Part shown: positions 1 through 64,000 of the stretch, one piece after another
Numbering within the stretch: position 1 is the first letter of the stretch
Layout of the letters: each line of letters opens with the position of its first letter
Assembly (NCBI RefSeq): GCF_057098645.1
Contig: NZ_CM169472.1
Length of the DNA: 64,000 bases
Direction: 5' to 3' (one strand)
Notes under the pieces: model-generated
Databases searched by the model: none
The model's input: only the letters and a program-made list of their open reading frames with translations
Told to the model about the DNA's origin: nothing
Made by a program: the position numbers and the translations under genes

Positions 1-780
1 GTAAAAGCCTCTTTTGCATTACAGGGCGCACACCTTCTCTCGTGGAAACCTGCGGGTGAAGAAGAAGTTCTGTGGTTGAGCAACAACACACCGTTCAAAA
101 ATGGCATCGCTATTCGCGGTGGCGTACCGGTTTGCTGGCCGTGGTTTGGTCCGGCGGCACAACAAGGCCTGCCTGCGCACGGTTTTGCCCGCAACCTGCC
201 GTGGACGCTGAAATCACATCGTGAAGATGCTGATGGCGTAGCGCTGACTTTTGAATTGACACAAAGCGAAGAGACGAAAAAATTCTGGCCGCACGACTTT
301 ACGCTGTTAGCGCATTTCCGCGTGGGTAAAACCTGTGAAATCGATCTTGAAGCACACGGCGAATTTGAAACCACCTCTGCCCTGCATACCTACTTTAACG
401 TGGGTGATATCGCTAAGGTAAGCGTCAGTGGGCTGGGCGATCGCTTCATTGATAAAGTAAATGACGCGAAAGAAGATGTACTGACCGACGGTATTCAGAC
501 CTTCCCTGACCGTACCGATCGCGTGTATCTGAATCCGCAAGATTGCAGCGTGATTAATGATGAAGCGCTGAATCGTATTATCGCCGTAGGCCACCAGCAT
601 CATCTGAACGTTGTAGGCTGGAACCCGGGACCGGCGCTTTCAGTTAGCATGGGCGATATGCCGGATGATGGCTACAAAACATTTGTTTGTGTAGAAACGG
701 CTTACGCTTCAGAAACGCAAAAAGTGACCAAAGAGAAACCTGCACATCTGGCGCAATCCATTCGCGTTGCGAAACGTTAA
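1..780 (+). CDS. yeaD: Glucose-6-phosphate 1-epimerase-like protein YeaD, 5' end outside window
   Basis: Frame is open from base 1 with no stop; ORF track 76..780 is the internal Met; product recognised as YeaD. Confidence 0.85.
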   Translation, partial: VKASFALQGAHLLSWKPAGEEEVLWLSNNTPFKNGIAIRGGVPVCWPWFGPAAQQGLPAHGFARNLPWTLKSHREDADGVALTFELTQSEETKKFWPHDFTLLAHFRVGKTCEIDLEAHGEFETTSALHTYFNVGDIAKVSVSGLGDRFIDKVNDAKEDVLTDGIQTFPDRTDRVYLNPQDCSVINDEALNRIIAVGHQHHLNVVGWNPGPALSVSMGDMPDDGYKTFVCVETAYASETQKVTKEKPAHLAQSIRVAKR

Positions 781-789
781 TTTGCGTTA

Positions 790-826
790 ATGTTGTGTGC
801 CGGGTGCGATGCATCCGGCACGTATC
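790..826. terminator. Palindromic stem-loop between convergent yeaD and yeaE, likely bidirectional terminator or REP-like element
   Basis: GTGCCGG...CCGGCAC inverted repeat directly after the yeaD stop; no strong T-run. Confidence 0.35.
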
Positions 827-830
827 AACA

Positions 831-1144
831 TCACACCATATCCAGCGCAGTTTTTCCTTTTGGTGCCGGATACGCTTTGTCCAGCATGGCTAATTCCGCT
901 GACGAAAGTTCGACCTCAAGCACAGCCGCATTCTGTTGGACATGGGCAATCGTGGCCGCTTTTGGAATCGCCATCACACCCTGATGGCTGATTACCCACG
1001 CCAACAATACTTGTGCCGCGCTGATATTGTGAGCATGTGCAATTTCGTTGACTACCGCGTTTTTTAACAGTCCATTGCGCAACCGCCCGGCCTGGGCTAA
1101 CGGACTGTAAGCCATCACCGGCATCTGCTGTTGCTGGCACCAGG
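831..1144 (-). pseudogene. yeaE: yeaE 3' fragment (aldo-keto reductase), separated from its 5' part by the IS insertion
   Basis: ORF 831..1217 matches the YeaE C-terminus from WCQQQQMPVMAYS onward; the upstream part of that ORF reads into IS sequence. Confidence 0.85.
1138..1144. repeat. Target-site duplication CACCAGG, left copy
   Basis: The same 7-mer flanks both IS ends (1138..1144 and 3785..3791); the reconstructed yeaE reading frame needs only one copy. Confidence 0.75.
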
Positions 1145-1346
1145 TGCAAAATGGCATCTGAATCGATCGCAGTTTGGCATTCGAATCGATCATGATTTGG
1201 CATCCATCTCCGATCACAGTTTGGCATCACAATCGATCACGATTTGGCATGCTTCCGATCATTGATTGGCATCCTGCCAGTCACTCCGGGAATTAACTCT
1301 TTTCACCACAGTCTCCATTGCCGTGTTTAAACCAGTGGAGACGTCA

Positions 1347-2912
1347 ATGTCCAGAAAGAGAAAATCCAGGAGCACTATGGAAACCTGTTTTAAGATCCTT
1401 CAGCTCAAGTTCGACAAGAAGCTGACTAACCGTTGTATCGGACTGACGTTACACATCAGCGCCTCAACCGTTTTTGAGGTTCTTGCCCGCTTCAAAGCCT
1501 CTTCTCTGTCATGGCCATTACCTGCTGATATATCCCATGACACGCTGGAGAAACTCATTTTTCCGCCCAAAGACACCTTTGCATCAGAGCTTGTAATGCC
1601 TGACATGTTGTACTTCGATACGGAAATGAGAAAACCAGGTGTGACGCGGCAACTGTTGTGGATGGAATACAAGGCACAGGCGGGTAACAAAGCGATGGGA
1701 TACTCGCACTTCTGCCGTTGCTACCGGGAGTGGAAAAAAACGCGACGTCTCTCCATGCGCCAGGAGCATCGTGCCGGCGAAAAGCTTTTTATCGACTTCT
1801 GTGGTCCTACGGTTCCTGTTATTAATCCGGACACCGGTGAGATACGCCGCGTGGCAATCTTCGTGGCCGTAATGGGGGCGTCCAACTATACCTACGTTGA
1901 AGCGTGCGAAGGTCAGGACATGATGTCATGGTTAAATGCCCACAGCCGTTGCCTGACCTTCCTGGGCGGCGTACCGAAGCTGCTCATCCCCGATAACCTC
2001 AGAAGCGCAGTGAAAAAGGCCGATCGATATGAGCCTGTCATCAACGACAGTTATCAGGCACTGGCTGAGCACTATGGCACGGTTATCATCCCGGCCCGAC
2101 CACGCAAACCTAAAGATAAACCAAAAGCAGAAAACGGCGTCCTCATCGTTGAACGATGGCTTCTTGCCCGCATCCGTAATGAAACCTTCCACACGCTCAG
2201 GGCGCTGAATGCGCGCCTTAGGGAGTTACTGACAGACATGAATAACCGGCCAATGAAGGGGTACGGCAATCAAACCCGTGCAGAACGCTTCCGCATACTG
2301 GATGCGCCAGCACTCTCTCCGCTGCCTCTGGCACCTTATGAATACACGGAATACAAAGCTGTGAAGGTTGGCCCTGACTACCACGTTGAATATGCCCGTC
2401 ACTGGTACTCCGTTCCACACGAACTGGTCGGTCAGCGTCTGTCACTGAAGGCGGGGCAGTCGGTGGTACAGCTCTGGCACAAGGGGCAGTGTGTGGCGCA
2501 ACATCCGCGCAGCACACATGAATATAAACACACAACCAATCCGCTTCACATGCCAGAGCGCCACCGGCAGCACGGGACATGGACACCGGAACGCCTGATC
2601 GAGCAGGGAAAACGTACGGGCCCGTCCACAGGCCGGGTGGTTGAATCCATGCTGAAGGCAAAACCCCATCCGGAACTGGCTTATCGTGCAGTTCTGGGGC
2701 TGCTGGCACTTCAGAAAAAATACGGCCCGGAACGGCTGGAAAAGGCCTGTTACGTTGCCCTGCACTATAACGCCCCTGACAGACGCTTTATCGACAATCT
2801 GCTGCGTCACCATCGGGAGAACCTGGAGCTTCCATTATCCCGCCAGGGCGAACAACATCCGGCATATGCTTCAGAGCATGAAAACCTGCGTGGTCCGGGC
2901 TACTACCACTGA
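1347..2912 (+). CDS. istA: IS21-family transposase IstA (521 aa)
   Basis: ORF 1266..2912; preferred start ATG 1347 (MSRKRKS) preceded by GGAG; the longer ORF-track start lies inside the terminal repeats; family assignment rests on the two-gene layout and repeat architecture. Confidence 0.8.
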   Translation: MSRKRKSRSTMETCFKILQLKFDKKLTNRCIGLTLHISASTVFEVLARFKASSLSWPLPADISHDTLEKLIFPPKDTFASELVMPDMLYFDTEMRKPGVTRQLLWMEYKAQAGNKAMGYSHFCRCYREWKKTRRLSMRQEHRAGEKLFIDFCGPTVPVINPDTGEIRRVAIFVAVMGASNYTYVEACEGQDMMSWLNAHSRCLTFLGGVPKLLIPDNLRSAVKKADRYEPVINDSYQALAEHYGTVIIPARPRKPKDKPKAENGVLIVERWLLARIRNETFHTLRALNARLRELLTDMNNRPMKGYGNQTRAERFRILDAPALSPLPLAPYEYTEYKAVKVGPDYHVEYARHWYSVPHELVGQRLSLKAGQSVVQLWHKGQCVAQHPRSTHEYKHTTNPLHMPERHRQHGTWTPERLIEQGKRTGPSTGRVVESMLKAKPHPELAYRAVLGLLALQKKYGPERLEKACYVALHYNAPDRRFIDNLLRHHRENLELPLSRQGEQHPAYASEHENLRGPGYYH

Positions 2913-2928
2913 CAGAAGGAACAACAGT

Positions 2929-3684
2929 ATGAGTGATAACCTGTTAAACAAACTGACCCAACTGAAACTCCCGGCGATGGCCGGGAGCCTGATACGGCAG
3001 CGGGAAACGCCTCAGACCTACGACGAACTGTCGTTCGAGGAAAGGCTGACGCTGCTGGTTGATGACGAGCTTCTGAGCAGGGAAAACAGCCGTGTGGCAC
3101 GGTTGAGAAAAAATGCCGGCCTGAAATACCAGGCAACACCGGAAGGGCTGCGCTATCCGGCCTCAAGAGGTCTGCGGGCTGAACAGATGAGAGAACTGCT
3201 GAACGGCCACTACATAACCCACAGGAAAAACCTGCTGATAACCGGTCCGACAGGATGTGGCAAGAGCTGGATAGCCAATGCGCTGGGCGAACAGGCATGT
3301 CGACAGAAACACAGCGTCCGGTACTGTAGAACCGGGCGATTACTGGAACAACTGGCTCAGGGACGTGTTGATGGCAGCTGGCTGAAATATCTGAAACAGT
3401 TGCAAAAAATACAGGTTCTAATCCTGGACGATCTGGGGCTGGAACAGTTAAGTAACGCCCAGTGTAATGACCTTCTGGAGCTCATAGAGGATCGTTACGG
3501 ACAAAGCAGCACGATAGTGGTAAGCCAGTTCCCGGTAGATAAATGGCATGGTCTGATGGAGAACCCAACAACAGCAGATGCCATCCTGGACAGACTGGTA
3601 CATAACTCACACCGAGTGGTCCTTCAGGGAGAGTCACTGAGGAAAAATCCCCCGGTAGTGGAAAGCAGCGAAAAAACGCGTTAA
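2929..3684 (+). CDS. istB: IS21-family helper ATPase IstB (251 aa)
   Basis: Walker A GPTGCGKSW and DExx-like LILDDLG motifs; ATG 2929 preceded by AAGGA, 16 nt after the istA stop; ORF-track upstream extension overlaps istA and is not used. Confidence 0.85.
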   Translation: MSDNLLNKLTQLKLPAMAGSLIRQRETPQTYDELSFEERLTLLVDDELLSRENSRVARLRKNAGLKYQATPEGLRYPASRGLRAEQMRELLNGHYITHRKNLLITGPTGCGKSWIANALGEQACRQKHSVRYCRTGRLLEQLAQGRVDGSWLKYLKQLQKIQVLILDDLGLEQLSNAQCNDLLELIEDRYGQSSTIVVSQFPVDKWHGLMENPTTADAILDRLVHNSHRVVLQGESLRKNPPVVESSEKTR

Positions 3685-3784
3685 AAAGCGGTAGAAAAAG
3701 TTAAGTTCCCGGTTGATCGAATGGATGCGAATCGCTGATCGGACTTCGATGCCAATCCGTGATCGAATAGAGCGGAATACGCAC

Positions 3785-3791
3785 ACCAGGG
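3785..3791. repeat. Target-site duplication CACCAGG, right copy
   Basis: Identical to 1138..1144. Confidence 0.75.
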
Positions 3792-4331
3792 GAGTAGATC
3801 GTACTCAATCCCTCGTGAACCGAGATGGTAAAGCACCTGATTAGTGGCACACTGATTTCCCCCCGGCAGCTGCCAGAGTTCCTGCATATCAGCATAATCA
3901 AGGTTAGAAACGCCCCAGCGGCGGATTTTTCCCTGGGCGATCAATTTTTCCATCGCTGCGACAGTCTCTTCAAAAGCGAAACGGCCAGACCAGTGTAATA
4001 AGTAGAGATCGAGATAATCAGTATTGAGACGGCGTAAACTGGCTTCGCATGCATTTATCGCTTTTTGCCCGCCAGCATTCCACGGATAGACTTTAGAGAC
4101 GAGAAAGACGTTATCGCGCAGACCGGTTAATGCTTCCCCAACCACCTTTTCGGCACCGCCATCGGCATACATTTCGGCGGTATCAATGAGGGTTAAACCG
4201 AGCTCAATGCCCGCGCGTAGTGCAGCAACTTCTGTTTTGCGCTGACTGGCATCTTCGCCCATATACCATGTTCCCTGCCCTATGGCTGGCAGTGAGACAT
4301 CGCCACTAAATTGAATCATTTTTTGTTGCAT
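3785..4331 (-). pseudogene. yeaE: yeaE 5' fragment (aldo-keto reductase N-terminal about 182 codons)
   Basis: ORF 3681..4331 matches YeaE from MQQKMIQFSG to LLPWC, then continues into IS-derived sequence. Confidence 0.85.
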
Positions 4332-4364
4332 TGTTTCCTCCCAGGTATTGCACCACCGTAATGC

Positions 4365-4390
4365 AAAACAGGGCGTGACGCCCTGTTTTT
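4365..4390. terminator. Stem-loop with flanking A/T runs downstream of mipA
   Basis: AAAACAGGGCGTGACGCCCTGTTTTT. Confidence 0.55.
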
Positions 4391-4420
4391 ATGCACAAAA
4401 TGCCCTGGAAAGATGCATTA

Positions 4421-5167
4421 TCAGAATTTGTAGGTGATCCCGGTAGAAATCAGGCCAGTCCAGGATTTATCCACCATCGGGCTGTCAGTAACTTCATCAG
4501 ACAGACGGGTGTAGCGCGCGGTACCGTAAACACTCCAGTCGCCGAGGAAGTTGTAGCTGGCGCTCAGCTCCAGGTAAGGGCTCCAGCTGTCGTTCGGGTT
4601 ATAGCCACGCAGACCGCTGCGAGCGGACTCTTTGCGCGATACGCCATAATAGTATTCGTTCTGGTTTTCGCTGTTCCACTGCACACCAATACCCGGAGTC
4701 ACGGTCAGGCCACCGTTGGTGTAACGATACAACCAGGCCATATCCCAGACGATGCCGTTGCTGTTATCCAGGGTATCGCCAGCCAGGGTGGTACGCAGGT
4801 AACCGTACTGGGTAAAGTGAGCATAAGACAGACCAGCCATCATGGTGCTCTTACGGTCATCCAGGTGACGCATTTGGTGATCGCCACTGTCTTTAGCTTT
4901 GAAGTAAAGCGGCGACCAGTAAGCGGTAATTGAAAGTTTATCCGTTGCGTCATTCCACAGGTAGTAACCACCACCTAAGCCACGGAACCAGAAGTTATCG
5001 CCTTCATAGTTGATTACCGGTACTGGGTAAACATCGGTATCGTAATCTTTATATGGGTGTTCAACGACACCTACGCCTGCGCCCAGGGAAAATTTACCTT
5101 CAGCGTGCGCTACGCCTGCAGACGTTGCGATAAGCACTCCAAGTGCCAGAAGTTTGAGTTTGGTCAC
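4421..5167 (-). CDS. mipA: MltA-interacting outer-membrane protein MipA
   Basis: 248-aa ORF with signal peptide and beta-barrel-like sequence; recognised as MipA. Confidence 0.9.
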   Translation of the reverse strand: MTKLKLLALGVLIATSAGVAHAEGKFSLGAGVGVVEHPYKDYDTDVYPVPVINYEGDNFWFRGLGGGYYLWNDATDKLSITAYWSPLYFKAKDSGDHQMRHLDDRKSTMMAGLSYAHFTQYGYLRTTLAGDTLDNSNGIVWDMAWLYRYTNGGLTVTPGIGVQWNSENQNEYYYGVSRKESARSGLRGYNPNDSWSPYLELSASYNFLGDWSVYGTARYTRLSDEVTDSPMVDKSWTGLISTGITYKF

Positions 5168-5483
5168 AATTAATCATTCCTTAAACAAATGTTTAGCGGG
5201 CGACAAAGTTTACCCGTCAATACATCGAAACCCAACCTTTTTACGTTTTCATTTTTTAAAGTAACTGTTTAATTTTCCTGACGCGGATGACACCGCGCTT
5301 ACAGCCAAATGAATTTAGCGTTACTGGCGAGCCTGGTCTTTACATTAATTATGCAAAATTTATGGATGAGTTGTTGATATGCCATTGAAATTAAGAAAGC
5401 CGTGTAGGCAAGTTTTCCATTTGCCATCTACGCTTAATTTTGAAGGTGTATCACCGGGCACGTTGTTCTCATCGTCGATAAAA

Positions 5484-5499
5484 TGGCATGAGAGTTGCT
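5484..5499 (+). promoter_or_regulatory. Candidate sigma-54 promoter (-24 TGGCAT / -12 TTGCT) upstream of yeaG
   Basis: TGGCATgagagTTGCT about 105 nt upstream of the yeaG ATG; matches the GG-N10-GC spacing. Confidence 0.4.
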
Positions 5500-5602
5500 G
5501 TGTTTTAGCAAGAGACGTCGTTCAGTTTACCTCTTCCGGGAGCCTCTACTATTCATATGAACGGCTCTTAACCTGTGCTAAAAAACGAAAGGACGGCATA
5601 CC

Positions 5603-7537
5603 ATGAATATATTCGATCACTATCGCCAGCGATATGAAGCTGCCAAGGACGAAGAGTTCACACTGCAGGAGTTTCTTACCACTTGTCGGCAAGATCGCAG
5701 TGCTTATGCCAACGCGGCTGAGCGGCTATTGATGGCTATCGGTGAGCCTGTCATGGTCGATACAGCCCAGGAACCCAGACTTTCTCGACTCTTTTCTAAC
5801 CGGGTCATTGCACGTTATCCGGCGTTTGAAGAGTTTTACGGCATGGAAGACGCGATTGAACAGATTGTCTCTTATCTGAAACACGCGGCTCAGGGGCTGG
5901 AAGAGAAGAAACAAATCCTGTATCTGCTGGGGCCTGTGGGTGGGGGTAAATCATCGCTTGCTGAGCGACTGAAATCATTAATGCAGCTCGTACCGATTTA
6001 TGTATTGAGCGCCAACGGTGAGCGTAGCCCGGTCAACGATCATCCGTTCTGTCTTTTCAATCCGCAGGAAGATGCGCAGATTCTGGAAAAAGAGTATGGC
6101 ATTCCTCGCCGTTATCTCGGCACCATCATGTCGCCGTGGGCGGCAAAACGTCTGCATGAATTTGGTGGCGATATTACTAAGTTCCGGGTAGTGAAGGTCT
6201 GGCCGTCCATTCTGCAACAAATTGCTATCGCCAAAACAGAGCCCGGTGATGAGAACAACCAGGACATCTCCGCGCTGGTAGGGAAAGTCGATATTCGTAA
6301 ACTCGAACACTACGCGCAGAATGACCCAGACGCCTATGGCTATTCCGGCGCACTGTGCCGCGCCAACCAGGGGATCATGGAATTCGTTGAGATGTTTAAA
6401 GCACCGATTAAAGTGCTGCATCCCTTGTTAACCGCCACTCAGGAAGGTAACTACAACGGGACGGAAGGTATCTCCGCCCTGCCGTTCAACGGGATTATTC
6501 TTGCCCACTCGAACGAGTCCGAATGGGTCACTTTCCGTAATAACAAAAACAACGAAGCCTTCCTCGATCGTGTTTACATCGTGAAGGTGCCGTATTGCTT
6601 GCGCATTTCCGAAGAGATCAAAATCTACGAGAAATTGCTTAATCACAGTGAATTGACTCACGCCCCATGCGCCCCTGGCACGCTCGAAACACTGTCACGT
6701 TTTTCCATTCTTTCGCGCCTGAAAGAGCCAGAAAACTCCAGCATTTATTCAAAGATGCGGGTTTATGATGGCGAAAGTCTGAAAGACACCGATCCCAAAG
6801 CCAAGTCGTATCAGGAATATCGTGACTACGCCGGTGTCGATGAAGGGATGAACGGTCTGTCGACGCGTTTTGCGTTTAAGATCCTCTCCCGCGTGTTCAA
6901 CTTCGATCATGTAGAAGTGGCGGCAAACCCGGTCCATCTGTTCTACGTCCTGGAACAGCAGATCGAGCGCGAGCAGTTCCCACAAGAGCAGGCAGAACGC
7001 TATCTGGAGTTCCTGAAAGGTTATCTGATCCCGAAATATGCCGAGTTTATTGGCAAAGAGATCCAGACGGCCTACCTTGAATCCTATTCCGAATATGGGC
7101 AAAACATTTTCGACCGTTATGTTACCTACGCGGATTTCTGGATTCAGGATCAGGAGTATCGCGATCCGGATACCGGGCAGCTGTTTGACCGCGAGTCTCT
7201 TAACGCCGAGCTGGAGAAAATCGAGAAACCGGCGGGGATCAGTAATCCAAAAGATTTCCGCAACGAGATTGTTAACTTCGTACTGCGCGCCAGAGCCAAT
7301 AACAGCGGACGCAATCCGAACTGGACCAGCTATGAAAAACTGCGCACGGTTATCGAGAAGAAAATGTTCTCCAATACCGAGGAGCTGTTGCCGGTTATCT
7401 CGTTTAACGCCAAAACGTCAACCGACGAGCAGAAGAAACACGACGACTTTGTCGACCGTATGATGGAAAAAGGCTACACCCGTAAACAGGTGCGTTTACT
7501 GTGCGAATGGTATTTGCGTGTACGTAAATCGTCTTAA
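5603..7537 (+). CDS. yeaG: PrkA-type serine protein kinase YeaG
   Basis: 644-aa ORF with P-loop GPVGGGKSS; recognised as YeaG. Confidence 0.9.
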   Translation: MNIFDHYRQRYEAAKDEEFTLQEFLTTCRQDRSAYANAAERLLMAIGEPVMVDTAQEPRLSRLFSNRVIARYPAFEEFYGMEDAIEQIVSYLKHAAQGLEEKKQILYLLGPVGGGKSSLAERLKSLMQLVPIYVLSANGERSPVNDHPFCLFNPQEDAQILEKEYGIPRRYLGTIMSPWAAKRLHEFGGDITKFRVVKVWPSILQQIAIAKTEPGDENNQDISALVGKVDIRKLEHYAQNDPDAYGYSGALCRANQGIMEFVEMFKAPIKVLHPLLTATQEGNYNGTEGISALPFNGIILAHSNESEWVTFRNNKNNEAFLDRVYIVKVPYCLRISEEIKIYEKLLNHSELTHAPCAPGTLETLSRFSILSRLKEPENSSIYSKMRVYDGESLKDTDPKAKSYQEYRDYAGVDEGMNGLSTRFAFKILSRVFNFDHVEVAANPVHLFYVLEQQIEREQFPQEQAERYLEFLKGYLIPKYAEFIGKEIQTAYLESYSEYGQNIFDRYVTYADFWIQDQEYRDPDTGQLFDRESLNAELEKIEKPAGISNPKDFRNEIVNFVLRARANNSGRNPNWTSYEKLRTVIEKKMFSNTEELLPVISFNAKTSTDEQKKHDDFVDRMMEKGYTRKQVRLLCEWYLRVRKSS

Positions 7538-7637
7538 CAACCCTGGCCCGGTACACATGCTACCGGGCCTACAACGACAGCGAACCGTGGGCCAGAGAAA
7601 TGGCAACACAGGCGTAGCATACAGTTGGCAAATGTAG

Positions 7638-8933
<1,296 letters not shown>

Positions 8934-8937
8934 AACT

Positions 8938-8970
8938 ATCAGCCGGGTCATTATCGCCTGGCTGATTTTT
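8938..8970 (+). terminator. Rho-independent terminator after yeaH
   Basis: ATCAGCCGGG...CCTGGCTGAT hairpin followed by TTTTT. Confidence 0.6.
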
Positions 8971-9079
8971 AGCTTACTGTAAATTATCTCATTTATTACA
9001 TACATTAGCTTACAATCGCTTTAAATATGACAGCATAACCTTTACATAATTTAGTTCCAGAAAACAATCATTCGGAAAA

Positions 9080-10555
9080 ATGATTCAGTCAACACGTATT
9101 TCCATGGGGTTATTCTTTAAATATTTTTTATCGTTAACGAAAATTGATCTTGGTCAAAACTATATATCTCTGCCATCAATAAAATCCAGCACTCACATTG
9201 TTCTCCTTTTTATGGTTTCTATGGGTACACAAAAATTAAAAGCTCAAAGCTTTTTTATTTTCAGTTTATTGCTGACGTTAATTTTATTTTGCATTACTAC
9301 CTTATATAACGAAAACACAAATGTAAAACTCATCCCACAGATGAATTACCTGATGGTTGTTGTGGCTTTGTTTTTCCTTAACGCCGTCATTTTTCTTTTC
9401 ATGTTAATGAAATATTTCACTAACAAACAAATTTTACCAACACTCATTTTAAGCCTTGCATTTTTAAGTGGCCTTATCTATTTAGTTGAAACCATTGTAA
9501 TTATCCATAAACCAATTAACGGCAGTACACTGATCCAGACAAAGTCGAATGATGTTTCTATTTTCTATATTTTCCGCCAACTCAGTTTTATTTGTTTAAC
9601 CTCGCTGGCGCTCTTTTGTTATGGCAAAGACAACATCCTGAACAATAATAAGAAAAAAACGGCAATCCTGTTGCTGGCGCTGATCCCTTTTTTATTTTTT
9701 CCCGTTCTGGCACACAATCTGAGCAGTTATAACGCTGACTATTCTTTGTATGTCGTCGATTACTGTCCTGACAACCATACTGCGACCTGGGGAATCAACT
9801 ATACAAAAATATTGGTTTGTCTGTGGGCATTTTTACTGTTCTTTATTATCATGCGTACACGATTAGCCAGCGAACTATGGCCATTAATAGCATTATTATG
9901 TCTGGCATCGCTATGCTGCAACTTACTTCTACTGACTCTGGATGAGTATAATTACACCATCTGGTACATCAGTCGCGGGATTGAAGTCTCCAGTAAACTG
10001 TTTGTTGTGTCTTTTCTGATTTATAACATTTTTCAGGAGCTGCAACTCTCCAGCAAACTGGCAGTTCATGATGTGCTGACCAATATTTATAATCGGCGCT
10101 ACTTTTTCAACAGCGTAGAGTCATTATTGTCGCGACCTGTTGTTAAGGACTTTTGTGTCATGTTGGTTGATATTAATCAGTTCAAACGCATCAATGCCCA
10201 ATGGGGACATCGTGTGGGTGATAAAGTGCTGGTATCAATTGTCGATATTATCCAGCAAAGCATCCGCCCCGATGATATTTTAGCGCGACTGGAGGGTGAG
10301 GTGTTTGGCTTGCTATTTACCGAACTCAATAGTGCCCAGGCAAAAATCATTGCGGAACGTATGCGTAAAAATGTCGAACTCCTGACCGGCTTTAGTAACA
10401 GATATGATGTTCCTGAACAAATGACCATCAGTATTGGCACTGTTTTTTCAACGGGTGACACGCGTAATATCTCGCTTGTCATGACGGAAGCAGATAAAGC
10501 CTTACGCGAAGCGAAAAGCGAGGGGGGCAACAAAGTGATTATTCATCATATTTAA
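9080..10555 (+). CDS. yeaI: Membrane GGDEF-domain protein with degenerate active-site motif (EGEVF)
   Basis: 491-aa ORF; AT-rich multi-TM N-terminus; RLEGEVFGLLF where GGDEF is expected. Confidence 0.85.
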   Translation: MIQSTRISMGLFFKYFLSLTKIDLGQNYISLPSIKSSTHIVLLFMVSMGTQKLKAQSFFIFSLLLTLILFCITTLYNENTNVKLIPQMNYLMVVVALFFLNAVIFLFMLMKYFTNKQILPTLILSLAFLSGLIYLVETIVIIHKPINGSTLIQTKSNDVSIFYIFRQLSFICLTSLALFCYGKDNILNNNKKKTAILLLALIPFLFFPVLAHNLSSYNADYSLYVVDYCPDNHTATWGINYTKILVCLWAFLLFFIIMRTRLASELWPLIALLCLASLCCNLLLLTLDEYNYTIWYISRGIEVSSKLFVVSFLIYNIFQELQLSSKLAVHDVLTNIYNRRYFFNSVESLLSRPVVKDFCVMLVDINQFKRINAQWGHRVGDKVLVSIVDIIQQSIRPDDILARLEGEVFGLLFTELNSAQAKIIAERMRKNVELLTGFSNRYDVPEQMTISIGTVFSTGDTRNISLVMTEADKALREAKSEGGNKVIIHHI

Positions 10556-10735
10556 GTGCAAAAATATTCAGAGCCATGCTTTTTGCGTGGCTTTTGCATA
10601 CAATTTATTACTATTACCCCTAAATTTCCCCTCCCCAGCGGCGCAGAGATGAGTATAATTAGCGCCCCTGTGCCAGGCCGCAATCGAACTTTATCTGGTT
10701 TTCTCGTTTCACTAACCGAAGGAGTGCCATTTATC

Positions 10736-12226
10736 ATGAAATTGCACCATAGAATGCTCCGGCATTTTATCGCCGCAAGTGTCATTGTGCTGACATCTTC
10801 CTTCCTTATTTTTGAACTTGTCGCCAGCGACAGAGCAATGAGTGCCTATCTGCGCTATATCGTGCAGAAAGCAGACTCCTCCTTTCTTTATGATAAGTAT
10901 CAGAATCAGAGTATTGCCGCGCATGTGATGCGCGCTCTCGCTGCTGAGCAGTCGGAAGTGTCGCCAGAACAGCGGCGCGCCATCTGCGAGGCTTTTGAGT
11001 CTGCCAATAATACCCATGGCTTAAACCTGACTGCCCATAAATACCCGGGCTTACGCGGCACACTACAAACCGCATCCACTGACTGCGACACAATTGTGGA
11101 AGCTGCAGCACTATTACCCGCTTTTGATCAGGCAGTGGAAGGCAACCGCCACCAGGATGATTACGGTTCAGGTCTTGGGATGGCCGAAGAGAAATTTCAC
11201 TATTATCTCGATCTCAATGACCGCTATGTCTATTTTTATGAGCCGGTTAATGTTGAATACTTTGCGATGAATAACTGGTCCTTCCTGCAGTCAGGAAGTA
11301 TTGGCATCGATCGCAAAGATATTGAAAAGGTATTTACCGGGCGTACCGTATTGTCGAGCATTTACCAGGATCAGCGTACTAAACAGAACGTGATGAGTTT
11401 GCTGACGCCGGTGTATGTTGCAGGGCAGCTAAAAGGGATTGTGCTGCTGGATATTAACAAAAACAATCTGCGGAATATCTTTTACACTCATGACCGCCCT
11501 CTCCTCTGGCGTTTTCTCAATGTCACGCTAACCGATACAGATTCGGGGCGCGACATTATCATCAACCAGAGCGAAGATAATCTGTTCCAGTATGTCAGTT
11601 ACGTCCATGACTTACCGGGCGGCATTCGTGTCTCGTTATCCATTGATATTCTTTACTTTATCACGTCTTCGTGGAAAAGCGTTCTGTTCTGGATTTTGAC
11701 GGCGTTAATTTTGCTGAATATGGTGCGGATGCACTTCCGCTTATACCAAAATGTGTCGCGAGAAAATATTAGTGATGCGATGACTGGACTGTATAATCGC
11801 AAAATTTTAACCCCTGAACTGGAGCAGCGGTTGCAGAAACTGGTGCAATCCGGTTCTTCGGTGATGTTTATTGCAATTGACATGGACAAGTTAAAGCTAA
11901 TAAATGACACCCTCGGTCATCAGGAAGGGGATTTAGCGATTACGTTGTTAGCTCAGGCGATTAAACAGTCGATTCGTAAAAGTGATTATGCCATCCGACT
12001 CGGTGGCGATGAATTCTGCATCATTCTTGTCGATTCGACGCCGCAAATTGCATCACAACTGCCTGAACGTATCGAAAAACGTCTGCAACATATCGCGCCG
12101 CAGAAAGAGATCGGCTTCTCTTCCGGTATTTACGCGATGAAAGAAAACGATACGTTACATGATGCGTATAAAGCTTCCGATGAGCGTTTATATGTCAATA
12201 AGCAGAACAAAAACAGCCGTTCATGA
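10736..12226 (+). CDS. yeaJ: Diguanylate cyclase YeaJ (intact GGDEF)
   Basis: Start ATG 10736 (MKLHHRML) after AAGGAG gives 496 aa; RLGGDEF present; ORF-track start 10556 is an upstream extension. Confidence 0.85.
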   Translation: MKLHHRMLRHFIAASVIVLTSSFLIFELVASDRAMSAYLRYIVQKADSSFLYDKYQNQSIAAHVMRALAAEQSEVSPEQRRAICEAFESANNTHGLNLTAHKYPGLRGTLQTASTDCDTIVEAAALLPAFDQAVEGNRHQDDYGSGLGMAEEKFHYYLDLNDRYVYFYEPVNVEYFAMNNWSFLQSGSIGIDRKDIEKVFTGRTVLSSIYQDQRTKQNVMSLLTPVYVAGQLKGIVLLDINKNNLRNIFYTHDRPLLWRFLNVTLTDTDSGRDIIINQSEDNLFQYVSYVHDLPGGIRVSLSIDILYFITSSWKSVLFWILTALILLNMVRMHFRLYQNVSRENISDAMTGLYNRKILTPELEQRLQKLVQSGSSVMFIAIDMDKLKLINDTLGHQEGDLAITLLAQAIKQSIRKSDYAIRLGGDEFCIILVDSTPQIASQLPERIEKRLQHIAPQKEIGFSSGIYAMKENDTLHDAYKASDERLYVNKQNKNSRS

Positions 12227-12268
12227 TAACCTTCTGTGGTTGTTTGCTTGTAATCTCAGGAGCATGAA

Positions 12269-12772
12269 ATGACTGAAATGGCTAAAGGAAGCGTGACGCA
12301 TCAGCGGTTAATCGCTTTATTATCACAAGAAGGTGCAGACTTCCGCGTCGTTACCCATGAAGCGGTAGGTAAATGTGAAGCGGTGTCAGAAATTCGTGGC
12401 ACCGCTTTAGGCCAGGGGGCTAAGGCACTGGTATGTAAAGTCAAAGGCAATGGCGTAAATCAACATGTTCTGGCGATCCTCGCTGCGGATCAACAGGCCG
12501 ATCTGAGCCAACTCGCCAGCCATATAGGCGGATTACGCGCTTCGTTGGCCAGCCCGGCGGAAGTCGATGAACTCACAGGCTGTGTCTTCGGCGCGATCCC
12601 CCCTTTCAGCTTCCATCCAAAACTCAAACTGGTTGCCGACCCCCTACTCTTCGAACGATTTGATGAAATCGCCTTCAATGCAGGCATGCTGGATAAATCC
12701 GTTATTTTGAAAACCGCGGATTATTTGCGCATTGCGCAACCAGAACTGATCAATTTCCGCCGCACTGCGTAA
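12269..12772 (+). CDS. yeaK: YbaK/ProX-family aminoacyl-tRNA deacylase YeaK
   Basis: 167-aa ORF recognised as YeaK. Confidence 0.85.
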   Translation: MTEMAKGSVTHQRLIALLSQEGADFRVVTHEAVGKCEAVSEIRGTALGQGAKALVCKVKGNGVNQHVLAILAADQQADLSQLASHIGGLRASLASPAEVDELTGCVFGAIPPFSFHPKLKLVADPLLFERFDEIAFNAGMLDKSVILKTADYLRIAQPELINFRRTA

Positions 12773-12877
12773 CTAGCCTGTCCGTTCAATAAGCAGAACG
12801 GACAAAACCAGCACAACAGCAATGGCAAAAAACGATGACGTGATAATCAGTGTCTCGACGAACATTTGATCGTTCAT
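12773..12877 (-). CDS. yoaI: Small membrane protein YoaI (34 aa)
   Basis: Hand translation of the minus strand gives [34 protein letters not shown]; below the ORF-track length cut-off. Confidence 0.75.
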
Positions 12878-13046
12878 AGCATGCCCCCGGGAGATAGCTG
12901 TTTTCACGTTATTGTTAGCGTGCACAAATGGCAGTTTGATGACAGTTCGCCTGATTTTTTATGCAAAAAACGTAAAGATTTTCTACTTCCTTCCTGCAGC
13001 AAGCGTAAAGTAAGCAGGCTTATTATTTTTTGGCAAGGAAACCACG

Positions 13047-13493
13047 ATGTTTGATGTCACTTTGCTGATCCTGCTCGGGTTAGCTGCGCTGGGCTTTATC
13101 AGTCATAACACCACTGTCGCCGTTTCAATTCTGGTGTTGATCATTGTCCGCGTCACACCGTTAAGCACCTTTTTCCCGTGGATTGAAAAACAGGGGCTAA
13201 GTATCGGGATAATCATTCTGACGATTGGCGTTATGGCCCCCATCGCCAGCGGGACGCTACCGCCCTCAACCTTGATTCACTCGTTTCTGAACTGGAAATC
13301 GCTGGTGGCAATTGCAGTAGGCGTTATTGTCTCCTGGCTGGGTGGGCGCGGCGTGACGTTAATGGGCAGCCAGCCGCAACTGGTTGCTGGGCTGCTGGTG
13401 GGCACTGTTTTAGGCGTAGCGCTGTTTCGCGGCGTACCGGTTGGCCCGCTTATTGCCGCGGGTCTGGTTTCGCTGATTGTGGGGAAACAGTAG
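13047..13493 (+). CDS. yeaL: UPF0756 inner-membrane protein YeaL
   Basis: 148-aa hydrophobic ORF recognised as YeaL. Confidence 0.85.
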
Positions 13494-14271
13494 TTAATCC
13501 CGCAATATATCGGCCTGGCGTTTGCCCCAGGCCTTTCTTAAACATAGTAATAAAGGCCGTTGTTGAATCATACCCCAGCGTATGAGCAACTTTCTGTACA
13601 GTATCGCCTTTCACTAATCCCTGAAGCGCCATAATCAGCTGTAACTGCTGACGCCACTGGCGAAAACTCAACCCCGTCTCTTTTACTATCAGTCGGGCAA
13701 GATTGCGTTCACTCATCGCAAAAAAGCCAGCCCATTGCCCCAATGACCCCCACTCGACGGGCTCTTTCGCCATCATCTCCACCATCGTGCGGATTTTAGG
13801 ATGAGAAGAAACGGGCAAGTGCAGCTGTTGTTGTGGCTGCTGAGGGAGTTCATCAAACAGGACCTGAATTAATCTGCGGGTCATCGGCTCAGCACGCTGA
13901 GTCGTAGTCCTGTTTGCCAGGGTTAAAATCAATTCCCGGCATAAGGGCGATATTTTCAATGTGCAACATGTTGTCGGCATTGTCACTGCGCTGGGTTCGA
14001 TAAACAGAAAACAGAGTTCAGCGTTAGCTGTCACTTGATTGCTATGCTTCACCCCGCCCGGTATCCAAACCGCATATTGTGGCGGCACCATCCACAAAGC
14101 ATTTTCCACCGTACAGGTAATTGCACCATGTAATGCCAGTATCAGCTGTCCTTTGCGGTGCTGATGTACAGGACTGGTTAACTCATCCGTTCCGGCGTGA
14201 ATACAAAATGCGACCGCGGCTTCATGGTGTCGGTCGGGTTCATAGCCATTGAGATTCAACCTGTGCATCAT
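13450..14271 (-). CDS. yeaM: AraC-family transcriptional regulator YeaM (NimR)
   Basis: 273-aa ORF with C-terminal AraC HTH; divergent from yeaN; 3' end overlaps yeaL. Confidence 0.85.
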
Positions 14272-14367
14272 TTTGTCCGAATATAGCGATAATTTGTCAT
14301 TTTAGCTTGATTCAACATAACAATAAAAACGGTAAGGTACAGCCTCGTTTGTAACAATGAGAAGCAT

Positions 14368-15549
14368 ATGACCTGTTCAACTTCATTAAGCGGCAAAAAC
14401 AGGATTGTCCTTATCGCTGGCATTCTGATGATTGCCACTACATTACGCGTCACCTTCACCGGCGCTGCACCGTTACTCGATACGATTCGTTCCGCTTACT
14501 CGCTGACGACTGCGCAAATCGGCTTATTGACCACCCTGCCATTATTGGCCTTTGCGCTAATCTCACCTTTGGCCGCCCCGGTGGCGCGACGTTTTGGTAT
14601 GGAACGTAGCCTGTTTGCCGCGTTACTTTTGATCTGTGCTGGTATCGCAATTCGCTCTCTCCCTTCGCCTTACTTATTATTTGGCGGTACAGCGGTCATT
14701 GGCGGTGGGATTGCATTAGGCAATGTCTTACTGCCAGGATTAATTAAACGCGATTTCCCTCATTCCGTCGCCAGACTTACCGGCGCATATTCCCTGACAA
14801 TGGGAGCTGCGGCGGCACTGGGATCGGCTATGGTAGTGCCGCTGGCTTTGAACGGTTTTGGCTGGCAAGGCGCGTTGCTCATGCTGATGTGTTTTCCTCT
14901 GCTGGCTCTTTTTTTATGGCTGCCACAGTGGCGAAGCCAACAACATGCAAATTTGAGTACTTCACGCGCCTTACATACTCGGGGTATCTGGCGTTCGCCG
15001 CTTGCCTGGCAGGTAACATTGTTTCTTGGGATCAACTCACTGGTCTATTACGTGATTATTGGCTGGCTTCCGGCGATCCTCATCAGTCACGGCTATAGCG
15101 AAGCACAGGCGGGTTCACTGCATGGTTTGCTGCAACTAGCCACAGCAGCTCCCGGTTTGCTGATCCCGCTTTTCTTACATCATGTGAAAGATCAGCGTGG
15201 TATTGCAGCGTTCGTTGCCTTGATGTGCGCAGTGGGCGCGGTTGGGCTCTGCTTTATGCCAGCGCACGCGATCACCTGGACTCTGCTTTTCGGTTTTGGT
15301 TCCGGCGCAACAATGATACTGGGGTTGACGTTCATTGGTCTTCGGGCAAGTTCTGCGCATCAGGCGGCGGCACTCTCGGGGATGGCACAATCCGTCGGGT
15401 ATTTGCTGGCAGCCTGTGGGCCGCCGCTGATGGGTAAAATACACGATGCTAACGGTAACTGGTCTGTACCACTGATGGGTGTTGCCATGCTTTCACTACT
15501 GATGGCGATTTTCGGACTTTGCGCCGGAAGAGACAAAGAAATTCGCTAA
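14368..15549 (+). CDS. yeaN: MFS transporter YeaN (NimT)
   Basis: 393-aa 12-TM ORF recognised as YeaN. Confidence 0.85.
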   Translation: MTCSTSLSGKNRIVLIAGILMIATTLRVTFTGAAPLLDTIRSAYSLTTAQIGLLTTLPLLAFALISPLAAPVARRFGMERSLFAALLLICAGIAIRSLPSPYLLFGGTAVIGGGIALGNVLLPGLIKRDFPHSVARLTGAYSLTMGAAAALGSAMVVPLALNGFGWQGALLMLMCFPLLALFLWLPQWRSQQHANLSTSRALHTRGIWRSPLAWQVTLFLGINSLVYYVIIGWLPAILISHGYSEAQAGSLHGLLQLATAAPGLLIPLFLHHVKDQRGIAAFVALMCAVGAVGLCFMPAHAITWTLLFGFGSGATMILGLTFIGLRASSAHQAAALSGMAQSVGYLLAACGPPLMGKIHDANGNWSVPLMGVAMLSLLMAIFGLCAGRDKEIR

Positions 15550-15603
15550 TATCCGGTGCTATAGTGACGTGACAAATCATGCGTGAAAGGGAGAACAAAC
15601 ACG

Positions 15604-15951
15604 ATGAATATTCAGTGCAAACGCGTTTATGATCCGGCAGAACAGAGCGATGGTTATCGCATACTGGTCGACCGCCTCTGGCCGCGCGGTATCAAAAAAA
15701 CCGATTTAGCCCTTGATGAGTGGGATAAAGAAATCACGCCGTCAACGGAACTGCGCAAAGCCTTTCACGGCGAAGTCGTCGATTTTGCAACCTTTCGCGA
15801 GCAATATCTTGCAGAACTGGCGCAACACGAGCAAGAAGGAAAGCGGCTGGCGGACATCGCCAAAAAACAGCCGCTGACCCTGCTCTACTCAGCAAAAAAC
15901 ACCACGCAGAACCATGCGCTGGTGCTGGCCGACTGGCTACGTAGCTTGTGA
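15604..15951 (+). CDS. yeaO: DUF488 protein YeaO
   Basis: ATG 15604 (MNIQCKRVYD) after GGGAGA gives 115 aa; ORF-track start 15583 is a GTG extension. Confidence 0.85.
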   Translation: MNIQCKRVYDPAEQSDGYRILVDRLWPRGIKKTDLALDEWDKEITPSTELRKAFHGEVVDFATFREQYLAELAQHEQEGKRLADIAKKQPLTLLYSAKNTTQNHALVLADWLRSL

Positions 15952-15972
15952 TTTTAGTACAGCATCCGGCGG

Positions 15973-16227
15973 TTATTTTTCACCAGCCGGATGGTCCCGT
16001 CGCCACAATGCCCATTCATCAATCGTTTCACCGCCCGGTAATTTGCAATTGTTGCTGACCCCTTGCGCTGTCTGCACTGGAATGAGCGTCCCGCCCTTCT
16101 GCTGGCAATAGACCGACGCCGGATTTGCCATACCAATCTGCGGCGGTTTAGGTGCATCTGGCTGAGAAGGGGTTGAACAACCAGCCAGGACCAGCAAGCA
16201 AGGCAGAACAAAACTGATAATTTTCAT
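15973..16227 (-). CDS. yoaF: Lipoprotein YoaF (DUF333)
   Basis: 84-aa ORF with lipobox LAGC. Confidence 0.85.
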   Translation of the reverse strand: MKIISFVLPCLLVLAGCSTPSQPDAPKPPQIGMANPASVYCQQKGGTLIPVQTAQGVSNNCKLPGGETIDEWALWRRDHPAGEK

Positions 16228-16409
16228 TTATTGATCTCACATATTTATCCAAGCTTAGAGTATCGCGGTATCGTTTTGTTTTGCAGCACTATTTTTATTA
16301 CATTCACTCAAAACATATTACGTCTTGTTTCATCTTTGTTGATGATGTTTTATCATGCCTGCAAAGATTAAATAATCAGCACTTACCCGCCGTATCCTGG
16401 AGTTGTTCC

Positions 16410-17435
16410 GTGTCAGATCAGATTATCGCCCGCGTCTCGCAATCCCTTGCCAAAGAACAGTCACTGGAAAGTCTGGTCCGACAGCTTCTGGAGATGCTGG
16501 AAATGGTCACTGATATGGAATCAACCTACCTGACCAAAGTGGATGTCGAAGCGCGCCTGCAGCATATTATGTTTGCCCGTAACAGCCAGAAAATGCACAT
16601 CCCGGAGAATTTTACCGTCTCGTGGGATTACTCGTTATGCAAACGCGCCATTGATGAAAACTGCTTTTTCAGCGATGAAGTCCCTGACCGTTGGGGCGAC
16701 TGTATTGCGGCACGCAATCTTGGCATCACCACATTTCTGAGCACGCCAATTCACTTACCGGATGGATCATTCTATGGCACGCTTTGCGCCGCCAGCAGTG
16801 AGAAGCGCCAGTGGAGTGAACGCGCGGAACAGGTTTTACAGTTATTCGCCGGACTGATTGCACAATATATTCAAAAAGAGGCACTGGTTGAACAGCTGCG
16901 CGAAGCCAATGCTGCGCTGATTGCGCAATCGTATACCGACTCGTTAACCGGGCTACCGAATCGGCGGGCGATTTTTGAAAATCTGACGACGCTGTTTTCC
17001 CTCGCCCGGCATCTTAACCATAAGATAATGATCGCGTTTATCGATCTGGATAACTTCAAATTAATCAATGATCGTTTTGGTCATAATAGTGGCGATCTGT
17101 TTCTCATTCAGGTTGGCGAGCGCCTTAATACGCTCCAGCAAAATGGCGAAGTTATTGGTCGTCTCGGTGGTGATGAGTTTTTGGTTGTTTCACTAAACAA
17201 CGAGAATGCGGATATTTCGTCGCTGCGAGAACGTATTCAACAGCAAATACGTGGAGAATATCACTTAGGTGATGTTGATTTGTATTATCCCGGTGCCAGT
17301 CTTGGCATAGTAGAAGTCGATCCTGAAACGACCGATGCAGACAGTGCCCTGCATGCTGCCGATATCGCGATGTATCAGGAGAAAAAACACAAACAGAAAA
17401 CACCTTTTGTCGCGCATCCAGCGCTACATTCCTGA
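16410..17435 (+). CDS. yeaP: GAF-GGDEF diguanylate cyclase YeaP
   Basis: GTG start 16410 after GGAG gives 341 aa; RLGGDEF present; ORF-track start 16281 is an upstream extension. Confidence 0.85.
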   Translation: MSDQIIARVSQSLAKEQSLESLVRQLLEMLEMVTDMESTYLTKVDVEARLQHIMFARNSQKMHIPENFTVSWDYSLCKRAIDENCFFSDEVPDRWGDCIAARNLGITTFLSTPIHLPDGSFYGTLCAASSEKRQWSERAEQVLQLFAGLIAQYIQKEALVEQLREANAALIAQSYTDSLTGLPNRRAIFENLTTLFSLARHLNHKIMIAFIDLDNFKLINDRFGHNSGDLFLIQVGERLNTLQQNGEVIGRLGGDEFLVVSLNNENADISSLRERIQQQIRGEYHLGDVDLYYPGASLGIVEVDPETTDADSALHAADIAMYQEKKHKQKTPFVAHPALHS

Positions 17436-17467
17436 GGCGTATTCACATCCTTTTGATTGGTGATAAC

Positions 17468-17566
17468 ATGCGAATCGGTATTATTTTTCCGGTTGTAATC
17501 TTCATTACAGCGGTCGTATTTTTAGCATGGTTTTTTATTGGCGGCTATGCTGCCCCGGGAGCATAA
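17468..17566 (+). CDS. yoaK: Small membrane protein YoaK (32 aa)
   Basis: Hand translation gives MRIGIIFPVVIFITAVVFLAWFFIGGYAAPGA; absent from ORF track. Confidence 0.7.
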   Translation: MRIGIIFPVVIFITAVVFLAWFFIGGYAAPGA

Positions 17567-17568
17567 AG

Positions 17569-17643
17569 ATGAAAAAAACAACGATTATTATGATGGGTGT
17601 GGCGATTATTGTCGTACTCGGCACTGAGCTGGGATGGTGGTAA
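17569..17643 (+). CDS. yoaJ: Small membrane protein YoaJ (24 aa)
   Basis: Hand translation gives MKKTTIIMMGVAIIVVLGTELGWW; starts 2 nt after the yoaK stop. Confidence 0.7.
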   Translation: MKKTTIIMMGVAIIVVLGTELGWW

Positions 17644-17664
17644 CGTCACCTCTAAAAAATAGCA

Positions 17665-17688
17665 AAGGCTGCCTGTGTGCAGCCTTTG
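17665..17688. terminator. Bidirectional stem-loop between yoaJ (+) and yeaQ (-)
   Basis: AAAGGCTGC-ctgtgt-GCAGCCTTT. Confidence 0.55.
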
Positions 17689-17701
17689 TGCAATTTAAGC
17701 G

Positions 17702-17950
17702 TTAACTTTTAATCTTCCTGTAGATAAATAGCACGACAATCGCACCAATAACGGCAACCACGAAGCTGCCAAAATTGAAGCCATCAACTTTACCAAAGCC
17801 AAACAGCGTGCTGATCCATCCGCCGACTACGGCACCGACTATCCCCAGCAGGATAGTCATAAAGAATCCACCACCATCTTTACCTGGCATGATCCACTTC
17901 GCCAGAATACCGGCAATAAGCCCAAAAATAATCCATGACAGAATGCCCAT
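17702..17950 (-). CDS. yeaQ: GlsB/YeaQ/YmgE-family small membrane protein YeaQ
   Basis: 82-aa Gly-rich two-TM ORF. Confidence 0.85.
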   Translation of the reverse strand: MGILSWIIFGLIAGILAKWIMPGKDGGGFFMTILLGIVGAVVGGWISTLFGFGKVDGFNFGSFVVAVIGAIVVLFIYRKIKS

Positions 17951-18097
17951 TGTTTCCTCACTTATCTGTTTTGCATTAGCGGGTTAGTCGCTGATAAAAA
18001 GCATAGCACAACATCGGGAGGGCAAGATTTGTGACGAGCATCACGGAGGATTTTTTTGCGATGGCGCAGAAATTGCGCCATCAACGATCAGTGATAA

Positions 18098-18280
18098 TTA
18101 CCAACCACAAACATCATGTTCGTTTTCCGTGTCATAAGAACGTACGGTATTCACCAGATCTTTTATCACTTCAGCCGCCTCTTCTGGCACCAGCAAAGTC
18201 ATCGGCGTCTCTGTTTCATAATCGACAGAAACGCCATTGCTGTTATTGGTGACGGTCACGGTATACGTTGCTTTGCTCAT
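18098..18280 (-). CDS. yoaG: DUF1869 protein YoaG
   Basis: 60-aa ORF, 3 nt downstream of yeaR on the same strand. Confidence 0.8.
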   Translation of the reverse strand: MSKATYTVTVTNNSNGVSVDYETETPMTLLVPEEAAEVIKDLVNTVRSYDTENEHDVCGW

Positions 18281-18283
18281 GAT

Positions 18284-18643
18284 TCATTTCCCGTTATGAA
18301 TGACTTTCCGTTGTTGCGCACCTTCCATCAGGACTTCAGGAGCCACGAAGAAGTCAATATTGAAATAAGTATCGTCAGTCATGGCTTCAATGTTGTGCCA
18401 CTTTTCTGGAGGGAACACCGCGAACTGCCCCGCTTCGATAAGGATCACCTGATCAGGCTCTGCACTGTGTTCATCAGCGTAGCCGAGATATTTGACCGCC
18501 CCATGCATAACGGAAAGGCGTGGGTAAACCCCCGGGCGCGTTCCTTTATCAAGATGACGTTCGAATATTCCGGCAGGCGCAGTTTGTTTATTCCAGAAAG
18601 GCGTTGAGCGCGTATGAATATAATTCTGTGGGATTTGCAGCAT
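18284..18643 (-). CDS. yeaR: DUF1971 protein YeaR
   Basis: 119-aa ORF recognised as YeaR. Confidence 0.85.
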   Translation of the reverse strand: MLQIPQNYIHTRSTPFWNKQTAPAGIFERHLDKGTRPGVYPRLSVMHGAVKYLGYADEHSAEPDQVILIEAGQFAVFPPEKWHNIEAMTDDTYFNIDFFVAPEVLMEGAQQRKVIHNGK

Positions 18644-18815
18644 CCTTTTCCCTCCTTCGGTGAATGCGCTGAAAACGGTTTATTCCAGCCGTTTCAGGGT
18701 ACGCCTGATAATTTGCATTTTAAATACCATTTATTGGTTACTTTTTAGCACCATATCAGAGAAGAATCAGGGAGGATTATAGATGGGAAGCCCGCGACAA
18801 CGCGGGCTGAAAGCA

Positions 18816-19523
<708 letters not shown>

Positions 19524-19580
19524 TTAGAAAGGAGAAAATCAGGTTTTAACCTGATATCAACCCGATAATTGAATCATTAA

Positions 19581-20504
19581 TCAGGCATGCTCCAGTGAAA
19601 AATTCGGGTAGTGCTCGGCAAAATACTGGCGTAAAAATTCTACCGTTATCCGCACTTTCGCTGACGTCGCCAGCCTTGAAACATAAACGGCCCAGACGTT
19701 CGCTGGCTGGTAATATTCCGGTAGCACTTGCACTAAATGACCACTGGCAATGTTTTCGCTAACATCCCACCAGGAACGCAAAGCAATCCCCTGCCCATCG
19801 AGACACCACTGATGGACAATTTCTCCATGATTAGACGACAGTGGGCCGGTGACTTTAATCGCATGGTGGCCTTCTTTATTGCGTAATTGCCAGACACCAA
19901 AAGGATGATCGCGCTCTTTAATGACCAGGCACGGCAATGCAGAAAGATCGGTTAAATGTTTCGGCGCGCCATGTTGCGCAATAAATTCCGGCGACGCGCA
20001 GAGAATGCGGTAATTGGTCGCCAGTTTGCGGGCGATTAAATTAGGGGCGATGTCATCGCCAATGCGAATATCGAGATCGACACCTTCATTGACCAAATCG
20101 ACCAGCCGGTCTTCCACATCAAAACGTAATTCCAGTTGCGGATACGCCTTCGCCAGCGCTGATAACGCCGGAGCCACCACCTGTCGTCCAAAACCAAAGC
20201 TGCTGATAATACGCAGCATCCCCTGTGGCACCTGACGCACGTCAGAAAGTTCGTCCATCATCTGACCGACATCCTGCAAAATCCGCTGCGCCCATTCATA
20301 AATCCGCTCTCCTTCTTCGGTAATGGTGACGCGGCGGGTGGTGCGGTGTAACAACACCACGTTTAGCGTTTGCTCCAGCAAGGCGATGCGCTTGCTGACG
20401 AACGCCGGTGAAACGCCCAGTTCTTCCGCCACGGCGGCAAAACCAGCCCGGCGAGCCACCAGCATAAAGACGCGCAAATCATTCAGCAGCGGTAAATTAT
20501 TCAT
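19581..20504 (-). CDS. dmlR: LysR-family regulator DmlR
   Basis: Start at MNNLPLLNDL gives 307 aa; divergent from dmlA. Confidence 0.85.
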   Translation of the reverse strand: MNNLPLLNDLRVFMLVARRAGFAAVAEELGVSPAFVSKRIALLEQTLNVVLLHRTTRRVTITEEGERIYEWAQRILQDVGQMMDELSDVRQVPQGMLRIISSFGFGRQVVAPALSALAKAYPQLELRFDVEDRLVDLVNEGVDLDIRIGDDIAPNLIARKLATNYRILCASPEFIAQHGAPKHLTDLSALPCLVIKERDHPFGVWQLRNKEGHHAIKVTGPLSSNHGEIVHQWCLDGQGIALRSWWDVSENIASGHLVQVLPEYYQPANVWAVYVSRLATSAKVRITVEFLRQYFAEHYPNFSLEHA

Positions 20505-20609
20505 GATTCGTGTTTTATGTTTCACCAGTTACGGGGATTAATTCCTTTTCAGTCAATTATAGGATGGTGATGTTGTCAATTTTGATGGTCAGGAAGTGAG
20601 AACCCAATA

Positions 20610-32286: not shown

Positions 32287-32631
32287 ATGACTATCGTTCG
32301 TATCGATGCTGAAGCCCGCTGGTCTGATGTAGTAATCCACAACAACACGCTCTACTACACTGGTGTACCGGAAAACCTCGACGCCGATGCCTTTGAGCAA
32401 ACCGCCAACACGCTGGCGCAGATTGACGCCGTGCTGGAAAAACAGGGCAGCAATAAATCGAGCATTCTGGATGCCACCATTTTCCTGGCCGATAAAAACG
32501 ACTTCGCGGCGATGAATAAAGCGTGGGATGCCTGGGTTGTCGCGGGTCATGCGCCGGTGCGCTGCACGGTACAAGCGGGTTTGATGAACCCGAAGTATAA
32601 AGTTGAAATTAAGATTGTGGCTGCGGTGTAA
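32287..32631 (+). CDS. yoaB: RidA/YjgF-family protein YoaB
   Basis: Start at MTIVRIDAEA gives 114 aa; tandem ATG at 32284 is an alternative; GAGGA upstream. Confidence 0.8.
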   Translation: MTIVRIDAEARWSDVVIHNNTLYYTGVPENLDADAFEQTANTLAQIDAVLEKQGSNKSSILDATIFLADKNDFAAMNKAWDAWVVAGHAPVRCTVQAGLMNPKYKVEIKIVAAV

Positions 32632-33052
32632 GCTTTATCGAAGCAAAATAAGTCAGACGATAATTTATCGATAATACTGGTCGGTTTTACATAAATCGAC
32701 CAGAGAATAAGATATTACTGTTGATGCTTCTGCTAATTCATTATTTATTTTTATAATTTCAATTTTATCTATAAAACTAACTATATAAATAAACATAACC
32801 ATGCCGTTGTGTTCGCCCTTTGATTAGCAACTCTGGTTTTCTTTCTTAGCTGAACAATCTGGTTATAGCGTGCGGACTGACCGTTAATTTTCTCCATCTT
32901 ACTGGATAACACACCATGAGCTGCTACCTTTAAAACACCTGAATGTCAACAGGTTAACTCGTGCCATATCGTTATAATCCCTTTGATATTAGATGCAAAT
33001 TAAGGTCATATATAGCCTTATCGATAACATGGTTAATTTTAAGGATAAGAAT

Positions 33053-33352
33053 ATGCCTGCTGTAATAGATAAAGCCCTGGATTTCATTGGTGCCATGGAT
33101 GTATCAGCGCCAACACCAAGTTCGATGAATGAAAGCACGGCGAAGGGAATCTTTAAATATTTAAAAGAACTGGGAGTACCCGCGAGTGCCGCTGATATTA
33201 CGGCGCGAGCTGACCAGGAAGGCTGGAACCCTGGGTTCACGGAAAAAATGGTTGGATGGGCAAAAAAAATGGAGACAGGTGAACGCTCTGTGATTAAAAA
33301 TCCTGAGTACTTTTCAACATATATGCAGGAAGAACTAAAAGCACTGGTCTGA
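33053..33352 (+). CDS. yoaC: DUF1889 protein YoaC
   Basis: Start ATG 33053 (MPAVIDKALD) after AAGGA gives 99 aa. Confidence 0.8.
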   Translation: MPAVIDKALDFIGAMDVSAPTPSSMNESTAKGIFKYLKELGVPASAADITARADQEGWNPGFTEKMVGWAKKMETGERSVIKNPEYFSTYMQEELKALV

Positions 33353-33471
33353 GTTAAATTTATATCAGCATAAATGGGTCAGGACGCTTTTAATCACATA
33401 TAAAAAGCGTCCTTTTTCTCACAATCAAATAATCATCGGCTTCTATAACGAAATCGATACGGATTAGTGTG

Positions 33472-33651
33472 TTACTCGTCTTCATCCTCAAAACGCGCCA
33501 CGATTCGCTCGCCGGAGTGGTTGGCACGCAGCTCTTCTGCCACCAGCGCGATTGCCTGGCCGCTGCTCATCCCTTGTGCCATCAGTTCCTGGATCCGCTC
33601 GACAGCTTTTTGCTGCTGTTCATGGGTGAGTGAAGGTAAACCTGCAAACAT
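33472..33651 (-). CDS. yoaH: UPF0181 protein YoaH (59 aa)
   Basis: Hand translation of the minus strand gives [59 protein letters not shown]; the ORF track lists only the antisense ORF here. Confidence 0.8.
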
Positions 33652-33724
33652 TGTTAACTCCTGCTAAATTGTTGGCGCTAATTATTTCATGCTACCCGGC
33701 ACATAGCCAGTAGAGTCAGGACTG

Positions 33725-35086
33725 ATGAAGACGTTATCTCCCGCTGTGATTACTTTACCCTGGCGTCAGGACGCCGCTGAATTTTATTTCTCCCGCTTAA
33801 GCCACCTGCCGTGGGCGATGCTTTTACACTCCGGCTATGCCGATCATCCGTATAGCCGCTTTGATATTGTGGTCGCCGAGCCGATTTGCACTTTAACCAC
33901 TTTCGGTAAAGAAACCGTTGTTAGTGAAAGCGAAAAACGCACAACGACCACTGATGACCCGCTACAGGTGCTCCAGCAGGTGCTGGATCGCGCAGACATT
34001 CGCCCAACGCATAACGAAGATTTGCCATTTCAGGGCGGCGCACTGGGGTTGTTTGGCTACGATCTGGGCCGCCGTTTTGAGTCACTGCCAGAAATTGCGG
34101 AACAAGATATCGTTCTGCCGGATATGGCAGTGGGTATCTACGATTGGGCGCTCATTGTCGACCACCAGCGTCATACAGTTTCTTTGCTGAGTCATAATGA
34201 TGTCAATGCCCGTCGGGCCTGGCTTGAAAGCCAGCAATTCTCGCCGCAGGAAGATTTCACGCTCACTTCCGACTGGCAATCCAATATGACCCGCGAGCAG
34301 TACGGCGAAAAATTTCGCCAAGTACAGGAATATCTGCACAGCGGTGATTGCTATCAGGTGAATCTCGCCCAGCGTTTTCATGCGACCTATTCTGGCGATG
34401 AATGGCAGGCATTCCTTCAGCTTAATCAGGCCAACCGCGCGCCATTTAGCGCTTTTTTACGTCTTGAACAGGGTGCAATTTTAAGCCTTTCGCCAGAGCG
34501 GTTTATTCTTTGTGATAATAGTGAAATCCAGACCCGCCCGATTAAAGGCACGCTACCACGCCTGCCCGATCCTCAGGAGGATAGCAAACAAGCAGAAAAA
34601 CTGGCGAACTCAGCGAAAGATCGTGCCGAAAATCTGATGATTGTCGATTTAATGCGTAATGATATCGGTCGTGTTGCCGTAGCAGGTTCGGTAAAAGTAC
34701 CAGAGCTGTTCGTGGTGGAACCCTTCCCTGCCGTGCATCATCTGGTCAGCACCATAACGGCGCGACTACCAGAACAGTTACACGCCAGCGATCTGCTGCG
34801 CGCAGCTTTTCCTGGTGGCTCAATAACCGGGGCTCCGAAAGTACGGGCTATGGAAATTATCGACGAACTGGAACCGCAGCGACGTAATGCCTGGTGCGGC
34901 AGCATTGGCTATTTGAGCTTTTGCGGCAACATGGATACCAGCATTACTATCCGCACGCTGACTGCCATTAACGGACAAATATACTGCTCTGCGGGCGGTG
35001 GAATTGTCGCCGATAGCCAGGAAGAAGCGGAATATCAGGAAACTTTTGATAAAGTTAATAAGATATTACGCCAACTGGAGAAGTAA
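33725..35086 (+). CDS. pabB: Aminodeoxychorismate synthase component I PabB
   Basis: 453-aa chorismate-binding-family ORF. Confidence 0.9.
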   Translation: MKTLSPAVITLPWRQDAAEFYFSRLSHLPWAMLLHSGYADHPYSRFDIVVAEPICTLTTFGKETVVSESEKRTTTTDDPLQVLQQVLDRADIRPTHNEDLPFQGGALGLFGYDLGRRFESLPEIAEQDIVLPDMAVGIYDWALIVDHQRHTVSLLSHNDVNARRAWLESQQFSPQEDFTLTSDWQSNMTREQYGEKFRQVQEYLHSGDCYQVNLAQRFHATYSGDEWQAFLQLNQANRAPFSAFLRLEQGAILSLSPERFILCDNSEIQTRPIKGTLPRLPDPQEDSKQAEKLANSAKDRAENLMIVDLMRNDIGRVAVAGSVKVPELFVVEPFPAVHHLVSTITARLPEQLHASDLLRAAFPGGSITGAPKVRAMEIIDELEPQRRNAWCGSIGYLSFCGNMDTSITIRTLTAINGQIYCSAGGGIVADSQEEAEYQETFDKVNKILRQLEK

Positions 35087-35089
35087 GAC

Positions 35090-35668
35090 GTGGAATACCG
35101 TAGCCTGACGCTTGATGATTTTTTATCGCGCTTTCAACTTTTGCGCCCACAAATTAACCGGGAAACCCTAAATCATCGTCAGGCTGCCGTGTTAATCCCC
35201 ATCGTCCGTCGACCGCAACCGGGGTTGTTGCTGACTCAGCGTTCAATTCATCTGCGTAAACACGCTGGACAAGTGGCATTCCCTGGAGGTGCAGTCGATG
35301 ACACGGACGCATCAGTTATCGCCGCCGCGCTGCGCGAAGCTGAAGAAGAGGTTGCTATACCGCCTTCCGCCGTTGAAGTTATCGGCGTGCTGCCGCCCGT
35401 CGATAGCGTAACTGGCTATCAGGTAACCCCAGTGGTCGGCATTATCCCGCCCGATCTGCCGTATCGCGCCAGTGAAGATGAAGTCTCGGCGGTGTTTGAA
35501 ATGCCGCTCGCCCAGGCATTACATCTGGGTCGTTATCACCCTTTAGATATCTACCGCCGTGGCGATTCACATCGGGTATGGCTGTCCTGGTACGAACAGT
35601 ATTTTGTATGGGGAATGACCGCAGGCATAATTCGTGAGCTGGCGCTGCAAATTGGTGTGAAACCCTGA
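35090..35668 (+). CDS. nudL: Nudix CoA pyrophosphatase NudL
   Basis: 192-aa ORF with Nudix box (REAEEEV). Confidence 0.9.
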
Positions 35669-35851
35669 CTATACTTATCTTTACATCTACAAAACACTAC
35701 TTGAGACAATCATCGCAATATTAGTTAAATCGCGTTTTTTGATTAGTTTAATTCATGTGAATAGTTAAGCCAGTCGCCGCGTTCCCTCTTACACTATGCG
35801 CTGTTATTAGTTCGTTACTGGAAGTCCAGTCACCTTGTCAGGAGTATTATC

Positions 35852-37216
35852 GTGATTAGTCTATTCGACATGTTTAAGGTGGGGATTGGTCCCTCATCTT
35901 CCCATACCGTAGGGCCTATGAAGGCGGGTAAACAGTTCGTCGATGATCTGGTCGAAAAAGGCTTACTGGATAGCGTTACTCGCGTTGCCGTGGACGTTTA
36001 TGGTTCACTGTCGCTGACGGGTAAAGGCCACCACACCGATATCGCCATTATTATGGGTCTTGCAGGTAACGAACCTGCCACCGTGGATATCGACAGTATT
36101 CCCGGTTTTATTCGCGACGTAGAAGAGCGCGAACGTCTGCTGCTGGCACAGGGACGGCATGAAGTGGATTTCCCGCGCGACAACGGGATGCGTTTTCATA
36201 ACGGCAACCTGCCGCTGCATGAAAACGGTATGCAAATCCACGCCTATAACGGCGATGAAGTCGTCTACAGCAAAACTTATTATTCCATCGGCGGCGGTTT
36301 TATCGTCGATGAAGAACACTTTGGTCAGGATGCTGCCAACGAAGTGAGCGTGCCGTATCCGTTCAAATCTGCCACCGAACTGCTCGCGTACTGTAATGAA
36401 ACCGGCTATTCGCTGTCTGGTCTCGCTATGCAGAACGAACTGGCGCTGCACAGCAAGAAAGAGATCGACGAGTATTTCGCGCATGTCTGGCAAACCATGC
36501 AGGCATGTATCGATCGCGGGATGAACACCGAAGGTGTACTGCCAGGCCCGCTGCGCGTGCCGCGTCGTGCGTCTGCCCTGCGCCGGATGCTGGTTTCCAG
36601 CGATAAACTGTCTAACGATCCGATGAATGTCATTGACTGGGTAAACATGTTTGCGCTGGCAGTTAACGAAGAAAACGCCGCCGGTGGTCGTGTGGTAACT
36701 GCGCCAACCAACGGTGCCTGCGGTATCGTTCCGGCAGTGCTGGCTTACTATGACCACTTTATTGAATCGGTCAGCCCGGACATCTATACCCGTTACTTTA
36801 TGGCAGCGGGCGCGATTGGTGCATTGTATAAAATGAACGCCTCTATTTCCGGTGCGGAAGTTGGTTGCCAGGGCGAAGTGGGTGTTGCCTGTTCAATGGC
36901 TGCTGCGGGTCTTGCAGAACTGCTGGGCGGTAGCCCGGAACAGGTTTGCGTGGCGGCGGAAATTGGCATGGAACACAACCTTGGTTTAACCTGCGACCCG
37001 GTTGCAGGGCAGGTTCAGGTGCCGTGCATTGAGCGTAATGCCATTGCCTCTGTGAAGGCGATTAACGCCGCACGGATGGCTCTGCGCCGCACCAGTGCAC
37101 CGCGCGTCTCGCTGGATAAGGTCATCGAAACGATGTACGAAACCGGTAAGGACATGAACGCCAAATACCGCGAAACCTCACGCGGTGGTCTGGCAATCAA
37201 AGTCCAGTGTGACTAA
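35852..37216 (+). CDS. sdaA: L-serine dehydratase 1 SdaA
   Basis: 454-aa ORF recognised as SdaA. Confidence 0.9.
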
Positions 37217-37346
37217 TACTTCTTACTCGCCCATCTGCAACGGATGGGCGAATTTATCCCCGCTTTCTCGTCTGCTGTAATATTCCCCACTACACTTCCA
37301 GTGTTGCGTCAGGCGTTTGTCGCCATACGCTTACAGGGTGGCCCGC

Positions 37347-38945
37347 ATGCAAAAAGCACAACGGATCATTAAAACCTATCGCCGTAATCGAATGATTGTT
37401 TGTACGATTTGCGCACTCGTTACGCTCGCTTCGACCCTGAGCGTGCGATTTATTTCACAGCGTAACTTAAATCAACAACGGGTAGTACAATTCGCCAATC
37501 ACGCTGTAGAGGAATTAGATAAAGTACTGCTTCCCCTACAGGCAGGTAGCGAAGTCTTGCTTCCGCTGATTGGTCTGCCCTGCTCTGTCGCCCATTTGCC
37601 ATTACGTAAACAGGCGGCAAAACTACAAACTGTGCGATCCATTGGCCTGGTGCAAGACGGCACACTTTATTGCTCCAGCATTTTTGGTTATCGCAATGTG
37701 CCCGTCGTGGACATTCTGGCTGAACTTCCTGCACCGCAACCACTTTTACGCCTGACGACCGACCGTGTCCTGATTAAAGGCAGTCCGGTTTTGATTCAAT
37801 GGACGCCTGCAGCGAGCAGTAGCAATGCTGGGGTCATGGAGATGATTAACATCGACTTACTGACGGCAATGCTCCTTGAGCCACAACTGCCGCAAATCAG
37901 TAGCGCCAGCCTGACGGTGGACAAACGGCATTTGCTCTATGGTAATGGGCTGGTAGATTCCCTTCCGCAACCTGAAGACAATGAAAACTATCAGGTTTCT
38001 TCGCAACGCTTTCCTTTTACCATTAACGTTAATGGTCCGGGGGCTACGGCGCTGGCATGGCACTATCTTCCAACACAATTACCGCTGGCGGTGCTGCTAA
38101 GTTTACTGGTGGGCTACATCGCCTGGCTGGCGACCGCTTACCGGATGAGCTTTTCCCGCGAAATCAATCTGGGCCTGGCGCAACATGAGTTCGAATTGTT
38201 CTGTCAGCCTTTGCTTAATGCGCGCAGCCAGCAATGTATTGGTGTAGAGATTTTGCTGCGCTGGAACAATCCGCGTCAGGGCTGGATTTCACCGGATGTG
38301 TTTATTCCTATCGCGGAAGAACATCATTTAATTGTGCCACTGACCCGCTATGTGATGGCAGAAACCATTCGTCAGCGCCATGTTTTCCCGATGAGTAGTC
38401 AGTTTCATGTTGGCATTAACGTCGCACCCAGCCATTTTCGCCGTGGTGTGCTGATAAAAGATCTCAATCAGTACTGGTTTAGCGCTCACCCGATTCAGCA
38501 ACTGATCCTCGAAATCACCGAACGCGATGCCTTACTGGATGTTGATTATCGGATTGCCCGCGAGCTACATCGTAAAAACGTCAAACTGGCGATTGATGAC
38601 TTCGGCACCGGCAACAGTTCATTTTCCTGGCTTGAAACATTACGTCCTGACGTGCTGAAAATTGATAAGTCATTTACCGCAGCTATAGGTTCTGACGCGG
38701 TTAACTCGACGGTGACCGATATCATCATCGCGCTGGGGCAAAGACTGAATATTGAACTGGTGGCGGAGGGCGTGGAAACGCAAGAACAGGCGAAGTATTT
38801 GCGCCGTCATGGCGTGCATATTTTGCAAGGGTATTTGTACGCACAGCCGATGCCGCTACGTGATTTCCCCAAATGGCTGGCGGGCAGCCAACCGCCGCCC
38901 GCCCGGCATAATGGACATATCACGCCCATTATGCCGTTACGTTAA
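37347..38945 (+). CDS. yoaD: CSS-motif EAL-domain c-di-GMP phosphodiesterase YoaD
   Basis: Start at MQKAQRIIK gives 532 aa; periplasmic CSS motif and C-terminal EAL domain. Confidence 0.85.
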   Translation: MQKAQRIIKTYRRNRMIVCTICALVTLASTLSVRFISQRNLNQQRVVQFANHAVEELDKVLLPLQAGSEVLLPLIGLPCSVAHLPLRKQAAKLQTVRSIGLVQDGTLYCSSIFGYRNVPVVDILAELPAPQPLLRLTTDRVLIKGSPVLIQWTPAASSSNAGVMEMINIDLLTAMLLEPQLPQISSASLTVDKRHLLYGNGLVDSLPQPEDNENYQVSSQRFPFTINVNGPGATALAWHYLPTQLPLAVLLSLLVGYIAWLATAYRMSFSREINLGLAQHEFELFCQPLLNARSQQCIGVEILLRWNNPRQGWISPDVFIPIAEEHHLIVPLTRYVMAETIRQRHVFPMSSQFHVGINVAPSHFRRGVLIKDLNQYWFSAHPIQQLILEITERDALLDVDYRIARELHRKNVKLAIDDFGTGNSSFSWLETLRPDVLKIDKSFTAAIGSDAVNSTVTDIIIALGQRLNIELVAEGVETQEQAKYLRRHGVHILQGYLYAQPMPLRDFPKWLAGSQPPPARHNGHITPIMPLR

Positions 38946-38948
38946 CGC

Positions 38949-40505
38949 TTACTCATCTTCATCGTGCGCCGGTTGCTCTTTAACAATGCGAACCAGATCA
39001 ACACGATAATCATTGGCTTCAATGATGGTGATATGCAGTGGCCCTACATCAATCACATCGCCCACACGGGGAATGTGACCATTTGCCGAGATCACGAGGC
39101 CCGCGACCGTCGCGATATCATCGTCATCGGCAAGGTGCTCAACATCAAGCGCCTGCTGCAAGGCATGCAAATCTGTACCGCCTTTTACCAGCCAGCCGTC
39201 ACCATCAGTAATGATTTCCGGCGTTTCGTCAGCGTCCGGGAATTCACCCGCAATGGCTTCCAGCACATCCAGCGGCGTGACCAGACCTTGTACCACACCA
39301 AACTCGTTGGTCACGATAACAAAGCTCCCGCGAGCACGACGCAGCACGCCCAACAGGTTGATCGGATCGAGGGTTTCCGGGACGATAATCGCCGGAGACG
39401 CCGAAGCAATCGCCGCCACATCAACGCCCTCTTCCAGCGCCACCAGCAGTTCTTTAGCACGTACGATTCCGATGATTTCATCCAGTTCACCGCGACATAC
39501 CGGGAACAGGCTGTGCGGTGAGGAGAGCAGCTGCTCGCGGATTTCATCGACCCCGAGATTAGCGTCAACCCAGCTTATTTCACCGCGCGGCGTCATGATC
39601 CCGCGCAGAGAACGCGACGCCAGCGTCAGTACGCCGTTAATCATGTAACGTTCTTCTTCGGCAAATGCACCTTCCGGGATCGGCATCGGCATCGGGTTAT
39701 CGGCATCGTGCTGAACATTGGCCTGACGTTTCCCGCCCATCAAACGCAGGATGGCATCGGCAGTACGCGCTCGCAGCGGCAAAGTCGACTGGTGACGAAT
39801 AAAGTTGCGACGCGCAATCTGGTTAAACACTTCGATGATGATCGAGAAGCCAATCGCGGCATACAGGTAACCTTTCGGAATGTGGAAACCGAAACCTTCT
39901 GCCACCAGACTCAGACCAATCATTAACAGGAAGCTCAGACAGAGCACCACCACCGTGGGGTGCTGGTTAACAAATCGCGTCAGCGGTTTGGATGCCAGCA
40001 ACATAACCGCCATCGCAATCACTACCGCCGCCATCATCACCGGCAGATGGTTAACCATCCCTACTGCAGTAATTACCGCATCCAACGAGAAGACGGCGTC
40101 AAGGATGACAATCTGTGTGACGACCACCCAGAAACTGGCGTAGCCTTTACCGTGGCCGGAATCATGATCGCGGTTTTCCAGCCGTTCATGCAGTTCGGTT
40201 GTTGCTTTGAACAGCAAGAATATCCCCCCGAACAACATAATCAGGTCGCGTCCGGAGAAGGAGAAATCCATGACGGTAAATAGCGGTTTGGTCAGCGTGA
40301 CCATCCATGAAATCAGCGACAGCAGCCCCAGACGCATAATCAGCGCCAGTGATAACCCCAGTAAACGCGCTTTATCGCGTTGTTTTGGCGGCAGTTTGTC
40401 AGCAAGAATGGCGATGAAGACCAGGTTATCGATACCCAGCACAATTTCGAGAACAACAAGCGTGAGTAGCCCCGCCCAAATTGAGGGGTCCATTAAGAAT
40501 TCCAT
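38949..40505 (-). CDS. yoaE: TerC-family / CBS-CorC membrane protein YoaE
   Basis: 518-aa ORF recognised as YoaE. Confidence 0.9.
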
Positions 40506-40967
40506 GACAAGCTCCTGCTTAAGGAATAGCTATTCGACGCCAGAAATAATGCAGGCGTAACGACAAAATGCAAACGAAAGGTGCGGCATAGAGTGCCAGA
40601 AAGGCAGGCGTTAAAAGGCCTGATGCTGAAATGACGTCGGTGACGATCCATACTGCGGGCTACTGCCCTATACTCCATGGTTGTTAAACGGGAGTTTAAC
40701 ATATCAGAGACGCCTCTGATTTGGCAAAGATTTACCTTCCTTTGCAAACGAATGTGACAAGGATATTTTACCTTTCGAAATTTCTGCTAATCGAAAGTTA
40801 AATTACGGATCTTCATCACATAAAATAATTTTTTCGATATCTAAAATAAATCGCGAAACGCAGGGGTTTTTGGTTGTAGCCCTTATCTGAATCGATTCGA
40901 TTGTGGACGACGATTCAAAAATACATCTGGCACGTTGAGGTGTTAACGATAATAAAGGAGGTAGCAA

Positions 40968-41939
40968 GTGACCATTGCTATTGTTATAGGCACACATGGT
41001 TGGGCTGCAGAGCAGTTGCTTAAAACGGCAGAAATGCTGTTAGGCGAGCAGGAAAACGTCGGCTGGATCGATTTCGTTCCAGGTGAAAATGCCGAAACGC
41101 TGATTGAAAAGTACAACGCTCAGTTGGCAAAACTCGACACCACTAAAGGCGTGCTGTTTCTCGTTGATACATGGGGAGGCAGCCCGTTCAATGCTGCCAG
41201 CCGCATTGTCGTCGACAAAGAGCATTATGAAGTCATTGCAGGTGTTAACATTCCAATGCTCGTGGAAACGTTAATGGCCCGTGATGATGACCCAAGCTTT
41301 GATGAACTGGTTGCGCTGGCAGTAGAAACAGGCCGTGAAGGCGTGAAAGCACTGAAAGCCAAACCGGTTGAAAAAGCCGCGCCAGCACCCGCTGCCGCAG
41401 CACCAAAAGCGGCTCCAACTCCGGCCAAACCAATGGGACCAAACGACTACATGGTTATTGGCCTTGCGCGTATCGACGACCGTCTGATTCACGGTCAGGT
41501 CGCCACCCGCTGGACTAAAGAAACCAATGTCTCCCGTATTATTGTTGTTAGTGATGAAGTGGCTGCGGATACCGTTCGTAAGACACTGCTCACCCAGGTT
41601 GCACCTCCGGGCGTAACAGCACACGTAGTTGATGTTGCCAAAATGATTCGCGTCTACAACAACCCGAAATATGCTGGCGAACGTGTAATGCTGTTATTTA
41701 CCAACCCAACAGATGTAGAGCGTCTCGTTGAAGGCGGCGTGAAAATCACCTCTGTTAACGTCGGTGGTATGGCATTCCGTCAGGGTAAAACCCAGGTGAA
41801 TAACGCGGTTTCGGTTGATGAAAAAGATATCGAGGCGTTCAAAAAACTGAATGCACGCGGTATTGAGCTGGAAGTCCGTAAGGTTTCCACCGATCCGAAA
41901 CTGAAAATGATGGATCTGATCAGCAAAATCGATAAGTAA
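40968..41939 (+). CDS. manX: Mannose PTS EIIAB component ManX
   Basis: GTG start 40968 after AAGGAGG; 323 aa with Ala/Pro-rich linker. Confidence 0.9.
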   Translation: MTIAIVIGTHGWAAEQLLKTAEMLLGEQENVGWIDFVPGENAETLIEKYNAQLAKLDTTKGVLFLVDTWGGSPFNAASRIVVDKEHYEVIAGVNIPMLVETLMARDDDPSFDELVALAVETGREGVKALKAKPVEKAAPAPAAAAPKAAPTPAKPMGPNDYMVIGLARIDDRLIHGQVATRWTKETNVSRIIVVSDEVAADTVRKTLLTQVAPPGVTAHVVDVAKMIRVYNNPKYAGERVMLLFTNPTDVERLVEGGVKITSVNVGGMAFRQGKTQVNNAVSVDEKDIEAFKKLNARGIELEVRKVSTDPKLKMMDLISKIDK

Positions 41940-42001
41940 CGTATTGTGTTGATTATCACTCAGTTTTCACACTTTAGTCTTACGTAAACAGGAGAAGTAC
42001 A

Positions 42002-42802
42002 ATGGAGATTACCACTCTTCAAATTGTGCTGGTATTTATCGTAGCCTGTATCGCAGGTATGGGATCAATCCTCGATGAATTTCAGTTTCACCGTCCGCTA
42101 ATCGCGTGTACCCTGGTGGGTATCGTTCTTGGGGATATGAAAACCGGTATTATTATCGGTGGTACGCTGGAAATGATCGCGCTGGGCTGGATGAACATCG
42201 GTGCTGCAGTTGCGCCTGACGCCGCTCTGGCATCTATCATTTCTACCATTCTGGTTATCGCAGGTCATCAGAGCATTGGTGCAGGTATCGCACTGGCAAT
42301 CCCTCTGGCCGCTGCGGGCCAGGTACTGACCATCATCGTTCGTACTATTACCGTTGCTTTCCAGCACGCTGCGGATAAGGCTGCTGATAACGGCAACCTG
42401 ACAGCGATTTCCTGGATCCACGTTTCTTCTCTGTTCCTGCAAGCAATGCGTGTGGCTATTCCGGCCGTCATCGTTGCGCTGTCTGTAGGTACCAGCGAAG
42501 TACAGAACATGCTGAATGCGATTCCGGAAGTGGTGACCAATGGTCTGAATATCGCCGGTGGCATGATCGTGGTGGTTGGTTATGCGATGGTTATCAACAT
42601 GATGCGTGCTGGCTACCTGATGCCGTTCTTCTACCTCGGCTTCGTAACCGCAGCATTCACCAACTTTAACCTGGTTGCTCTGGGTGTGATCGGTACTGTT
42701 ATGGCAGTGCTCTACATCCAACTTAGCCCGAAATACAACCGCGTAGCCGGTGCGCCTGCTCAGGCTGCTGGTAACAACGATCTCGATAACGAACTGGACT
42801 AA
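42002..42802 (+). CDS. manY: Mannose PTS EIIC component ManY
   Basis: 266-aa membrane ORF. Confidence 0.9.
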   Translation: MEITTLQIVLVFIVACIAGMGSILDEFQFHRPLIACTLVGIVLGDMKTGIIIGGTLEMIALGWMNIGAAVAPDAALASIISTILVIAGHQSIGAGIALAIPLAAAGQVLTIIVRTITVAFQHAADKAADNGNLTAISWIHVSSLFLQAMRVAIPAVIVALSVGTSEVQNMLNAIPEVVTNGLNIAGGMIVVVGYAMVINMMRAGYLMPFFYLGFVTAAFTNFNLVALGVIGTVMAVLYIQLSPKYNRVAGAPAQAAGNNDLDNELD

Positions 42803-42805
42803 CAG

Positions 42806-43666
42806 GTGAGCGAAATGGTTGATACAACTCAAACTACCACCGAGAAAAAACTCACTCAAAGTGATATTCGTGGCGTCTTCCTGCGTTCTAACCTCTTCCA
42901 GGGTTCATGGAACTTCGAACGTATGCAGGCACTGGGTTTCTGCTTCTCTATGGTACCGGCAATTCGTCGCCTCTACCCTGAGAACAACGAAGCTCGTAAA
43001 CAAGCTATTCGCCGTCACCTGGAGTTCTTTAACACCCAGCCGTTCGTGGCTGCGCCGATTCTCGGCGTAACCCTGGCGCTGGAAGAACAGCGTGCTAATG
43101 GCGCAGAGATCGATGACGGTGCTATCAACGGTATCAAAGTCGGTTTGATGGGGCCGCTGGCTGGTGTAGGCGACCCGATCTTCTGGGGAACCGTACGTCC
43201 GGTATTTGCAGCACTGGGTGCCGGTATCGCGATGAGCGGCAGCCTGTTAGGTCCGCTGCTGTTCTTCATCCTGTTTAACCTGGTGCGTCTGGCAACCCGT
43301 TACTACGGCGTAGCGTATGGTTACTCCAAAGGTATCGATATCGTTAAAGATATGGGTGGTGGCTTCCTGCAAAAACTGACGGAAGGGGCGTCTATCCTCG
43401 GCCTGTTTGTCATGGGGGCATTGGTTAACAAGTGGACACATGTCAACATCCCGCTGGTTGTCTCTCGCATTACTGACCAGACGGGCAAAGAACACGTTAC
43501 TACTGTCCAGACTATTCTGGACCAGTTAATGCCAGGCCTGGTACCACTGCTGCTGACCTTTGCTTGTATGTGGCTGCTGCGCAAAAAAGTTAATCCGCTG
43601 TGGATCATCGTTGGCTTCTTCGTCATCGGTATCGCTGGTTACGCTTGCGGCCTGCTGGGACTGTAA
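42806..43666 (+). CDS. manZ: Mannose PTS EIID component ManZ
   Basis: GTG 42806 gives 286 aa; alternative ATG at 42815. Confidence 0.9.
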   Translation: MSEMVDTTQTTTEKKLTQSDIRGVFLRSNLFQGSWNFERMQALGFCFSMVPAIRRLYPENNEARKQAIRRHLEFFNTQPFVAAPILGVTLALEEQRANGAEIDDGAINGIKVGLMGPLAGVGDPIFWGTVRPVFAALGAGIAMSGSLLGPLLFFILFNLVRLATRYYGVAYGYSKGIDIVKDMGGGFLQKLTEGASILGLFVMGALVNKWTHVNIPLVVSRITDQTGKEHVTTVQTILDQLMPGLVPLLLTFACMWLLRKKVNPLWIIVGFFVIGIAGYACGLLGL

Positions 43667-43682
43667 GACTGTTGTACACTAC

Positions 43683-43707
43683 CGGGGCCTTTTGGCCCCG
43701 TTTTTTT
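43683..43707 (+). terminator. Rho-independent terminator after manZ
   Basis: CCGGGGCC-tttt-GGCCCCG followed by TTTTTTT. Confidence 0.75.
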
Positions 43708-43720
43708 ATCTGGAGGATTA

Positions 43721-44179
43721 ATGACAATCACGGACCTGGTACTGATTCTTTTCATCGCCGCACTCCTGGCCTTCGCGATCTACGATCAGTTCATCATGCC
43801 CCGCCGTAACGGCCCCACCCTGCTGGCAATTCCTTTGCTCCGGCGTGGTCGCATCGATAGCGTTATCTTCGTCGGATTGATTGTCATTCTTATCTATAAC
43901 AACGTCACGAATCATGGCGCGCTAATAACAACATGGTTATTAAGTGCACTGGCTCTGATGGGTTTTTATATATTCTGGATCCGCGTTCCGAAGATCATCT
44001 TTAAACAAAAAGGTTTTTTCTTCGCCAATGTCTGGATTGAATATAGCCGAATCAAAGCGATGAACTTGTCGGAAGATGGCGTGTTGGTGATGCAATTAGA
44101 ACAGCGTCGGCTGTTAATCCGCGTTCGAAATATCGACGATCTGGAAAAAATTTATAAGCTTCTCGTATCAACTCAATAA
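43721..44179 (+). CDS. yobD: UPF0266 membrane protein YobD
   Basis: 152-aa ORF recognised as YobD. Confidence 0.85.
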
Positions 44180-44195
44180 CTTATGAATTTAGCCA

Positions 44196-44236
44196 AAGCT
44201 ATGTTTAGTGTATTTTTAATAATCAGACATAGCTTA
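44196..44236 (+). promoter_or_regulatory. Inverted repeat AGCTATGT...ACATAGCT upstream of mntP, candidate MntR operator
   Basis: Half-sites resemble the MntR box (AAACATAGC/GCTATGTTT) as recalled; spacing is wider than canonical. Confidence 0.35.
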
Positions 44237-44374
44237 GGCTATATTATCTCTTCCCTTATTTGTTAATTATATTAACGTTTCATTGATATATAAATCTAAA
44301 TGAAAATCGTTATCAATAAAGCAATGAAATAATATATTCCAACAGTTGTTTTATATTCTCAAAATATGTTAAGG

Positions 44375-44500
44375 TTGCGCCCTCATTTGGGGAGTAGCCG
44401 ATTTCCAGATTCCGGAAATGTACGTGTCAACATACTCGTTGCAAAACGTGGCACGTACGGACTGAAGACTTTCAGTCAGGCGAGACCATATGCACATCAA
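44375..44500 (+). ncRNA. yybP-ykoY family Mn2+ riboswitch in the mntP leader
   Basis: Signature TTGGGGAGTAG at 44388..44398 and a downstream GAGAC..CATA element, about 220 nt upstream of the mntP ATG; boundaries approximate. Confidence 0.6.
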
Positions 44501-44608
44501 TCGCTATGCCTGCATGAACGCGAAAACCCATCGCGGCTTGTTGTTCATGTATGCATGTTTGCTGGGGGCGATGATGTGTTTTATGGATATCCCGGTCAGG
44601 ACGTTGTC

Positions 44609-45175
44609 ATGAATATCACTGCTACTGTTCTTCTTGCGTTTGGTATGTCGATGGATGCATTTGCTGCATCAATCGGTAAAGGTGCCACCCTCCAAAAACC
44701 GAAATTTTCTGAAGCATTGCGAACCGGCCTTATTTTTGGTGCCGTCGAAACCCTGACGCCGCTGATCGGCTGGGGAATGGGCATGTTAGCCAGCCGGTTT
44801 GTCCTTGAATGGAATCACTGGATTGCGTTTGTGCTGCTGATATTCCTCGGCGGGCGAATGATTATTGAGGGTTTTCGTGGCGCAGATGATGAAGATGAAG
44901 AGCCGCGCCGTCGGCACGGTTTCTGGCTACTGGTAACCACCGCGATTGCCACCAGCCTGGATGCCATGGCTGTGGGTGTTGGTCTTGCTTTCCTTCAGGT
45001 CAACATTATCGCGACCGCATTGGCCATTGGTTGTGCAACCTTGATTATGTCGACATTAGGGATGATGGTTGGTCGCTTTATCGGCTCAATTATTGGGAAA
45101 AAAGCGGAAATTCTCGGCGGGCTGGTGCTGATCGGCATCGGCGTCCAGATCCTCTGGACGCACTTCCACGGTTAA
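44609..45175 (+). CDS. mntP: Manganese efflux pump MntP
   Basis: Start ATG 44609 ([10 protein letters not shown]) gives 188 aa; ORF-track start 44366 reads through the leader. Confidence 0.9.
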
Positions 45176-45981
45176 TAAGAACGCTGCCAGAGGTGAATAT
45201 TAAAGTCCGTCTGGCAGTCGAACACTTCTTTTGCTGCCAGTGTTTGCCAGACTTCTGGCTTCGCACGCCAGGCAAACGGCGTCATCTGCAATAATGCGAC
45301 GGCTTCATCACCGCGAAGACGCATCGGATAACACAACTCATCACTCTGCTGTAATGTAAAACCTTCCAGTTGTTCTGCATGAGGTGCATGAAGATGTACT
45401 TCATTGTAAATCAGCCCCTTCAGCTCCATCAAATGTCGCGGTCCCGGCGTGGCAGTAATGACCCAGCCGCCGGGCTTCACTACTCGTGCTAATTCTTCTG
45501 CTTTACACGGCGCGTAAATACGTATTATGGCGTCCATACTGGTATCGGAAAACGGCAAACGGTGGCTGGAAGCGACACAAAGAGTGACCTGCGGATAGCG
45601 TTTCGCCGCCGCTTTTATCGCTACCTTCGAAACATCCAGACCAAACGTGGTGATTTCGGGCAACGCATCGGCAAATGCGTGTGTGTAATACCCTTCACCA
45701 CAGCCAATATCCAGCACCGCCGTGGCCTTTTCATCAAGCCGTTCCCGCAGTTGGGCGACAATTGCATCACGCAGCGGCTGATAATGTCCGGCATCTAAGA
45801 ATGCGCGGCGTGCTTGCATCATTTCCGCGCTGTCGCCCGGATCACGGGACCGTTTATGCTGAACGGGCAGCAGATTGACATACCCTTCTTTCGCCATATC
45901 AAACTGATGTCGTTGGGGACAGATATAGCTGTTTTTTTCACGCGAAAGAGGCTGATGGCAAAGTGGACAGGAAAACGACAT
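45172..45981 (-). CDS. rlmA: 23S rRNA m1G745 methyltransferase RlmA
   Basis: 269-aa ORF with N-terminal Cys4 zinc motif and SAM-binding DIGCGEG. Confidence 0.9.
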
Positions 45982-46075
45982 GACAACTCCGGCAGGATAC
46001 TAAAGGCCGCAAGTGTAACGCGAATCACGCGGCGGGCAAATATCCGAACGCCAGGAGCGAAGATAAAGCATAGTA

Positions 46076-46102
46076 AAAAGCCTCGCATTCGACGAGGCTT
46101 TA
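46076..46102 (-). terminator. Rho-independent terminator after cspC
   Basis: AAAGCCTCG...CGAGGCTTT with a T-run on the minus strand. Confidence 0.65.
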
Positions 46103-46146
46103 TAGCGAGATTGAAGCGTATTCACACTTCAGATCAGTGGATTCGA

Positions 46147-46356
46147 TCAGATAGCTGTTACGTTAACAGCTGCCGGACCTTTCTGGCCGTCCTGAATTTC
46201 GAACTCAACGTTCTGACCTTCAGCCAGAGTTTTGAAGCCATTACCCTGGATAGCGGAGAAGTGTACGAACACGTCTTTGCTGCCATCAGCAGGAGTAATG
46301 AAGCCAAAACCTTTAGACTCGTTGAACCACTTAACCTGACCTTTAATCTTTGCCAT
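46147..46356 (-). CDS. cspC: Cold-shock-domain protein CspC
   Basis: 69-aa ORF with [15 protein letters not shown] motif. Confidence 0.95.
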
Positions 46357-46368
46357 TTGAAAAATTCC

Positions 46369-46512
46369 TTAGATTGTTTTCTTCGCCCGCAGGCATAACA
46401 TAGATAAAACTGACACATTACTGCATGAGGCACCAATATAAGGCTCGGCAGAGAAGCGGTATTCAACGTCAACGTGTTTACTCAGGACTTCTTTACTGAA
46501 AATGCCACACAT
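46369..46512 (-). CDS. yobF: Small protein YobF (47 aa), upstream of cspC
   Basis: Hand translation gives [47 protein letters not shown]; the ORF track shows only a longer overlapping frame. Confidence 0.7.
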
Positions 46513-47180
46513 AAACAGAACTGTACCTCGTTTAACCCGAAATCTGTTATCACATACAACGTTAATTATGGCAAGCCATTTTTAAACATGTCTCGATCAG
46601 ACGCACAAATCTCGATACGTCTTCCACTTTTTTTGCACACTTATGCAACGGAATACGCGCCGATATATCATTGTGCTTAACCTTGCCAGTTCAGGCAGAT
46701 ACTTAAACTGGCGTAGTTTCTAACATAGTTCAATAAGTTCAGTTGTTCCAGGCCAGTGGGAGAAGTTATTACATAGTGCGTGCAATATCACATTTTCTGC
46801 TATGCAATGAATAAAAAGTTATATCACTTTTTCTCATAAAACAGGCAGTTAACGGCTATCAATCACCCCAAAGAGAAGTCAATCCCAAAGGTATTGGAAA
46901 TTTAAAATAAGAAAAAATGATGAATAAGCAAAAAAATCAAGAGAGAAACGTTTCGCTAATAAATAATACCACGCTTAATCACAAATCCGATGTAAACATC
47001 CTAATAAATTAATGAGGAAAATATCTTTTTCTGATATCCCGTTACGCAAATAAATAATATGATAATTATTTGAAGTCAGACCAGAGTTTTAATTTGAAGC
47101 AGTTGCACCATGACAGTGCGTATAATCAGGATGAATTGAGTAACCCTTCAACGACGGGGTTACTCAAGATTGAGGAAGGA

Positions 47181-47468
47181 TTATCGTTCGGCGACCAGGC
47201 GAATAATATCTTCGTCTTCAACCGATTTTTGACTCTCAATGGTCTTTTTATCTGCTTTCTCTGGTTCGTTTGCTTCGCACAAACGACGTAACAGTGCATT
47301 TTGACGTTTTTGCTGATCCAGCAACGCCTCAAGCAGTTCAATCTGTTCGTTAGTCCGAGAACTGGCACGATTAATAAAAAACCACAAGATGAGCCCGATA
47401 AGAAGAACCACCACCGATACAACCAAAGACGCAATGTTCATCACGCCTGAATTTACAACTTCGTTCAT
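47181..47468 (-). CDS. yebO: Small membrane protein YebO
   Basis: 95-aa ORF recognised as YebO. Confidence 0.8.
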   Translation of the reverse strand: MNEVVNSGVMNIASLVVSVVVLLIGLILWFFINRASSRTNEQIELLEALLDQQKRQNALLRRLCEANEPEKADKKTIESQKSVEDEDIIRLVAER

Positions 47469-47542
47469 TTCACCACCTCTGAGTAGAGGCGCTATTCTAC
47501 CACTGCTGGAGAGGAAGAAAATCTAGTGCTGAAAAAATGATA

Positions 47543-47686
47543 TCACCACGGGATAAACTGGTTAATGGCACAAATTCCGCTGAAAAATTGCACATCCTGA
47601 TCGCACATCATGTTGAATACCTGCGCCCAAAGCAGCAAGCAAGCCAACACCACGACAACCAGAACGACCCATCGAAACTTTTTCAC
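47543..47686 (-). CDS. mgrB: PhoQ-inhibiting small membrane protein MgrB (47 aa)
   Basis: Hand translation from a GTG start gives [47 protein letters not shown]; absent from ORF track. Confidence 0.8.
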
Positions 47687-47844
47687 TCCAATCTCCGTTT
47701 CACCTACCTTATGTCATTAAACTAGCATGCGTTAGTTAAACAGCGCCTAACTATGTCGATATTCGTGCTTTTTCGGAATGAGTCGCTTGCTTCAGCGCAT
47801 ATTGCCGCTACGATTAAGCGAACATAAAAAGAGAAGAGGTTGTA

Positions 47845-48084
47845 ATGCGATTCATCATTCGCACAGTTATGCTGATAGCACTGGTATGGATAGGATTATT
47901 ACTCAGCGGATATGGCGTTTTGATTGGAAGCAAAGAGAATGCCGCAGGATTAGGTTTGCAATGTACCTATCTGACTGCCAGAGGCACCAGCACGGTACAA
48001 TACTTGCACACTAAAAGTGGTTTTTTGGGGATAACAGATTGCCCGCTGTTACGCAAAAGCAATATCGTGGTCGATAATGGTTAA
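47845..48084 (+). CDS. yobH: Small secreted/membrane protein YobH
   Basis: 79-aa ORF preceded by AGAGGT. Confidence 0.8.
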   Translation: MRFIIRTVMLIALVWIGLLLSGYGVLIGSKENAAGLGLQCTYLTARGTSTVQYLHTKSGFLGITDCPLLRKSNIVVDNG

Positions 48085-48227
48085 GGGCAATAAATAACCA
48101 GATTCTCACTCCTGAGTAAAATACTCTTATAGCAAGCGCGTTTAATATAACGCCACCTTCAACTTTATTTTTCTCATGCTAAATAAAGAACCTGTCTGTT
48201 TGATATTCCGACAGGTTCTTACTCTCA

Positions 48228-49019
48228 TCAGAACGGATAGTCGTGATAACCCATTTGGGCAGAAATTTTGCGCGCTGCGGTATGCAACATTGCGACATAT
48301 TCCTGTAAACGCTCTTCAGAGAAACGCAACGTCGGGAAGGAGATGCTCAAACCGGCAATGACCACGCCAAAGCGATCAAATACCGGTACCGCAATGCATC
48401 GCAGCCCTTCTTCCTGCTCTTCGTTATCTTCGCCATACCCCTGCTCGCGCACCTGGTCCAGAACGGGTAATAACGCTTCTGTACTGGTGATGGTCCGCTC
48501 GGTACTGCGTTTATACTCCACGCCCTCAAGAATTTGCTTCACTTCATCGCGATCGCGCCATGCTAGCAGTACCTTACCAATCGCGGTGCTGTACAGCGGA
48601 TTACGACGCCCAATCCGTGAATACATGCGCAAATTGTACATAGAGTCAATTTTGTGAATGTAAACAATACTGTCTTCGTCCAGTGCGCCGAGGTGGATAG
48701 TTTCTTTGGTCAGGCGGGAGATCTCACGCATCTGGATATCTGCGCTACGAATTAAATCGACGTTTTGTAACGCGCGAGCGCCCAGTTCAAACAATTTCAG
48801 GGTCAGGGAATATTTCTCCGACTCCCCTTCCTGCGCCACATAACCTAAGGTTTTCATGGTCTGTAAAAAGCGATAAACGGTGCTTTTTGACATCATGACG
48901 CGCTGCGACAGCTCGGTTATCCCTATTTCGCGCTCTTCACCCAGCGCCTGCAAAATGCCAAAAACTTTTAGCACGGAAGATACAGAATCAGGCTGTTTAT
49001 CCAGATCTGCGTTAGCCAT
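48228..49019 (-). CDS. kdgR: IclR-family regulator KdgR
   Basis: 263-aa ORF recognised as KdgR. Confidence 0.9.
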   Translation of the reverse strand: MANADLDKQPDSVSSVLKVFGILQALGEEREIGITELSQRVMMSKSTVYRFLQTMKTLGYVAQEGESEKYSLTLKLFELGARALQNVDLIRSADIQMREISRLTKETIHLGALDEDSIVYIHKIDSMYNLRMYSRIGRRNPLYSTAIGKVLLAWRDRDEVKQILEGVEYKRSTERTITSTEALLPVLDQVREQGYGEDNEEQEEGLRCIAVPVFDRFGVVIAGLSISFPTLRFSEERLQEYVAMLHTAARKISAQMGYHDYPF

Positions 49020-49195
49020 TTATCACCTCATTGCGAGTGTTTTATAAAAATCAGAACTGTTTTTTATTATAATTTCGCACCAGGGTGGTCGCAATCCATC
49101 TTTTGCCGGTTAGTTACAATTCTGCGACATCCACCGTGAATATCAGTGCTAGAATCATACCCCTGTTGATTATTCACCAAAGATTTAAAATTCCT

Positions 49196-50569
49196 ATGCC
49201 AAAAGTTCAGGCCGACGGCCTGCCATTGCCCCAGCGATACGGTGCGATATTAACCATTGTGATTGGTATTTCGATGGCTGTCCTTGACGGCGCAATCGCC
49301 AACGTCGCCTTGCCAACAATCGCCACGGACCTTCATGCCACGCCGGCCAGTTCCATCTGGGTAGTGAACGCCTATCAAATCGCCATTGTCATCTCCCTGC
49401 TCTCGTTTTCGTTTCTGGGCGATATGTTTGGCTATCGACGTATTTATAAATGCGGTCTGGTCGTTTTTCTGTTGTCTTCACTGTTCTGCGCCCTTTCTGA
49501 TTCGCTGCAAATGCTCACCCTTGCGCGTGTCATACAAGGTTTCGGCGGTGCAGCGTTGATGAGCGTAAATACCGCACTTATCCGCCTGATCTATCCACAA
49601 CGTTTTCTGGGTAGAGGGATGGGCATAAACTCGTTTATTGTTGCCGTCTCTTCTGCTGCCGGGCCGACAATTGCTGCAGCAATCCTCTCCATCGCATCCT
49701 GGAAATGGTTATTTTTAATCAACCTACCGTTAGGTATTATCGCCCTGCTTCTGGCGATGCGTTTTCTGCCACCCAATGGTTCTCGCGCCAGTAAACCCCG
49801 TTTCGACCTGCCCAGCGCCGTGATGAACGCGTTAACCTTCGGCCTGCTTATCACTGCGTTGAGTGGTTTCGCTCAGGGGCAATCGCTGACGTTAATTGCT
49901 GCGGAACTGGTGGTAATGGTTGTTGTTGGTATTTTCTTTATTCGCCGCCAGCTTTCTCTTCCCGTACCGCTGCTACCGGTGGATTTACTGCGTATCCCGC
50001 TGTTTTCACTTTCTATTTGCACATCTGTTTGCTCTTTCTGCGCACAAATGCTGGCAATGGTTTCCCTGCCCTTTTACCTGCAAACCGTGCTCGGGCGTAG
50101 TGAAGTCGAAACAGGTTTACTTCTGACACCGTGGCCGTTAGCAACGATGGTGATGGCTCCGTTGGCAGGCTATTTGATTGAACGCGTACATGCAGGATTG
50201 CTGGGTGCTTTAGGATTATTCATCATGGCTGCGGGGCTTTTTTCCCTGGTTCTGCTGCCCGCGTCACCTGCGGATATCAATATTATCTGGCCGATGATCT
50301 TATGTGGCGCTGGATTTGGCTTGTTCCAGTCACCCAATAACCACACCATTATTACCTCCGCTCCTCGCGAACGTAGCGGTGGAGCCAGTGGCATGTTAGG
50401 AACGGCTCGTCTACTGGGTCAGAGTAGCGGCGCGGCGCTGGTGGCGCTGATGCTAAATCAGTTTGGAGATAATGGTACACACGTCTCGCTGATGGCTGCG
50501 GCTATTCTGGCAGTGATTGCTGCCTGTATCAGTGGGTTACGTATCACTCAGCCAAGATCCAGGGCATAA
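49196..50569 (+). CDS. yebQ: MFS transporter YebQ
   Basis: Start ATG 49196 (MPKVQADGLP) gives 457 aa. Confidence 0.85.
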   Translation: MPKVQADGLPLPQRYGAILTIVIGISMAVLDGAIANVALPTIATDLHATPASSIWVVNAYQIAIVISLLSFSFLGDMFGYRRIYKCGLVVFLLSSLFCALSDSLQMLTLARVIQGFGGAALMSVNTALIRLIYPQRFLGRGMGINSFIVAVSSAAGPTIAAAILSIASWKWLFLINLPLGIIALLLAMRFLPPNGSRASKPRFDLPSAVMNALTFGLLITALSGFAQGQSLTLIAAELVVMVVVGIFFIRRQLSLPVPLLPVDLLRIPLFSLSICTSVCSFCAQMLAMVSLPFYLQTVLGRSEVETGLLLTPWPLATMVMAPLAGYLIERVHAGLLGALGLFIMAAGLFSLVLLPASPADINIIWPMILCGAGFGLFQSPNNHTIITSAPRERSGGASGMLGTARLLGQSSGAALVALMLNQFGDNGTHVSLMAAAILAVIAACISGLRITQPRSRA

Positions 50570-50599
50570 AAAAAGCGCGTCGAGCAGGACGCGCTTTTT
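50568..50599. terminator. Bidirectional terminator between yebQ (+) and htpX (-)
   Basis: AAAAAGCGCGTC-gagcag-GACGCGCTTTTT. Confidence 0.7.
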
Positions 50600-50614
50600 A
50601 GTATTTACTTCATA

Positions 50615-51496
50615 TTACTTCAGGTATTCACCCGTACGCAGAGCTTCAATACGTTTATCCAGCGGCGGGTGAGTCATAAACAACTCACTGAGCGATTTCG
50701 ACTTACCGTTAATGCAGAAAGCCATCATGCTGGTTGCTTCTTGCGGTTCATAGCTGGTTTTCAGGCGCTGCAGCGCGGCAATCATTTTCTCGCGACCAAC
50801 CAGTTTTGCCGAACCGGCATCAGCATGGAATTCACGATGACGCGAGAACCACATGGTGATAATGCTCGCCAGAATACCAAACACCAGTTCCAGAACCGTT
50901 GCAACCGCAAAGTAGATCAGCGGGTTGCCGTTGCTCTCTTCACCTTCATCACGATTTCCGCCCATAAAACCCGCGGCAAGCTGCGCCAGAATACGGGAAA
51001 TAAAGATAACGAAGGTATTCACCACGCCCTGAATCAGCGTCATGGTGACCATATCGCCATTGGCGATGTGGCTGATTTCGTGAGCAATTACCGCCTCGGC
51101 TTCATCCGGGCTCATGTTCTGCAGCAAACCGGTGCTGACAGCAACCAGAGAGGCATCACGGCGCGCACCGGTTGCAAAAGCGTTGATGTCCGGCGCATGG
51201 TAGATAGCCACTTGCGGCATAGCGATCCCCGCCTGACGAGCCTGGGTTGCTACAGTATTGACCAGCCAACGTTCCCTTTCGTTACGCGGTTGCTCGATCA
51301 CTTCCCCGCCAACAGATCGTAATGCCATCCATTTGGACATCAGAAGCGAAACGAAGGAACCACCAAAACCGAACAGCAAGGCCATGATCATCAGCCCCTG
51401 AACGCTGCTCGACTGTATCCCTGTCAGGCTCAGTACCAGCCCGAAAACGACCATTACGGCCAGGTTCGTTAGCAGGAAGAGCGCGATTCGCATCAT
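50615..51496 (-). CDS. htpX: Membrane zinc metalloprotease HtpX
   Basis: 293-aa ORF with HEISH motif. Confidence 0.9.
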
Positions 51497-51687
51497 AATT
51501 TTCTTTTTACCTCAGTTTAACAAAACGCAATATGCGATACCCACATCGTATGGGTTACGCGACTATTTTCAAGTCTGGATAGTGCGTAAGTCACCAGAAA
51601 GACACAACTTTACATTTTGTAGCATCTGATTTACGGCATCTTGCCGCTGTTAAAAAATCAGGCACAATTTCTTGTGCCTGATTGATA

Positions 51688-53736
51688 TTACTTGACGGGT
51701 GCGGGTTGTTCCGCGGGTCTGGCTTTTTCAAGCTTCGCCAGATCGAGTGCGATATTCACCGTCTCATCCAGATAAGGATCCGGCTCCTGGTAATCTTTCG
51801 GTAGATCATCCAGTTTCTTCAACTCCGGTTTACCTTCGCGTTTAAAGCGTTCGTTCAAACGCGCCAGACGCGTCGCATCATCTTCATTATTCTCTTTCTC
51901 ACGCACAGCGTAATTCAGAGAAACGATATTGCGCTTGTCCTTCATAGCGTTGAAGCGCGCGATATCCTTCATGATGTTCTGGAACTCAGGATCTTTCGCG
52001 ATACGCGCATTATGTTCCTTCAGTAGCTCCGGTTCAAAGGCCGTTAAATCTCCTGATTTCACATAAGTCGCGGCATCAATGCTATCCCACGGCAGCGCGT
52101 TATCTTCGAATTTCTCACCCGTTTCCGTTTCTTCATTACCCGTCGGCATGATGATGTCTGGCGTTACGCCTTTACGTTGCGTACTGCCACCGTTAACGCG
52201 ATAGAATTTCTGGATCGTGTACTGCACAGAACCCAGCGCTGGCCATTCAGGACGTAACATCTGATCGTAAATACGGTTCAATGAACGGTATTGCTGAACG
52301 GTGCCTTTACCAAACGTCGGTTCACCCACAACCAGCGCACGACCGTAATCCTGCATTGCCGCGGCAAAGATTTCTGAAGCCGAAGCACTGAAGCGGTCAA
52401 CCAGTACCACCAGCGGGCCTTTATAGAAAACCTGTCCGTCGGTATCGCTGTCTTCACGAACTTTACCGTTGTTATCACGGACCTGAACAATAGGACCCGC
52501 AGGAATAAACAGACCTGAGAGCGATACCGCTTCGGTCAACGCCCCACCGCCATTGCTACGCAGGTCGATGATCACACTGCTGACATTCTGTTTTTCCAGT
52601 TTCTGCAGTTGTACTTTGACATCGTCTGTCAAACCCACATAGAAGCCCGGAATATCCAGTACGCCGACTTTCTCTTTACCGACGGTCTTCACCGACATCT
52701 TAACCGCGCGGTCTTCGAGACGAATACGTTCACGGGTCAATGTTACAGTGCGGGTCTTGGTCCCTTTACCAGCAGGTAAAATTTCCAGACGAACTTTACT
52801 GCCCTTCGGCCCTTTAATTAAGGCAACCACATCATCAAGACGCCAGCCAATCACGTCAACCATCGGCTTGCCTGTTTGACCAACACCGACAATTTTGTCA
52901 CCAACGCTGATAGCTTTACTCTTCGCTGCCGGACCACCTGCCACCATCGAATTGATAACGGTGTAGTCATCATCCATTTGCAGCACTGCGCCAATACCTT
53001 CCAGCGACAAACTCATTTCAGTGTTGAACTGTTCGGTATTACGCGGGGAAAGATAGTTGGTATGCGGGTCGATTTCACGCGCAAACGCCGTCATTGCCAG
53101 CGAGAAAACATCTTCGCTGTTGGTTTGCGCCAGACGACGAATGGCAAATTTGTAGCGGCGTGTCAGGGTTTCACGAATTTCTTTATCCGTTTTTCCTGTC
53201 AGCTTCAGACTTAACTCGTCGAATTTGACTTTACTGTCCCACAGCGCGTTCAACTCAGCCTCGTTTTTCGGCCAGGGCGCTTTGCTGCGGTCAAGGTTAT
53301 AAGTGTCGTTGCCGGTGAAATCCATCGGCTTTTCCAGTACCGACAAAGCGTACTGGTAACGTTCAAAACGACGCTTTTGCGCCAGATTGTAGAGATCGTA
53401 GAAAACGTCGAGTTTGCCTGAACGCAGTTCATCGCCTAACTCGGTTTTCTTTTTCGCGAACTGTTCAACATCGCTTGCCAGCAGCACGTTGTGGCTGTAA
53501 TCGAGCAGATTCAGGTAGCGGTCAAAGATTTTGGCCGAAAATGCCTGATCGAGGTCGAACTGGCGATAATGAGAACGGGTGAAGCGCGACGTTACGCGCT
53601 CACTCACCGTCGCATGCTGCGTCTCTTCCTTTAATACCGGAATTTGATCAGCACGCGTGATATCTTCTACAGCGAAGGTCTGGCCTGCTATTGCAAGCAG
53701 GCCAGCTAACGCGGTAAGCCTAAAAAACATGTTCAT
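51688..53736 (-). CDS. prc: Tail-specific periplasmic protease Prc
   Basis: Start at MNMFFRLTAL gives 682 aa; ORF-track start 53784 is an upstream extension. Confidence 0.9.
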   Translation of the reverse strand: MNMFFRLTALAGLLAIAGQTFAVEDITRADQIPVLKEETQHATVSERVTSRFTRSHYRQFDLDQAFSAKIFDRYLNLLDYSHNVLLASDVEQFAKKKTELGDELRSGKLDVFYDLYNLAQKRRFERYQYALSVLEKPMDFTGNDTYNLDRSKAPWPKNEAELNALWDSKVKFDELSLKLTGKTDKEIRETLTRRYKFAIRRLAQTNSEDVFSLAMTAFAREIDPHTNYLSPRNTEQFNTEMSLSLEGIGAVLQMDDDYTVINSMVAGGPAAKSKAISVGDKIVGVGQTGKPMVDVIGWRLDDVVALIKGPKGSKVRLEILPAGKGTKTRTVTLTRERIRLEDRAVKMSVKTVGKEKVGVLDIPGFYVGLTDDVKVQLQKLEKQNVSSVIIDLRSNGGGALTEAVSLSGLFIPAGPIVQVRDNNGKVREDSDTDGQVFYKGPLVVLVDRFSASASEIFAAAMQDYGRALVVGEPTFGKGTVQQYRSLNRIYDQMLRPEWPALGSVQYTIQKFYRVNGGSTQRKGVTPDIIMPTGNEETETGEKFEDNALPWDSIDAATYVKSGDLTAFEPELLKEHNARIAKDPEFQNIMKDIARFNAMKDKRNIVSLNYAVREKENNEDDATRLARLNERFKREGKPELKKLDDLPKDYQEPDPYLDETVNIALDLAKLEKARPAEQPAPVK

Positions 53737-53755
53737 GCCTGGCCCGGCCTCCGTT

Positions 53756-54454
53756 TCAGAACACCAGGTGTTCTGCGCGCACAATCAAAGACATACCCGA
53801 ATTCAGCTGGACGCGGACGCCGTCTTTGGTGATTTCTAATACGGTGGCATCCATCGCGTTTTGACCCGCTTTCACCTTCAGGGCTTGTCCGACAGTCAGA
53901 GCTGAAATGTCAGAAACTGGGGTGTGCTGTTCTTCGCGAGGTGCTTTTGCTGTTTTTGGCGCTTTCTCTACCGGCTTTTGCGCACGAGGTTTACGTTCAG
54001 CGCCTTCTTTGCGGCGTGGCGTGGTCGGACGTGGCTTGCGTTCGCGACGCGGTGCGTCTTCTTTCTCACCAGCAGCTGCGGCAGCTTCGCGTTTTTTCGC
54101 TTGCTGTTCAGCACGCTGTGCCTGAACACGCGCTTTCGCTTCTTCAAGCTGCTTGCGAGCATGCTCTACATGTTGCTCGTCCAGCTCACCGCATGGGTTG
54201 CCGTCAAGATCGACACGTGTTGCGCCGGGTTTAACACCGTAAAGATAACGCCAGCTCGAAGTGTAGAGACGTAAAGCGGATCGTAATTGCGTTTTGCTCA
54301 GGTTCATTTCCCCGGCAACACGATCGACCAAATCCTGAAAAATACCGATTTTCAGCGGACGCGCTTCACCTTCCGCACTGAAACAGTGGGGAAAACGTTC
54401 GGCCAGAAACGCGATTACTTCTTTACTGCTATTCAACTTAGGTTGATTTTCCAT
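53756..54454 (-). CDS. proQ: RNA chaperone ProQ
   Basis: 232-aa ORF with FinO-like N-domain and Ala/Lys/Glu/Arg-rich linker. Confidence 0.9.
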
Positions 54455-54550
54455 GAAATTTCCTGATTACAACGGACGTAGCCAACAAGCGCAGGCATGA
54501 ACAGGCGTCATTATAATGACGCTATCAGTAAATGCTACGTTATCCGTTGA

Positions 54551-64000: not shown

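Follow-up and report, generated by a model that had tools for sequence, protein, structure and literature searches.

An ISSso4-like insertion sequence of the IS21 family interrupts the aldo-keto reductase gene yeaE in an O145:H28-like Escherichia coli

Near the left end of the window, by which we mean the whole 64-kb stretch of DNA analyzed here, the gene yeaE is present as two minus-strand fragments that flank a complete insertion sequence. The yeaE product is an NADPH-dependent methylglyoxal/glyoxal aldo-keto reductase, and the position of the fragments between yeaD and mipA agrees with that of bona fide yeaE. The features of the locus are as follows.

831..1144, minus strand: 3′ fragment of yeaE, the C-terminal 104 codons, including the left copy of the duplication
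1138..1144, strandless: target-site duplication, left copy, CACCAGG, 7 bp (read directly; longest flank repeat computed)
1145..3783, plus strand: complete IS21-family insertion sequence, a variant of ISSso4, 2,639 bp, with TG...CA ends
1145..1273, plus strand: left terminal region, terminal TGCAAAATGGCATC and five direct repeats (repeat search and motif scan)
1347..2912, plus strand: istA, DDE transposase, 521 aa from the ATG at 1347 or 511 aa from a second in-frame ATG at 1377
2929..3684, plus strand: istB, AAA+ helper ATPase, 251 aa, with Walker A GPTGCGKS at residues 106-113 and Walker B LILDD at residues 164-168
3714..3783, minus strand: right terminal region, two inverted repeat copies (3749-3764 and 3725-3740) and a partial third, terminal ...GGAATACGCA
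3784..3790, strandless: target-site duplication, right copy, CACCAGG, 7 bp (read directly; longest flank repeat computed)
3784..4331, minus strand: 5′ fragment of yeaE, codons 1-182 plus two bases of codon 183

A preliminary description of this DNA had proposed that an IS21-family element splits yeaE, and the family-level protein matches, the 7-bp duplication and a clean empty site all bear this out. The TG...CA ends are present with their multiple terminal repeats, CACCAGG is exact on both flanks, and the istB product has the length (251 aa) and the GPTGCGKSW motif that had been given for it. The right-hand boundaries, by comparison, were each displaced by one base. The element does start at 1145 but ends at 3783 rather than 3784, for a length of 2,639 and not 2,640 bp; the overall span runs from 1138 as described but to 3790 rather than 3791; and the 3′ fragment of yeaE stands at 831..1144, whereas the 5′ fragment begins at 3784 instead of 3785. 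The figure of 521 aa for IstA holds from the first ATG, although the start is ambiguous and RefSeq begins identical copies of istA at the ATG at 1377, giving 511 aa.

The element runs from TGCAAAATGG to GGAATACGCA, and its multiple ≈23-bp repeats, of which the left end has five and the right end two, are typical of IS21 elements. On the left the repeats take the form GATC-N6-TT(T/G)GGCAT (1165-1180, 1188-1203, 1212-1227, 1235-1250, and 1257-1272, with a spacing of 22-24 bp) and are the presumed IstA binding sites. These left repeats are kept in an Enterobacter relative that is 83.5% identical overall and in which the terminal repeats are better conserved than the coding sequence; the right terminal region is 98% conserved across relatives. 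Both istA ATG codons are also conserved in the 83.5%-identical relative, as is the second Shine-Dalgarno sequence, whereas the first Shine-Dalgarno sequence is weaker there.

The two genes are intact, with conserved motifs, and lie on the same strand in the order istA then istB with a gap of 16 bp. The element has no room for passenger genes, and none had been described. Domain matches were found for both open reading frames in NCBIfam and Pfam. IstA scores 284.6 bits against NF033546 and IstB 257.8 bits against NF038214, relative to the curated NCBIfam cut-offs for the IS21 family of 160 and 200 bits, respectively. IstA contains the Pfam domains rve and Mu-transpos_C_2 and matches the IS5376 IstA structures (PDB 8b4h/8q4d, E ≈1e-13), and its triad D150/D216/E262 (521-aa numbering) aligns with the experimentally validated D124/D187/E233 of IS5376. 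IstB matches Pfam IstB_IS21 (PF01695) at 1.2e-60 and the IS5376 IstB structures (PDB 8q3w/5bq5) at E = 3.7e-24. Gene order, an IstA with its catalytic triad, an IstB with its Walker motifs and repeat-bearing TG...CA ends thus all follow the IS21 family, and the duplication and length fall within the family ranges of 4-8 bp and about 2-2.7 kb.

Matches of the 3′ fragment to the aldo-keto reductase (AKR) family are weak, the best being DkgA at 42.2 bits (cut-off 425), and the identity of the fragments as yeaE rests on alignments to the yeaE genes of K-12 and of the O145:H28 strain RM12761. Removal of the element and one copy of CACCAGG restores an uninterrupted yeaE of 855 bp. When 701-1144 is joined to 3791-4450, the alignment with K-12 yeaE is gapless at the join (...GCTGGCACCAGGGGAGTAG...) and contains a single CACCAGG, as the preliminary description had anticipated for the empty site. 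A longer join, of 1-1144 to 3791-13790, gives an ungapped 11,144-bp alignment with RM12761 that contains 2 mismatches, and the empty site in O145:H28 likewise holds one copy. The fragments together encode the whole reductase: the reconstructed YeaE of 284 aa is identical to the RM12761 protein WP_001186340.1 and shares 280 of 284 residues with K-12 YeaE (281 of 285 counting the stop codon). The chance of an exact 7-bp repeat flanking the exact ends of the element is ≈6e-5, and because yeaE is restored without a gap when the element is removed, coincidence is ruled out. The whole window is collinear with RM12761, with 16 mismatches and no gaps over 59.7 kb, and the insertion sequence is the sole insertion or deletion.

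The insertion cuts YeaE after about residue 182, and the (alpha/beta)8-barrel reductase is therefore almost certainly inactive, as judged from the truncation. The 5′ reading frame of yeaE continues into the right end of the element to a stop at 3681, creating a truncated 216-aa fusion (minus-strand open reading frame 3681..4331) for which an exact look-up returned nothing on record. The insertion affects no downstream gene, since yeaE comes last and is followed by the convergent yeaD.

The element shares with IS21, the prototype from plasmid R68.45, and with IS5376, which serves as the family's structural model, an istA/istB operon, the DDE triad, an AAA+ helper, terminal CA ends, multiple repeats, and short duplications, although the protein similarity is distant (IstA E about 1e-13). 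Here istA has two in-frame starts separated by 10 codons, a parallel to the IS21 transposase and cointegrase isoforms, which differ by 8 residues. IstA is longer here, at 511-521 aa versus ≈390-400 aa in IS21 and IS5376, with an extra C-terminal region of ≈120 residues that has no Pfam match. There are five left repeats versus two or three, and the duplication is 7 bp, whereas that of IS21 is 4 bp, such as TAAT in strain TUM9757. Unlike in IS21 and IS5376, a −35/−10 junction promoter is not detectable. A consensus promoter scan of 1000-4500 returned nothing in the left end, and no sigma-70-like site with 8 or more of 12 positions matched was present in the native left end or in right-end/left-end tandem junctions modelled with spacers of 0-7 bp.

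On the transposition mechanism described for the family (PMC10122671), and by analogy with the IS21/IS5376 model, tetramers of IstA would bind the repeated sites in both ends and expose the terminal 3′-CA. ATP-bound IstB would take hold of the target DNA and bring in IstA, and staggered strand transfer followed by repair would produce the 7-bp duplication CACCAGG.

Many E. coli chromosomes and plasmids carry full-length copies that are 100% identical and have the same ends, this variant being found mainly in poultry-associated E. coli. Near-full-length copies are present in 225 of 5,426 complete E. coli genomes, at up to 34 places per genome, and in 232 PLSDB plasmid records from Escherichia, Salmonella, Shigella, Klebsiella, and other genera. 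Eight further copies that we collected from unrelated contexts all start with TGCAAAATGG and finish with GGAATACGCA at the same exact positions. Seven are flanked by clear duplications of 4-7 bp that differ by site, whereas the eighth has only a 3-bp match, and no target consensus is evident among the nine collected duplications.

By convention in ISfinder, isoforms of one insertion sequence share >90% DNA and/or >95% protein identity. The copy on Shigella sonnei plasmid pMHMC-001, in which PGAP assigns both genes to ISSso4, is 96.3% identical to the element in DNA, 97.7% in IstA, and 97.2% in IstB. ISSso4, known from S. sonnei and also from plasmids such as pCT, measures 2,638 bp versus 2,639 bp here; the two copies have identical termini, the same istA-istB layout, and a 7-bp duplication each. 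Taken together, the element is by sequence a close variant of ISSso4, the comparison being with the PGAP-annotated S. sonnei copy rather than with the ISfinder entry. It might instead be regarded as a distinct, separately named member of the family, given that 98 nucleotide differences separate it from the S. sonnei copy, one of them a single-base insertion/deletion in the left non-coding region, and that PGAP labels IstA just "IS21 family transposase" while labeling IstB "ISSso4 family". We consider this rather unlikely, as the identical termini and the DNA and protein identities both argue for an isoform, the latter exceeding the isoform values with the S. sonnei copy as a proxy reference.

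We are highly confident in the overall interpretation that an autonomous element of the IS21 family, closely related to ISSso4, transposed into yeaE of an O145:H28-like E. coli at codons 181-183 and that this was a simple, recent, cargo-free event that almost certainly inactivated the gene. An assembly artefact, in which a repeat-resolution error misplaced a copy into yeaE and the true chromosome retains an intact gene, would account for the absence of the junction from all other genomes and assemblies searched: no identical junction between the element and yeaE occurs in the 5,426 complete E. coli genomes, and an exact 31-mer of it has 0 matches in the GTDB species representatives. A misassembly, however, would not give an exact 7-bp target duplication abutting the exact termini, nor would it leave yeaE perfectly restorable. 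Moreover, the sole match to the junction query with at least 80% coverage in the complete E. coli genomes, in strain CDF6 (NZ_CP158429), shows this element, with 4 mismatches, inserted into yeaE of a finished genome in the same orientation and with a 7-bp duplication. The CDF6 insertion lies at about nt 25-31 of yeaE with the duplication ACATCGC, and because the site and the strain background both differ, it is an independent event. An artefact is thus barely credible. It is also very unlikely that the copy is real but immobile, either a relic that has become fixed or an arm of some larger structure, a composite transposon or a genomic island. The left end without a detected promoter-like site would suit such a copy, but identical copies are spread over many strains and replicons, and no damage is seen in either open reading frame, in the catalytic residues, or in either end. 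The window holds a single copy of the element and is otherwise collinear with the reference genome, so there is neither a composite structure nor cargo. The fragments of yeaE carry no further lesions, which argues against an old insertion, and their flanks are nearly identical to O145:H28 genomes with intact yeaE; on this reading of the sequence, the insertion is recent, in agreement with the preliminary description. The suggestion made there that the element might be mobile gains indirect support from the identical copies that carry their own duplications in many replicons, and the simple insertion that we favor probably involves an element that is still transposition-competent.

The finding is a routine insertion of a known insertion sequence, and it has little importance beyond annotation, where the proper entry for yeaE is a pseudogene split by an IS21-family element of the ISSso4 type. 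The source strain is a natural yeaE knock-out. The gene is non-essential, and a strong phenotype is not expected, because E. coli has several other enzymes that detoxify glyoxal and methylglyoxal, including glyoxalase I, YqhD, and the aldo-keto reductases YqhE, YafB, YghZ, and YajO (PMC5297802). Within the O145:H28-like lineage, the insertion might be used as a strain-specific marker, and this variant, which is plentiful in E. coli from poultry and on conjugative plasmids, appears to have been active in an O145:H28-like background.

The gene is intact in 5,421 of the 5,426 complete E. coli genomes. Each disrupted or insertion-bearing allele that we inspected (three further disrupted alleles lay outside the inspection) carries a transposon that chooses its targets by means of an AAA+ ATPase, IstB or MuB. 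These alleles are the one in this window, with the ISSso4-like element; that of CDF6, with the same insertion sequence at another site; and that of TUM9757, with IS21 proper and a Mu-like prophage. There is only a slim chance that yeaE or its local DNA structure is a preferred target for such transposons, and coincidence is quite plausible, since a rough expectation is ≈0.3 IS21-family insertions per gene of the size of yeaE. All three IS21-family insertions are oriented antisense to yeaE.

The yeaE gene, which encodes an aldo-keto reductase on the minus strand, is split in the window by a single insertion sequence, as the preliminary description had proposed, and its interpretation as a genuine insertion of an IS21-family element is correct. 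In the sequence read from 700..4500, the left junction runs ...GTTGCTGG-CACCAGG, then TGCAAAATGGCATC..., and the right junction ...GAGCGGAATACGCA, then CACCAGG-GGAGTAG.... These junctions define the following features:

1138-1144, left copy of the CACCAGG duplication, read directly
1145..3783, the element, 2,639 bp with TG...CA ends
3784-3790, right copy of the CACCAGG duplication, read directly

Computation of the flank repeat shows that the 7-bp CACCAGG cannot be extended on either side. The limits originally assigned (element 1145..3784 and 2,640 bp long, yeaE fragment starting at 3785, right boundary at 3791) each need a one-base correction.

Removal of the element and one repeat copy restores the empty site. 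When joined, 701-1144 and 3791-4450 align to K-12 yeaE without a gap across the join, and 1-1144 joined to 3791-13790 matches RM12761, an E. coli O145:H28 reference with an intact yeaE, over 11,144 bp with two mismatches and no gaps. The rebuilt 284-aa YeaE does not differ from the RM12761 protein and agrees with K-12 YeaE at 280/284 residues. Across the whole window the IS is the sole structural difference from RM12761: window 1-1144 has no mismatches, the 59,717 bp to the right of the IS have 16 mismatches and no gaps, and the order is collinear from yeaD to copD with no other insertions or deletions. This makes the source an O145:H28-like strain outside the complete RefSeq genomes. The closest genomes are O145:H28 strains in which yeaE is intact and the 6-kb right flank is 100% identical; the window junction is absent from all 5,426 complete E. 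coli genomes searched.

An exact duplication at the exact IS termini makes it very unlikely that the insertion was created during assembly. Nor is an immobile relic or part of a composite element supported, as the window holds only one IS copy without cargo, and the genes and ends of that copy are intact. Several observations indicate a recent insertion: the yeaE fragments carry no changes beyond the RM12761 allele, the CACCAGG duplication is perfect, the IS sequence is identical to circulating copies, the closest genomes have an intact yeaE, and none of the 5,426 complete E. coli genomes has the junction.

The insertion point lies 182 codons and two bases into yeaE, and the 5' fragment runs into the right end of the IS to a stop at 3681, giving a 216-aa product. 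Because the cut after residue 182 removes ≈100 C-terminal residues of the barrel, loss of YeaE function is expected from the truncation. Five E. coli aldo-keto reductases, YeaE among them, act on glyoxal or methylglyoxal (PMC5297802). As yeaE is the last gene ahead of the convergent yeaD, no polar effect is expected. The gene is intact in 5,421 of the 5,426 complete E. coli genomes, and the window allele is thus a rare natural knock-out. The target is dispensable, and the insertion into it of an already known IS21-family element is entirely ordinary.

The only sizeable plus-strand ORFs of the element are istA and istB. IstA scores 284.6 bits against NF033546, the NCBIfam equivalog of the IS21-family transposase (cut-off 160), and IstB 257.8 bits against NF038214, the IS21-like helper ATPase (cut-off 200). 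Pfam assigns an rve domain and a Mu-transposase C-terminal beta-barrel to IstA, and IstB_IS21 (1.2e-60) to IstB; the two proteins match the IstA (8b4h, 8q4d) and IstB (8q3w, 5bq5) structures of the family member IS5376. Residues D150, D216, and E262 of IstA align to D124, D187, and E233 of IS5376 IstA, which are experimentally validated catalytic residues (PMC10122671). Unlike the 400-residue IS5376 IstA structure, the window IstA has a C-terminal extension of ≈120 residues past the beta-barrel (residues ≈398-521, nt ≈2538-2912), which has no Pfam match. The IstB motifs and the alternative istA starts are as follows:

IstB residues 106-113, Walker A, GPTGCGKS
IstB residues 164-168, Walker B, LILDD
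1347, plus strand, first in-frame istA ATG, Shine-Dalgarno-like GGAG at 1336-1339, 521 aa, chosen in the preliminary description
1377, plus strand, second in-frame istA ATG, Shine-Dalgarno-like AGGAG at 1368-1372, 511 aa, chosen by RefSeq

The two ATGs are 10 codons apart, and both are kept in ISSso4 and in an Enterobacter relative 83.5% identical to the element. This pairing recalls IS21, which produces a full-length transposase and a "cointegrase" lacking the first 8 residues (PMC10122671); since IS21 makes both, the window element may by analogy make both the 521-aa and the 511-aa IstA. No sigma-70-like promoter was detected in scans of the left end and modelled tandem junctions.

The left end carries a partial terminal copy followed by five direct repeats, GATC-N6-TT(T/G)GGCAT, spaced 22-24 bp apart, and the right end has two inverted copies and one partial copy. 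The window element shares this layout with IS21 elements, for which multiple-repeat ends have been described (PMC10122671). In the Enterobacter relative, an E. asburiae plasmid element with 83.5% identity overall, the left repeats are largely invariant and the last 124 bp of the non-coding right end (window 3660-3783, relative's locus 2810-2933) are 98% conserved, above the genes. Such conservation fits putative functional binding sites. We infer the mechanism of insertion from the family model (PMC10122671): IstA tetramers would synapse the two ends via the repeated sites, and ATP-bound IstB would capture target DNA and activate strand transfer at the 3'-CA ends, leaving staggered joints whose repair would yield the target-site duplication.

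The name of the element is the sole real uncertainty. In RefSeq, the istA product of circulating copies is labelled "IS21 family transposase" and the istB product "IS21-like element ISSso4 family helper ATPase IstB". A copy on a Shigella sonnei virulence plasmid, with both genes annotated as ISSso4, is 2,638 bp long and 96.3% identical in DNA to the window element (IstA 97.7%, IstB 97.2%), with the same termini and a 7-bp duplication. By ISfinder convention, with identities measured against this annotated copy, we take the window element to be a probable ISSso4 isoform. Published work mentions ISSso4 as a routine constituent of S. sonnei genomes, IncI plasmids, and mcr-1 plasmids.

Many chromosomes and plasmids of E. 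coli carry the 2,639-bp query at full length and 100% identity. Counting matches that cover at least 80% of the query, 225 of 5,426 complete E. coli genomes have a copy, in up to 34 places per genome, as do 232 PLSDB plasmid records from Escherichia, Salmonella, Shigella, Klebsiella, and other genera. Eight other copies that we inspected share these boundaries to the base; seven of them are each flanked by a duplication of their own (ACATCGC, CCCGG, GTCAAT, CGCAGAC, AGGA, GACTGG, and CTCAGGC), and the eighth, from a plasmid in GF60, an IS-rich strain, has a 3-bp flank match only. Ten of the 14 strains behind the best 25 matches (at least 99.8% identical) are of poultry or chicken origin. GF60 itself, from chicken meat, has the IS in at least 29 chromosomal places and on four plasmids, a copy number that points to ongoing expansion of this IS variant.

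Disruptions of yeaE also occur elsewhere. In E. coli CDF6 (NZ_CP158429), the same IS with four mismatches (4714-7352 of that locus) lies near codon 9 at the yeaE 5' end, ≈520 bp from the window site, in the same orientation and with a 7-bp duplication, ACATCGC; this insertion is independent of that in the window, and RefSeq annotates the remainder as a shortened yeaE of 840 bp. E. coli TUM9757 (NZ_CP128931; locus positions ≈6000 and 6340-8469) has two disruptive insertions in yeaE. One is IS21 proper, flanked by the 4-bp duplication TAAT and with its istAB genes antisense to yeaE; the second is a Mu-like prophage, and its terminal ...CGTTTTTCGTGCGCCGCTTCA adjoins the gene. The repeated insertions may be coincidence, with a target preference for yeaE as an improbable alternative; in all of these inspected alleles, including that of the window, the inserted transposon relies on an AAA+ ATPase for target selection.

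Follow-up and report, generated by a model that had tools for sequence, protein, structure and literature searches.

The 64,000-bp stretch of DNA analysed here (NCBI RefSeq assembly GCF_057098645.1, contig NZ_CM169472.1; hereafter the window) carries on its + strand an insertion sequence of 2639 bp, at positions 1145-3783, lodged within the gene yeaE. Its tips are of the TG...CA type (TGCAAA... at the left and ...ACGCA at the right), and alignments of other copies give the same limits, 1145-3783. We modelled the empty site by joining positions 1045-1144 to 3791-3890 and compared the product with E. coli genomes. The rejoined flanks match an intact yeaE as a single piece with 100% identity, and this match establishes the 2639-bp length, the TG...CA tips and a 7-bp target-site duplication, CACCAGG, whose left copy lies at 1138-1144 and right copy at 3784-3790. 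The length of the duplication varies among copies of the element: it is also 7 bp (CTCAGGC) for ISSso4 on pINV, 5 bp in E. coli 3R (CCCGG) and Klebsiella indica (GGCAT), and 6 bp for a miniature copy described below. In the window yeaE, encoding methylglyoxal reductase, is split into two pieces on the - strand (831-1144 and 3791-4331), and its inactivation is the chief practical effect of the element. The same insertion in yeaE is present in E. coli strain CDF6, and the gene is intact in essentially all other E. coli genomes.

The element carries two genes on the + strand. The first, istA (1377-2912), encodes a 511-residue transposase and is delimited by the RefSeq annotation of an identical copy, with an alternative in-frame ATG at 1347. 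The second, istB (2929-3684), lies directly 3' of istA and encodes a 251-residue AAA+ helper ATPase according to RefSeq annotation, Pfam and NCBIfam. IstA scores 284.7 bits against the NCBIfam model transpos_IS21 (cut-off 160) and IstB 257.8 bits against IS21_help_AAA (cut-off 200) and 204 bits against Pfam IstB_IS21. In Pfam, IstA also matches Mu-transpos_C_2 (72 bits, cut-off 27) and, at 32 bits, falls just below the 32.6-bit cut-off for rve. From residue 85 on it aligns with the cryo-EM structures of IS5376 IstA, 8b4h/8q4d (E about 1e-13). The order of the two genes, the TG...CA tips, the short duplication and the bipartite direct repeats of ~23 bp described below are all IS21 traits, and the IS21-family assignment made in an earlier preliminary description of this DNA is confirmed by the NCBIfam models passed, the TG...CA tips and the 7-bp target duplication. 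No named helix-turn-helix domain was recognised by Pfam at the N-terminus of IstA, even at E = 1. Residues 6-70 (window 1392-1586) match the N-terminal region of TnpA, an accessory protein of IS66 (NCBIfam NF038385, E = 9e-15, short of the model cut-off), a similarity that suggests a DNA-binding domain common to the IS21 and IS66 families.

Near-identical copies of the element occur in hundreds of E. coli, Salmonella and Shigella records. ISSso4 of Shigella sonnei pINV shares 96.3% nucleotide identity with it over 96% of the query, has the same six left and three right repeat units and identical tips, and encodes an IstA that is ~97.7% identical; it differs by a few substitutions, and its innermost left unit (L6) has degenerated further (TTGGAAT). 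In RefSeq, identical copies of the present element have their IstB labelled 'ISSso4 family' and their IstA named without reference to ISSso4. The isoform rule of ISfinder calls for at least ~95% nucleotide identity to the reference element; that level is reached here (96.3%) in a comparison with the RefSeq-annotated ISSso4 on pINV. The element is an ISSso4-like IS21-family insertion sequence of a catalogued type, and repeats such as those at its ends are ordinary and well understood.

The left end of the element is an array of six head-to-tail units on the + strand, spaced 23, 23, 24, 23 and 22 bp. Each unit is bipartite, with a first block TTGGCAT, 5-7 variable bases and a second block CGATCA, the starts of the two blocks being 12-14 bp apart. 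The first block is an exact TTGGCAT at 1174, 1197, 1221, 1244 and 1266 and reads ATGGCAT at 1151; TTGGCAT is therefore found in five of the six units and TGGCAT in all six, and the exact 8-mer TTTGGCAT is present in four of them. The terminal unit L1 (1145-1169, TGCAAA-ATGGCAT-CTGAAT-CGATCG) includes the tip TGCAAA, which is invariant in the seven lineages compared below. It is followed by L2 (1170-1192, CAGT-TTGGCAT-TCGAAT-CGATCA), L3 (1193-1216, TGAT-TTGGCAT-CCATCTC-CGATCA), L4 (1217-1239, CAGT-TTGGCAT-CACAAT-CGATCA), L5 (1240-1261, CGAT-TTGGCAT-GCTTC-CGATCA) and the innermost unit L6 (1262-1284, TTGA-TTGGCAT-CCTGC-CAGTCA-C). The second block of L6 is degenerate here; relatives from Edwardsiella, Enterobacter, Yersinia and Klebsiella have CGATCA in its place.

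These repeats are far above the level expected by chance. The left end has six matches to TTGGCAT (at most one mismatch) in 130 bp; when the window was shuffled 200 times, the richest stretch of that length contained two to four matches and never more. Tandem Repeats Finder detects periods of 23 bp (4.3 copies, score 98) and, at a higher order, 47 bp (2.4 copies, 83% matches, score 139), and a repeat search returned a 20-nt unit in five copies, 23, 24, 23 and 22 bp apart. When a loose pattern of the whole unit, with three mismatches allowed, was run across the whole window it gave 21 matches against 23 expected, no better than chance, and proved too permissive. The only other concentration of the motif in the window, five near-matches at positions 39680-39710, belongs to a TCGGCAT-like run, tcggcatcggcatcgggttatcggcatcg, which is a simple repeat unrelated to the insertion sequence. 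The six evenly spaced copies of the motif noted in the preliminary description are thus present where it had placed them and are not fortuitous, and its starting point for the array is correct. Its end point at 1275 falls short: because the second block, CGATCA, belongs to each unit, the true extent is 1145-1284. Nor does the array end just before istA, as had been stated, since 63-93 bp lie between the two (counting to the alternative ATG at 1347 or the annotated ATG at 1377).

At the right end the units are inverted relative to those on the left, as the preliminary description had seen, and number three and not two. On the - strand, the terminal unit R1 (3760-3783, TGCGTA-TTCCGCT-CTATT-CGATCA) has a degenerate first block, R2 (3736-3759, CGGA-TTGGCAT-CGAAGTC-CGATCA) is nearly invariant in the seven lineages, and R3 (3714-3735, GCGA-TTCGCAT-CCATT-CGATCA) is the innermost. 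The closer relatives always have three right units as well, of which R1-R2 are almost invariant. That asymmetric ends with multiple repeats are typical of the IS21 family, as had been proposed, agrees with the published description of these elements (PMC10122671).

Loss of the repeats in relatives, the observation that had been named as counting against this description of the ends, was not seen, for they are kept in Shigella, Edwardsiella, Enterobacter, Yersinia, Klebsiella and Serratia. Elements that are ~81-89% identical keep both blocks and their spacing while the spacers drift, and six left units at the same spacing are found in Edwardsiella, Enterobacter, Yersinia, Klebsiella indica and Serratia marcescens. 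Across seven six-unit lineages, 81% of the columns in the TTGGCAT block and 86% of those in the CGATCA block are invariant, compared with 53-55% in spacers and linkers. The inner units L2 and L4 are conserved at least as well as L1: invariant columns in L2 number six of seven in the first block and six of six in the second, and in L4 all 13 block columns are invariant. This pattern of substitutions points to purifying selection on the two blocks.

More distant relatives, with 44-52% IstA identity, have the same layout built from other motifs, and in each element the motifs at its two ends match. Left units outnumber right units in all the distant relatives examined: five and three in an Aeromonas element, three and two in IS1491, four and two in ISEc12, four and three in ISFK1, and four or more and two in ISRme9 and ISBmu3. 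Since the motif varies from element to element and yet matches at both ends, we would expect it to be recognised by a protein that the element itself encodes.

The number of left units also varies among closer relatives, being four, five or six, and this raises the question of whether all of them matter. Four are found in the enterotoxigenic E. coli (ETEC) plasmid p666, in pRHB09-C23_2 and in a Buttiauxella copy, and five in a Rahnella copy and a second Enterobacter copy; all five of these copies are defective, through truncation, frameshift or internal deletion. Six left units are found in every element whose istA and istB are intact, although in one of these (L018) istB runs off the contig end. 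The association between six units and intactness gives a one-sided Fisher p of 0.0076 over 12 lineages that are not independent, and lends weak support to the view that selection maintains six units, with losses only after the element has died. In ETEC H10407 p666 and related plasmids the four-unit array arose by a clean 47-bp deletion, seen at positions 2501-2610 of the extracted loci L003 and L004, that removes exactly two left units. The exact deletion variant is represented by 59 E. coli records, with a single place listed for each; because six-unit copies align with the short junction query used for this count in a shifted register, matches below 99% identity are not interpretable, and the 59 are those at or above that level. 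In both copies of the variant that were checked (L003 and L004) istA is truncated or frameshifted.

A reading in which L1 and L2 alone are functional and L3-L6 are a neutral by-product of tandem duplication, through slippage or unequal recombination, draws on some of the same observations. The pairs L2-L3 and L4-L5 are 47-bp duplicates of one another with 84% identity, from which it follows that the array grew by duplication of a two-unit block, as the 47-bp higher-order repeat would also have it; copies with four and five units exist in nature, the clean 47-bp deletion in ETEC p666 among them; and since integration of IS5376 in vitro requires just two repeats per end (PMC10122671), L3-L6 could be dispensable. 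Neutral units would not, however, be expected to have blocks in L2-L6 as well conserved as those in L1, at a constant spacing and between drifting spacers, in lineages ~81-89% identical. Furthermore, every shortened array found belongs to a defective element, and the excess of left over right units recurs in distant relatives with unrelated motifs. We therefore regard neutrality of L3-L6 as improbable.

A miniature copy of 89 bp, flanked by a 6-bp duplication, is present in the chromosome of E. coli strain 550 (positions 152-240 of the extracted locus L024). It consists of L1, L2, the fused first blocks of L3 and R2, and R1. At 80% coverage or more it was found in 21 of 5,426 E. coli genomes, and because of this low number it is probably the product of one old internal deletion and not a spreading miniature element.

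The 63-93 bp between the left array and istA are taken up by a conserved block and a hairpin. Local alignment of the two ends of the element revealed an inner inverted-repeat block, with a left copy CCGGGAATTAACTCTTTTCACC at 1286-1307 (+ strand), in which 80% of columns are invariant in the seven lineages, and a right copy CCGGGAACTTAACTTTTTCTACC at 3690-3712 (- strand), between the istB stop codon and R3. The alignment scores 27, compared with a mean of 11.4 (sd 1.9, maximum 18) for shuffled sequences. At both ends the block lies 1-2 bp inside the innermost unit, and its distance from the tip is 140 bp on the left and 70 bp on the right. Comparable inner blocks of different sequence are present in ISBmu3, IS1491, ISFK1 and ISRme9. 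We considered the block as a site for IHF and rejected this, as by eye both copies have at least two mismatches at key positions of the consensus.

Adjacent to the left inner block, a hairpin formed by GTCTCCATTG and CAGTGGAGAC (1311-1342, + strand) pairs the GGAG Shine-Dalgarno sequence of the first istA ATG (1347). The RNA is predicted to fold with -15.5 kcal/mol (z = -3.5), and the ten pairs are all kept in most of ten relatives, with one compensatory and several wobble changes. The hairpin probably blocks translation of read-through transcripts.

Scans for sigma-70 promoters and for terminators found none at either end. A relaxed sigma-70-like scan of window positions 1100-1420 and of modelled right-left junctions likewise gave nothing convincing, and TGGCA was rejected as part of a sigma-54 element, there being no -12 TTGC. 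In the IS21 family, tandem copies bring a right end up against a left end and so create a hybrid promoter, the right end supplying the -35 and the left end the -10 element. Modelled right-left junctions with the ends 2-7 bp apart contain no pair of hexamers matching at 8 or more of 12 positions, by a simple consensus scan that a weak promoter could escape. Abutted right-left junctions, as in tandem copies, were absent from the 5,426 E. coli genomes; the search yielded mini-copies with internal deletions instead, and the one match that covers the whole junction query extends over 541 bp and comes from such a deleted copy.

These results bear on the idea that the inner left units serve chiefly as an operator, at which bound IstA represses its own transcription or stops read-through coming from outside, and take no part in the complex that cuts the ends. 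The extra units are on the istA-proximal end only, here and in all relatives examined; masking of promoter elements in the ends by bound IstA has been proposed (PMC10122671); and the conserved hairpin, which would hide the Shine-Dalgarno sequence, suggests that expression is tightly limited in this element. Against this, no sigma-70-like promoter was seen in 1100-1420 or at the modelled right-left junction, and the right end too has an extra unit, R3, with no gene downstream. As no promoter was found in or beside the array, the case for autoregulation is weakened and it stays a proposal; we consider a mainly operator role possible but doubtful.

The second block contains GATC, the Dam target, and E. 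coli, the host, has Dam. GATC is present in eight of the nine units (all but L6) at intervals of 22-24 bp, at 1165, 1188, 1212, 1235 and 1257 on the left, within 93 bp, and at 3715, 3737 and 3761 on the right, against a background in the window of 254 GATC in 64 kb, or about one per 252 bp. Such a cluster might tie transposition to replication as in IS10 and IS50, hemimethylation altering the binding of IstA or SeqA. Plasmids of Cupriavidus, Burkholderia and Bradyrhizobium, however, harbour relatives that also have the GATC-containing second block, and the Aeromonas relatives lack it. Since this distribution among relatives is not host-specific, GATC is better read as part of the sequence recognised by IstA, and we think it very unlikely that the array is there as a methylation cluster.

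Taken together, these data argue that the repeats are very probably the multiple terminal repeats of the element, that is, an array of putative IstA-binding sites. The terminal inverted repeats of IS21 elements consist of multiple direct repeats, L1-L2 and R1-R2, 23 bp apart, with two conserved blocks per repeat that IstA contacts through its domains HTH-2 and HTH-1; the ends are paired by a tetramer of IstA as two right-handed crossings of the DNA, and the spacing favours superhelical wrapping (PMC10122671). By analogy with the IS5376 complex, each IstA monomer here would use two N-terminal helix-turn-helix domains, one for each block, an assignment made tentative by the distant relationship between this IstA and that of IS5376. 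On the same model, L1-L2 and R1-R2 would build the IstA tetramer in which the ends are paired and cut at the terminal CA, and the 23-bp step would wind the DNA round the protein in the manner of negatively supercoiled DNA.

The regular spacing had earlier been taken to mean cooperative binding along one helical face, with the sites side by side. A 23-bp step is 2.19 helical turns and rotates each unit by ~69 degrees relative to the previous one, so that only L1 and L6 come back into register, and the solved complex shows wrapped and crossed DNA. The regular spacing itself is all that speaks for a single face. Given the 2.19-turn step, the one-face reading is wrong in our judgement, with only the slimmest chance of being correct, and wrapping, which the literature favours, is the better account of the 23-bp period.

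The remaining units, L3-L6 and R3, may, with less certainty, be accessory IstA sites that are kept by selection, the additional left units having perhaps arisen through tandem duplication of the two-unit 47-bp block. Most likely they would load or hold IstA beside its own gene, and they may in addition mark left from right or damp istA expression. The repeats of IS21-type ends have been proposed to hold the transposase in an autoinhibited state until IstB arrives (PMC11208146), and a role for the extra terminal repeats of Tn7, which are analogous to the extra units here, has been left open (PMC10122671). A stronger version, that the four extra left units together with the inner block form a selected control module which this clade needs in vivo, seems to us unlikely on present evidence. 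If true, it could make the array a loading platform for IstA or an operator, possibly one sensitive to Dam methylation of GATC, and would explain why every intact element has six units and only dead copies have fewer. Left ends that naturally carry four, five or six units could be used to probe what sites beyond the two needed in vitro contribute.

The ISSso4 literature that we found consists of passing mentions, with no description of the ends of the element among them. Arrays of this sort are already known and the element is a catalogued one; the map of its ends adds new detail and not new biology. The useful by-products of the analysis are the exact limits of the element, the target duplication and the map of nine putative IstA sites.

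Among known systems other than ISSso4, the ends described here resemble those of IS5376 and IS21, with which they share direct repeats at both ends, a 23-bp spacing, two blocks per repeat, TG...CA tips and an IstA + IstB operon. They differ in having six left and three right units as opposed to two per end in IS5376, and in their blocks, which are closer together (starts 12-14 bp apart) and not GC-rich, unlike those of IS5376. The IstA encoded here is also ~110-140 residues longer than the IS5376 IstA chains (373 and 406 residues), to which it is distantly related, and no junction promoter was detectable by a consensus scan. Elements of the clade with a long IstA (ISEc12, IS1491, ISAs29, ISRme9, ISBmu3, ISFK1 and the Aeromonas element) likewise have bipartite units 22-24 bp apart and a left end richer in units than the right end; their motifs are different, and they have three to five direct left units compared with six here. 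At their left ends ISEc12, ISRme9, ISBmu3 and probably ISAs29 have in addition a further set of units in inverted orientation, absent here, which lies upstream of istA after ~4 direct units and comprises ~4 units in ISRme9 and ISBmu3 and two in ISEc12. Finally, TnsB of Tn7 and MuA of phage Mu, transposases to which IstA with its Mu-transpos_C_2 domain is related, also act on several sites per end and on unequal ends (PMC10122671); the sites of Mu and Tn7 are irregularly spaced or overlapping and involve extra factors, whereas the units here are strictly head-to-tail.

Follow-up and report, generated by a model that had tools for sequence, protein, structure and literature searches.

The sigma-54 element upstream of yeaG-yeaH in Escherichia coli, a very probable NtrC-activated promoter in a predicted sigma-S leader, and the hairpin between the two genes

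The yeaG-yeaH locus and its sigma-54 element

The DNA analysed in this study is a 64-kb stretch of E. coli chromosome, referred to here as the window. The 2.5 kb around the motif of interest match several sequenced chromosomes of this species at 100% identity; 5,424 of the 5,426 complete E. coli genomes carry this 2.5-kb region at an identity of at least 95%. The gene yeaG, encoding the protein kinase YeaG (644 aa), occupies 5603..7537 on the plus strand according to its open reading frame and the RefSeq annotation of identical DNA, and is followed on the same strand by yeaH (YeaH/YhbH family, 427 aa; ORF and RefSeq annotation) at 7650..8933. Upstream of yeaG, mipA runs from 5167 to 4421 on the minus strand, which leaves a mipA-yeaG spacer of 435 bp (5168..5602). 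An ORF of 75 aa at 5379..5606 was rejected as a gene: it begins upstream of both predicted transcription starts, the indels in its alignment are non-triplet, and its Salmonella counterpart has been described as yeaG 5' non-coding region. Farther upstream in the window, yeaE contains the end of an IS21-family element (istA/istB, ISSso4-like), located at about 3791 (window 2400..3791 and 3681..4331), which cuts this gene to 216 codons, compared with 284 in K-12; the junction is found in one of the 5,426 complete E. coli genomes, that of strain CDF6.

The sequence TGGCATGAGAGTTGCT (TGGCAT-GAGAG-TTGCT), located in the mipA-yeaG spacer at 5484..5499 on the plus strand, was assigned as the sigma-54 (RpoN) -24/-12 element of yeaGH from its sequence, weight-matrix score, published sites, and conservation. 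Its GG (5485-5486) and GC (5497-5498) have the canonical spacing, the motif is oriented toward yeaG, and 103 nt separate its end from the yeaG ATG at 5603. The sequence-only reading had proposed a sigma-54-type motif at exactly these positions, about 105 nt upstream of yeaG and fitting the consensus, and our analysis agrees on all three points, the fit being an exact match.

Concerning the statistical weight of this match, TGGCATGAGAGTTGCT is the sole exact occurrence of TGGCAYN5TTGCW on either strand of the 64-kb window, and with one mismatch allowed, nine matches were found against 7.2 expected. Shuffled windows contained a mean of 0.36 exact matches, and at least one was present in 34 of 100 of them; therefore, the exact match taken alone is weak evidence. 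The weight-matrix scoring suggested earlier as a check was carried out with a matrix built from 41 intergenic E. coli K-12 sigma-54 ChIP-seq sites, from which the yeaG site was excluded. The yeaG motif ranked first in the window with 16.0 bits, compared with a training median of 15.6, and this score was attained in 2 of 30 shuffled windows. What places the motif beyond chance is its location and orientation in the spacer, since only about 0.001 exact consensus matches are expected in these 435 bp in the right orientation, together with its recurrence at this position in 24 loci of other species.

Two other sigma-54-like sequences were noted in the neighbourhood. The antisense motif TTGGCATAAGCACTGCG (5696..5712, minus strand, 13.1 bits) covers yeaG codons ~31-36 and was set aside; it is conserved across genera, which most simply reflects conserved amino acids of YeaG, and it is absent from the published list of sigma-54 ChIP-seq sites. 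The one-mismatch motif TGGCACTTGGAGTGCT (5133..5148, minus strand, 9.2 bits) falls within the mipA signal-peptide codons in sense orientation and is probably a chance occurrence. Scans for sigma-70 promoters and terminators were uninformative around both this element and the hairpin described below.

Conservation of the element and architecture of the upstream region

Conservation was evaluated in a set of 80 loci obtained by scanning 100,044 species genomes with YeaG. Of these loci, 24 contain an exact consensus match at 78-226 nt ahead of the ATG, representing about 15 Enterobacterales genera and including Escherichia, Citrobacter, Pseudescherichia, Pluralibacter, Superficieibacter, Enterobacter, Kosakonia, Erwinia, Pantoea, Tatumella, Serratia, Rahnella, Brenneria, and Dickeya, and each of these 24 loci (~4.9 kb) holds a single such match. 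The alignment of the upstream regions (alignment A1) revealed that the GG, the GC, and the GGTTGCT of the -12 region are retained, while the N5 bases and the flanks vary.

Two Yersinia species and Edwardsiella lack the motif at the orthologous place, and so do loci L013 and L015, whose upstream context differs. In a Pseudocitrobacter MAG, the spacer is otherwise conserved and only the -24 element is mutated, indicating that loss of the motif does not require loss of its surroundings. Among the relatives in Vibrionaceae, Aeromonas, Shewanella, Pseudoalteromonas, Rheinheimera, and Alteromonas, the motif is also absent, with best scores below 11.2 bits. Judged from this sequence comparison, sigma-54 control is an Enterobacterales-level feature added to a far more widely conserved operon.

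Weaker candidates were observed at other positions in some of the taxa named above. The Yersinia loci L024 (1000..1016) and L029 carry TTGGCATGCAAACCGCA and TTGGCATACAAACTGCG on the yeaG strand (12.8 and 14.2 bits, respectively), about 485 nt before yeaG and overlapping the 5' end of mipA. In two Shewanella species, loci L046 and L051 contain, at similar positions, the weak sigma-54-like sequences ATGGCGCACTTCTGGCA and TTGGCCCACTTCTGGCA (10.5-11.1 bits) about 300 nt before yeaG.

Alignment A1 contains two strongly conserved upstream blocks, the first of which, ...ATGCCATCTACGCTTAATTT, includes the sequence CTACGCTTAA at 5428..5437 on the plus strand. This sequence is near-invariant in Enterobacteriaceae and matches the sigma-S extended -10 consensus. 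With the putative sigma-S-type -10 in this position, a sigma-S start is predicted near 5441, and the sigma-54 element would lie at about +44 to +58 of the sigma-S leader. The placement of CTACGCTTAA fits the published description of 'adjacent promoters' (PMC6299236). The conserved upstream block GATGAGTTGTTGATATGCCATTGAAATT (5365..5392, plus strand; alignment A1) is also present in taxa without the sigma-54 motif; for this reason it is tied more probably to the sigma-S promoter, which it probably serves.

For the sigma-54 promoter itself, transcription is predicted to start at about A5510, 12 nt after C5498. The resulting transcript would have a 93-nt leader (5510..5602, plus strand), in agreement with the 'distance 93' given in PMC4591121, and this leader is longer than most of those in the same published table of sigma-54 sites. 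Its 3' half (CCTGTGCTAAAAAACGAAAGGACGGCAT) is nearly invariant in the alignment. RNAalifold folded the leader into a small helix plus a CUGUGCU/AGGACGG pairing over the Shine-Dalgarno sequence, and as this anti-SD pairing showed no covariation, a structured leader element was not supported. An Rfam scan of 4200..9100 at E<=1 gave no match, so that neither the leader nor the yeaG-yeaH spacer holds a known RNA family.

Nitrogen control and the NtrC sites

Knowledge of the yeaGH promoters matters, but the sigma-54 promoter has been described before, both in papers and in regulon tables, so that the sequence-only reading, which mentioned sigma-54/NtrC dependence of this operon as reported, was correct and not new. 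The 17-mer ATGGCATGAGAGTTGCT, identical in the window, corresponds in E. coli K-12 to OS18, a sigma-54 ChIP-seq site ahead of yeaG, with a signal 6-fold above threshold and a 'distance 93' in Table 1 of that report, in which the EcoCyc status of the promoter as of 2015 was 'predicted' and not confirmed (PMC4591121). In Salmonella LT2, TGGCATGAGAGTTGCTTT is the sigma-54 ChIP-chip site at yeaG, with a signal ratio of 4.1, and yeaGH is listed there as a predicted NtrC-dependent operon (PMC3844500). In nitrogen-starved E. coli, NtrC gives a 12-fold ChIP-seq peak at yeaGH (PMC4066584), and yeaG mRNA increases 36-fold within 20 min of nitrogen run-out (PMC4664914). A review in 2018 states that two adjacent promoters, for E-sigma54 and E-sigma38, drive yeaGH (PMC6299236). 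On the other side of the record, yeaG is not listed for the RpoN-holoenzyme in gSELEX, and our literature searches found no mapped sigma-54-dependent yeaG start and no mutation of the motif.

Based on this evidence, the motif is very probably the sigma-54 promoter of yeaG-yeaH, activated by NtrC when nitrogen runs out and nested in the predicted leader of a sigma-S transcript. In the mechanism we propose, sigma-54 RNA polymerase would bind the GG and GC as a closed complex that is unable to open unaided. On nitrogen run-out, phosphorylated NtrC would remodel this complex by ATP hydrolysis, and transcription would start near the predicted A5510. As the sigma-54 promoter would lie within the leader of the upstream sigma-S-type promoter with its putative -10 at 5428-5437, the nested arrangement would give yeaGH two inputs, namely general stress through sigma-S and nitrogen starvation through sigma-54 and NtrC.

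The yeaG promoter shares several properties with those of glnAp2, glnK, glnH, astC, nac, ddpX, and argT, including a TGGCAY-N5-TTGCW sequence bound by E-sigma54, NtrC occupancy, and induction by nitrogen limitation, and it appears in the same ChIP-seq tables as glnAp2 and other promoters of the Ntr regulon. Unlike those promoters, it is predicted to be nested downstream of a sigma-S promoter. A parallel in this respect is found in rpoH, glmY, and glmZ, where the sigma-54 site also lies beside promoters for other sigma factors, although yeaG has sigma-S as the partner and NtrC, in place of GlrR, as the activator.

The main alternative is that E-sigma54 is bound at the motif and gives little transcription, while the upstream sigma-S promoter, together with a sigma-70-type promoter, drives yeaGH and the poised sigma-54 complex acts as a modulator or roadblock. 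The location of the motif inside the predicted sigma-S leader would suit such a role. In Salmonella, both yeaG and the 5' non-coding region depend strongly on sigma-S, and yeaG reads decreased more than 200-fold in a delta-rpoS strain in stationary phase (PMC4330354). Further, a constitutive activator raised yeaGH only 2.5-fold on Salmonella microarrays, under the cut-off of the authors, and the cloned Salmonella yeaG promoter region gave the same reporter activity in delta-rpoN as in the wild type (PMC3844500). According to Shimada et al., some RpoN-bound promoters rise on deletion of rpoN or ntrC.

Against this alternative stands the 36-fold induction of yeaG no later than 20 min after nitrogen run-out, a time at which both NtrC and RNA polymerase occupy the promoter, and expression data of the Zimmer type, as cited in PMC4066584, place yeaGH in the NtrC regulon. 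The Salmonella experiments were performed in LT2 with a heterologous activator and not under nitrogen starvation. The equal reporter activity was ascribed by its authors to other promoters in the cloned fragment (PMC3844500), and the same arrangement at rpoH, glmY, glmZ, and yeaG, with a sigma-54 site beside other promoters, explains why deletion of rpoN leaves the reporter activity of a cloned region unlowered. Taken together, we consider the modulator or roadblock role improbable. That the motif is a chance match without any role has a negligible probability, for although roughly one shuffled window in three would hold an exact match and equally high matrix scores arose in 2 of 30 shuffles, this idea is refuted by ChIP data showing in vivo sigma-54 binding in two species, and the position of the motif is kept across ~15 genera while neighbouring bases diverge.

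Returning to the NtrC-activated promoter, the DNA site from which NtrC would act is less evident than the sigma-54 element. Using the published NtrC consensus TGCACCAnnnTGGTGCA and its core GCAnnAnnnTnnTGC, no NtrC site was detected in 5168..5602 with up to three mismatches to the full consensus or one to the core. Two one-mismatch core matches in early yeaG (5665 and 5689) were rejected owing to their poor fit to the full consensus. A weak, conserved NtrC-like element is present at 5405..5419, with its centre at about -98 relative to the sigma-54 start predicted above; it has three core mismatches in E. coli (GTAGGCAAGTTTTCC) and one in several other genera (GCATGCAAGTTTTGC), and it overlaps the putative sigma-S promoter. 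At glnAp2, strong NtrC sites are located at about -108 and -140, and unlike at that promoter, the 340 bp upstream at yeaG contain no recognisable NtrC box.

The only good NtrC site in the vicinity is a near-consensus palindrome, TGCACCACCGTAATGCA, located at 4349..4365, with one mismatch to TGCACYANNNTRGTGCA and a perfect GCAnnAnnnTnnTGC core. It precedes the yeaE ATG by 18 nt and the sigma-54 element by 1.13 kb, and it stands beside the mipA terminator, a bidirectional hairpin (CAGGGCG-TGA-CGCCCTG, 4369..4385) identified from its sequence and cross-species comparison. This position coincides with the gSELEX NtrC peak at 1,863,654, which represents in vitro binding and was assigned by Shimada et al. 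to yeaE, the mRNA of which increased 3.1-fold on nitrogen depletion in an rpoN- and ntrC-dependent manner. No canonical sigma-54 motif was found on either strand near these boxes, and a GGCA...TGCA candidate in the yeaE-mipA spacer was discarded, its spacing being 2 nt too short for sigma-54.

In many genera, from Escherichia to Serratia, one or two NtrC boxes flank the mipA terminator. Boxes with no more than one core mismatch numbered 15 in 24 x 133 nt, compared with 11 in ~28 kb of adjacent control sequence, the loci being phylogenetically related and hence not independent observations. The boxes remain in genomes that lack yeaE and have yeaD converging on mipA, as in E. albertii, Enterobacter MGH24, RIT691, and two Serratia species, and the four mipA-linked loci that have no proximal sigma-54 motif have no box either; a good box is missing in about half of the motif-bearing genomes. 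The number of boxes at the terminator, their persistence without yeaE, the lack of a sigma-54 motif near them, and their absence from the four loci suggest that the distal box may have a role beyond yeaE.

NtrC is known to act at a distance: the glnA enhancer has been moved by kilobases (Reitzer and Magasanik 1986, as cited in PMC4066584), and the NtrC site of relA is found 649-838 bp before the start codon (PMC4066584). The box at 4349..4365 is therefore a conceivable enhancer of yeaG. Unlike the distant sites of glnA and relA, it would require the whole mipA gene to sit in the yeaG loop, and it has no reported ChIP-seq peak, the NtrC peak having been reported at the yeaG promoter and none at the distal box (PMC4066584). 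Its published assignment to yeaE, the lack of a good box in about half of the motif-bearing genomes, and the relatedness of the loci also weigh against an enhancer role for yeaG. Peak coordinates cannot place the UAS, since the ChIP-seq peak of glnA itself was called on the promoter, 100-150 bp from the known NtrC sites. Our data carefully suggest, as a speculative reading that we regard as unlikely, that the boxes at the mipA terminator serve as a long-range enhancer of yeaG with mipA in the loop, possibly shared with yeaE. NtrC might instead act through weak sites close to the promoter or, at high NtrC~P, from solution. If true, the 4349..4365 box would be a natural long-range bacterial enhancer.

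In relation to the published promoter, the additions made here are modest, comprising the restriction of the element to Enterobacterales, its nesting in the predicted sigma-S leader, the candidate distal box, and the recurrent hairpin described in the following.

The hairpin between yeaG and yeaH

A hairpin, GGCCCGGTA-CACATGC-TACCGGGCC, is located between yeaG and yeaH at 7545..7569 on the plus strand, with 9-bp arms (7545-7553 and 7561-7569) and a 7-nt loop, and it starts 7 nt after the yeaG stop codon. The existence of a hairpin in this spacer, as proposed from the sequence alone, was verified, and its position was corrected by one base to the right of the 7544..7568 given at that time. The minimum free energy is -18 kcal/mol (z = -4.3), and none of 200 shuffled sequences folded as well. 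The hairpin is followed by CTACAACGACAG, without a U-tract, and the terminator scan called no terminator-like site; an intrinsic (Rho-independent) terminator was accordingly rejected.

Intercistronic REP elements and stem-loops of the malE-malF type are known as mRNA stabilisers, and for REPs located within about 15 nt of a stop codon an effect has been reported. The yeaG-yeaH hairpin resembles the malE-malF type in being a GC-rich structure without a U-tract between two cistrons, 7 nt after the stop. It has an extragenic position inside the transcription unit, and its tail, ...CCGGGCCTACAA, resembles the ends of REPs. It differs from canonical REPs in being shorter, present as a single copy in E. 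coli, and without REP annotation in K-12: CCGGGCCTAC has one exact copy in the window, BLAST located the hairpin at a single place in each of 5,424 E. coli genomes, a result that counts only against a recent multi-copy family owing to the low power of the search for short imperfect repeats, and NC_000913.3 has no repeat feature annotated between yeaG and yeaH.

The comparison of the hairpin across genomes rests on per-sequence folds. RNAalifold gave no consensus for the hairpin orthologues, as their left arms (GGCCCGG versus GCCCGG) had been misaligned by MAFFT. Among Escherichia, both sides of the inner stem have changed and the pairing is kept (T-A/A-T to G-T/G-C). In Citrobacter, Enterobacter, and related genera, longer REP-like versions in a GCCCGG...CCGGGCCTACAA frame (GCCCGGTGGCG...CGCTTACCGGGCCTACAA) were observed, and some relatives have an extra canonical-looking REP copy beside the hairpin in the same spacer. 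More distant Enterobacterales have strong GC hairpins of unrelated sequence after the yeaG stop. In nearly all of the Enterobacterales spacers examined, such a hairpin follows this stop codon directly, also where its sequence is unrelated, as in Kosakonia, Erwinia, Yersinia, and Edwardsiella. The length of the yeaG-yeaH spacer ranges from ~20 to 235 nt across relatives, and in many non-enteric relatives it is only 20-30 nt.

From these comparisons, the hairpin is probably a REP-like intercistronic stem-loop acting at the mRNA level and not a terminator. It could serve as a barrier to 3' exonucleases that protects the yeaG segment in the manner of REP elements or, alternatively, modulate translation termination or ribosome release close to the yeaG stop. 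The suggestion made in the sequence-only reading, that the hairpin may tune the yeaG:yeaH stoichiometry, is a plausible possibility.

A decayed or neutral REP-type insertion at 7545..7569, with no effect on the ratio of yeaG to yeaH, is a serious competitor that we place somewhat short of an even chance. Such a remnant would agree with the variable length of the spacer, the many relatives without room for a hairpin, the longer REP-like versions and extra REP copies in related genera, and the absence of terminator features. It agrees less well with the recurrence of unrelated strong hairpins at the same place in Enterobacterales, with the two-sided changes that keep the inner stem paired in Escherichia, and with the single copy in E. 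coli and the lack of REP annotation in NC_000913.3.

Finally, another sequence in the same spacer, AGTTGGCAAATGTAGTACGGGGGG at 7620..7649, lies just before the yeaH ATG and is conserved in Enterobacterales (AGTTGGCA...GGGGG) even where the remaining spacer differs. It may act in the initiation of yeaH translation or as a regulatory element of this gene.

Follow-up and report, generated by a model that had tools for sequence, protein, structure and literature searches.

Four known c-di-GMP network genes in a 64 kb window of Escherichia coli O145, one of which, cdgI, encodes a GGDEF protein with a degenerate A-site

Results

In the 64 kb stretch of DNA analysed in this study (the window), we identified four c-di-GMP genes, cdgI, dgcJ, dgcP and pdeD, and we give a probability of roughly 0.85 to the reading, taken as a whole, that each is a separate, previously characterised part of the c-di-GMP network of E. 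coli. The finding of these four genes is ordinary and already known. Our own observations concern the identity of the genes, their domains and motifs, and their synteny, selection and composition. The window matches the chromosome of strain RM9872 (E. coli O145) with 100% identity, and the ORFs at 9080-10555, 10736-12226, 16410-17435 and 37347-38945 are its RefSeq coding sequences cdgI, dgcJ, dgcP and pdeD, respectively, all of which lie within the conserved core-chromosome stretch from yeaG to yoaE. The three GGDEF genes that the preliminary description of this DNA had placed within 8.4 kb are the coding sequences cdgI, dgcJ and dgcP, and all of the ORFs and features it described lie at the positions it gave.

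The domains assigned earlier to the four proteins (GGDEF in three of them, GAF in YeaP and CSS-EAL in YoaD) were confirmed by Pfam: MASE4 (PF17158, 165.5 bits) and GGDEF (PF00990, 152.8 bits, full-length match 1-161) in CdgI, GAPES1 (501.8 bits) and GGDEF (136.2 bits) in DgcJ, GAF_2 (41.7 bits) and GGDEF (140.9 bits) in DgcP, and the CSS-motif domain (145.7 bits) and EAL (197.6 bits) in PdeD. DgcJ also scored 745.8 bits on the NCBIfam DgcJ equivalog model, whose cut-off is 500. Several hydrophobic segments were found between aa 55 and 290 of CdgI. No hydrophobic segment was found in DgcP, in agreement with its description as a cytoplasmic GAF-GGDEF protein, and in a motif scan it had no RxxD I-site, the position being occupied by QNGE. 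The features are as follows.

8934..9220, + strand: AT-rich interval of about 31-32% GC from yeaH to the conserved cdgI start (GC scan, alignment)
8938..8966, + strand: intrinsic-terminator-like hairpin and T-run just past the yeaH stop (11-pair stem with 6 GC pairs, then TTTTAGCTTA)
9080..10555, + strand: cdgI (yeaI) as annotated, 491 aa, MASE4 and degenerate GGDEF (RefSeq, Pfam)
9221-10555, + strand: conserved core coding sequence of cdgI, 444 aa (start-codon conservation)
9341..10036, + strand: CdgI MASE4 integral-membrane sensor domain, aa 88-319, 36-37% GC (Pfam PF17158, hydrophobic segments, composition)
10061..10534, + strand: CdgI GGDEF domain, aa 328-485 (Pfam PF00990)
10265..10276, + strand: CdgI I-site RPDD (RxxD), aa 396-399, five residues upstream of the A-site (motif scan)
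10292..10306, + strand: CdgI degenerate A-site EGEVF, aa 405-409, replacing GG[D/E]EF (motif scan, homologue alignment)
10736..12226, + strand: dgcJ (yeaJ), 496 aa, TM, periplasmic GAPES1, TM and GGDEF (Pfam, NCBIfam, RefSeq)
10826-11647, + strand: DgcJ GAPES1, aa 31-304 (Pfam)
11771-12217, + strand: DgcJ GGDEF domain, aa 346-494 (Pfam)
11975-11986, + strand: DgcJ I-site RKSD, five residues before the intact GGDEF motif
12002-12016, + strand: DgcJ intact GGDEF motif (motif scan)
16410..17435, + strand: dgcP (yeaP), 341 aa, GTG start, cytoplasmic GAF and GGDEF (RefSeq, Pfam)
about 16458-16874, + strand: DgcP GAF domain (Pfam)
about 16932-17399, + strand: DgcP GGDEF domain (Pfam)
17166-17180, + strand: DgcP intact GGDEF motif (motif scan)
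37347..38945, + strand: pdeD (yoaD), 532 aa, TM, periplasmic CSS, TM and EAL (RefSeq, Pfam)
37473-38066, + strand: PdeD periplasmic CSS domain, aa 43-240, with Cys79 and Cys109 (Pfam, motif scan)
37671-37679, + strand: PdeD CSS motif, aa 109-111 (motif scan)
38163-38849, + strand: PdeD EAL domain, aa 273-501 (Pfam)

The EAL domain of PdeD has the motifs ELF, EITE, DDFGTGNSS, KIDK, EGVE and QGY. We read DgcJ as an active cyclase that senses through periplasmic GAPES1 and is subject to feedback at its I-site, DgcP as a soluble cyclase that is regulated through GAF and has no I-site, and PdeD as a membrane-bound EAL phosphodiesterase carrying a two-cysteine (CSS) domain in the periplasm. DgcJ is reported to supply c-di-GMP locally to the NfrB glycosyltransferase, which is needed for phage N4 infection (PMC8669469).

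EGEVF was indeed found in YeaI where GGDEF is expected, as noted earlier. The accompanying suggestion that YeaI is a c-di-GMP receptor agrees with its intact RxxD I-site, of which R396 and D399 are invariant among 14 homologues. The idea is not new, as binding of c-di-GMP by purified CdgI has been published (Sarenko 2017, in a passage of PMC5635695). Judging from its motifs, CdgI most likely no longer makes c-di-GMP; it would bind the molecule, acting as a sensor or effector, possibly with its output passing through heteromers with other GGDEF domains.

The preliminary description was also right about the AT-rich N-terminal region of yeaI: positions 9080-10100 contain 35.7% GC, compared with 49.1% for yeaH and 45.9% for dgcJ. 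The 600-bp windows starting at 8901-9001 have the lowest GC of the 64 kb, 30.5%, where the mean is 49.7% (sd 4.4%), and the GC fraction of 8934-9211 is 0.317. Annotated codons 1-47 of cdgI (9080-9220) are poorly conserved, and in E. albertii and Citrobacter the frame is interrupted by in-frame stops. The sole ATG conserved across all four aligned genomes is at 9221, and the alignment with DgcT begins at M48 of CdgI. Since codons 1-47 are not conserved, cdgI probably starts at 9221, and the interval 8934..9220 probably represents promoter and 5' leader, not conserved coding sequence. The long form starting at the ATG at 9080 is nevertheless possible because the frame is open in E. coli and is preceded by a weak GGA-type Shine-Dalgarno sequence. 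The hairpin at 8938..8966, the stem of which is kept in the alignment of E. albertii and Citrobacter, separates the yeaGH unit from cdgI. K-12 dgcT shows the same profile as cdgI, with 35.0% GC in its MASE4 part and 44.0% in its GGDEF part, and the MASE4 part of CdgI has an observed GC of 35.9% versus 41.1% predicted from its amino-acid content. We attribute the AT-richness to two components, a promoter and leader that are AT-rich and in part wrongly annotated as codons 1-47, and the low GC common to MASE4-GGDEF genes.

Discussion

It is improbable that CdgI is an active diguanylate cyclase despite EGEVF, one whose contribution to the c-di-GMP pool would repress motility, eDNA release and early biofilm formation. 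In the relevant part of PMC6824119, yeaI is treated, with reference to Sanchez-Torres 2011, as a DGC gene raising c-di-GMP in BW25113, and binding of RstA to the yeaI promoter is described; such in vivo effects on c-di-GMP could be indirect, via heteromers with real DGCs. The RefSeq PGAP product name of cdgI in RM9872 is "sensor domain-containing diguanylate cyclase", and the substrate and metal positions D364, N372, D381 and K479 are invariant in the homologue alignment. Reportedly, Sanchez-Torres et al. also observed in 2011 that alanine substitution in EGEVF abolished the YeaI effect on motility. However, all Escherichia lineages examined have Glu or Asp in place of the first Gly of GG[D/E]EF, their A-site reading EGEVF, DGEVF, EGNVF or EGEEF, and one homologue at 64% identity has EGKRF; motif positions 3-4 drift (EV, NV, EE, KR), as expected without catalytic constraint. 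The Arg of "GRN" has become Gly in the CdgI clade (GGN, aa 482-484), with GGN or SGN across the Escherichia lineages, and "ALY" has become "ALR", the lineages having this motif without Tyr. Two groups call the protein degenerate or catalytically non-functional (in passages of PMC5635695 and PMC10459773). It is also hardly likely that cdgI is a functionless relic, namely an acquired AT-rich gene that was silenced and is heading to loss. The protein is undetectable in K-12 under standard conditions and toxic when overproduced (according to passages of PMC5635695), the gene is absent by deletion in Shigella flexneri and was deleted in one laboratory-evolved K-12 line, and truncated MASE4-only alleles, such as those of E. 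coli P0013, P0021 and P0024, are common in sequence collections. Because of the lack of detectable K-12 expression, the S. flexneri deletion and the truncated alleles, cdgI may, in some lineages, be dispensable or in decay. CdgI is also the fastest-evolving of the locus proteins compared (87% identity to E. albertii versus 91-99% for its neighbours). Against a relic, sequence comparison with E. whittamii and E. albertii indicates that cdgI is still under purifying selection, with dN/dS of 0.07-0.10 in both halves. All five Escherichia species-level genomes that we examined have an intact cdgI ORF, at least 80% of region 8900-12300 is present in 5389 of 5426 complete E. coli genomes, the I-site is invariant, as are many core residues of the GGDEF domain, and regulation of the cdgI promoter by RstA and SrsR has been reported.

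The preliminary description had taken yeaI and the "similar-sized membrane protein" yeaJ for an old tandem duplication, in which one membrane GGDEF gene was doubled and yeaI then lost its active site. The two are adjacent on one strand with a gap of 180 bp, and their products (491 and 496 aa) are both membrane-anchored with a C-terminal GGDEF domain and an RxxD I-site. Although the likeness in size and membrane location holds, the membrane architectures are unrelated, CdgI having a polytopic MASE4 and DgcJ two transmembrane helices around periplasmic GAPES1, two different Pfam families. BLASTP detects similarity in the GGDEF domain only, where 153 aa align at 28% identity, at the level of unrelated pairs and on par with the GGDEF identities of CdgI (31%) and DgcJ (29%) to DgcP. 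CdgI reaches only 66 bits on the equivalog model of DgcJ, below DgcP (83.5 bits), and it scores far higher on the PleD, SiaD and DgcN models. On the other hand, CdgI and DgcT align end to end (38% identity over 445 aa, one gap, E 5e-100), and the true paralogue of CdgI is DgcT/DgcX, of which DgcT is absent from the window. YeaI has been grouped in a YcdT/DgcX/YeaI MASE4 family (PMC10459773), and its N-terminal domain is described as common to DgcT and DgcX (in a passage of PMC5635695). Among the genomes compared, dgcJ follows yeaH in six genera (Escherichia, Salmonella (arizonae, diarizonae), Citrobacter, Klebsiella, Kluyvera and Buttiauxella), whereas only Escherichia and Citrobacter sp. NCU1, Awk 4 and R56 carry cdgI between the two; in many genera without cdgI the slot is empty or holds unrelated genes. 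A duplication is therefore extremely unlikely, and cdgI would have come to stand beside dgcJ by being inserted or retained in a variable slot that follows yeaH. The cluster might alternatively be a functional module, in which CdgI is kept by dgcJ, near dgcP, for direct regulation of DgcJ, for example as a c-di-GMP-gated inhibitory heteromer. Strong two-hybrid interactions are reported between the CdgI GGDEF domain and several other GGDEF domains, but the passages of PMC5635695 that report this leave the partners unnamed, and a DgcJ-CdgI interaction was not found in the literature searched. No terminator-like site was found between cdgI and dgcJ, and dgcJ follows cdgI in the cdgI-carrying genomes whose downstream region was covered. 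However, dgcJ functions without cdgI in most genera, the genes in between (yeaK to yoaF) are unrelated, and the linkage of dgcJ to dgcP is simply old conserved synteny. We consider such a module quite unlikely, while some functional linkage is possible because finding three of the roughly 19 GGDEF genes inside 8.4 kb is nominally improbable under random placement (P about 0.007-0.009 in a post hoc test).

Comparison with known systems

The genes of DgcJ, DgcP and PdeD, their order and their domain content are identical in E. coli K-12, from which they differ by strain-level substitutions only, with nothing unusual. K-12 CdgI (YeaI, b1785) is 99% identical (485/491) and matches in flanking genes, EGEVF, RPDD and annotated length; two of the six substitutions (L24P and V41A) fall within the poorly conserved N-terminal 47 residues. 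DgcT (YcdT) and DgcX have the same full-length MASE4-GGDEF architecture as CdgI. However, DgcT has GGEEF, GRN and ALY where CdgI has EGEVF, GGN and ALR, and an intact GGEEF is reported for DgcX (PMC10459773). Their loci also differ from that of cdgI, since dgcT adjoins the pga operon (pgaA) in K-12 and dgcX is mobile.

The CdgI orthologues of Citrobacter sp. R56, NCU1 and Awk 4 occupy the same position between yeaH and dgcJ, with 58-63% identity, 445 aa, MASE4 and GGDEF domains, an I-site of RS[DE]D and a low GC of 37-38%. Unlike Escherichia CdgI, they keep GGEEF, the GRN arginine and the ALY tyrosine, and from these motifs they are predicted to be active cyclases. Because these syntenic orthologues retain GGEEF, the degeneration of the CdgI A-site from a GGEEF ancestor can be placed in the Escherichia lineage. 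PopA of Caulobacter and PelD of Pseudomonas are degenerate-GGDEF receptors that bind c-di-GMP through the I-site. CdgI resembles them in combining a degenerate A-site with a retained RxxD I-site, but differs from them in its N-terminal domain and output.

Gene content and identity of the region

Over 8900-12300 the window matches the chromosome of E. coli O145 str. RM9872 at 100% identity, and of 5426 complete E. coli genomes, 5424 contain this region and 5389 cover at least 80% of it. The four gene positions proposed in the preliminary description match the RefSeq annotation of RM9872 exactly.

GGDEF and EAL genes of the window, as annotated in RM9872
9080-10555: cdgI (yeaI)
10736-12226: dgcJ (yeaJ)
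16410-17435: dgcP (yeaP), GTG start
37347-38945: pdeD (yoaD)

The CdgI of the window is 99% identical to that of K-12. The preliminary description, borne out in its domains, motifs, coordinates and AT-richness, is an accurate re-description of annotated core genes, all of which belong to the c-di-GMP network already known from E. coli. Several other features were recorded in the window.

Additional features of the window
18816-19455: leuE, annotated frameshifted pseudogene in this O145 strain
26937-27022, minus strand: Rfam sroD, at the 3' end of fadD
33054-33352: yoaC, annotated frameshifted pseudogene in this O145 strain
44490-44612: annotated 40-aa "hypothetical protein", directly upstream of mntP and overlapping it
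46072-46532, minus strand: Rfam cspA thermoregulator match (136.9 bits), spanning the cold-shock gene annotated as cspE and its upstream region (yobF)
62020-62164, both strands: overlapping antisense sRNA pair, Rfam SraC/RyeA (plus) and SdsR/RyeB (minus)

The cspA thermoregulator match coincides with a spot of about 34.5% GC near 46.5 kb, the second-lowest of the window. The mntP leader with its Mn riboswitch presumably lies at 44490-44612; the whole-window scan gave no yybP-ykoY match at the Rfam gathering score. No RNA element was found in the region of the three GGDEF genes, either in the whole-window scan at the gathering score or in a scan of 8700-17700 at E up to 1, where the sole match, a sub-threshold JUMPstart at 13253-13282, was taken as chance. 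Promoter prediction yielded 7 sites versus 9.0 ± 3.0 in shuffled sequence, which is no excess, and the terminator of yeaH was the only convincing one in the promoter and terminator scan.

Domains and catalytic motifs of the four proteins

A Pfam search confirmed the domain architectures that had been assigned to all four proteins, and translation confirmed that yeaI carries EGEVF in place of GGDEF. Here the A-site is the GG[D/E]EF catalytic signature and the I-site is the RxxD c-di-GMP-binding motif five residues before it.

Pfam domains (bit scores) and motifs read from the translations
CdgI: MASE4 (PF17158) 165.5, cut-off 28.4; GGDEF (PF00990) 152.8; RPDD-ILARL-EGEVF, I-site aa 396-399 intact, A-site aa 405-409 degenerate
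DgcJ: GAPES1 501.8; GGDEF 136.2; RKSD-YAIRL-GGDEF, A-site aa 423-427 intact
DgcP: GAF_2 41.7 and GAF 36.5, both above their cut-offs; GGDEF 140.9; QNGE-VIGRL-GGDEF, A-site aa 253-257 intact, I-site absent
PdeD: CSS-motif (PF12792) 145.7; EAL (PF00563) 197.6; CSS at aa 109-111, periplasmic Cys79 and Cys109; motifs ELF, EITE, DDFGTGNSS, KIDK, EGVE and QGY

CdgI, DgcJ and DgcP all belong to the GGDEF family, for which a full-length match to the PF00990 profile was required (gathering cut-off 23.8). The intact A-site expected of a competent diguanylate cyclase is present in DgcJ and DgcP and lost in CdgI (EGEVF); the I-site is carried by CdgI (RPDD) and DgcJ (RKSD), and DgcP has QNGE at this position. 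With MASE4 N-terminal to GGDEF and homology to DgcT over its full length, CdgI is a member of the MASE4-GGDEF family (YcdT/DgcX/YeaI). Its hydropathy profile shows many hydrophobic segments from aa 55 to 290, while DgcJ and PdeD have two each, on either side of a periplasmic domain of about 220-280 aa. DgcJ scored 745.8 bits on its own equivalog model (NCBIfam NF040885, cut-off 500 bits) and is a member; CdgI (66.4 bits) and DgcP (83.5 bits) are not. DgcP, with GAF N-terminal to an intact GGDEF domain, no hydrophobic window in the hydropathy scan and no transmembrane segment, is a cytoplasmic GAF-GGDEF cyclase. PdeD has a periplasmic CSS domain between two transmembrane helices (hydrophobic segments at about aa 24-28 and 250-256) followed by EAL, as in the CSS-motif EAL phosphodiesterases of the PdeB, PdeC, PdeD, PdeG and PdeN type. 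Since it reached only 319 bits on the PRK10551 equivalog model (cut-off 461), it is a paralogue of the PRK10551 enzyme and a different protein.

Relationship of CdgI to DgcJ and DgcT

An old tandem duplication had been suggested as the origin of yeaI and yeaJ. This idea was not upheld, as BLASTP similarity between the two proteins is limited to GGDEF, where they are 28% identical over 153 aa, level with the comparisons of this domain in CdgI and DgcP (31%) and in DgcJ and DgcP (29%). Their N-terminal halves belong to different Pfam families (MASE4 and GAPES1) and have different topologies. On other models CdgI scored 131 bits (PleD), 118 (SiaD) and 99 (DgcN), versus the 66 on that of DgcJ. The alignment of CdgI with the K-12 paralogue DgcT, whose gene (ycdT) adjoins pgaA, spans the whole protein: 38% identity over 445 aa with a single gap (E 5e-100). 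Thus cdgI and dgcJ do not qualify as a tandem-duplicate pair, and DgcT is a far closer paralogue of CdgI than DgcJ is. The full-length alignment agrees with the published grouping, in which the N-terminal domain of CdgI is common to DgcT and DgcX (PMC5635695) and YeaI is grouped with YcdT and DgcX in a single MASE4-GGDEF family (PMC10459773). Duplication should not be read into the fact that cdgI and dgcJ are neighbours.

Loss of the active site and selection on cdgI

Homologues of CdgI were compared in an alignment of 14 sequences, and motifs were extracted from 11 loci.

Motifs of CdgI in Escherichia lineages and in syntenic Citrobacter orthologues
A-site: EGEVF, DGEVF, EGNVF or EGEEF in Escherichia; GGEEF in Citrobacter
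GRN motif: GGN or SGN in Escherichia (Arg lost); GRN in Citrobacter
ALY motif: ALR or ALC in Escherichia (Tyr lost); ALY in Citrobacter

The first position of the A-site is a non-glycine residue (E or D) in all Escherichia lineages examined, and the drift at positions 3 and 4 looks as would be expected under relaxed catalytic constraint. The site is also degenerate in two homologues without an assigned taxon, one 77% identical to CdgI (protein cluster P0012, EGEVF) and one 64% identical (P0018, EGKRF). None of the 14 homologues departs from R396 and D399 of the I-site or from D364, N372, D381 and K479. The intact A-site of the syntenic Citrobacter orthologues places its loss in the Escherichia lineage.

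The whole cdgI gene is under purifying selection. Measured against E. whittamii its dN/dS is 0.10, and against E. albertii 0.07; the values for the MASE4 half and the GGDEF half are similar. The corresponding ratios of dgcJ, dgcP and yeaH are 0.03, 0.05 and 0.01. The most economical reading, preferred over pseudogenisation, is that a cyclase would have been converted to a c-di-GMP-binding protein in the Escherichia lineage.

Alongside the full-length CdgI cluster (10877 members), the databases hold truncated, MASE4-only clusters of 345 aa (P0013, 639 members), 295 aa (P0021, 249 members) and 281 aa (P0024, 934 members). These suggest that cdgI has been truncated repeatedly in populations of E. 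coli, and some of them may be contig-end fragments.

The AT-rich segment and the start codon of cdgI

The 5' part of yeaI was rightly described as AT-rich: GC content is 35.7% at 9080-10100 versus 49.1% in yeaH and 45.9% in dgcJ. The 600-bp windows starting at 8901-9001 have the lowest GC of the 64 kb (30.5% versus a mean of 49.7%, sd 4.4%). Two components can be distinguished.

The first, at 8934-9220 (about 32% GC), begins with the yeaH terminator (8938-8966) and includes cdgI codons 1-47 (9080-9220), whose conservation does not extend beyond E. coli-like lineages. In E. albertii and Citrobacter, stops close the frame upstream of the shared start after 10-26 codons, and E. coli and E. albertii differ in this region by several single-base indels (67% identity versus 83% in the coding sequence). 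Among the close clades of Escherichia, identity over codons 1-47 (about 86%) is no different from that in the coding sequence, which leaves the comparisons with E. albertii and Citrobacter as the informative ones. E. whittamii and the divergent E69 lineage of E. coli lack the upstream ATG at 9080, which is preceded by a weak GGA-type Shine-Dalgarno sequence; that at 9221 is the sole ATG kept in all four aligned genomes. The DgcT alignment starts at CdgI M48, which corresponds to DgcT M1, and many database orthologues of CdgI are annotated at 444-448 aa. From these comparisons, the conserved start of CdgI is probably at 9221 or 9212. The 491-aa annotation, that of K-12 included, probably contains about 47 non-conserved residues, which are perhaps untranslated, and may be over-extended.

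The second component is the MASE4-coding part of the gene (about 36% GC); the GGDEF part has about 44%. This two-step profile (35-36%, then 42-44%) is shared by the orthologues of E. albertii and Citrobacter and by dgcT, a paralogue with 35.0% and 44.0% in K-12. The low GC is therefore old in the gene family and does not mark a recent import into E. coli, and recent horizontal transfer was rejected as its main cause. The amino acids of CdgI combined with the codon usage of its neighbours predict 41.1% GC for the MASE4 part versus the 35.9% observed. About 60% of the GC deficit is due to amino-acid composition (membrane helices rich in Ile, Leu, Phe, Asn, Lys and Tyr) and about 40% to AT-biased synonymous choice. 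Silencing of cdgI by H-NS is a plausible consequence.

Distribution and clustering of the locus

One genome per species was scanned with a DgcJ alignment and then by tblastn with the neighbouring proteins. The order yeaG-yeaH-dgcJ-yeaK-yeaL was found in Escherichia, Citrobacter, Klebsiella and Kluyvera, and also in Buttiauxella, where yeaK was undetected. S. enterica subsp. arizonae and diarizonae have yeaH-dgcJ-yeaK-yeaL, the sequence of both loci breaking off upstream. Among the surveyed loci, a cdgI gene separates yeaH from dgcJ in just two groups: Escherichia (coli, albertii, whittamii, sp. E1V33 and MOD1-EC7003) and a limited set of Citrobacter (sp. NCU1, Awk 4, R56 and two metagenome contigs). 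In C. amalonaticus, C. sedlakii and Kluyvera genomosp. 1 the interval is empty and measures about 140 bp. Other genomes have unrelated ORFs there; judged by their sequences alone, these resemble a 256-aa methyltransferase, a 385-aa glycosyltransferase, a LysR/LysE-type pair and an ABC-type transporter protein. Neither tblastn nor blastn detected a remnant of cdgI in the 650-860 bp that separate yeaH from dgcJ in the two Salmonella subspecies. Across Enterobacteriaceae the space between yeaH and dgcJ (compared at loci L010-L035) is a variable slot, and this distribution places cdgI in it beside the far more widely conserved dgcJ.

E. coli has about 19 GGDEF genes (PMC11327459), and finding three of them within 8.4 kb has a probability of about 0.007-0.009 under random placement in a post hoc test. 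The clustering is inherited synteny, since a comparable spacing of dgcJ and dgcP recurs in Citrobacter, Klebsiella and Kluyvera. In E. albertii, cdgI, dgcJ and dgcP lie inside 6.2 kb, and the nimR-nimT pair between yeaL and yeaO is missing (10280-10378 of locus L002 versus 13450-15549 of the window). The Citrobacter loci have an additional GATase-family gene after nimT. In S. flexneri, cdgI is deleted, dgcJ is truncated and dgcP is retained.

Discussion

The degenerate site and the receptor role of CdgI are already published, and the four genes as a whole carry little weight as a discovery. The receptor role raised in the preliminary description goes back to Sarenko et al. 2017, who reported that purified CdgI binds c-di-GMP and described a degenerate A-site and an intact I-site (PMC5635695). 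The protein was undetectable in standard conditions and toxic on overproduction, and its GGDEF domain made strong contacts with several other GGDEF domains; from this work came the proposal that CdgI may be an inhibitor of other GGDEF proteins, modulated by c-di-GMP (PMC5635695). The cdgI promoter is reportedly bound or regulated by RstA and SrsR (RstA: PMC6824119). DgcJ is needed for, and interacts with, NfrB, the c-di-GMP-dependent glycosyltransferase of phage N4 infection, and an A-site mutant implied cyclase activity of DgcJ (PMC8669469). Expression of DgcP is relatively strong and vegetative, and PdeD is induced in stationary phase (PMC5635695).

Together with these reports, our results are compatible with a tentative reading, to which we give a probability of roughly 15%. 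In the slot between yeaH and dgcJ, an active MASE4 cyclase would have become a c-di-GMP-binding non-enzyme, which may now partner or inhibit other GGDEF proteins, perhaps DgcJ, under the control of c-di-GMP and could affect NfrB-dependent susceptibility to phage N4. On this reading the active form (GGEEF, GRN, ALY) is still found in some Citrobacter, and the Escherichia form (E/DGxxF, GGN) keeps its I-site under purifying selection. It is improbable that CdgI retains residual cyclase activity, and the little weight we leave on this comes from one dissenting source. Sanchez-Torres et al. 2011 reportedly argued in their abstract that YeaI is an active cyclase. PMC6824119 cites that work for yeaI raising c-di-GMP; CdgI is called degenerate or non-functional elsewhere (PMC5635695, PMC10459773). 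A literature text search for EGEVF together with YeaI gave no match.

The additions made here are modest: a date for the loss of the A-site, evidence that cdgI is still under purifying selection, an annotated start that is likely over-extended and a setting in a variable slot. The chief value of the analysis is corrective, with respect to the duplication reading, the annotated start and the date of active-site loss. The syntenic Citrobacter orthologues would provide a ready-made active control for studies of CdgI function. If the conversion from cyclase to receptor is true, the two forms would make a natural before-and-after system for such a change: the Citrobacter orthologues are 58-63% identical to CdgI and have an intact A-site, whereas that of Escherichia CdgI is degenerate.

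Follow-up and report, generated by a model that had tools for sequence, protein, structure and literature searches.

The 34-codon Pho-regulon gene yoaI abuts yeaK tail to tail in Escherichia coli, with a hairpin at the mapped yeaK 3' end inside its coding sequence

The short open frame lying against the 3' end of yeaK on the opposite strand is, with high confidence, yoaI (b1788), a real annotated gene of the Pho regulon encoding a single-pass inner-membrane protein of 34 residues, and this is the best overall explanation of the frame. The window analysed is the whole stretch of 64,000 nucleotides, numbered from its first letter, and window coordinates equal MG1655 coordinates minus 1861305. 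The yoaI gene, its regulation by PhoB and its action on EnvZ are published, and the overlap of the yeaK and yoaI transcripts is already catalogued. The elements needed to follow the junction are these:

12773..12877, minus strand: yoaI CDS, 34 codons and a TAG stop; single-pass small inner-membrane protein (RefSeq WP_000999630.1)
12269..12772, plus strand: yeaK CDS; mischarged aminoacyl-tRNA deacylase, YbaK/ProX-type editing domain family (PF04073 tRNA_edit, 95.5 bits)
12770..12775, both strands: junction TAA/CTA; the yeaK TAA (12770-12772) abuts the yoaI stop, with a spacer of 0 nt and no shared base
12884..12888, minus strand: GGGGG Shine-Dalgarno-like run, 6 nt upstream of the yoaI ATG
12927..12944, minus strand: Pho box TGTCATCAAACTGCCATT, a PhoB binding site; exact match to a published ChIP-seq site, 0 expected by chance
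12911..12917, minus strand: putative -10 element TAACAAT, placed by its position 9 nt downstream of the Pho box and by the known architecture of PhoB promoters

The frame runs on the minus strand from the ATG at 12877 to a TAG that is the reverse complement of the CTA at 12773-12775. E. coli O145 str. RM9872 carries the region with 100% identity, RefSeq places yoaI there at exactly the same coordinates, and the layout of MG1655 is identical as well (yeaK 1873574-1874077, yoaI 1874078-1874182). Furthermore, the product matches the NCBIfam equivalog NF041475 ('small membrane protein YoaI') over positions 1-34 of 34 with 79.8 bits against a cut-off of 45 (E 1.1e-22). Its 34-aa sequence is identical to that of K-12 YoaI, which has the same neighbours, stop abutment and Pho box. 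Six of 271 nt in the region differ from K-12, none of them in the core stem of the hairpin described below, and those inside yoaI are synonymous; one adds or removes the outermost stem pair, and the loop of the hairpin holds two more. The yeaK-yoaI junction was found in 5410 of 5426 complete E. coli genomes, and the abutment never varies in 10 diverse E. coli sequences. The sequence-only reading had named the frame yoaI, a hydrophobic membrane protein of 34 aa, and the RefSeq annotation, NF041475 and the MG1655 layout all agree with it. Likewise, the sequence and the ORF coordinates bear out a 34-aa ORF placed tail to tail with stops abutting at 12772/12773. Its statement that yoaI 'overlaps the yeaK stop' is loosely worded for E. 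coli, where the two CDSs abut and share no base.

In the ORF list the same frame is given as a 50-aa version starting at GTG 12925. This start was dropped: it lies 2 nt downstream of the PhoB box and upstream of both the putative -10 and the inferred transcription start, and it is further ruled out by the shorter start that the orthologues keep. Hence 34 aa is the correct length. The orthologue starts are conserved as M/V-N/Y-D with a purine-rich Shine-Dalgarno sequence before them, and the majority of the orthologous loci listed have a purine run of this kind (GGGG, GAGG or GGAG) ahead of the start.

The 18-mer TGTCATCAAACTGCCATT occurs once in the window, on the yoaI strand, and is the sequence given for a K-12 PhoB ChIP-seq site in Table 1 of Fitzgerald et al. 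(PMC10294691). It consists of two TGTCA-type repeats 11 bp apart that replace the -35 element, and from the putative -10 transcription would start at about 12901-12904. In that study PhoB occupancy and PhoB-dependent yoaI RNA were observed in K-12 by ChIP-seq, RNA-seq and RNAP ChIP, with a yoaI RNA value of 12,266 in wild type versus 28 in the phoB deletion. In addition, yoaI was induced by phosphate starvation on O157:H7 microarrays (PMC3978041). Pho boxes were scored by how many of the 10 specified bases of TGTCA-N6-TGTCA they match; in 35 of 40 loci a box that matches 9 or more of these lies 60-75 nt ahead of the start. A sigma-70 promoter scan of 12000-13400 found none, as expected because the yoaI promoter is without a -35 element, and such a scan is uninformative for a PhoB-dependent promoter.

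Coding evidence was drawn from 80 Enterobacteriaceae yeaK loci, with pN/pS calculated across 38 yoaI orthologues. The ratio is 0.34 in the yoaI frame versus 0.54-2.66 in the other five frames, and the median dN/dS in the yoaI frame is 0.23. I12, F16 and S26 are invariant in 38 of 38 orthologues while V27 and E31 are each kept in 37 of 38; Ser26, Val27 and Glu31 are the same conserved residues named in the YoaI literature (Vellappan et al., bioRxiv 10.1101/2024.09.13.612970 / Sci Signal 2025). A search of a representative protein library with YoaI gave 23 matches at E<=1e-3, all of them short (24-94 aa). By this comparison yoaI is a protein-coding gene, and purifying selection is confined to its frame. 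The opposite reading, in which the frame is a chance opening in the yeaK-yeaL spacer from which no protein is made, can draw on the abundance of short ORFs, since the window holds 212 ATG ORFs of 30-60 aa and a short ORF by itself is not beyond chance, and on earlier tagging in rich medium and under several stresses that did not detect YoaI. Yet only 2 of those 212 are equally hydrophobic, namely yoaI and yoaK, each of them annotated as a gene for a small membrane protein; the 19-aa hydropathy window of YoaI peaks at 2.72 over residues 10-30. Against a chance frame stand also the frame-specific purifying selection over about a dozen genera, the conserved start and Shine-Dalgarno sequence, the existence of a curated NCBIfam equivalog, the Ribo-RET footprints and chromosomal SPA-tag western blot in low Mg2+, and the phenotypes of deletion and point mutants. 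The probability left to it is close to nil, and the published detection of the YoaI protein has already refuted it.

That detection comes from Vellappan et al. (bioRxiv 10.1101/2024.09.13.612970 / Sci Signal 2025), where the Ribo-RET start-site signal at yoaI rises ~12-fold in low Mg2+ and chromosomally encoded YoaI-SPA is seen in the membrane fraction by western blot, YoaI being undetectable in rich medium. Hence the check that the sequence-only reading had proposed for its frame, a ribosome footprint or a protein, has a positive outcome in published K-12 work (Ribo-RET, YoaI-SPA). The same authors report that a yoaI promoter reporter is PhoB-dependent, and that the rise of YoaI in low Mg2+ is PhoQ-independent and post-transcriptional, yoaI RNA being unchanged (bioRxiv 10.1101/2024.09.13.612970). 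They further observed two-hybrid binding of YoaI to EnvZ, which is abolished by E31A and E31Q, and EnvZ-dependent activation by YoaI of omrB, ompC and ompF reporters; the omrB reporter goes up >7-fold on YoaI overexpression and down 1.4-2-fold in a yoaI deletion (bioRxiv 10.1101/2024.09.13.612970). YoaI is thus a link between phosphate starvation and the EnvZ-OmpR system. From the literature, the sequence of events is as follows. Under phosphate limitation PhoB bound to the Pho box at 12927-12944 recruits RNA polymerase, and translation proceeds from the ATG at 12877, a start site seen by Ribo-RET, behind the GGGGG Shine-Dalgarno run. YoaI then enters the membrane, where, as the K-12 two-hybrid and reporter assays show, its conserved cytoplasmic Glu31 contacts EnvZ and raises EnvZ-OmpR output.

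Turning to the transcripts, the stops abut in E. coli and hence neither gene has intergenic room for a terminator. Indeed, a terminator consensus scan (hairpin and T-run) at the junction found none on either strand. All the expression, 3'-end and Rho data used for these transcripts are from K-12 MG1655, the window strain being of O145 type. ExcludonFinder counts yeaK-yoaI among its 165 convergent overlapping pairs, each detected in 50% or more of 58 MG1655 RNA-seq sets. The published ends and the hairpin beside them map onto the window as follows:

12805..12813, dominant 12809, plus strand: primary 3' terminus of yeaK mRNA (MG1655 1874110-1874118, dominant 1874114; TRS study PMC10687069)
12920, plus strand: peak of a Rho-dependent termination region (MG1655 1874225), antisense to yoaI (Adams et al. 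PMC7815308)
12779..12804, both strands: perfect 9-bp hairpin, arms 12779-12787 and 12796-12804, loop 12788-12795 (8 nt)

The yeaK 3' terminus carries adjusted p values of 6e-5, 1e-10 and 6e-7 in three libraries, with a hairpin of -15.4 kcal/mol just upstream and a maximum U-tract of 1 (PMC10687069). Given this end at 12809, the stable yeaK mRNA has a 37-nt 3' UTR wholly within yoaI. At the Rho region, upstream/downstream coverage changes from 73/36 to 120/166 when the Rho inhibitor bicyclomycin (BCM) is present; the Rho score is 2.8 (p 1e-5), for a position that is coarse since the comparison windows are of 800 nt (PMC7815308). The Term-seq tables of the same study record no 3' end for yoaI, yeaK or yeaL, and no yoaI 3' end was found reported in the literature examined. 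As a rut-like test, the plus-strand C/G ratio downstream of yeaK was followed; it peaks at 1.6 at 12750-12827, short of the 95th percentile of the window (1.75), and the C>G bias is not strong. Two candidate weak terminators for yoaI in the yeaK antisense strand (12720-12750 and 12668-12712) were rejected, as they fold no better than shuffled sequence.

Taken with the literature, these positions suggest that yeaK transcription would continue antisense into yoaI until Rho halts it near the yoaI promoter, a position known coarsely, and that the yeaK RNA would then be trimmed from its 3' end back to the hairpin formed by yoaI codons 25-33. Dar & Sorek 2018 (PMC6061677) describe Rho-dependent transcripts in general as trimmed back to a stem-loop. 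The yoaI transcripts, without a recognisable terminator, must presumably extend into the yeaK antisense strand. The two mRNAs thus share at least 37 nt of complementary sequence. This stable overlap takes in the 3' end of the yoaI ORF but stops short of its RBS, which only unterminated read-through would cover. The earlier supposition that so tight an arrangement offers little space for terminators, and that the two transcripts probably overlap, is in keeping with ExcludonFinder, the yeaK 3' end and the Rho region alike. Any regulatory effect of the overlap looks small.

The arms of the hairpin correspond to yoaI codons L25-S26-V27-L28 and E31-R32-T33, among them those for the residues that are reported to be invariant and essential for function. 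It folds with -14.4 kcal/mol on the plus strand (z -6.2) and -15.8 kcal/mol on the minus strand (z -4.7). The sequence that follows reads AAAACC (plus strand) or AGGCUAG (minus strand), a U-run in neither case, and hence the hairpin is not a canonical intrinsic terminator of either gene. Among the 10 E. coli sequences 16 sites vary, 3 of them in the loop, 1 at the outermost stem pair and 0 in the core stem. The stem is kept in E. albertii and in one further Escherichia sp. Four more Escherichia species representatives, of which two (L005, L007) carry the label E. coli, have a weakened stem or have lost it, and the hairpin is absent in other genera. It is thus conceivable that the hairpin is incidental to the codon choice of yoaI and that the yeaK end is an exonuclease stall point with no selected function, a reading to which we give somewhat less than even chances. 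The weakening or loss of the stem in the four Escherichia representatives and its absence in other genera fit with this. So does the fact that the arms encode the conserved S26, V27, E31 and R32, since protein constraint alone would then keep most stem bases, and the missing variation in the stem among the E. coli sequences carries little statistical weight and is not significant, with 0 variable sites vs about 1 expected. It fits less well that the stem requires particular synonymous codons (TCC, GTT, GAA, CGG and ACA), that its stability on the plus strand is far beyond that of shuffled sequence, that the three polymorphisms of the loop are all synonymous and the core stem carries none, and that the hairpin coincides exactly with the reproducibly mapped yeaK 3' terminus. 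Were the hairpin selected, the codons of the Glu31 region would also form the structure that sets the yeaK 3' end, and one sequence would serve two selected roles.

The overlap itself has been weighed as a function in two ways. It could be a functional excludon, in which convergent transcription and the RNA duplex would make yoaI and yeaK expression mutually antagonistic as a selected function: Pho-induced yoaI would lower YeaK, a tRNA-editing factor, and yeaK read-through would keep basal YoaI low. This we hold to be unlikely, with perhaps a minor share of the probability. The listing of the pair as convergent in at least 50% of the 58 RNA-seq sets speaks for it, as do the tight tail-to-tail layout conserved across genera and the undetectable YoaI of rich medium. 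Moreover, in Table S1 of PMC10294691, yeaK RNA stands at 389/413 in wild type (yoaI ~12,000) versus 709/655 in the phoB deletion (yoaI ~28); yeaK is thus 1.7-fold lower (log2 -0.8, q 0.0115) when yoaI is ~430-fold higher, which fits mild convergent interference. But the change in yeaK is only 1.7-fold and just short of the authors' threshold of q<0.01, and many unrelated genes (such as rpsH and rplB) shift equally in the phoB deletion, from whose global effects the yeaK change is not distinguishable. About half of the yeaK loci, furthermore, are without yoaI, and in Enterobacter a hairpin and T-run in the 20-nt spacer would insulate the genes, which argues that the overlap itself is not what is conserved.

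A module of the type I toxin-antitoxin kind, with a hydrophobic membrane peptide held down by overlapping antisense RNA, is far less credible still, and we regard it as very improbable. It shares with such modules a small hydrophobic peptide and an overlapping antisense transcript, and YoaI overexpression prolongs the lag phase (bioRxiv 10.1101/2024.09.13.612970). However, that growth effect is PhoQ-dependent and a lag rather than killing, and YoaI has a specific partner in EnvZ, a specific residue in E31 and a PhoB promoter of its own. A gene dedicated to an antisense sRNA is lacking, as neither a plus-strand sigma-70-like promoter in 12000-13400 nor an Rfam sRNA was found; the antisense RNA is the 3' UTR or read-through of yeaK, a gene of housekeeping type, and its stable overlap lies at the 3' end of the ORF instead of the RBS. 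Finally, yoaI is a single-copy gene of the core genome, unlike the repeated hok, ldr and ibs families. The preferred reading stays that of yoaI as a PhoB-controlled gene for a small membrane protein acting on EnvZ.

A yoaI orthologue lies directly tail to tail with yeaK in 39 of the 80 Enterobacteriaceae loci, from about a dozen genera. In these 39 loci the stop-to-stop spacing ranges from -4 to +30 nt, distributed as follows:

-4 nt: 8 loci; Salmonella arizonae and diarizonae, Trabulsiella, Yokenella, Pluralibacter and an Enterobacter sp.
0 nt: all Escherichia and Cedecea
1-14 nt: Citrobacter koseri and amalonaticus, Kosakonia and some Enterobacter-group loci
20-22 nt: Enterobacter; a GC hairpin and T-run across the yoaI stop, resembling a proper yeaK terminator
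30 nt: Lelliottia

A true overlap of the stops is thus limited to 8 of 40 related loci, which have TTAG or CTAG as a stop shared by the two strands. In the loci compared it is the tight tail-to-tail position that is conserved; neither the precise abutment nor the hairpin of E. coli is.

On its other side yoaI is followed by yeaL, and the spacer before yeaL holds a further element:

13047..13493, plus strand: yeaL CDS; DUF441 inner-membrane protein (PF04284), co-directional with yeaK
12993..13039, plus strand: degenerate hairpin and T-run just upstream of yeaL; CCTGC at 12993-97, GCAGG at 13014-18, T-run at 13020-13031

Thus yoaI and its promoter sit antisense between the co-directional yeaK and yeaL. 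The yeaK-yeaL spacer measures ~250-330 nt with yoaI versus 60-190 nt without it. No yoaI lies beside yeaK in the C. freundii group, Klebsiella, Raoultella, Kluyvera or Atlantibacter, and a search for a diverged yoaI in loci without a BLAST match that have long yeaK-yeaL spacers (Kluyvera and others) gave no hydrophobic small ORF. Because the spacer shrinks and a hydrophobic small ORF is absent in the genera lacking yoaI, the gene and its Pho promoter behave, by this comparison, as a presence/absence cassette of ~150-200 nt that is patchily conserved in Enterobacteriaceae. The element before yeaL contains two invariant motifs, GCGTAAAGT (13003-11) and TGGCAAGGA (13031-39). In other genera it forms a long stem between an A-run and a T-run, and in the alignment the stem pair of columns 18/46 reads UA in 11 sequences, CG in 9 and UG in 8; in E. 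coli it folds weakly (z +0.6). An Rfam search of this element returned no family. Within yeaL, a sub-threshold Rfam match to JUMPstart at 13253-13282 (20.9 bits vs a gathering value of 35, E 0.12) was taken as chance.

With regard to known systems, YoaI resembles MgrB (which acts on PhoQ), SafA/B1500 (EvgS to PhoQ) and MzrA (EnvZ) in being a short bitopic connector that is produced under one two-component system and binds the sensor kinase of another. It differs from MzrA in length (34 vs 127 aa), the two being unrelated in sequence, and from MgrB in that YoaI activates where MgrB inhibits; a further difference is that YoaI accumulates in low Mg2+ post-transcriptionally and PhoQ-independently. 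As for the convergent excludons of the ExcludonFinder core set, the pair shares with them overlapping transcription units, at a distance of 0 nt vs an excludon mean of 95 nt. It differs from them in that its reciprocal expression is weak and yoaI is just 105 nt long, so that yeaK read-through would cover the whole gene. The yeaK end also resembles the Rho-dependent trimmed transcripts of PMC6061677 in following a stable hairpin with no U-tract and with a bicyclomycin-sensitive region downstream. It differs from them in that the protective hairpin of yeaK lies inside an opposite-strand CDS; for yeaK, moreover, the trimming is what we infer.

The present analysis is a modest addition that joins existing data: the hairpin at the yeaK 3' end is built from yoaI codons 25-33, and the yoaI cassette and its tight convergent position are patchily conserved across Enterobacteriaceae. 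Even a gene of 34 codons, which ORF-length thresholds overlook, can have a genuine part in signalling, and where convergent genes abut, the 3'-end signal of one can lie within the CDS of the other. The locus could also help explain the post-transcriptional rise of YoaI in low Mg2+. The paper reporting that rise never mentions yeaK or antisense transcription (bioRxiv 10.1101/2024.09.13.612970), and the rise might stem from the antisense partner through yeaK read-through over the whole of yoaI including its RBS, up to the Rho stop near 12920, an idea that we consider a long shot. If so, altered yeaK transcription, Rho efficiency or duplex processing during Mg2+ limitation would free the yoaI mRNA for translation.

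In the E. coli strain A30 (NZ_CP092500.1), which was isolated from a horse, the yeaK-yoaI junction is interrupted by an insertion.

L084 (yeaK locus of A30), 1500-2585: IS5-family element in the 3' end of yoaI.

Homology of A30 to the window stops at 12793, within the loop of the hairpin that lies inside yoaI, and owing to the insertion yoaI and yeaK are found ~ 1 kb apart. What is left is a 31-codon yoaI whose C-terminus is altered. A30 is a natural variant in which the abutment of the two genes and the hairpin are both destroyed.

The yeaK-yoaI junction of the window is not the deepest convergent arrangement of this region, as yeaL (+) and nimR (-) share a coding overlap of 44 nt (13450-13493). 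This pair, as well as yeaO-yoaF further along the window, is also present in the published list of convergent excludons. Directly 5' of yeaL, the alignment of loci L003-L081 displays a further element.

12993-13039, + strand: element conserved across Enterobacteriaceae.

It is composed of an A-run, a stem (GCCTGYT...ARCAGGC) and a T-run, and the stem exhibits some covariation, with columns 18 and 46 pairing as UA in 11, CG in 9 and UG in 8 sequences. In the same alignment the unpaired GCGTAnAGT is invariant, as is TGGCAAGGA ahead of the start codon. The E. coli version is degenerate, with a stem of 5 bp, and its fold is not better than those of shuffled sequences; no matching family was found in Rfam. 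The element resembles a bidirectional terminator or attenuator which would overlap a possible -10 element.

Downstream of dgcP, the window carries a second pair of tiny genes, both annotated in RefSeq.

17468-17566, + strand: yoaK, 32 aa, MRIGIIFPVVIFITAVVFLAWFFIGGYAAPGA.
17569-17643, + strand: yoaJ, 24 aa.

Among the ORFs of 30-60 aa in the window, yoaK is the only other one that reaches the hydrophobicity of YoaI. Separately, the annotation of RM9872, a 100% identical strain, lists a pseudogene here.

18816-19455, - strand: leuE, frameshifted.

One contig labelled 'Chryseobacterium sp. 18061' (L033, CACSKA010000011.1) displays an Enterobacter-like yeaK-yoaI locus with a YeaK identity of 79%, most likely reflecting a contaminated or mislabelled public assembly.

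In Enterobacter itself (L036, L038, L041, L042, L053, L064 and further loci of this genus), a GC-rich hairpin, GGCTGAC...GTCAGCC, is observed in the stretch of 20-22 nt behind the yeaK stop and includes the yoaI stop codon. The T-run behind the hairpin corresponds, on the opposite strand, to the conserved Leu-Glu-Arg/Lys codons of yoaI. Hairpin and T-run together resemble a yeaK terminator; hence, the conserved C-terminal codons of yoaI supply the U-tract of this putative terminator.

Follow-up and report, generated by a model that had tools for sequence, protein, structure and literature searches.

The locus lies in a window of 64,000 nucleotides (the whole stretch of DNA that was analysed, from contig NZ_CM169472.1) and comprises three genes on one strand with a fourth gene running towards them. 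The first, dgcP (previously yeaP; 16410..17435, + strand, with matching RefSeq coordinates), encodes a GAF-GGDEF diguanylate cyclase (Pfam GGDEF, 5.6e-41; GAF_2, 1.4e-10) and heads the dgcP-yoaK-yoaJ unit. It is followed by yoaK (17468..17566, + strand; RefSeq CDS WP_001219350.1), which encodes a single-pass small inner-membrane protein of 32 residues, and by yoaJ (17569..17643, + strand; RefSeq CDS WP_001386836.1), which encodes a single-pass (N-in, C-out) small inner-membrane protein of 24 residues. The convergent gene yeaQ (17702..17950, - strand) encodes a membrane protein of the GlsB/YeaQ/YmgE family (PF04226, 1.7e-16) and stands outside the operon, with which it shares a GC-rich hairpin terminator at 17662..17689.

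Read directly from the sequence, the yoaK frame extends from the ATG at 17468 to the TAA at 17564..17566 (32 codons, product MRIGIIFPVVIFITAVVFLAWFFIGGYAAPGA) and the yoaJ frame from the ATG at 17569 to the TAA at 17641..17643 (24 codons, product MKKTTIIMMGVAIIVVLGTELGWW). Only the dinucleotide AG (17567..17568) separates the yoaK stop from the yoaJ start in this window, a gap of +2 nt, and the back-to-back layout with a 2-nt gap given in the first-pass annotation, which had been made from the letters alone, is therefore exact.

Neither of these tiny genes is new: they are yoaK and yoaJ of E. coli, both long catalogued. Of 5426 complete E. coli genomes, 5418 gave a match in a megablast search with positions 17300..17800, and 5394 had at least 80% of the query; identity over the region was at least 95% in every one of the 5418. 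Among the matches listed, every full-length one carries RefSeq annotation for dgcP, yoaK, yoaJ and yeaQ. The best match, E. coli O145:H28 RM12761, is 100% identical, and its yoaK and yoaJ CDS map to 17468..17566 and 17569..17643; the window itself appears to derive from an O145:H28-like chromosome and not from K-12. Both peptides exceed the curated thresholds of their NCBIfam equivalog models and align with them from end to end: YoaK scores 69.1 bits with NF033821 (threshold 32, E 1.8e-19, all 32 residues and model positions), and YoaJ scores 60.4 bits with NF011343 (threshold 54, E 1.1e-16, all 24 residues and model positions). In RefSeq and in the 30 species loci described below, yoaK occupies the same position, between dgcP or yoaF on one side and yoaJ-yeaQ on the other. 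A Pfam search returned no meaningful family for either peptide and the PDB holds no chain that resembles them. The two peptides have no detectable similarity to each other, and the idea that they are paralogues was dropped on that ground.

The names, lengths and coordinates that had been proposed, as well as the neighbours yeaP (now dgcP) and yeaQ, are hence right by sequence, RefSeq and NCBIfam alike. To call the genes hidden was an overstatement: YoaK and YoaJ first entered the literature as small membrane proteins in 2008 (Hemm et al., Mol Microbiol 70:1487, a paper cited by both 10.1101/511675 and PMC4597795), and both are part of the standard RefSeq annotation. As to the further remark that neither gene is in the list of open reading frames, both frames do appear in the mechanical list, at a low length cut-off, as slightly longer ORFs: a 37-aa frame with a TTG start for yoaK (17453..17566) and a 38-aa frame with an ATG start for yoaJ (17527..17643), the latter overlapping yoaK out of frame. 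The annotated and conserved starts are those at 17468 and 17569, not the starts of these longer ORFs.

Open frames of this size are insignificant on their own, since 477 ORFs with an ATG start reach 24 aa or more in the six frames of the 64-kb window. The abundance of such short ORFs is what could favour reading yoaK and yoaJ as chance ORFs, or as annotation artefacts of an intergenic spacer, and the status of the two as genes derives instead from conservation, annotation and published experiments. Conservation was examined in 80 loci from different species, gathered by scanning genome contigs with the neighbour YeaQ as bait, so that the existence of the small ORFs was not presupposed. By tblastn, both peptides were found in 30 of the 80 yeaQ loci, a single one in none and neither in 50. 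The 30 pair-bearing loci belong to Escherichia, Citrobacter, Salmonella enterica arizonae, Enterobacter, Leclercia and two MAGs; the 50 in which tblastn did not find the pair include Klebsiella, Raoultella terrigena, Pluralibacter, Trabulsiella, Pantoea, Erwinia, Serratia and Yersinia, among others, and no hydrophobic ORF that converges on yeaQ turned up when these same 50 loci were scanned for one.

Across the 30 loci, yoaK has 32 codons, save for one 33-codon form whose TGA overlaps the next ATG, and yoaJ has 24 codons throughout, save for one frameshifted copy. The start codon is ATG for yoaK, and for yoaJ it is ATG in 22 loci, GTG in seven and disrupted in one. Substitution rates, computed by the Nei-Gojobori method on the unique sequences of these loci, are those of coding sequence in the annotated frames: dN is 0.074 and dS 1.50 for yoaK (dN/dS 0.05, against 2.6 and 5.1 in the shifted frames), and dN is 0.20 and dS 1.19 for yoaJ (dN/dS 0.17, against 1.2 and 2.0). 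Variable sites at codon positions 1, 2 and 3 number 13, 7 and 30 in yoaK and 15, 10 and 22 in yoaJ, which means that the third position varies in 30 of 32 and 22 of 24 codons respectively. Both frames are coding and under strong purifying selection. The comparison of the two frames in related genomes, which the first-pass annotation had named as one way to check, and possibly refute, its claim, does not refute it: both frames are kept, with dN/dS above 1 only when the frame is shifted. Against the frame-specific selection, the conserved starts, stops and Shine-Dalgarno sequences, the matches to curated family models and the published detection of the proteins, the chance-ORF reading has next to no probability left and is refuted by the cross-species frame conservation and the dN/dS values.

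The 30 loci also show which yoaJ reading is conserved. In the Enterobacter clade, a yoaK stop closes the frame directly ahead of the yoaJ start, which excludes the 38-aa reading as a conserved product. Its ATG (17527..17529) sits within the yoaK Ala20-Trp21 codons (GCA TGG), and in close relatives a synonymous yoaK change to GCG TGG converts this ATG to GTG; given this change and the closed frame in Enterobacter, the start at 17527..17529 is not conserved.

Two individual genomes depart from the general pattern. In C. sedlakii NBRC 105722 (locus L013:3380-3390, - strand), yoaJ has ATGAAAAAAC (A6) where the others have ATGAAAAAAAC (A7), and the loss of one A from the A7 run after the ATG puts 22 conserved residues out of the ATG frame. 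In this lineage, from which dgcP is missing too, the copy may be a pseudogene; the alternative is a sequencing error in the homopolymer. In E. coli strain 700481 (locus L082, 3168..3930), an IS1 element lies directly after dgcP, and yoaK, yoaJ, yeaQ, yoaG, yeaR and part of leuE are gone; the IS1-associated deletion means that the pair is dispensable in at least one natural isolate.

The junction between the two genes carries a second layer of conservation. Ahead of yoaK, a Shine-Dalgarno-like GGTGAT (17459..17464, + strand) ends 3 nt 5' of the ATG; the aGGTGAt sequence is retained in most of the 30 loci and replaced by the weaker GCAGATAA in some Citrobacter. The Shine-Dalgarno sequence of yoaJ, GGGAG (17557..17561, + strand), lies 7 nt before the yoaJ ATG and inside yoaK itself, within the Pro30-Gly31-Ala32 codons. 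Across the 30 loci, the only distances from stop to start are -1, 0 and +2 nt. The codon for Gly31 is GGA or GGG in 29 of the 30, whereas Gly25 and Gly26 use GGC or GGT in 58 of 60 cases; likewise, Ala32 is GCA in 28 of 30, compared with all four Ala codons at codon 29 where that residue is Ala. Such restricted codon use points to an RNA-level constraint on the last codons of yoaK, and this constraint is just the one that GGAG or GGGG, placed as a Shine-Dalgarno sequence 6-9 nt ahead of the yoaJ start, would impose.

These features make it well supported, as far as sequence can speak to it, that translation of yoaJ is coupled to that of yoaK. The claim of a translationally coupled pair therefore stands on the junction of -1, 0 or +2 nt and on the Gly31-borne Shine-Dalgarno sequence, although it keeps the rank of a prediction. 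Most likely, the ribosomes that translate yoaJ would either come straight from the end of yoaK or bind at the Shine-Dalgarno sequence in its last three codons, and the two peptides would thus be made together. Folding of the junction RNA gave a mean probability of being unpaired of about 0.38 for the yoaJ Shine-Dalgarno sequence and about 0.36 for its AUG, which amounts to no more than a moderate and variable occlusion. The minimum free energy folds often pair UGGUUUUUU of yoaK with AAAAAAAC of yoaJ, and the TTT codon is used for Phe22 and Phe23 in 25 and 23 of the 30 loci, barely above the 13-21 of 30 at other Phe codons. Masking of the yoaJ start by this pairing is accordingly not claimed, as accessibility is only moderately reduced and the codon bias gives the pairing no clear backing.

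Downstream of the pair, the terminator hairpin has stem arms at 17662/3..17672 and 17679..17688/9 and a loop of 6 nt, flanked by an A6 run (17654..17659) on one side and by TTTGTGCAATTT on the other. On either strand it folds with -18 to -19 kcal/mol and a z-score of about -3. The terminator scan reports the hairpin on the - strand, in the direction of yeaQ, with the tail CTATTTTTTA, the - strand U-tract reading CUAUUUUUU; on the + strand, the imperfect T tract TTTGTGCAATTT (UUUGUGCAAUUU) fails the same scan in this strain. A consensus drawn from 29 distinct sequences gives a hairpin of 11 pairs. In four of these pairs both partners have changed in a compensatory way, one example being the replacement of G-C by A-U in 11 sequences. 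The T-run on the + side is a clean TTTTTT in most other species. The terminator had been described as bidirectional. The conserved, stable hairpin and the - strand signal bear this out, while the weak + strand U-tract of this strain does not, so that the label is reasonable for the family and partly demonstrated for the strain at hand.

Co-transcription of the pair, which had also been suggested, is backed by a published RNA-seq operon call: OperomeDB (PMC4620388) gives yeaP-yoaK-yoaJ as an example of a newly called operon, and this published work establishes the operon membership of the pair. DgcP is under vegetative (RpoD) rather than RpoS control and is expressed in growing cells (PMC5635695). 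The pair forms the 3' end of a dgcP(yeaP)-yoaK-yoaJ transcription unit that is closed by the hairpin terminator held in common with yeaQ.

The linkage to dgcP is close without being absolute. The gene lies directly upstream of yoaK in 28 of the 30 loci; in S. enterica arizonae (L008) and C. sedlakii (L013) it has been deleted and the pair is kept beside yoaF, which implies that the pair has no strict need for dgcP or its transcript. In both species, similarity to dgcP-bearing relatives restarts at CTTTTGTC, about 60 nt 5' of yoaK (L008 ~3487..3560 and L013 ~3485..3560, both on the - strand; the equivalent in the window is 17408..17433). At that place, in the last codons of dgcP, the window has a candidate promoter-like motif (17408..17433, + strand; TTGTCG, 14 nt, CATTCC) that is weak in E. 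coli, and the alignment of the 30 loci has TTGTC(A/G), 15-16 nt and then TATTCT or TACACT in relatives. A conserved motif at the point where similarity restarts suggests a promoter inside the end of dgcP.

It is conceivable, if doubtful, that the pair is expressed mainly from such a promoter of its own and is an independent unit that merely sits behind dgcP. Its persistence where dgcP is deleted, and the -35/-10-like pair conserved where similarity restarts, would fit this arrangement. However, the E. coli motif is poor and was not reported by the consensus promoter scan, part of its conservation is accounted for by the coding sequence and stop codon of dgcP, and RNA-seq operon calling joins dgcP, yoaK and yoaJ. 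An internal promoter is moreover compatible with read-through from dgcP. Because the E. coli version is weak, it is graded here as a rival to, or a complement of, expression from the dgcP operon.

Both peptides have the character of membrane proteins. YoaK has a GRAVY of 1.88 and a best 15-aa window with a mean Kyte-Doolittle value of 3.10, and its sole charge is Arg2; YoaJ has a GRAVY of 1.22 and a mean of 2.52, with its only positive charges, Lys2-Lys3, at the N-terminal end and Glu20 at the C-terminal end. Each has one bilayer-long hydrophobic stretch with positive charge on its N-terminal side, the arrangement of a single-pass type II membrane protein, and the single-TM character read from the letters is borne out by the hydrophobicity of both.

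The published protein-level work agrees with this and establishes the membrane nature of the pair. YoaK has been seen by immunoblot of a chromosomal tag and is among the weaker expressed of the known small proteins (Weaver et al., 10.1101/511675). For YoaJ, a type II (N-in, C-out) topology was reported by Fontaine et al. 2011, as cited in PMC4597795, and an HA-MBP-YoaJ fusion showed integral membrane association and co-precipitated with RseP (Akiyama et al. 2015, PMC4597795), where YoaJ is called a small membrane protein without an assigned function. Purified RseP cut both YoaK and YoaJ in vitro in a 2023 mBio study (PMC10470546), in which the in-vivo results for the two disagree between constructs and are labelled 'class II'. 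In PMC4597795 and PMC10470546, YoaK and YoaJ count as small proteins that have been identified and are expressed, induction of YoaJ by diamide is attributed to Hemm 2010 in PMC12542507, and both proteins are still listed without an assigned function in PMC9769844. Each is a single-helix inner-membrane micro-protein with a cytoplasmic N terminus, and the RseP intramembrane protease may trim the levels of both.

Short, very hydrophobic, single-TM peptides recall type I toxins of the Hok, Ibs or Ldr kind, which are restrained by an antisense RNA, and RseP also cut Hok toxins in the screen that included YoaK and YoaJ (PMC10470546). Neither strand of 16200..18300 gave an Rfam match at E up to 1, so that the antisense or overlapping regulatory RNA of a type I toxin-antitoxin system was not found there, and neither a repeat nor an antisense promoter signal was found beyond chance. 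Tagged and fusion forms have been expressed in reports that make no mention of toxicity (PMC10470546, 10.1101/511675, PMC4597795), and the stable vertical synteny with dgcP and yeaQ differs from a patchy, mobile distribution. A toxin-like role is on this evidence extremely improbable.

In another account, the act of translation matters and the peptides are irrelevant, with ribosomes, for instance, protecting the 3' end of the dgcP mRNA or modulating termination or the convergent transcription of yeaQ. The position of the ORFs between a gene and a shared terminator, and the weak expression of YoaK among known small proteins, lend this account some appeal. It is very improbable nonetheless, given that selection acts on the amino acids (dN/dS of 0.05 and 0.17), with 18 of 32 YoaK residues and nine of 24 YoaJ residues invariant over 30 species while synonymous change is saturated (dS 1.2 to 1.5), and given that the lengths are fixed and stable membrane-inserted products have been reported.

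A functional peptide pair remains the preferred reading. It is almost certain that yoaK and yoaJ are genuine, catalogued genes for membrane micro-proteins that form the tail of the dgcP operon and end at a shared terminator, with YoaJ most likely made together with YoaK. To judge from small membrane proteins of other kinds in bacteria, the most likely role would be to sit in the membrane as partners of some larger protein or as its modulators. A more specific proposal is that YoaK and YoaJ form a two-helix membrane module tied to DgcP, with all three genes working as one unit; the two peptides might, for example, bring the soluble GAF-GGDEF protein to the inner membrane, or regulate it there, and so serve local signalling by c-di-GMP. 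The proposal draws on the strict co-occurrence of the two peptides (both in 30 loci, one alone in none, neither in 50) and on the presence of dgcP upstream in 28 of 30, and is weakened by the persistence of the pair in two dgcP-less lineages; we regard it as unlikely. Joint action of YoaK and YoaJ, and any link to DgcP, are thus put forward as conjecture. Were the proposal true, the locus would be one functional unit and not an enzyme gene with two passengers.

The pair is no isolated curiosity, as the window is rich in small proteins. Other annotated small-protein genes, all on the - strand, are yoaI (12773..12877), yoaL (40493..40651, overlapping the yoaE start), yobF (46369..46512) and mgrB (47543..47686). 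The leader of mntP (44381..44612) has a Mn2+ (yybP-ykoY) riboswitch that scores 42 bits against an Rfam gathering score of 45 and is for that reason missed by a default Rfam scan; directly after the riboswitch comes a 40-aa 'hypothetical protein' ORF (44490..44612), with a 4-nt overlap between its stop and the start of mntP. Rfam matches at gathering level lie at 62020..62164, 26937..27022 and 46072..46532, and comprise an overlapping antisense sRNA pair, SraC/RyeA (+ strand) and SdsR/RyeB (- strand), sroD, and a cspA-type thermoregulator model that spans a csp gene and yobF. RefSeq labels this csp gene cspE; its position is presumably that of cspC in K-12.

The discovery value of the present analysis is slight, as the pair is already in RefSeq, in NCBIfam and in the small-protein literature. 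It has a value for calibration, since a reading of raw sequence made without tools found two real genes of 24 and 32 codons with their starts correct. What is added is modest and consists of the fixed lengths, the Shine-Dalgarno sequence embedded in Pro-Gly-Ala codons, the strict co-occurrence, the linkage to dgcP and the retention of the pair in lineages that lost dgcP, together with a possible promoter inside the end of that gene.

Compared with YoaK and YoaJ of E. coli K-12, the genes described here are the same, with identical lengths, neighbours and NCBIfam equivalog matches and no difference. Among characterised small membrane proteins, the closest likeness is to MgrB, AcrZ, CydX and MgtR/MgtS, which also have fewer than 50 aa and one TM helix, are encoded in or beside operons of larger proteins and, in several cases, have likewise been tested as RseP substrates. 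Unlike these, YoaK and YoaJ have no known partner protein or phenotype, and they share no sequence similarity with them. With respect to gene arrangement, the pair resembles translationally coupled genes that act by termination-reinitiation (Huber et al. 2019, Nat Commun 10:4006, as cited in PMC11188072), in that the two genes lie on the same strand at -1 to +2 nt with the Shine-Dalgarno sequence of the second inside the upstream ORF; it differs from the usual coupled pairs in that both members are micro-proteins, which is unusual yet not unprecedented.

Follow-up and report, generated by a model that had tools for sequence, protein, structure and literature searches.

The window analysed here, a stretch of 64,000 nucleotides, is part of the E. 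coli chromosome and carries the gene order dgcP, yoaK, yoaJ, yeaQ, yoaG, yeaR, leuE, dmlR, dmlA, according to the RefSeq annotation of identical DNA and of K-12 MG1655. Positions 18000-19500 showed 100% identity to strain C325, and the same stretch matched 5,421 of 5,426 complete E. coli genomes. The start codon of yeaR lies at 18643 and the stop codon of leuE at 18816, both on the minus strand; therefore positions 18644-18815 are exactly the yeaR-leuE intergenic region, with the promoter on the minus strand. An earlier note on this DNA had named the operon yeaR-yoaG, and the annotation of identical DNA agrees, placing yeaR and yoaG downstream of the region and leuE upstream. The 172-bp intergenic region differs from that of K-12 at a single base, 18760, which is outside every mapped element, so that published K-12 results carry over directly. 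Features of the locus are collected in Table 1.

Table 1. Features of the yeaR-leuE region, in window coordinates; promoter positions are relative to the inferred transcription start.
Feature	Positions	Strand	Remarks
yoaG CDS (DUF1869 protein), second operon gene	18098..18280	-	ORF list and RefSeq annotation
yeaR CDS (DUF1971 protein), first gene of the regulated operon	18284..18643	-	ORF list and RefSeq annotation of identical DNA
Shine-Dalgarno AGGAGG of yeaR	18651..18656	-	read from the sequence; 7 nt upstream of the ATG at 18643
5' UTR	18688-18655		mean identity of orthologues to window 47%
Inferred transcription start, G	18689	-	computed from NarL centre -43.5
Inferred -10 hexamer TACCCT (-12 to -7)	18696..18701	-	placed from the -43.5 anchor; mean orthologue identity 90%
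NsrR operator, 11-1-11 inverted repeat, AAATGGTATTT-A-AAATGCAAATT on the yeaR strand	18710..18732	-	-43 to -21, centre 18721 (-32); from matrix, literature and orthologues
Downstream NsrR half-site AAATGCAAATT	18710..18720	-	10.4 bits; 2 bp overlap with the 3' end of the -35 hexamer, remainder in the promoter spacer
Inferred -35 hexamer TTTAAA (-35 to -30)	18719..18724	-	entirely inside the NsrR operator; mean orthologue identity 89%
Upstream NsrR half-site AAATGGTATTT	18722..18732	-	11.3 bits; 18725-18732 common to the NarL site
NarL 7-2-7 activator site TAACCAATAAATGGTA	18725..18740	-	verbatim in window; published position -43.5
NarL site through -10 hexamer	18740-18696		mean identity of orthologues to window 75-92% across sub-blocks
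Upstream variable stretch	18784-18747		mean identity of orthologues to window 37%
leuE	18816-19454	-	upstream of yeaR-yoaG

Promoter numbering was anchored on the published centre of the NarL site, and placement of the -35 hexamer assumes a 17-bp spacer. The NarL 7-2-7 site of yeaR was described as TAACCAATAAATGGTA, centred at -43.5, in a cryo-EM study of the NarL transcription activation complex (PMC10853779; also PMC7419079). This 16-mer matches the NarL consensus, two inverted TACYYMT heptamers 2 bp apart, at 10 of 14 positions, and several orthologues contain, in the corresponding upstream stretch, further 16-mers that fit this consensus as well or better. Sequence alone is for these reasons not diagnostic for the NarL site, and the membership of TAACCAATAAATGGTA rests on the published structure and genetics (PMC10853779, PMC7419079). 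Counting from the anchor, transcription is expected to start at a G, and the transcript on the cryo-EM scaffold likewise starts with G (PMC10853779). Where the window has its inferred -10 hexamer, Salmonella and some of the Citrobacter loci have TAACCT, and a few loci have TACTCT. TACCCT makes a weak -10 hexamer, which is to be expected when a promoter needs an activator. A scan of 18560-18900 for consensus sigma-70 promoters and for terminators found nothing, and the lack of a sigma-70 hit is again in keeping with dependence on an activator. On either side of the inferred transcription start lie the arms of an imperfect inverted repeat, TGAAAACGG (18670-18678) and CCGTTTCA (18689-18696); the repeat was seen in Escherichia only and is roughly what chance would produce.

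The earlier note had also proposed, as a weak call, an NsrR-type operator in this promoter region, at about 18700..18725 and with one imperfect half-site. The 25-mer on which that proposal was based, ATAATTTGCATTTTAAATACCATTT, occurs once in the window, on the plus strand; its span, 18708-18732, is shifted rightwards by some 8 nt from the position given. Within it, positions 18710-18732 form an 11-1-11 inverted repeat matching AAGATGCATTT-N-AAATGCATCTT; the reverse complement of these positions, on the yeaR (minus) strand, is the 23-mer AAATGGTATTTAAAATGCAAATT. For scoring, a symmetrised log-odds matrix was constructed from 16 distinct ChIP-seq-positive NsrR sites (PMC5320621, Table 4), with the yeaR site left out to avoid circularity. 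With this held-out matrix the 23-mer scored 21.3-21.5 bits, inside the range of the training sites (13-30 bits), and ranked first among the 63,978 positions of the window, the runner-up reaching 11.9 bits. The per-position probability of such a score was 2e-8 against a uniform background, 5e-8 with intergenic composition and 4e-7 at 70% A+T. Similarly, in first-order Markov simulations of the intergenic region none of 20,000 reached the operator score (top simulated score, 19.6 bits).

Against the matrix consensus AAGTTGCATTT, the half-site that the earlier note called imperfect matches at 8 of 11 positions and the other at 9 of 11. This imperfection does not correspond to any real weakness: neither half-site is notably defective, because the halves score 11.3 and 10.4 bits. 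The sole strongly unfavourable base of the operator is at position 21 (-4.1 bits). An inverted-repeat finder did not report the NsrR palindrome, because its arms match at only 8 of 11 positions and lack a 6-nt exact seed. The weight-matrix scan for NsrR, suggested in the note as a check, placed the site well above the window background, and the identity of the published 23-mer (see below) supports the same assignment; to call it weak was too cautious, because no other NsrR match in the window comes close to it. Besides the operator, the matrix scan of the window found no NsrR site above 11.9 bits. Two of the next-best matrix hits, at 12045-12067 (11.9 bits) and 56189-56211 (10.1 bits), fall within the coding sequences of dgcJ and yebS and were set aside as background.

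The same 23-mer is listed as the NsrR 11-1-11 site of yeaR by Mehta et al. 2015 (PMC5320621, Table 4), with a PatSer ln P of -17.05, 11th among the 27 sites listed in CFT073, and the same paper calls yeaR a known NsrR-regulated gene, citing Lin et al. 2007. Elsewhere the locus is described as being under the NarL and NsrR systems (PMC4959519), and yoaG is treated as a gene of the NsrR regulon in Salmonella (PMC7082413). Derepression in the absence of nsrR or upon exposure to NO is credited to Filenko 2007 and Lin 2007 by papers that cite them (PMC5320621, PMC7082413, PMC4959519). That nitrate activates the promoter via the NarL 7-2-7 site at -43.5 is well established, a cryo-EM structure included (PMC10853779). 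Anaerobic nitrate raised expression of yeaR 160-fold and of yoaG 168-fold in CFT073 (PMC5320621), increases that cannot separate NarL from NsrR. Regulation by NsrR and by nitrate, which the earlier note had mentioned, is accordingly found in the literature (PMC5320621, PMC4959519, PMC10853779). In K-12 the operator has the identical 23 bp at the identical position (NC_000913.3 1880015-1880037), so that the element is without any difference and the strain is what differs.

We conclude with high confidence that positions 18710-18732 are the operator through which the NO-sensing repressor NsrR shuts off the yeaR-yoaG promoter. The NsrR operator at yeaR is real, functional and already known, and nothing about it is new. 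Lin et al. 2007 reportedly documented by mutagenesis, as stated in their abstract, that the NsrR operator has its centre at -32, which is the position computed here; they are also reported to have observed loss of repression with point mutations in the operator that spared the NarL site and the -35 hexamer. The promoter is a textbook-level case of overlapping control by nitrate (NarL) and nitric oxide (NsrR), and the present finding means little for discovery; what is now supplied is a set of exact coordinates for annotating the window, and the true operator proved recoverable from the raw sequence. The yeaR-yoaG promoter is already in use as a nitrate-responsive part in engineered probiotics.

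Because the repeat spans -43 to -21, the operator covers the whole -35 hexamer together with the promoter-proximal 8 bp (18725-18732) of the NarL site, and so overlaps core promoter elements, with numbering and start taken from the literature. With 14 of 23 positions lying within the NarL site or the -35 hexamer, the NsrR-like match could be incidental: the block would be kept only because it contains the -35 hexamer along with the NarL 7-2-7 site, and NO would induce the operon indirectly, for instance by way of an effect of nitrite or nitrate on NarL. Conservation of 75-90% in the rest of the spacer and in the -10 hexamer, too, agrees with this explanation. It is also in line with NsrR ChIP-seq of CFT073 grown in aerobic L broth, which gave no peak at yeaR, a result that the authors judge a probable false negative; yeaR is absent, as their text implies, from an earlier K-12 ChIP-chip list as well (PMC5320621). 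On the other hand, a score of 21.5 bits is unexpected by chance even in DNA of 70% A+T, and yeaR is a known NsrR target in the literature (PMC5320621, PMC4959519).

Comparison of orthologous promoters bears more directly on this alternative. A YeaR protein scan with one genome per species yielded 26 usable loci from Escherichia, Citrobacter, Salmonella and Silvania, one 234-bp fragment being left out. When their upstream regions were aligned, the segment running from the NarL site to the -10 hexamer was conspicuous for its conservation (Table 1). The best matrix hit scored 12.5-23.8 bits and lay 73-84 nt from the ATG in all 26 promoters, showing that the site is conserved upstream of the orthologous genes; the presence of nsrR was counted in E. 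coli, where 5,425 of 5,426 genomes carry it. The 60-nt core promoter was identical in 4,532 of 5,415 E. coli genomes. Much of the operator is shared with the NarL site and the -35 hexamer, elements that would be conserved in any case. The substitutions found in 12 distinct variants kept 235 bits, compared with 126 ± 15 bits for an equal number of random substitutions (0 of 20,000), bearing in mind that the variants are not phylogenetically independent and that the uniform null is simplistic. The same held, within these limits, at the nine spacer positions (18710-18718) outside the NarL site and the -35 hexamer, where 51.0 bits were kept versus 18.5 ± 10.4 bits at random (fraction 0.002), contrary to what would be expected if the NsrR match were a by-product of the other two elements.

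Two groups of orthologues separate the NsrR match from the NarL site. Silvania hatchlandensis (~1405-1430 of its locus) was the most distant orthologue found, with 72% protein identity and flanks that align poorly. Its promoter has no recognisable 7-2-7 site (≤9 of 14 by hand count), a single NarL-like heptamer, TACCACT, being present just upstream of the palindrome, and yet the palindrome itself, AAGTCGCATTTTAAATGCATTTT, is improved to 23.7 bits, better than the operator of the window. Citrobacter sedlakii, a Citrobacter MAG and C. amalonaticus (loci L007, L015 and L024; ~1400-1425) carry a different 7-2-7 sequence, TGCCCCTTTTGGTGTA, which matches 11 of 14 positions of the NarL consensus; in the same three lineages the upstream NsrR half is TTGGTGTATTT, and the whole-site score, 20.7-21.3 bits, is essentially unchanged. 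With TGCCCCTTTTGGTGTA in place and the NsrR score kept, both overlapping sites outlived sequence turnover in these lineages. The Silvania promoter, the Citrobacter variants and the pattern of substitutions point to NsrR-specific constraint beyond that imposed by the NarL site and the -35 hexamer, as judged from sequence comparison, and we consider an incidental match highly improbable. In the three Citrobacter lineages the region upstream of TGCCCCTTTTGGTGTA also differs from that of the window.

Repression by NsrR through 18710-18732 also has to be weighed against a palindrome that serves mainly another protein, whether Fis, another A+T-preferring nucleoid protein or IscR, a paralogue of NsrR. 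The region is A+T-rich, and Squire et al. 2009, to judge from the title under which the paper is cited (PMC7419079), reported that Fis represses the yeaR promoter. Rapidly growing cells contain abundant Fis. Its footprint at this promoter reportedly overlaps the NarL site. By eye, however, no 15-bp G...C Fis core spans the palindrome, and neither of the published IscR motifs fits it. A Fis site would, moreover, supplement binding of NsrR rather than replace it, and the match is highly specific to a matrix derived from NsrR ChIP sites only. That the palindrome is mainly the target of another protein is accordingly, in our estimation, highly improbable, and we retain NsrR as the protein that acts there.

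The yeaR operator resembles those of ytfE, hcp and hmp in its 11-1-11 architecture, its ATTT-N-AAAT centre and its G(C/T)A core, all of them repressing genes of NO stress, and its score of 21.5 bits is comparable to that of the hmp operator (21.2 bits). It differs from the three in its weaker outer positions, AAATG and AAATT standing in place of the AAGTT and AACTT of the consensus, and in overlapping an activator site. Given this overlap, NsrR may act as an anti-activator at yeaR besides blocking the -35 region. Like yeaR, ogt is activated by NarL only: the two promoters share a single 7-2-7 site abutting the -35 region, activation independent of FNR and counter-regulation by Fis (PMC7419079, PMC10853779). 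Unlike yeaR, ogt has been described with tandem NarL sites, and the literature examined mentions no NsrR operator for it.

The geometry of the overlap was read from the sequence; the mechanism set out here is deduced from it and from how NsrR, an iron-sulfur-cluster protein belonging to the Rrf2 family, and NarL are known to behave. With a holo-NsrR dimer in place on -43 to -21, RNA polymerase would be kept away from the -35 region, and phospho-NarL would face a competitor that excludes it from the promoter-proximal heptamer of its site. The weak promoter would need phospho-NarL as its activator. Upon exposure to NO, damage to the NsrR cluster would cause the repressor to leave the DNA. Nitrate or nitrite would, for its part, lead to phosphorylation of NarL through NarX or NarQ, and phospho-NarL could then recruit RNA polymerase via the C-terminal domain of the alpha subunit (PMC10853779). 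Release of NsrR and activation by NarL would thus integrate two signals, nitrate or nitrite via NarL and NO via NsrR, and the operon would be expected to fire fully only when both are sensed.

Two modest extensions can be put forward tentatively, although we think neither likely to hold. One is that the NsrR operator is older and that the NarL site was overlaid on it later, within the enterobacteria; this order is suggested by Silvania, which keeps an improved palindrome without a 7-2-7 site, and by the three Citrobacter lineages, which swapped the 7-2-7 site with the NsrR score unchanged. The other is a three-way competition among NsrR, NarL and Fis over ~30 bp (18710-18740). If this were true, high occupancy by Fis in rich aerobic medium could explain why genome-wide ChIP experiments have repeatedly missed NsrR at yeaR.

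At the far end of the intergenic region, AGCCCGCG-n4-CGCGGGCT at 18789-18808 forms a perfect stem of 8 bp, only a few bases beyond the stop codon of leuE on its 3' side. The stem lacks a T-run, and the terminator scan gave no hit there. The stem is kept in Citrobacter and Salmonella with changes on both arms (GGCCCGC/GCGGGCC; GACCCG/CGGGTC), which suggests a conserved stem-loop at the 3' end of leuE. Between this hairpin and the NarL site, positions 18747-18784 are highly variable even among Escherichia species, and the single K-12 difference, at 18760, lies within them.

Follow-up and report, generated by a model that had tools for sequence, protein, structure and literature searches.

Position and annotation of the yoaB-yoaC spacer

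We analyzed the spacer between yoaB and yoaC in a 64-kb stretch of E. coli DNA, referred to here as the window. The surrounding genes are yoaA (30245-32155, minus strand), yoaB (32287-32631, plus strand), yoaC (33053-33352, plus strand), yoaH (33472-33651, minus strand), and pabB (33725-35086, plus strand). A spacer of 421 bp (32632-33052) separates the last base of the yoaB stop codon (32631) from the yoaC ATG (33053). Its GC content is 32.8%; yoaB has 52%, yoaC 45%, and the window as a whole 49.7%. A first-pass annotation of the window had described this AT-rich gap, and we confirmed it at these positions. The same annotation ranked the gap as the largest apart from the one at cspC. This ranking is incorrect; in the first 50 kb of the window, which we checked, the mipA-yeaG gap (5167-5601) is larger at 435 bp.

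The spacer is a stable part of the E. coli genome. It was found in 5,411 of 5,426 complete E. coli genomes, mostly at 95-100% identity. The gap had been described as having no assigned function, and we found no annotated feature beneath it among the matches listed from these 5,411 genomes. Nothing is annotated in the corresponding interval of K-12 MG1655 either (K-12 1893712-1894132; K-12 coordinates equal window coordinates plus 1,861,080). The experimental data discussed below come from K-12, which is a different strain from that of the window; the two do not differ in the hairpin or promoter sequences.

We examined the coding potential of the spacer. It contains six ORFs of 20-45 aa. Consistent with the earlier statement that no ORF has a ribosome-binding site, we found only a weak AAGG preceding two minus-strand ORFs (22-23 aa). 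Of these, we checked the start codons of three ORFs (22, 23, and 45 aa), which are not kept in other Escherichia, and the two longest ORFs (45 and 43 aa, both on the minus strand) have no Pfam match. A 34-aa plus-strand ORF that overlies the promoter region was also rejected. Its frame shifts between species, and in E. fergusonii it is fused to yoaC; conservation across this stretch is therefore at the nucleotide level.

The gene downstream of the spacer codes for a 99-aa DUF1889 protein (Pfam PF08986, E 4.8e-48) with PDB homologues 2ES9 and 2JN8. The YoaC family is tiny, with 33 representative clusters among 1.84 billion proteins. Deleting yoaC drops the boric-acid MIC from 100 to 40-45 mM. 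The gene is expressed, as seen from a published Term-seq 3' end at K-12 1894498 (+) (PMC7815308).

An insertion between yoaB and yoaH in Escherichia

The spacer is one part of a larger block of low-GC DNA. The convergent genes yoaB and yoaH have stop codons that flank 840 bp at 37.4% GC (32632-33471), and this interval contains the spacer, yoaC, a terminator, and a gene remnant. The first-pass annotation had suggested checking conservation across enterobacteria. We scanned for YoaB using one genome per species and recovered 80 enterobacterial loci, 75 of them outside Escherichia. The yoaB and yoaH stops are no more than 18 nt apart in 58 of these 75 loci, a group that includes Citrobacter, Salmonella, Klebsiella, Enterobacter, Raoultella, Leclercia, Lelliottia, Trabulsiella, and Yokenella. 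In Klebsiella the two stops abut directly (TAATTA). None of the 75 loci from other genera carries yoaC at this junction. All seven Escherichia lineages that we examined (E. coli, E. albertii, E. whittamii, E. fergusonii, and three more) contain the insert with yoaC and the spacer, and this arrangement is limited to Escherichia among the loci examined. The junction carries other cargo in Phytobacter, Kosakonia, and Kluyvera.

We propose that about 840 bp of low-GC DNA landed exactly between the abutting yoaB and yoaH stops and would have brought yoaC with it. Judging from its distribution, the insertion was apparently gained early in the genus Escherichia. The entire spacer belongs to an insertion found here only in Escherichia, a point that the first-pass annotation missed. 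No terminal inverted repeats or target duplication were seen at the ends of the insert when the junctions were read. We also considered a mobile-element origin and rejected it: yoaC has no match in the phage collection, and the hairpin is single-copy. The few matches to yoaC in the plasmid collection are chromosome-sized or very large non-mobilizable records.

The right end of the insertion is closed by a second hairpin, AGGACGCTTTT...AAAAGCGTCCT (33381-33413; -21.7 kcal/mol, z -4.2), which is a 3'-end structure common to yoaC on the plus strand and yoaH on the minus strand. Term-seq ends (PMC7815308) flank it on both sides, at K-12 1894498 (+) and 1894457 (-), or window 33418 and 33377. Beyond this hairpin, at approximately 33425-33467 on the minus strand, lies the remnant of a pentapeptide-repeat gene. 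It retains the first ~12 codons with a mutated start codon and translates as LIRIDFVIE... in E. coli. The gene is intact in Escherichia sp. E1V33, where it codes for 150 aa (L004 4175-4627, minus strand; Pfam PF00805, E 2.5e-20).

Homologues of yoaC occur at unrelated loci in other genera. The gene follows a peptide MFS transporter in Kluyvera and K. pneumoniae and a TonB-dependent receptor in Atlantibacter. It lies next to yqjH and mug-rpoD in C. amalonaticus, near mug-rpoD in Cedecea, and near fis in Buttiauxella.

A conserved hairpin marks the 3' end of yoaB mRNA

The left part of the spacer contains a stem-loop, CTGGTCGGTTT-TACAT-AAATCGACCAG (32677-32703, plus strand), that begins 46 nt past the yoaB stop codon. 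The first-pass annotation had noted a perfect 7-bp hairpin, CTGGTCG-13 nt-CGACCAG, at 32680-32706. The structure is real, and we place it 3 nt farther left and find a longer stem of 11 pairs, including one G.U on the plus strand, around a 5-nt loop. With flanking sequence included (61 nt), the plus-strand RNA has a folding energy of -17.6 kcal/mol (z = -5.1), a stability that none of 200 shuffled sequences reached. On the minus strand a C.A mismatch takes the place of the G.U pair, which makes the RNA less stable (-12.7 kcal/mol, z = -2.7).

Pairing in the stem has been maintained as its sequence changed. The stem is 56-78% identical across the seven Escherichia lineages, and 95% of stem cells in these lineages are paired, compared with 13-41% in slid controls. 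Compensatory double changes are found at 3 of 9 stem pairs among these seven related sequences. For example, CTGGTCG/CGACCAG is replaced by CTGACCG/CGGTCAG or CTGGCCG/CGGCCAG. Four divergent E. coli strains that we sampled differ in the loop and the flanking sequence, and the stem is unchanged and paired in all of them. A 71-nt region containing the hairpin is present in one copy per genome in 5,418 E. coli genomes, which rules out identity with REP/BIME or ERIC-type repeats.

Published transcriptome data, another check that had been suggested, place the 3' end of yoaB mRNA in the spacer. Term-seq in K-12 (Adams et al. 2021, PMC7815308, Supplementary file 1) reports an RNA 3' end at 1893787 (+), classed as 'orphan', that recurs in each of three growth conditions (scores 6,545, 1,585, and 1,225). 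This position corresponds to window 32707, 4 nt past the stem. In SMRT-Cappable-seq (Yan et al. 2018, PMC6131387), a full-length transcript spans 1893335-1893785, covers no gene other than b1809 (yoaB), and carries the label 'novelTTS'. The start at 1893335 is also present in a separate, independent list of start sites (Romero et al. 2014, PMC4681348) once its U00096.2 coordinates are converted. The hairpin therefore marks an experimentally mapped yoaB transcript end, 2-4 nt past the stem, and the yoaB 3' UTR spans 76 nt (32632-32707, plus strand). This role had escaped the first-pass annotation.

A Rho signal lies farther downstream. The same Term-seq study (PMC7815308) reports a region of Rho termination with a peak at K-12 1894019 (+), scored at 3.15 (p 2.4e-6) over 800-nt windows that also take in yoaC. 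The peak corresponds to window 32939, ~230 nt downstream of the hairpin. Between 32704 and 32970, C outnumbers G (54 to 37; GC skew about -0.15), and the RNA is untranslated and contains no conserved ORF. The stretch thus has the excess of C over G and the lack of translation expected for Rho. The Rho score could instead reflect activation of the yoaC promoter by bicyclomycin rather than read-through from yoaB.

We infer that most yoaB transcripts pass the hairpin and would be released by Rho within the untranslated, C-over-G spacer. The released RNA would then be trimmed by 3' exonucleases back to the hairpin, which would protect the message. This model is based on the absence of a U-tract and on the Rho signal ~230 nt downstream. 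The main alternative is that the E. coli hairpin is a sufficient Rho-independent terminator at which polymerase stops with no trimming. An end 2-4 nt after a stem does not by itself separate trimming from weak intrinsic termination, and two methods place RNA 3' ends right after this stem. The version in Escherichia sp. E1V33 also argues for intrinsic termination. Its inverted repeat is extended to CTAAAACACTGGCCG...CGGCCAGTGTTTTAG with the tail GUGUUUUAG, and this is the layout of a textbook bidirectional intrinsic terminator. The E. coli stem, however, is followed by AGAAUAAGAUAUU, which has no U-tract, and a terminator scan of the E. coli spacer returned 0 sites. Its RNA ends fall only 2-4 nt past the stem, where 7-9 nt is usual, and the bicyclomycin-sensitive signal lies downstream within the same spacer. 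The E. coli hairpin fails the canonical definition of an intrinsic terminator on two of these counts, the missing U-tract and the short distance. We regard intrinsic termination at this site as possible but doubtful, and we favor release by Rho followed by trimming.

From these alignments, the E. coli hairpin looks like a derivative of an E1V33-type terminator that lost its U-tract. Where sister species retain a GUGUUUU tail, this hairpin probably acts as a genuine intrinsic terminator.

The middle of the spacer is variable and AT-rich

The sequence between the hairpin and the yoaC control region (about 32708-32914) is AT-rich, untranslated, and poorly conserved. The published Rho peak at 32939 falls just past this stretch. 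Identity among Escherichia species is 50-67% over about 32704-32914. E. fergusonii, Escherichia sp. MOD1-EC7003, and E. coli strain wlxctx60 carry a short allele in which about 105 bp of unrelated, GC-normal sequence replaces the middle. In E. coli D72 an IS1 element lies just past the hairpin, and the remaining spacer and the 5' end of yoaC are gone, an IS1-associated deletion.

The high-affinity nucleation motif for H-NS, TCGATAAATT (cited in bioRxiv 10.1101/738146), is matched perfectly at 32662-32671 on the minus strand. This match lies just before the hairpin and is the sole perfect copy in the 64-kb window. The insertion also resembles H-NS targets in one respect, being lineage-restricted (to Escherichia among the loci examined) with 33-37% GC compared with 50% for the window. 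The low GC content and the perfect motif make H-NS binding to the spacer plausible. Silencing of yoaC would be incomplete, since the gene is expressed and its loss has a phenotype.

The middle is probably filler that serves as an H-NS substrate and a Rho loading zone. We propose that this plastic, AT-rich DNA has no sequence-specific function. It would provide a zone for Rho loading and termination, and a substrate for H-NS, that together insulate yoaC from yoaB read-through.

The yoaC control region

Conservation rises again in the last ~138 bp of the spacer (32915-33052, plus strand), which we interpret from conservation and ChIP-exo as a control region that holds one or more promoters, a presumed YeiE site, and the yoaC 5' UTR. 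It is 87-91% identical to the sequences of four long-allele Escherichia lineages. The yoaC coding sequence is 84-88% identical in the same comparison, so the control region is conserved as well as the gene or better. The suggestion that the spacer could hold the yoaC promoter is borne out here by two candidate elements, a TATAAT and a TTGAWA-N18-CATAGT-like pair.

The first candidate, Pa, is a perfect -10 TATAAT (32973-32978, plus strand) identified from the sequence and alignments, with a predicted start near 32985. It is conserved in Escherichia only and has no usable -35. The second candidate, Pb (32983-33012, plus strand), combines a -35 TTGATA (32983-32988), an 18-nt spacer, and a -10 CATATA (33007-33012), with a predicted start near 33019. 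Its hexamers fall within the 16-18 bp spacing criterion for sigma-70. A TTGAWA-N18-CATAGT/CATATG pair is also found upstream of yoaC homologues elsewhere, in Kluyvera, K. pneumoniae, and three metagenome lineages. The recurrence of this pair with yoaC homologues at other loci in other genera suggests that Pb is older than Pa. No yoaC transcription start was found in the Cappable-seq, SMRT-Cappable-seq, and Romero et al. tables that we searched.

Regulator binding had also been raised for the spacer, and YeiE is the leading candidate. In Gao et al. 2018 (NAR 46:10682, PMC6237786, Fig. 3B), ChIP-exo places YeiE upstream of RNA polymerase at the yoaC locus, and yoaC is described as activated. A TATAAT without a -35 fits activation by a LysR-type protein such as YeiE bound upstream of RNA polymerase. 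We also considered a divergent promoter. There is a perfect TTGACA on the minus strand (32949-32944), but it has no acceptable -10, and no reverse-strand start is listed.

Between the promoter candidates and the start codon lies an A/U-rich leader (33020-33052, plus strand) that is near-invariant in a cross-genus alignment and contains the Shine-Dalgarno sequence TAAGGA (33040-33045). The pattern RTGGTTAATTTTAAGGAYAAGAnTATG is kept across most of the genera compared. We retrieved 18 metagenome loci with a pattern built from part of the leader. These loci were chosen on the leader and are not independent evidence for its conservation; they test the upstream boxes only.

We found no sign that the leader acts through RNA structure. 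Over 15 lineages, alifold returned no consensus structure (-0.03 kcal/mol), and shuffled sequences fold as well as the E. coli leader does (z-scores -0.7 and +0.86). Term-seq shows no premature 3' end in the yoaC 5' UTR (PMC7815308). With no consensus structure and no premature end, we rejected a riboswitch, thermometer, or attenuator. A conserved hairpin or operator at 33001-33020 was suggested by E. coli, Kluyvera, and Buttiauxella, but it is not kept in two further metagenome lineages, and alifold was empty. The conserved boxes are better read as promoter -35 and -10 elements with a fixed 18-nt spacing. We read the region as a promoter followed by an unstructured, A/U-rich translation-initiation region.

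Other readings of the spacer

We weighed three further explanations for the spacer, of which an unannotated sRNA had been raised in the first-pass annotation. Such an RNA could be made from its own promoter in the middle or could derive from the yoaB 3' UTR and end at the hairpin. In its favor, the hairpin is stable and conserved, the RNA 3' end there is abundant (a Term-seq score of 6,545 under one condition), and the AT-rich part contains two sigma-70-like hexamer pairs. However, this is the sole RNA 3' end, and it belongs to the full-length yoaB mRNA that starts at 1893335. The start-site list of Romero et al. 2014 (PMC4681348) shows no start inside the spacer on either strand. Promoter-like pairs are not more common than expected (2, compared with 3.4 +/- 1.8 in shuffled sequences), there is no U-tail for Hfq binding, and the stretch between the hairpin and the promoter is unconserved. 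An Rfam scan of 31500-34500 at E <= 10 gave chance matches only (best E = 1.8). A table derived from Hfq RIL-seq contains no yoaB-yoaC intergenic or UTR node; its only nodes here are the yoaB and yoaC coding sequences, with sRNA scores near 0.001. We consider an independent sRNA very unlikely. Another reading treats the palindromes, meaning the hairpin and two copies of TTATCGATAA, as operator DNA to which a dimeric regulator of yoaC or yoaB would bind. TTATCGATAA does occur twice in 64 kb, with both copies in the spacer and 0.11 expected, and the hairpin arms hold TGGT...ACCA. Neither TTATCGATAA copy, however, is kept in the other Escherichia species, and some E. coli strains have TTATCGACAA in place of the left one. 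The hairpin arms vary yet stay complementary (TGGTCG to TGACCG or TGGCCG), which is the pattern of an RNA stem and not of a protein site, and the hairpin lies downstream of yoaB and 350 bp from the yoaC start codon. This is the reading in which we place the least credence. We treat the TTATCGATAA copies as chance occurrences in AT-rich DNA, apart from their overlap with the H-NS motif.

The remaining reading is that the middle is a decayed gene or a mobile-element remnant rather than mere filler. The insertion has lost other cargo, as the reduction of the pentapeptide-repeat gene from its intact E1V33 form to ~12 codons in E. coli illustrates, and unrelated sequence has replaced the middle in E. 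fergusonii. Weighing against decay, the two longest minus-strand ORFs lack Pfam matches, the spacer is single-copy in E. coli genomes, and the ends of the insert showed neither terminal inverted repeats nor target duplication. We judge a decayed remnant unlikely and retain the view that the middle is probably filler open to Rho and H-NS.

Overall model and comparison with known systems

We hold with good confidence that the spacer is the non-coding 5' part of a small, yoaC-bearing Escherichia insertion and that it is divided into three zones: the yoaB-end hairpin on the left, a middle that would serve Rho and H-NS, and the yoaC promoter and leader on the right. The components are all ordinary: an mRNA-end hairpin, Rho-sensitive acquired DNA, and a sigma-70 promoter that depends on an activator and is followed by a strong ribosome-binding leader. 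In the best-studied bacterial genome, these 421 bp without annotation can now be mapped as a yoaB 3' UTR, a zone where Rho and probably H-NS would insulate, and a yoaC promoter and leader. The analysis adds an evolutionary frame, in that the spacer lies within an 840-bp Escherichia insertion and the promoter and leader accompany yoaC at other loci. A gene of unassigned function, whose loss causes boric-acid sensitivity, reached Escherichia as a tiny insertion between abutting convergent genes. These results are of use for annotation and for the design of yoaC and yoaB reporter constructs and deletions, and they imply no new mechanism.

A more speculative possibility is that yoaC moves between enterobacterial loci as a cassette made of the promoter, the 33-nt leader, the gene, and end hairpins that re-terminate the host genes on either side, and that the leader or the yoaB 3' UTR might bind a trans-acting sRNA or a ProQ-like regulator. 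If this were true, the leader or the hairpin-capped 76-nt yoaB 3' UTR would be more than a ribosome-binding site or a passive RNA end. We think this improbable and prefer the three-zone insertion described above.

We compared each zone with known systems. Intrinsic terminators and the exonuclease-blocking hairpins that remain after Rho-dependent termination form the comparison class for the left zone. The yoaB hairpin resembles such 3'-end stem-loops, which terminate or protect mRNAs, in being a stable, GC-containing stem-loop with a mapped RNA end just beyond it. Compensatory changes keep its pairing, and sister species have flanking A- and T-tracts. It differs in that it is not ancestral to yoaB and sits in inserted DNA.

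The middle resembles Rho- and H-NS-controlled AT-rich acquired DNA in E. coli. It belongs to a low-GC, lineage-restricted insertion, and it offers an untranslated stretch with more C than G, a bicyclomycin-sensitive termination signal, and a perfect TCGATAAATT motif. In contrast to those regions, the yoaC insertion is very small (840 bp and one gene), and it is an H-NS candidate on the basis of its sequence.

The right zone is similar to sigma-70 promoters that depend on LysR-type activators. Pa has a perfect -10 and no usable -35, and an activator peak lies upstream of polymerase in the ChIP-exo figure cited above. At yoaC, however, a second and probably older promoter-like pair (Pb) overlaps, and the YeiE site is presumed.

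The insertion as a whole is reminiscent of orphan-gene islets between convergent genes. It shares with them a precise junction between two stop codons, a taxonomically restricted cargo gene (DUF1889), and a junction that holds different cargo in Phytobacter, Kosakonia, and Kluyvera. Unlike those islets, the yoaC insertion has no noted integrase, tRNA target, direct repeats, or mobile-element ends, and yoaC brings its own promoter and leader, with a hairpin on each side.

Gene content and remnants of the yoaB-yoaH insertion

The DNA inserted between yoaB and yoaH probably carried two convergent genes originally, as judged from gene content across Escherichia. An intact gene for a 150-amino-acid pentapeptide-repeat protein occupies the interval between the yoaC terminator and yoaH in Escherichia sp. 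E1V33 (locus L004, 4175-4627, minus strand), and E. whittamii has homologous DNA of comparable length in the same interval. In E. coli, the gene is reduced to approximately its first 12 codons (window ~33425-33467, minus strand), and the start codon of this remnant is mutated. Together, the intact gene, the homologous DNA, and the remnant support this reconstruction.

In the window, yoaC is intact (33053-33352, 300 nt). It is annotated as frameshifted (299 nt) in strain O145 RM9872 (NZ_CP028379.1), whose spacer is 100% identical to that of the window. In strain D72 (L112, 3081-3845), IS1A lies directly after the yoaB hairpin. D72 lacks the remaining spacer together with the 5' portion of yoaC, and thus yoaC and its control region are dispensable in this strain.

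Transcript ends and starts

The 3' end of the yoaH mRNA, at window 33377 (minus strand), has a very high Term-seq score of 94,187 (PMC7815308). This end lies ~4-5 nt past the hairpin at 33381-33413, which has no U-tract on the minus strand, and an antisense Rho region is called inside yoaC at K-12 position 1894397 (minus strand). The yoaH end mirrors the situation at the end of yoaB.

Romero et al. 2014 (PMC4681348) reported a class II plus-strand start within the 3' end of yoaC at window 33308 (K-12 1894388), 110 nt upstream of the Term-seq 3' end at 1894498 (window 33418). These positions could delimit a short 3'-derived yoaC RNA (33308-33418, plus strand), a low-confidence candidate because we saw no obvious -10 element for this start.

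At 435 bp, the mipA-yeaG intergenic gap (window 5167-5601) slightly exceeds the gap between yoaB and yoaC. Within it, the H-NS motif occurs twice with one mismatch each, at 5357 and 5475.

Comparison with other genomes

The yoaA-yoaB-yoaC-yoaH region constitutes an insertion hotspot for small segments of DNA. In E. fergusonii (L083), the yoaA-yoaB interval contains additional small genes, including one for a DUF4177 protein, and the yoaC-yoaH interval contains two ORFs, of 257 amino acids (no Pfam match) and 40 amino acids; these extras lie at L083 1811-2232 and 3546-4445. The yoaB/yoaH junction of other genera holds different cargo from that of Escherichia. Inserts of ~1.1 kb occur at L044, L051, L071, and L082; Phytobacter carries a minus-strand 350-amino-acid ORF, and the cargo in Kluyvera (L031-L034, L036, and L039) is a larger cluster that includes ABC-transporter-like ORFs.

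In genera other than Escherichia, several of the DUF1889 genes lie close to genes related to iron (neighborhoods L084, L086, and L088), namely a yqjH-like gene of the siderophore-interacting type and a gene for a TonB-dependent receptor. Gao et al. 2018 (PMC6237786) connected YeiE, the reported activator of yoaC, with iron homeostasis. These neighbors and the YeiE connection may provide a hint to yoaC function.

Follow-up and report, generated by a model that had tools for sequence, protein, structure and literature searches.

The Escherichia coli small-protein gene yoaH and the antisense shadow open reading frame opposite it

In the 64,000-nt stretch of Escherichia coli DNA analysed here (the window; RefSeq assembly GCF_057098645.1, contig NZ_CM169472.1), the minus strand at 33472..33651 almost certainly carries the E. 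coli gene yoaH (UPF0181/YoaH family), divergent from pabB, and the 66-aa open reading frame (ORF) that covers it on the plus strand is a shadow ORF. The gene is already known as a conserved E. coli small-protein gene, and assigning it here is a routine matter of annotation and no discovery. The ORF tool used has a default cut-off of 60 aa, which the 59-aa yoaH misses by one codon; at this setting the plus-strand ORF was the sole entry over 33400..33700, in agreement with the original prediction, which had named it as the only ORF that the track reports at this place. The plus-strand ORF is thus reported because the real gene is one codon too short, and through the same effect naive ORF tracks would mis-strand the yoaH locus and similar ones. 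That a gene of 59 aa is lost to a fixed 60-aa cut-off while its antisense shadow of 66 aa survives is mainly a quality-control point. The coordinates of all features are collected in Table 1.

Table 1. Features at the yoaH locus (window positions) and loci with the Pasteurellaceae gene arrangement
Feature	Position	Strand	Remarks
yoaH CDS, UPF0181 / YoaH family small acidic protein	33472..33651	-	59 aa + stop, ATG start
Triplet ACA before the yoaH AUG	33652..33654	-	consistent with the MazF cleavage reported 3 nt from the start
Shine-Dalgarno AGGAG of yoaH	33658..33662	-	6 nt 5' of ATG; upstream sequence GCAGGAGTTAACA followed by ATG
Antisense shadow ORF, 66 aa, read as not a gene	33467..33667	+	GTG start; from the ORF list
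Second plus-strand ORF	33469..33633	+	54 codons; from the ORF list
yoaH-pabB divergent intergenic region	33652..33724	.	73 bp; from ORF and RefSeq coordinates
pabB, aminodeoxychorismate synthase component 1	33725..35086	+	conserved divergent neighbour; RefSeq
Hairpin between convergent yoaC and yoaH	33381..33413	+	11-bp stem; RNA fold
Pasteurellaceae context loci	L005 1915-3165; L006 1938-3647; L024, L031, L032

The minus-strand gene and its protein family

An in-frame TAG lies five codons 5' of the yoaH ATG (read from the sequence), and the ORF cannot be extended beyond it; 59 aa is therefore the maximal length and the start codon is unambiguous. The Shine-Dalgarno sequence stands within a GCAGGAG that is kept 5' of the gene in Klebsiella and Salmonella. 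The encoded protein (6.55 kDa) ends with EDEDE and has 11 Asp + Glu vs. five Lys + Arg residues, a pI of 4.70 and a net charge of about -6, so the minus strand does encode the 59-aa acidic protein that had been proposed from the sequence. The RefSeq CDS of yoaH (WP_000457334.1; locus L001, 3673-3852, minus strand) corresponds to positions 33472-33651 of the window on the same strand and is flanked by yoaC and pabB in the record inspected. In sequence, coordinates, strand and neighbours, no difference was found between the window gene and E. coli YoaH (WP_000457334.1, NF003476, PF03701). A 501-bp query spanning the gene (window 33300-33800) matched 5424 of 5426 complete E. coli genomes, with 100% identity in the listed RefSeq genomes. 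The yoaH of Bacillus subtilis is an unrelated chemotaxis-receptor gene in the literature, and has only its name in common with that of E. coli.

Family models gave the same assignment. Against Pfam PF03701 (UPF0181) the minus-strand peptide scored 100.9 bits (cut-off 23.5, E 2.8e-29), covering profile positions 1-49 of 50. Its score on the NCBIfam YoaH equivalog NF003476 was 114.2 bits (cut-off 72), with residues 1-59 lying on profile positions 1-60 of 60. Together with the RefSeq gene at the same coordinates and strand, these matches bear out the original prediction that the peptide is UPF0181 YoaH, and its divergence from pabB, claimed there as well, was found across a 73-bp spacer. A search of 5.8 billion proteins returned 640 homologues of the minus-strand peptide at E ≤ 1e-3, which carry the names YoaH/UPF0181 in many enterobacterial genera. 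Conservation was taken from an alignment of 42 sequences (A1), which has a near-invariant core of L8, Q13, A16, E18, I20, G27, A33, I34, V37, A38 and R42; A33 and I34 are invariant, the other core positions are conserved in at least 90% of the sequences, and the window protein has every core residue. It is a stand-alone protein in the size class of the family (~50-60 aa). Five long proteins with multi-stretch YoaH matches (P0140, P0155, P0203, P0207, and P0211) were treated as repetitive or composition-driven and not as informative domain fusions; in three of them (P0140, P0207, and P0211), matches to numerous unrelated Pfam families came with no qualifying stretch.

Support for the translation of yoaH is indirect and comes from its mRNA, which is listed in Table 1 of PMC5001579 as MazF-processed, polysome-associated and cleaved at an ACA 3 nt from the start. 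The triplet before the AUG fits this site. In Salmonella and Klebsiella the ACA is replaced, with TC standing directly before the ATG, so any leaderless yoaH mRNA generated by MazF would be specific to E. coli.

The plus-strand ORF opposite yoaH

Position 3 of the yoaH codons is also position 3 of the plus-strand codons. The 66-aa ORF therefore sits in exactly the frame of textbook antisense "shadow" ORFs, i.e., the one that has its third positions in common with a real gene, and no difference from such ORFs was found; it is visible only through the length threshold. The other two positions are mirrored, with GC1/GC2 of 0.36/0.70 in the plus-strand ORF vs. 0.73/0.37 in yoaH. A stop in the plus frame needs a yoaH codon starting with CA after a codon ending in T, or a codon starting with TA after one ending in T or C. 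In E. coli yoaH none of the eight CA-initial codons (0/8) follows a T-ending codon and the T3 frequency is only 0.15, and for these reasons the plus frame stays open by chance for 66 codons.

Codon statistics were computed for both frames, as had been suggested for the strand call alongside a homology search with both peptides; the two checks agree on the minus strand. In a codon log-likelihood ratio trained on the 34 ORFs of at least 250 aa in the window, yoaH scored +0.43 and the plus 66-aa frame -0.06 bits/codon; the 34 reference ORFs had a ratio of 0.31 ± 0.10 with a minimum of 0.08 bits/codon, and the plus frame is thus under the lowest of them. The RSCU-based codon adaptation index was nearly equal for both strands (0.724 for yoaH vs. 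0.718) and is uninformative on strand because the third codon positions coincide. The same holds for the synonymous to non-synonymous counts made between E. coli and four relatives, which were 24:11 in yoaH and 23:12 in the plus frame against Klebsiella, and 23:8 and 20:11 against Salmonella. With third positions in common, counts of the dN/dS type cannot choose a strand. What can decide is whether the ORF stays intact from genus to genus, along with family models, ribosome-binding sites and the composition of positions 1 and 2.

ORF integrity was compared across 12 orthologous loci (Klebsiella, Salmonella, Yersinia, Candidatus Erwinia, Candidatus Malihini, Thorsellia, Pasteurella, Photobacterium, and four metagenomic contigs). 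The yoaH frame has an ATG start and no internal stop in 12/12 loci, and the mirror frame on the plus strand contains between one and seven stops in each of them. For instance, the change of Ile20 from ATC to ATT in Klebsiella is synonymous in yoaH and makes a TGA in the plus frame, and in Salmonella the replacement of Thr9 by Ser (ACC to AGT) likewise makes a plus-frame stop. Third positions take 28 of the 35 nucleotide differences between the E. coli and Klebsiella yoaH. An intact yoaH beside a broken plus frame across loci indicates that selection keeps the minus frame open and is blind to the plus one.

That the plus 66-aa ORF is itself a real gene, or a second gene antisense to yoaH, is effectively refuted, and we give this reading practically no chance. 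In its favour, no other ORF at the locus is as long or exceeds 60 aa, and one 66-aa MetaClust entry is 98% identical to its peptide; this near-identical copy was its single match in the 5.8-billion-protein search, against the 640 homologues of the minus-strand peptide. Its synonymous and non-synonymous counts against Klebsiella and Salmonella almost match those of yoaH, as expected from coinciding third positions. Against it, neither the 66-aa nor the 54-aa plus-strand peptide matched any Pfam or NCBIfam family, even at E ≤ 1, the GTG start of the 66-aa ORF is preceded by no Shine-Dalgarno sequence, Ser, Cys and Trp make up 39% of its peptide, it bears no annotation in the RefSeq records inspected, its codon score is that of no long ORF in the window, and its frame is interrupted in all 12 loci, Salmonella and Klebsiella included. 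Of the marks by which a genuine antisense overlapping gene would be judged (conservation in orthologues, homologues beyond the species, an initiation signal, and codon statistics), none was found for this ORF. Conserved homologues for the plus-strand peptide and none for the minus-strand one had been named as the outcome that would speak against the original prediction; the opposite was found, and its suspicion that a length cut-off and an antisense artefact together give the wrong strand was well placed, the plus-strand ORF having neither family, wider homologues, Shine-Dalgarno sequence nor genic codons.

Homologous loci, predicted fold and possible mode of action

In Enterobacterales, E. 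coli, Klebsiella, Salmonella, Yersinia and Candidatus Erwinia have the divergent yoaH-pabB pair with nudL-sdaA after pabB, and the pair was also found in Candidatus Malihini; yoaH of the window, divergent from pabB-nudL-sdaA, shows this enterobacterial synteny. In the locus of the insect symbiont Candidatus Malihini olakiniferum (L012), no full-length genes were called on the yoaA/yoaB side, where there are only short ORFs and long gaps; this points to a retained yoaH-pabB pair in decaying surroundings. In Pasteurellaceae (Pasteurella and Mannheimia) a different arrangement is conserved, which has no relation to pabB and in which a yqcC-like gene (DUF446), a truC-like pseudouridine synthase gene, yoaH and a PM0630-family gene follow each other on one strand. 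The homologues there (PM0480 of Pasteurella multocida and those of Mannheimia) are UPF0181 proteins like YoaH and of similar size (~54 aa); the protein of the Pasteurella cluster lacks the C-terminal EDEDE tail that E. coli YoaH has.

When the genome collection was scanned with a degenerate DNA pattern, 26 loci came up (L014-L039). Of the 21 that are from Vibrio, one (L028) was too short for upstream genes, leaving 20 Vibrio loci with upstream sequence. In 19/20 the YoaH homologue comes last in a series on one strand, preceded by genes for an OmpR-type regulator and a DUF2861 protein and, in most cases, by a TraF_2-like gene (tblastn); the exception is L016, a second contig of Vibrio sp. Hep-1b-8, where only TraF_2 was found upstream of the homologue. 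A DUF3404 kinase gene is also present upstream in a Vibrio-like metagenomic contig (L007, 1-3168) and in Photobacterium sp. TY1-4 (L011, 1-3177). The order in Vibrio and Photobacterium is thus HK(DUF3404)-RR-DUF2861-(TraF_2 or NnrS)-UPF0181, with the PF03701 gene last. These PF03701 genes encode 47-58 aa, and two aligned representatives are 51% and 54% identical to YoaH.

Variants of this arrangement were seen as well. No vxrD-like gene is present in V. rumoiensis, V. litoralis, V. hibernica and two further strains (L015, L021, L023, L025, and L038), and DUF2861 directly abuts the yoaH homologue. In 5/5 Vibrio genomes with the two genes adjacent, DUF2861 and the yoaH homologue are separated by a stop codon. 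Two proteins of 365-368 aa (P0167 and P0188) combine an N-terminal signal-peptide-like sequence, DUF2861 and a C-terminal UPF0181 part, and may be either real fusions or gene-call artefacts.

The published operon vxrABCDE has the same order: VxrA is a DUF3404 kinase, VxrC a periplasmic DUF2861 protein, and vxrE (VCA0569), the fifth co-transcribed gene, is conserved across Vibrio and co-transcribed with the VxrAB (= WigKR) envelope-stress two-component system (PMC10237652, PMC4441509). In the vxr papers VxrE is without similarity to characterised proteins. The last place of the PF03701 gene in vxr-type loci, taken together with the published operon order, indicates that VxrE is a protein of the YoaH family. 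Vibrio cholerae VxrE (VCA0569) is therefore placed in the same YoaH/UPF0181 family as E. coli YoaH, judging from operon position in other Vibrio and in Photobacterium loci and from the UniProt name of VCA0569, "UPF0181 protein VC_A0569". E. coli YoaH is a family homologue of VxrE and not part of a vxr system: unlike vxrE, the E. coli gene has no DUF3404 kinase or DUF2861 gene adjacent and stands alone, and no vxrABCDE-type operon was found at this place in the window, where its neighbours are yoaC (convergent) and pabB (divergent). As a minor by-product, the cross-reference between YoaH and VxrE connects a y-gene of E. coli that is uncharacterised with an operon that is being actively studied.

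An AlphaFold2 model of YoaH was built from the 42-sequence alignment (mean pLDDT 78.6; blocks 11-40 at 94-97). It has helices at residues 10-25 and 30-53, a conserved GMSSG turn between them and a disordered acidic tail, and the near-invariant residues fall on both predicted helices and the turn. A Foldseek search of the model against the PDB gave nothing significant (best E 3.1), the two-helix hairpin being small and generic, and PDB sequence searches with the YoaH protein and the 42-member profile found no solved relative, returning only designed helical repeats and a marginal match to 2jml, the MerR-type CarA DNA-binding domain, which at E 0.017 was rejected as unusable for homology. No enzyme-like feature or catalytic motif, signal peptide or membrane segment was found in YoaH, and the protein is cytoplasmic.

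As to what YoaH does, we tentatively favour a small protein-binding modulator, acting probably after self-association into a helical bundle and being neither a catalyst nor a DNA binder; this mode of action, inferred from the features above, is possible rather than probable. It is judged likelier than nucleic-acid binding because of the missing signal peptide, membrane segment and catalytic motif and because of the net negative charge. It is improbable that YoaH works on nucleic acid, be it as a minimal helix-turn-helix-like protein or as an RNA-associated one, and the matches that could point to such a role are weak. The helix-G-[MI]-S-S-G-x-A-I-helix motif gave sub-threshold matches to helix-turn-helix models, and family members weakly matched RsmI_C (E 0.039, 7/42 members), HTH_63 (9/42 members), the CarA domain 2jml mentioned above (E 0.017) and a Mu transposase subdomain (E 0.97). 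However, every helix-turn-helix match of the family is under the curated cut-offs, the model consists of two helices only, with no recognition helix, and a net charge of about -6, a pI of 4.7 and an acidic tail do not suit a nucleic-acid role. Genes concerned with tRNA or translation do lie near some homologues outside the enterobacteria (a truC-like gene upstream of those in Pasteurellaceae, a trmB-like gene downstream of the one in Thorsellia, and SUI1 upstream in a single metagenomic contig), yet these are common housekeeping genes that differ between lineages. A more specific form of the modulator, namely a conserved cytoplasmic small-protein signalling modulator that would serve VxrAB and envelope damage in Vibrio and another partner in enterobacteria, possibly one tied to pabB and folate, is about as doubtful as the nucleic-acid role. 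If true, E. coli YoaH would have a definite place in regulation, and the strong fitness defect of Salmonella yoaH mutants on plant surfaces would be accounted for without pabB. The one relative with experimental work behind it is Vibrio VxrE, whose reported phenotypes are mild. Deletion of vxrE gave a competitive index of 0.70 in infant-mouse colonisation (PMC4441509), and the loss of VxrC, D or E was reported to alter the expression pattern of some matrix genes. Type VI secretion and VadR expression were unaffected in vxrCDE deletions; the three genes are hence dispensable for the VxrAB outputs tested so far, which counts against a modulator. So do the context of YoaH, which varies by lineage (pabB, the vxr operon, or yqcC-truC) and implies no single pathway, the fold search without significant match and the weak helix-turn-helix-like profile matches.

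Reported phenotypes leave room for a further explanation, in which yoaH matters mainly via the pabB control region and the mutant phenotypes are polar effects on pabB and hence on pABA/folate. Salmonella yoaH mutants were strongly outcompeted on muskmelon (competitive index 0.05-0.16) and not in LB (0.77-1.42; PMC12767474), and a defect on the plant surface with none in rich medium is, in our reading, the pattern expected of a biosynthetic auxotrophy. The two genes are also only 73 bp apart, and the divergent pair is kept across Enterobacterales, a reduced symbiont genome included. On the other side, the YoaH protein sequence is strongly conserved, as seen from the excess of third-position differences against Klebsiella (28/35), and the family is present away from pabB in Vibrio, Pasteurellaceae and Orbaceae, which together argue that the YoaH protein is under selection in its own right. 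An effect through pabB is unlikely to be the main role of yoaH, if somewhat less so than a role on nucleic acid. In other work, yoaH was among many genes associated with oxidant resistance in an overexpression-library (ASKA) screen (PMC8228696), and an uncharacterised yoaH was upregulated in a deletion strain, with speculation about oxidative stress (PMC12356324).

DNA flanking yoaH

The 73-bp spacer between yoaH and pabB must hold at least part of both promoters, and the half of it next to yoaH is conserved between E. coli, Salmonella and Klebsiella. A consensus scan of 33300-33800 found no sigma-70 promoter, and its sole "terminator" call falls inside pabB; no Rfam match was obtained in 32600-34000 at E ≤ 1. 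The only strong structure downstream of yoaH is the hairpin between yoaC and yoaH (-17 kcal/mol, z -6.1 on the plus strand, RNA fold), which was missed by the consensus scan because its 11-nt loop exceeds the limit of that scan. A T-run follows the stem on the plus strand only, the same stem being followed by GACCCAUUUAU on the minus strand, and the hairpin is therefore assigned to yoaC as its intrinsic terminator.

On the yoaB/yoaC side, Klebsiella and Salmonella lack both yoaC (annotated at 33053..33352, DUF1889) and the preceding 420 bp (together window 32632-33352), and the end of yoaB there lies 0-5 nt from yoaH. These 420 bp are AT-rich (GC 0.27-0.41 vs. about 0.52 nearby). At the yoaB/yoaH junction of Candidatus Erwinia there are instead two different ORFs of unknown nature, and the junction looks like an insertion spot. 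For both yoaB and yoaC the listed ORF exceeds the RefSeq CDS, since the longest-ORF rule sets the start too far upstream: 130 aa (32239-32631, GTG start) vs. 114 aa from 32287 for yoaB, and 119 aa (32993-33352, ATG at 32993) vs. 99 aa from 33053 for yoaC.
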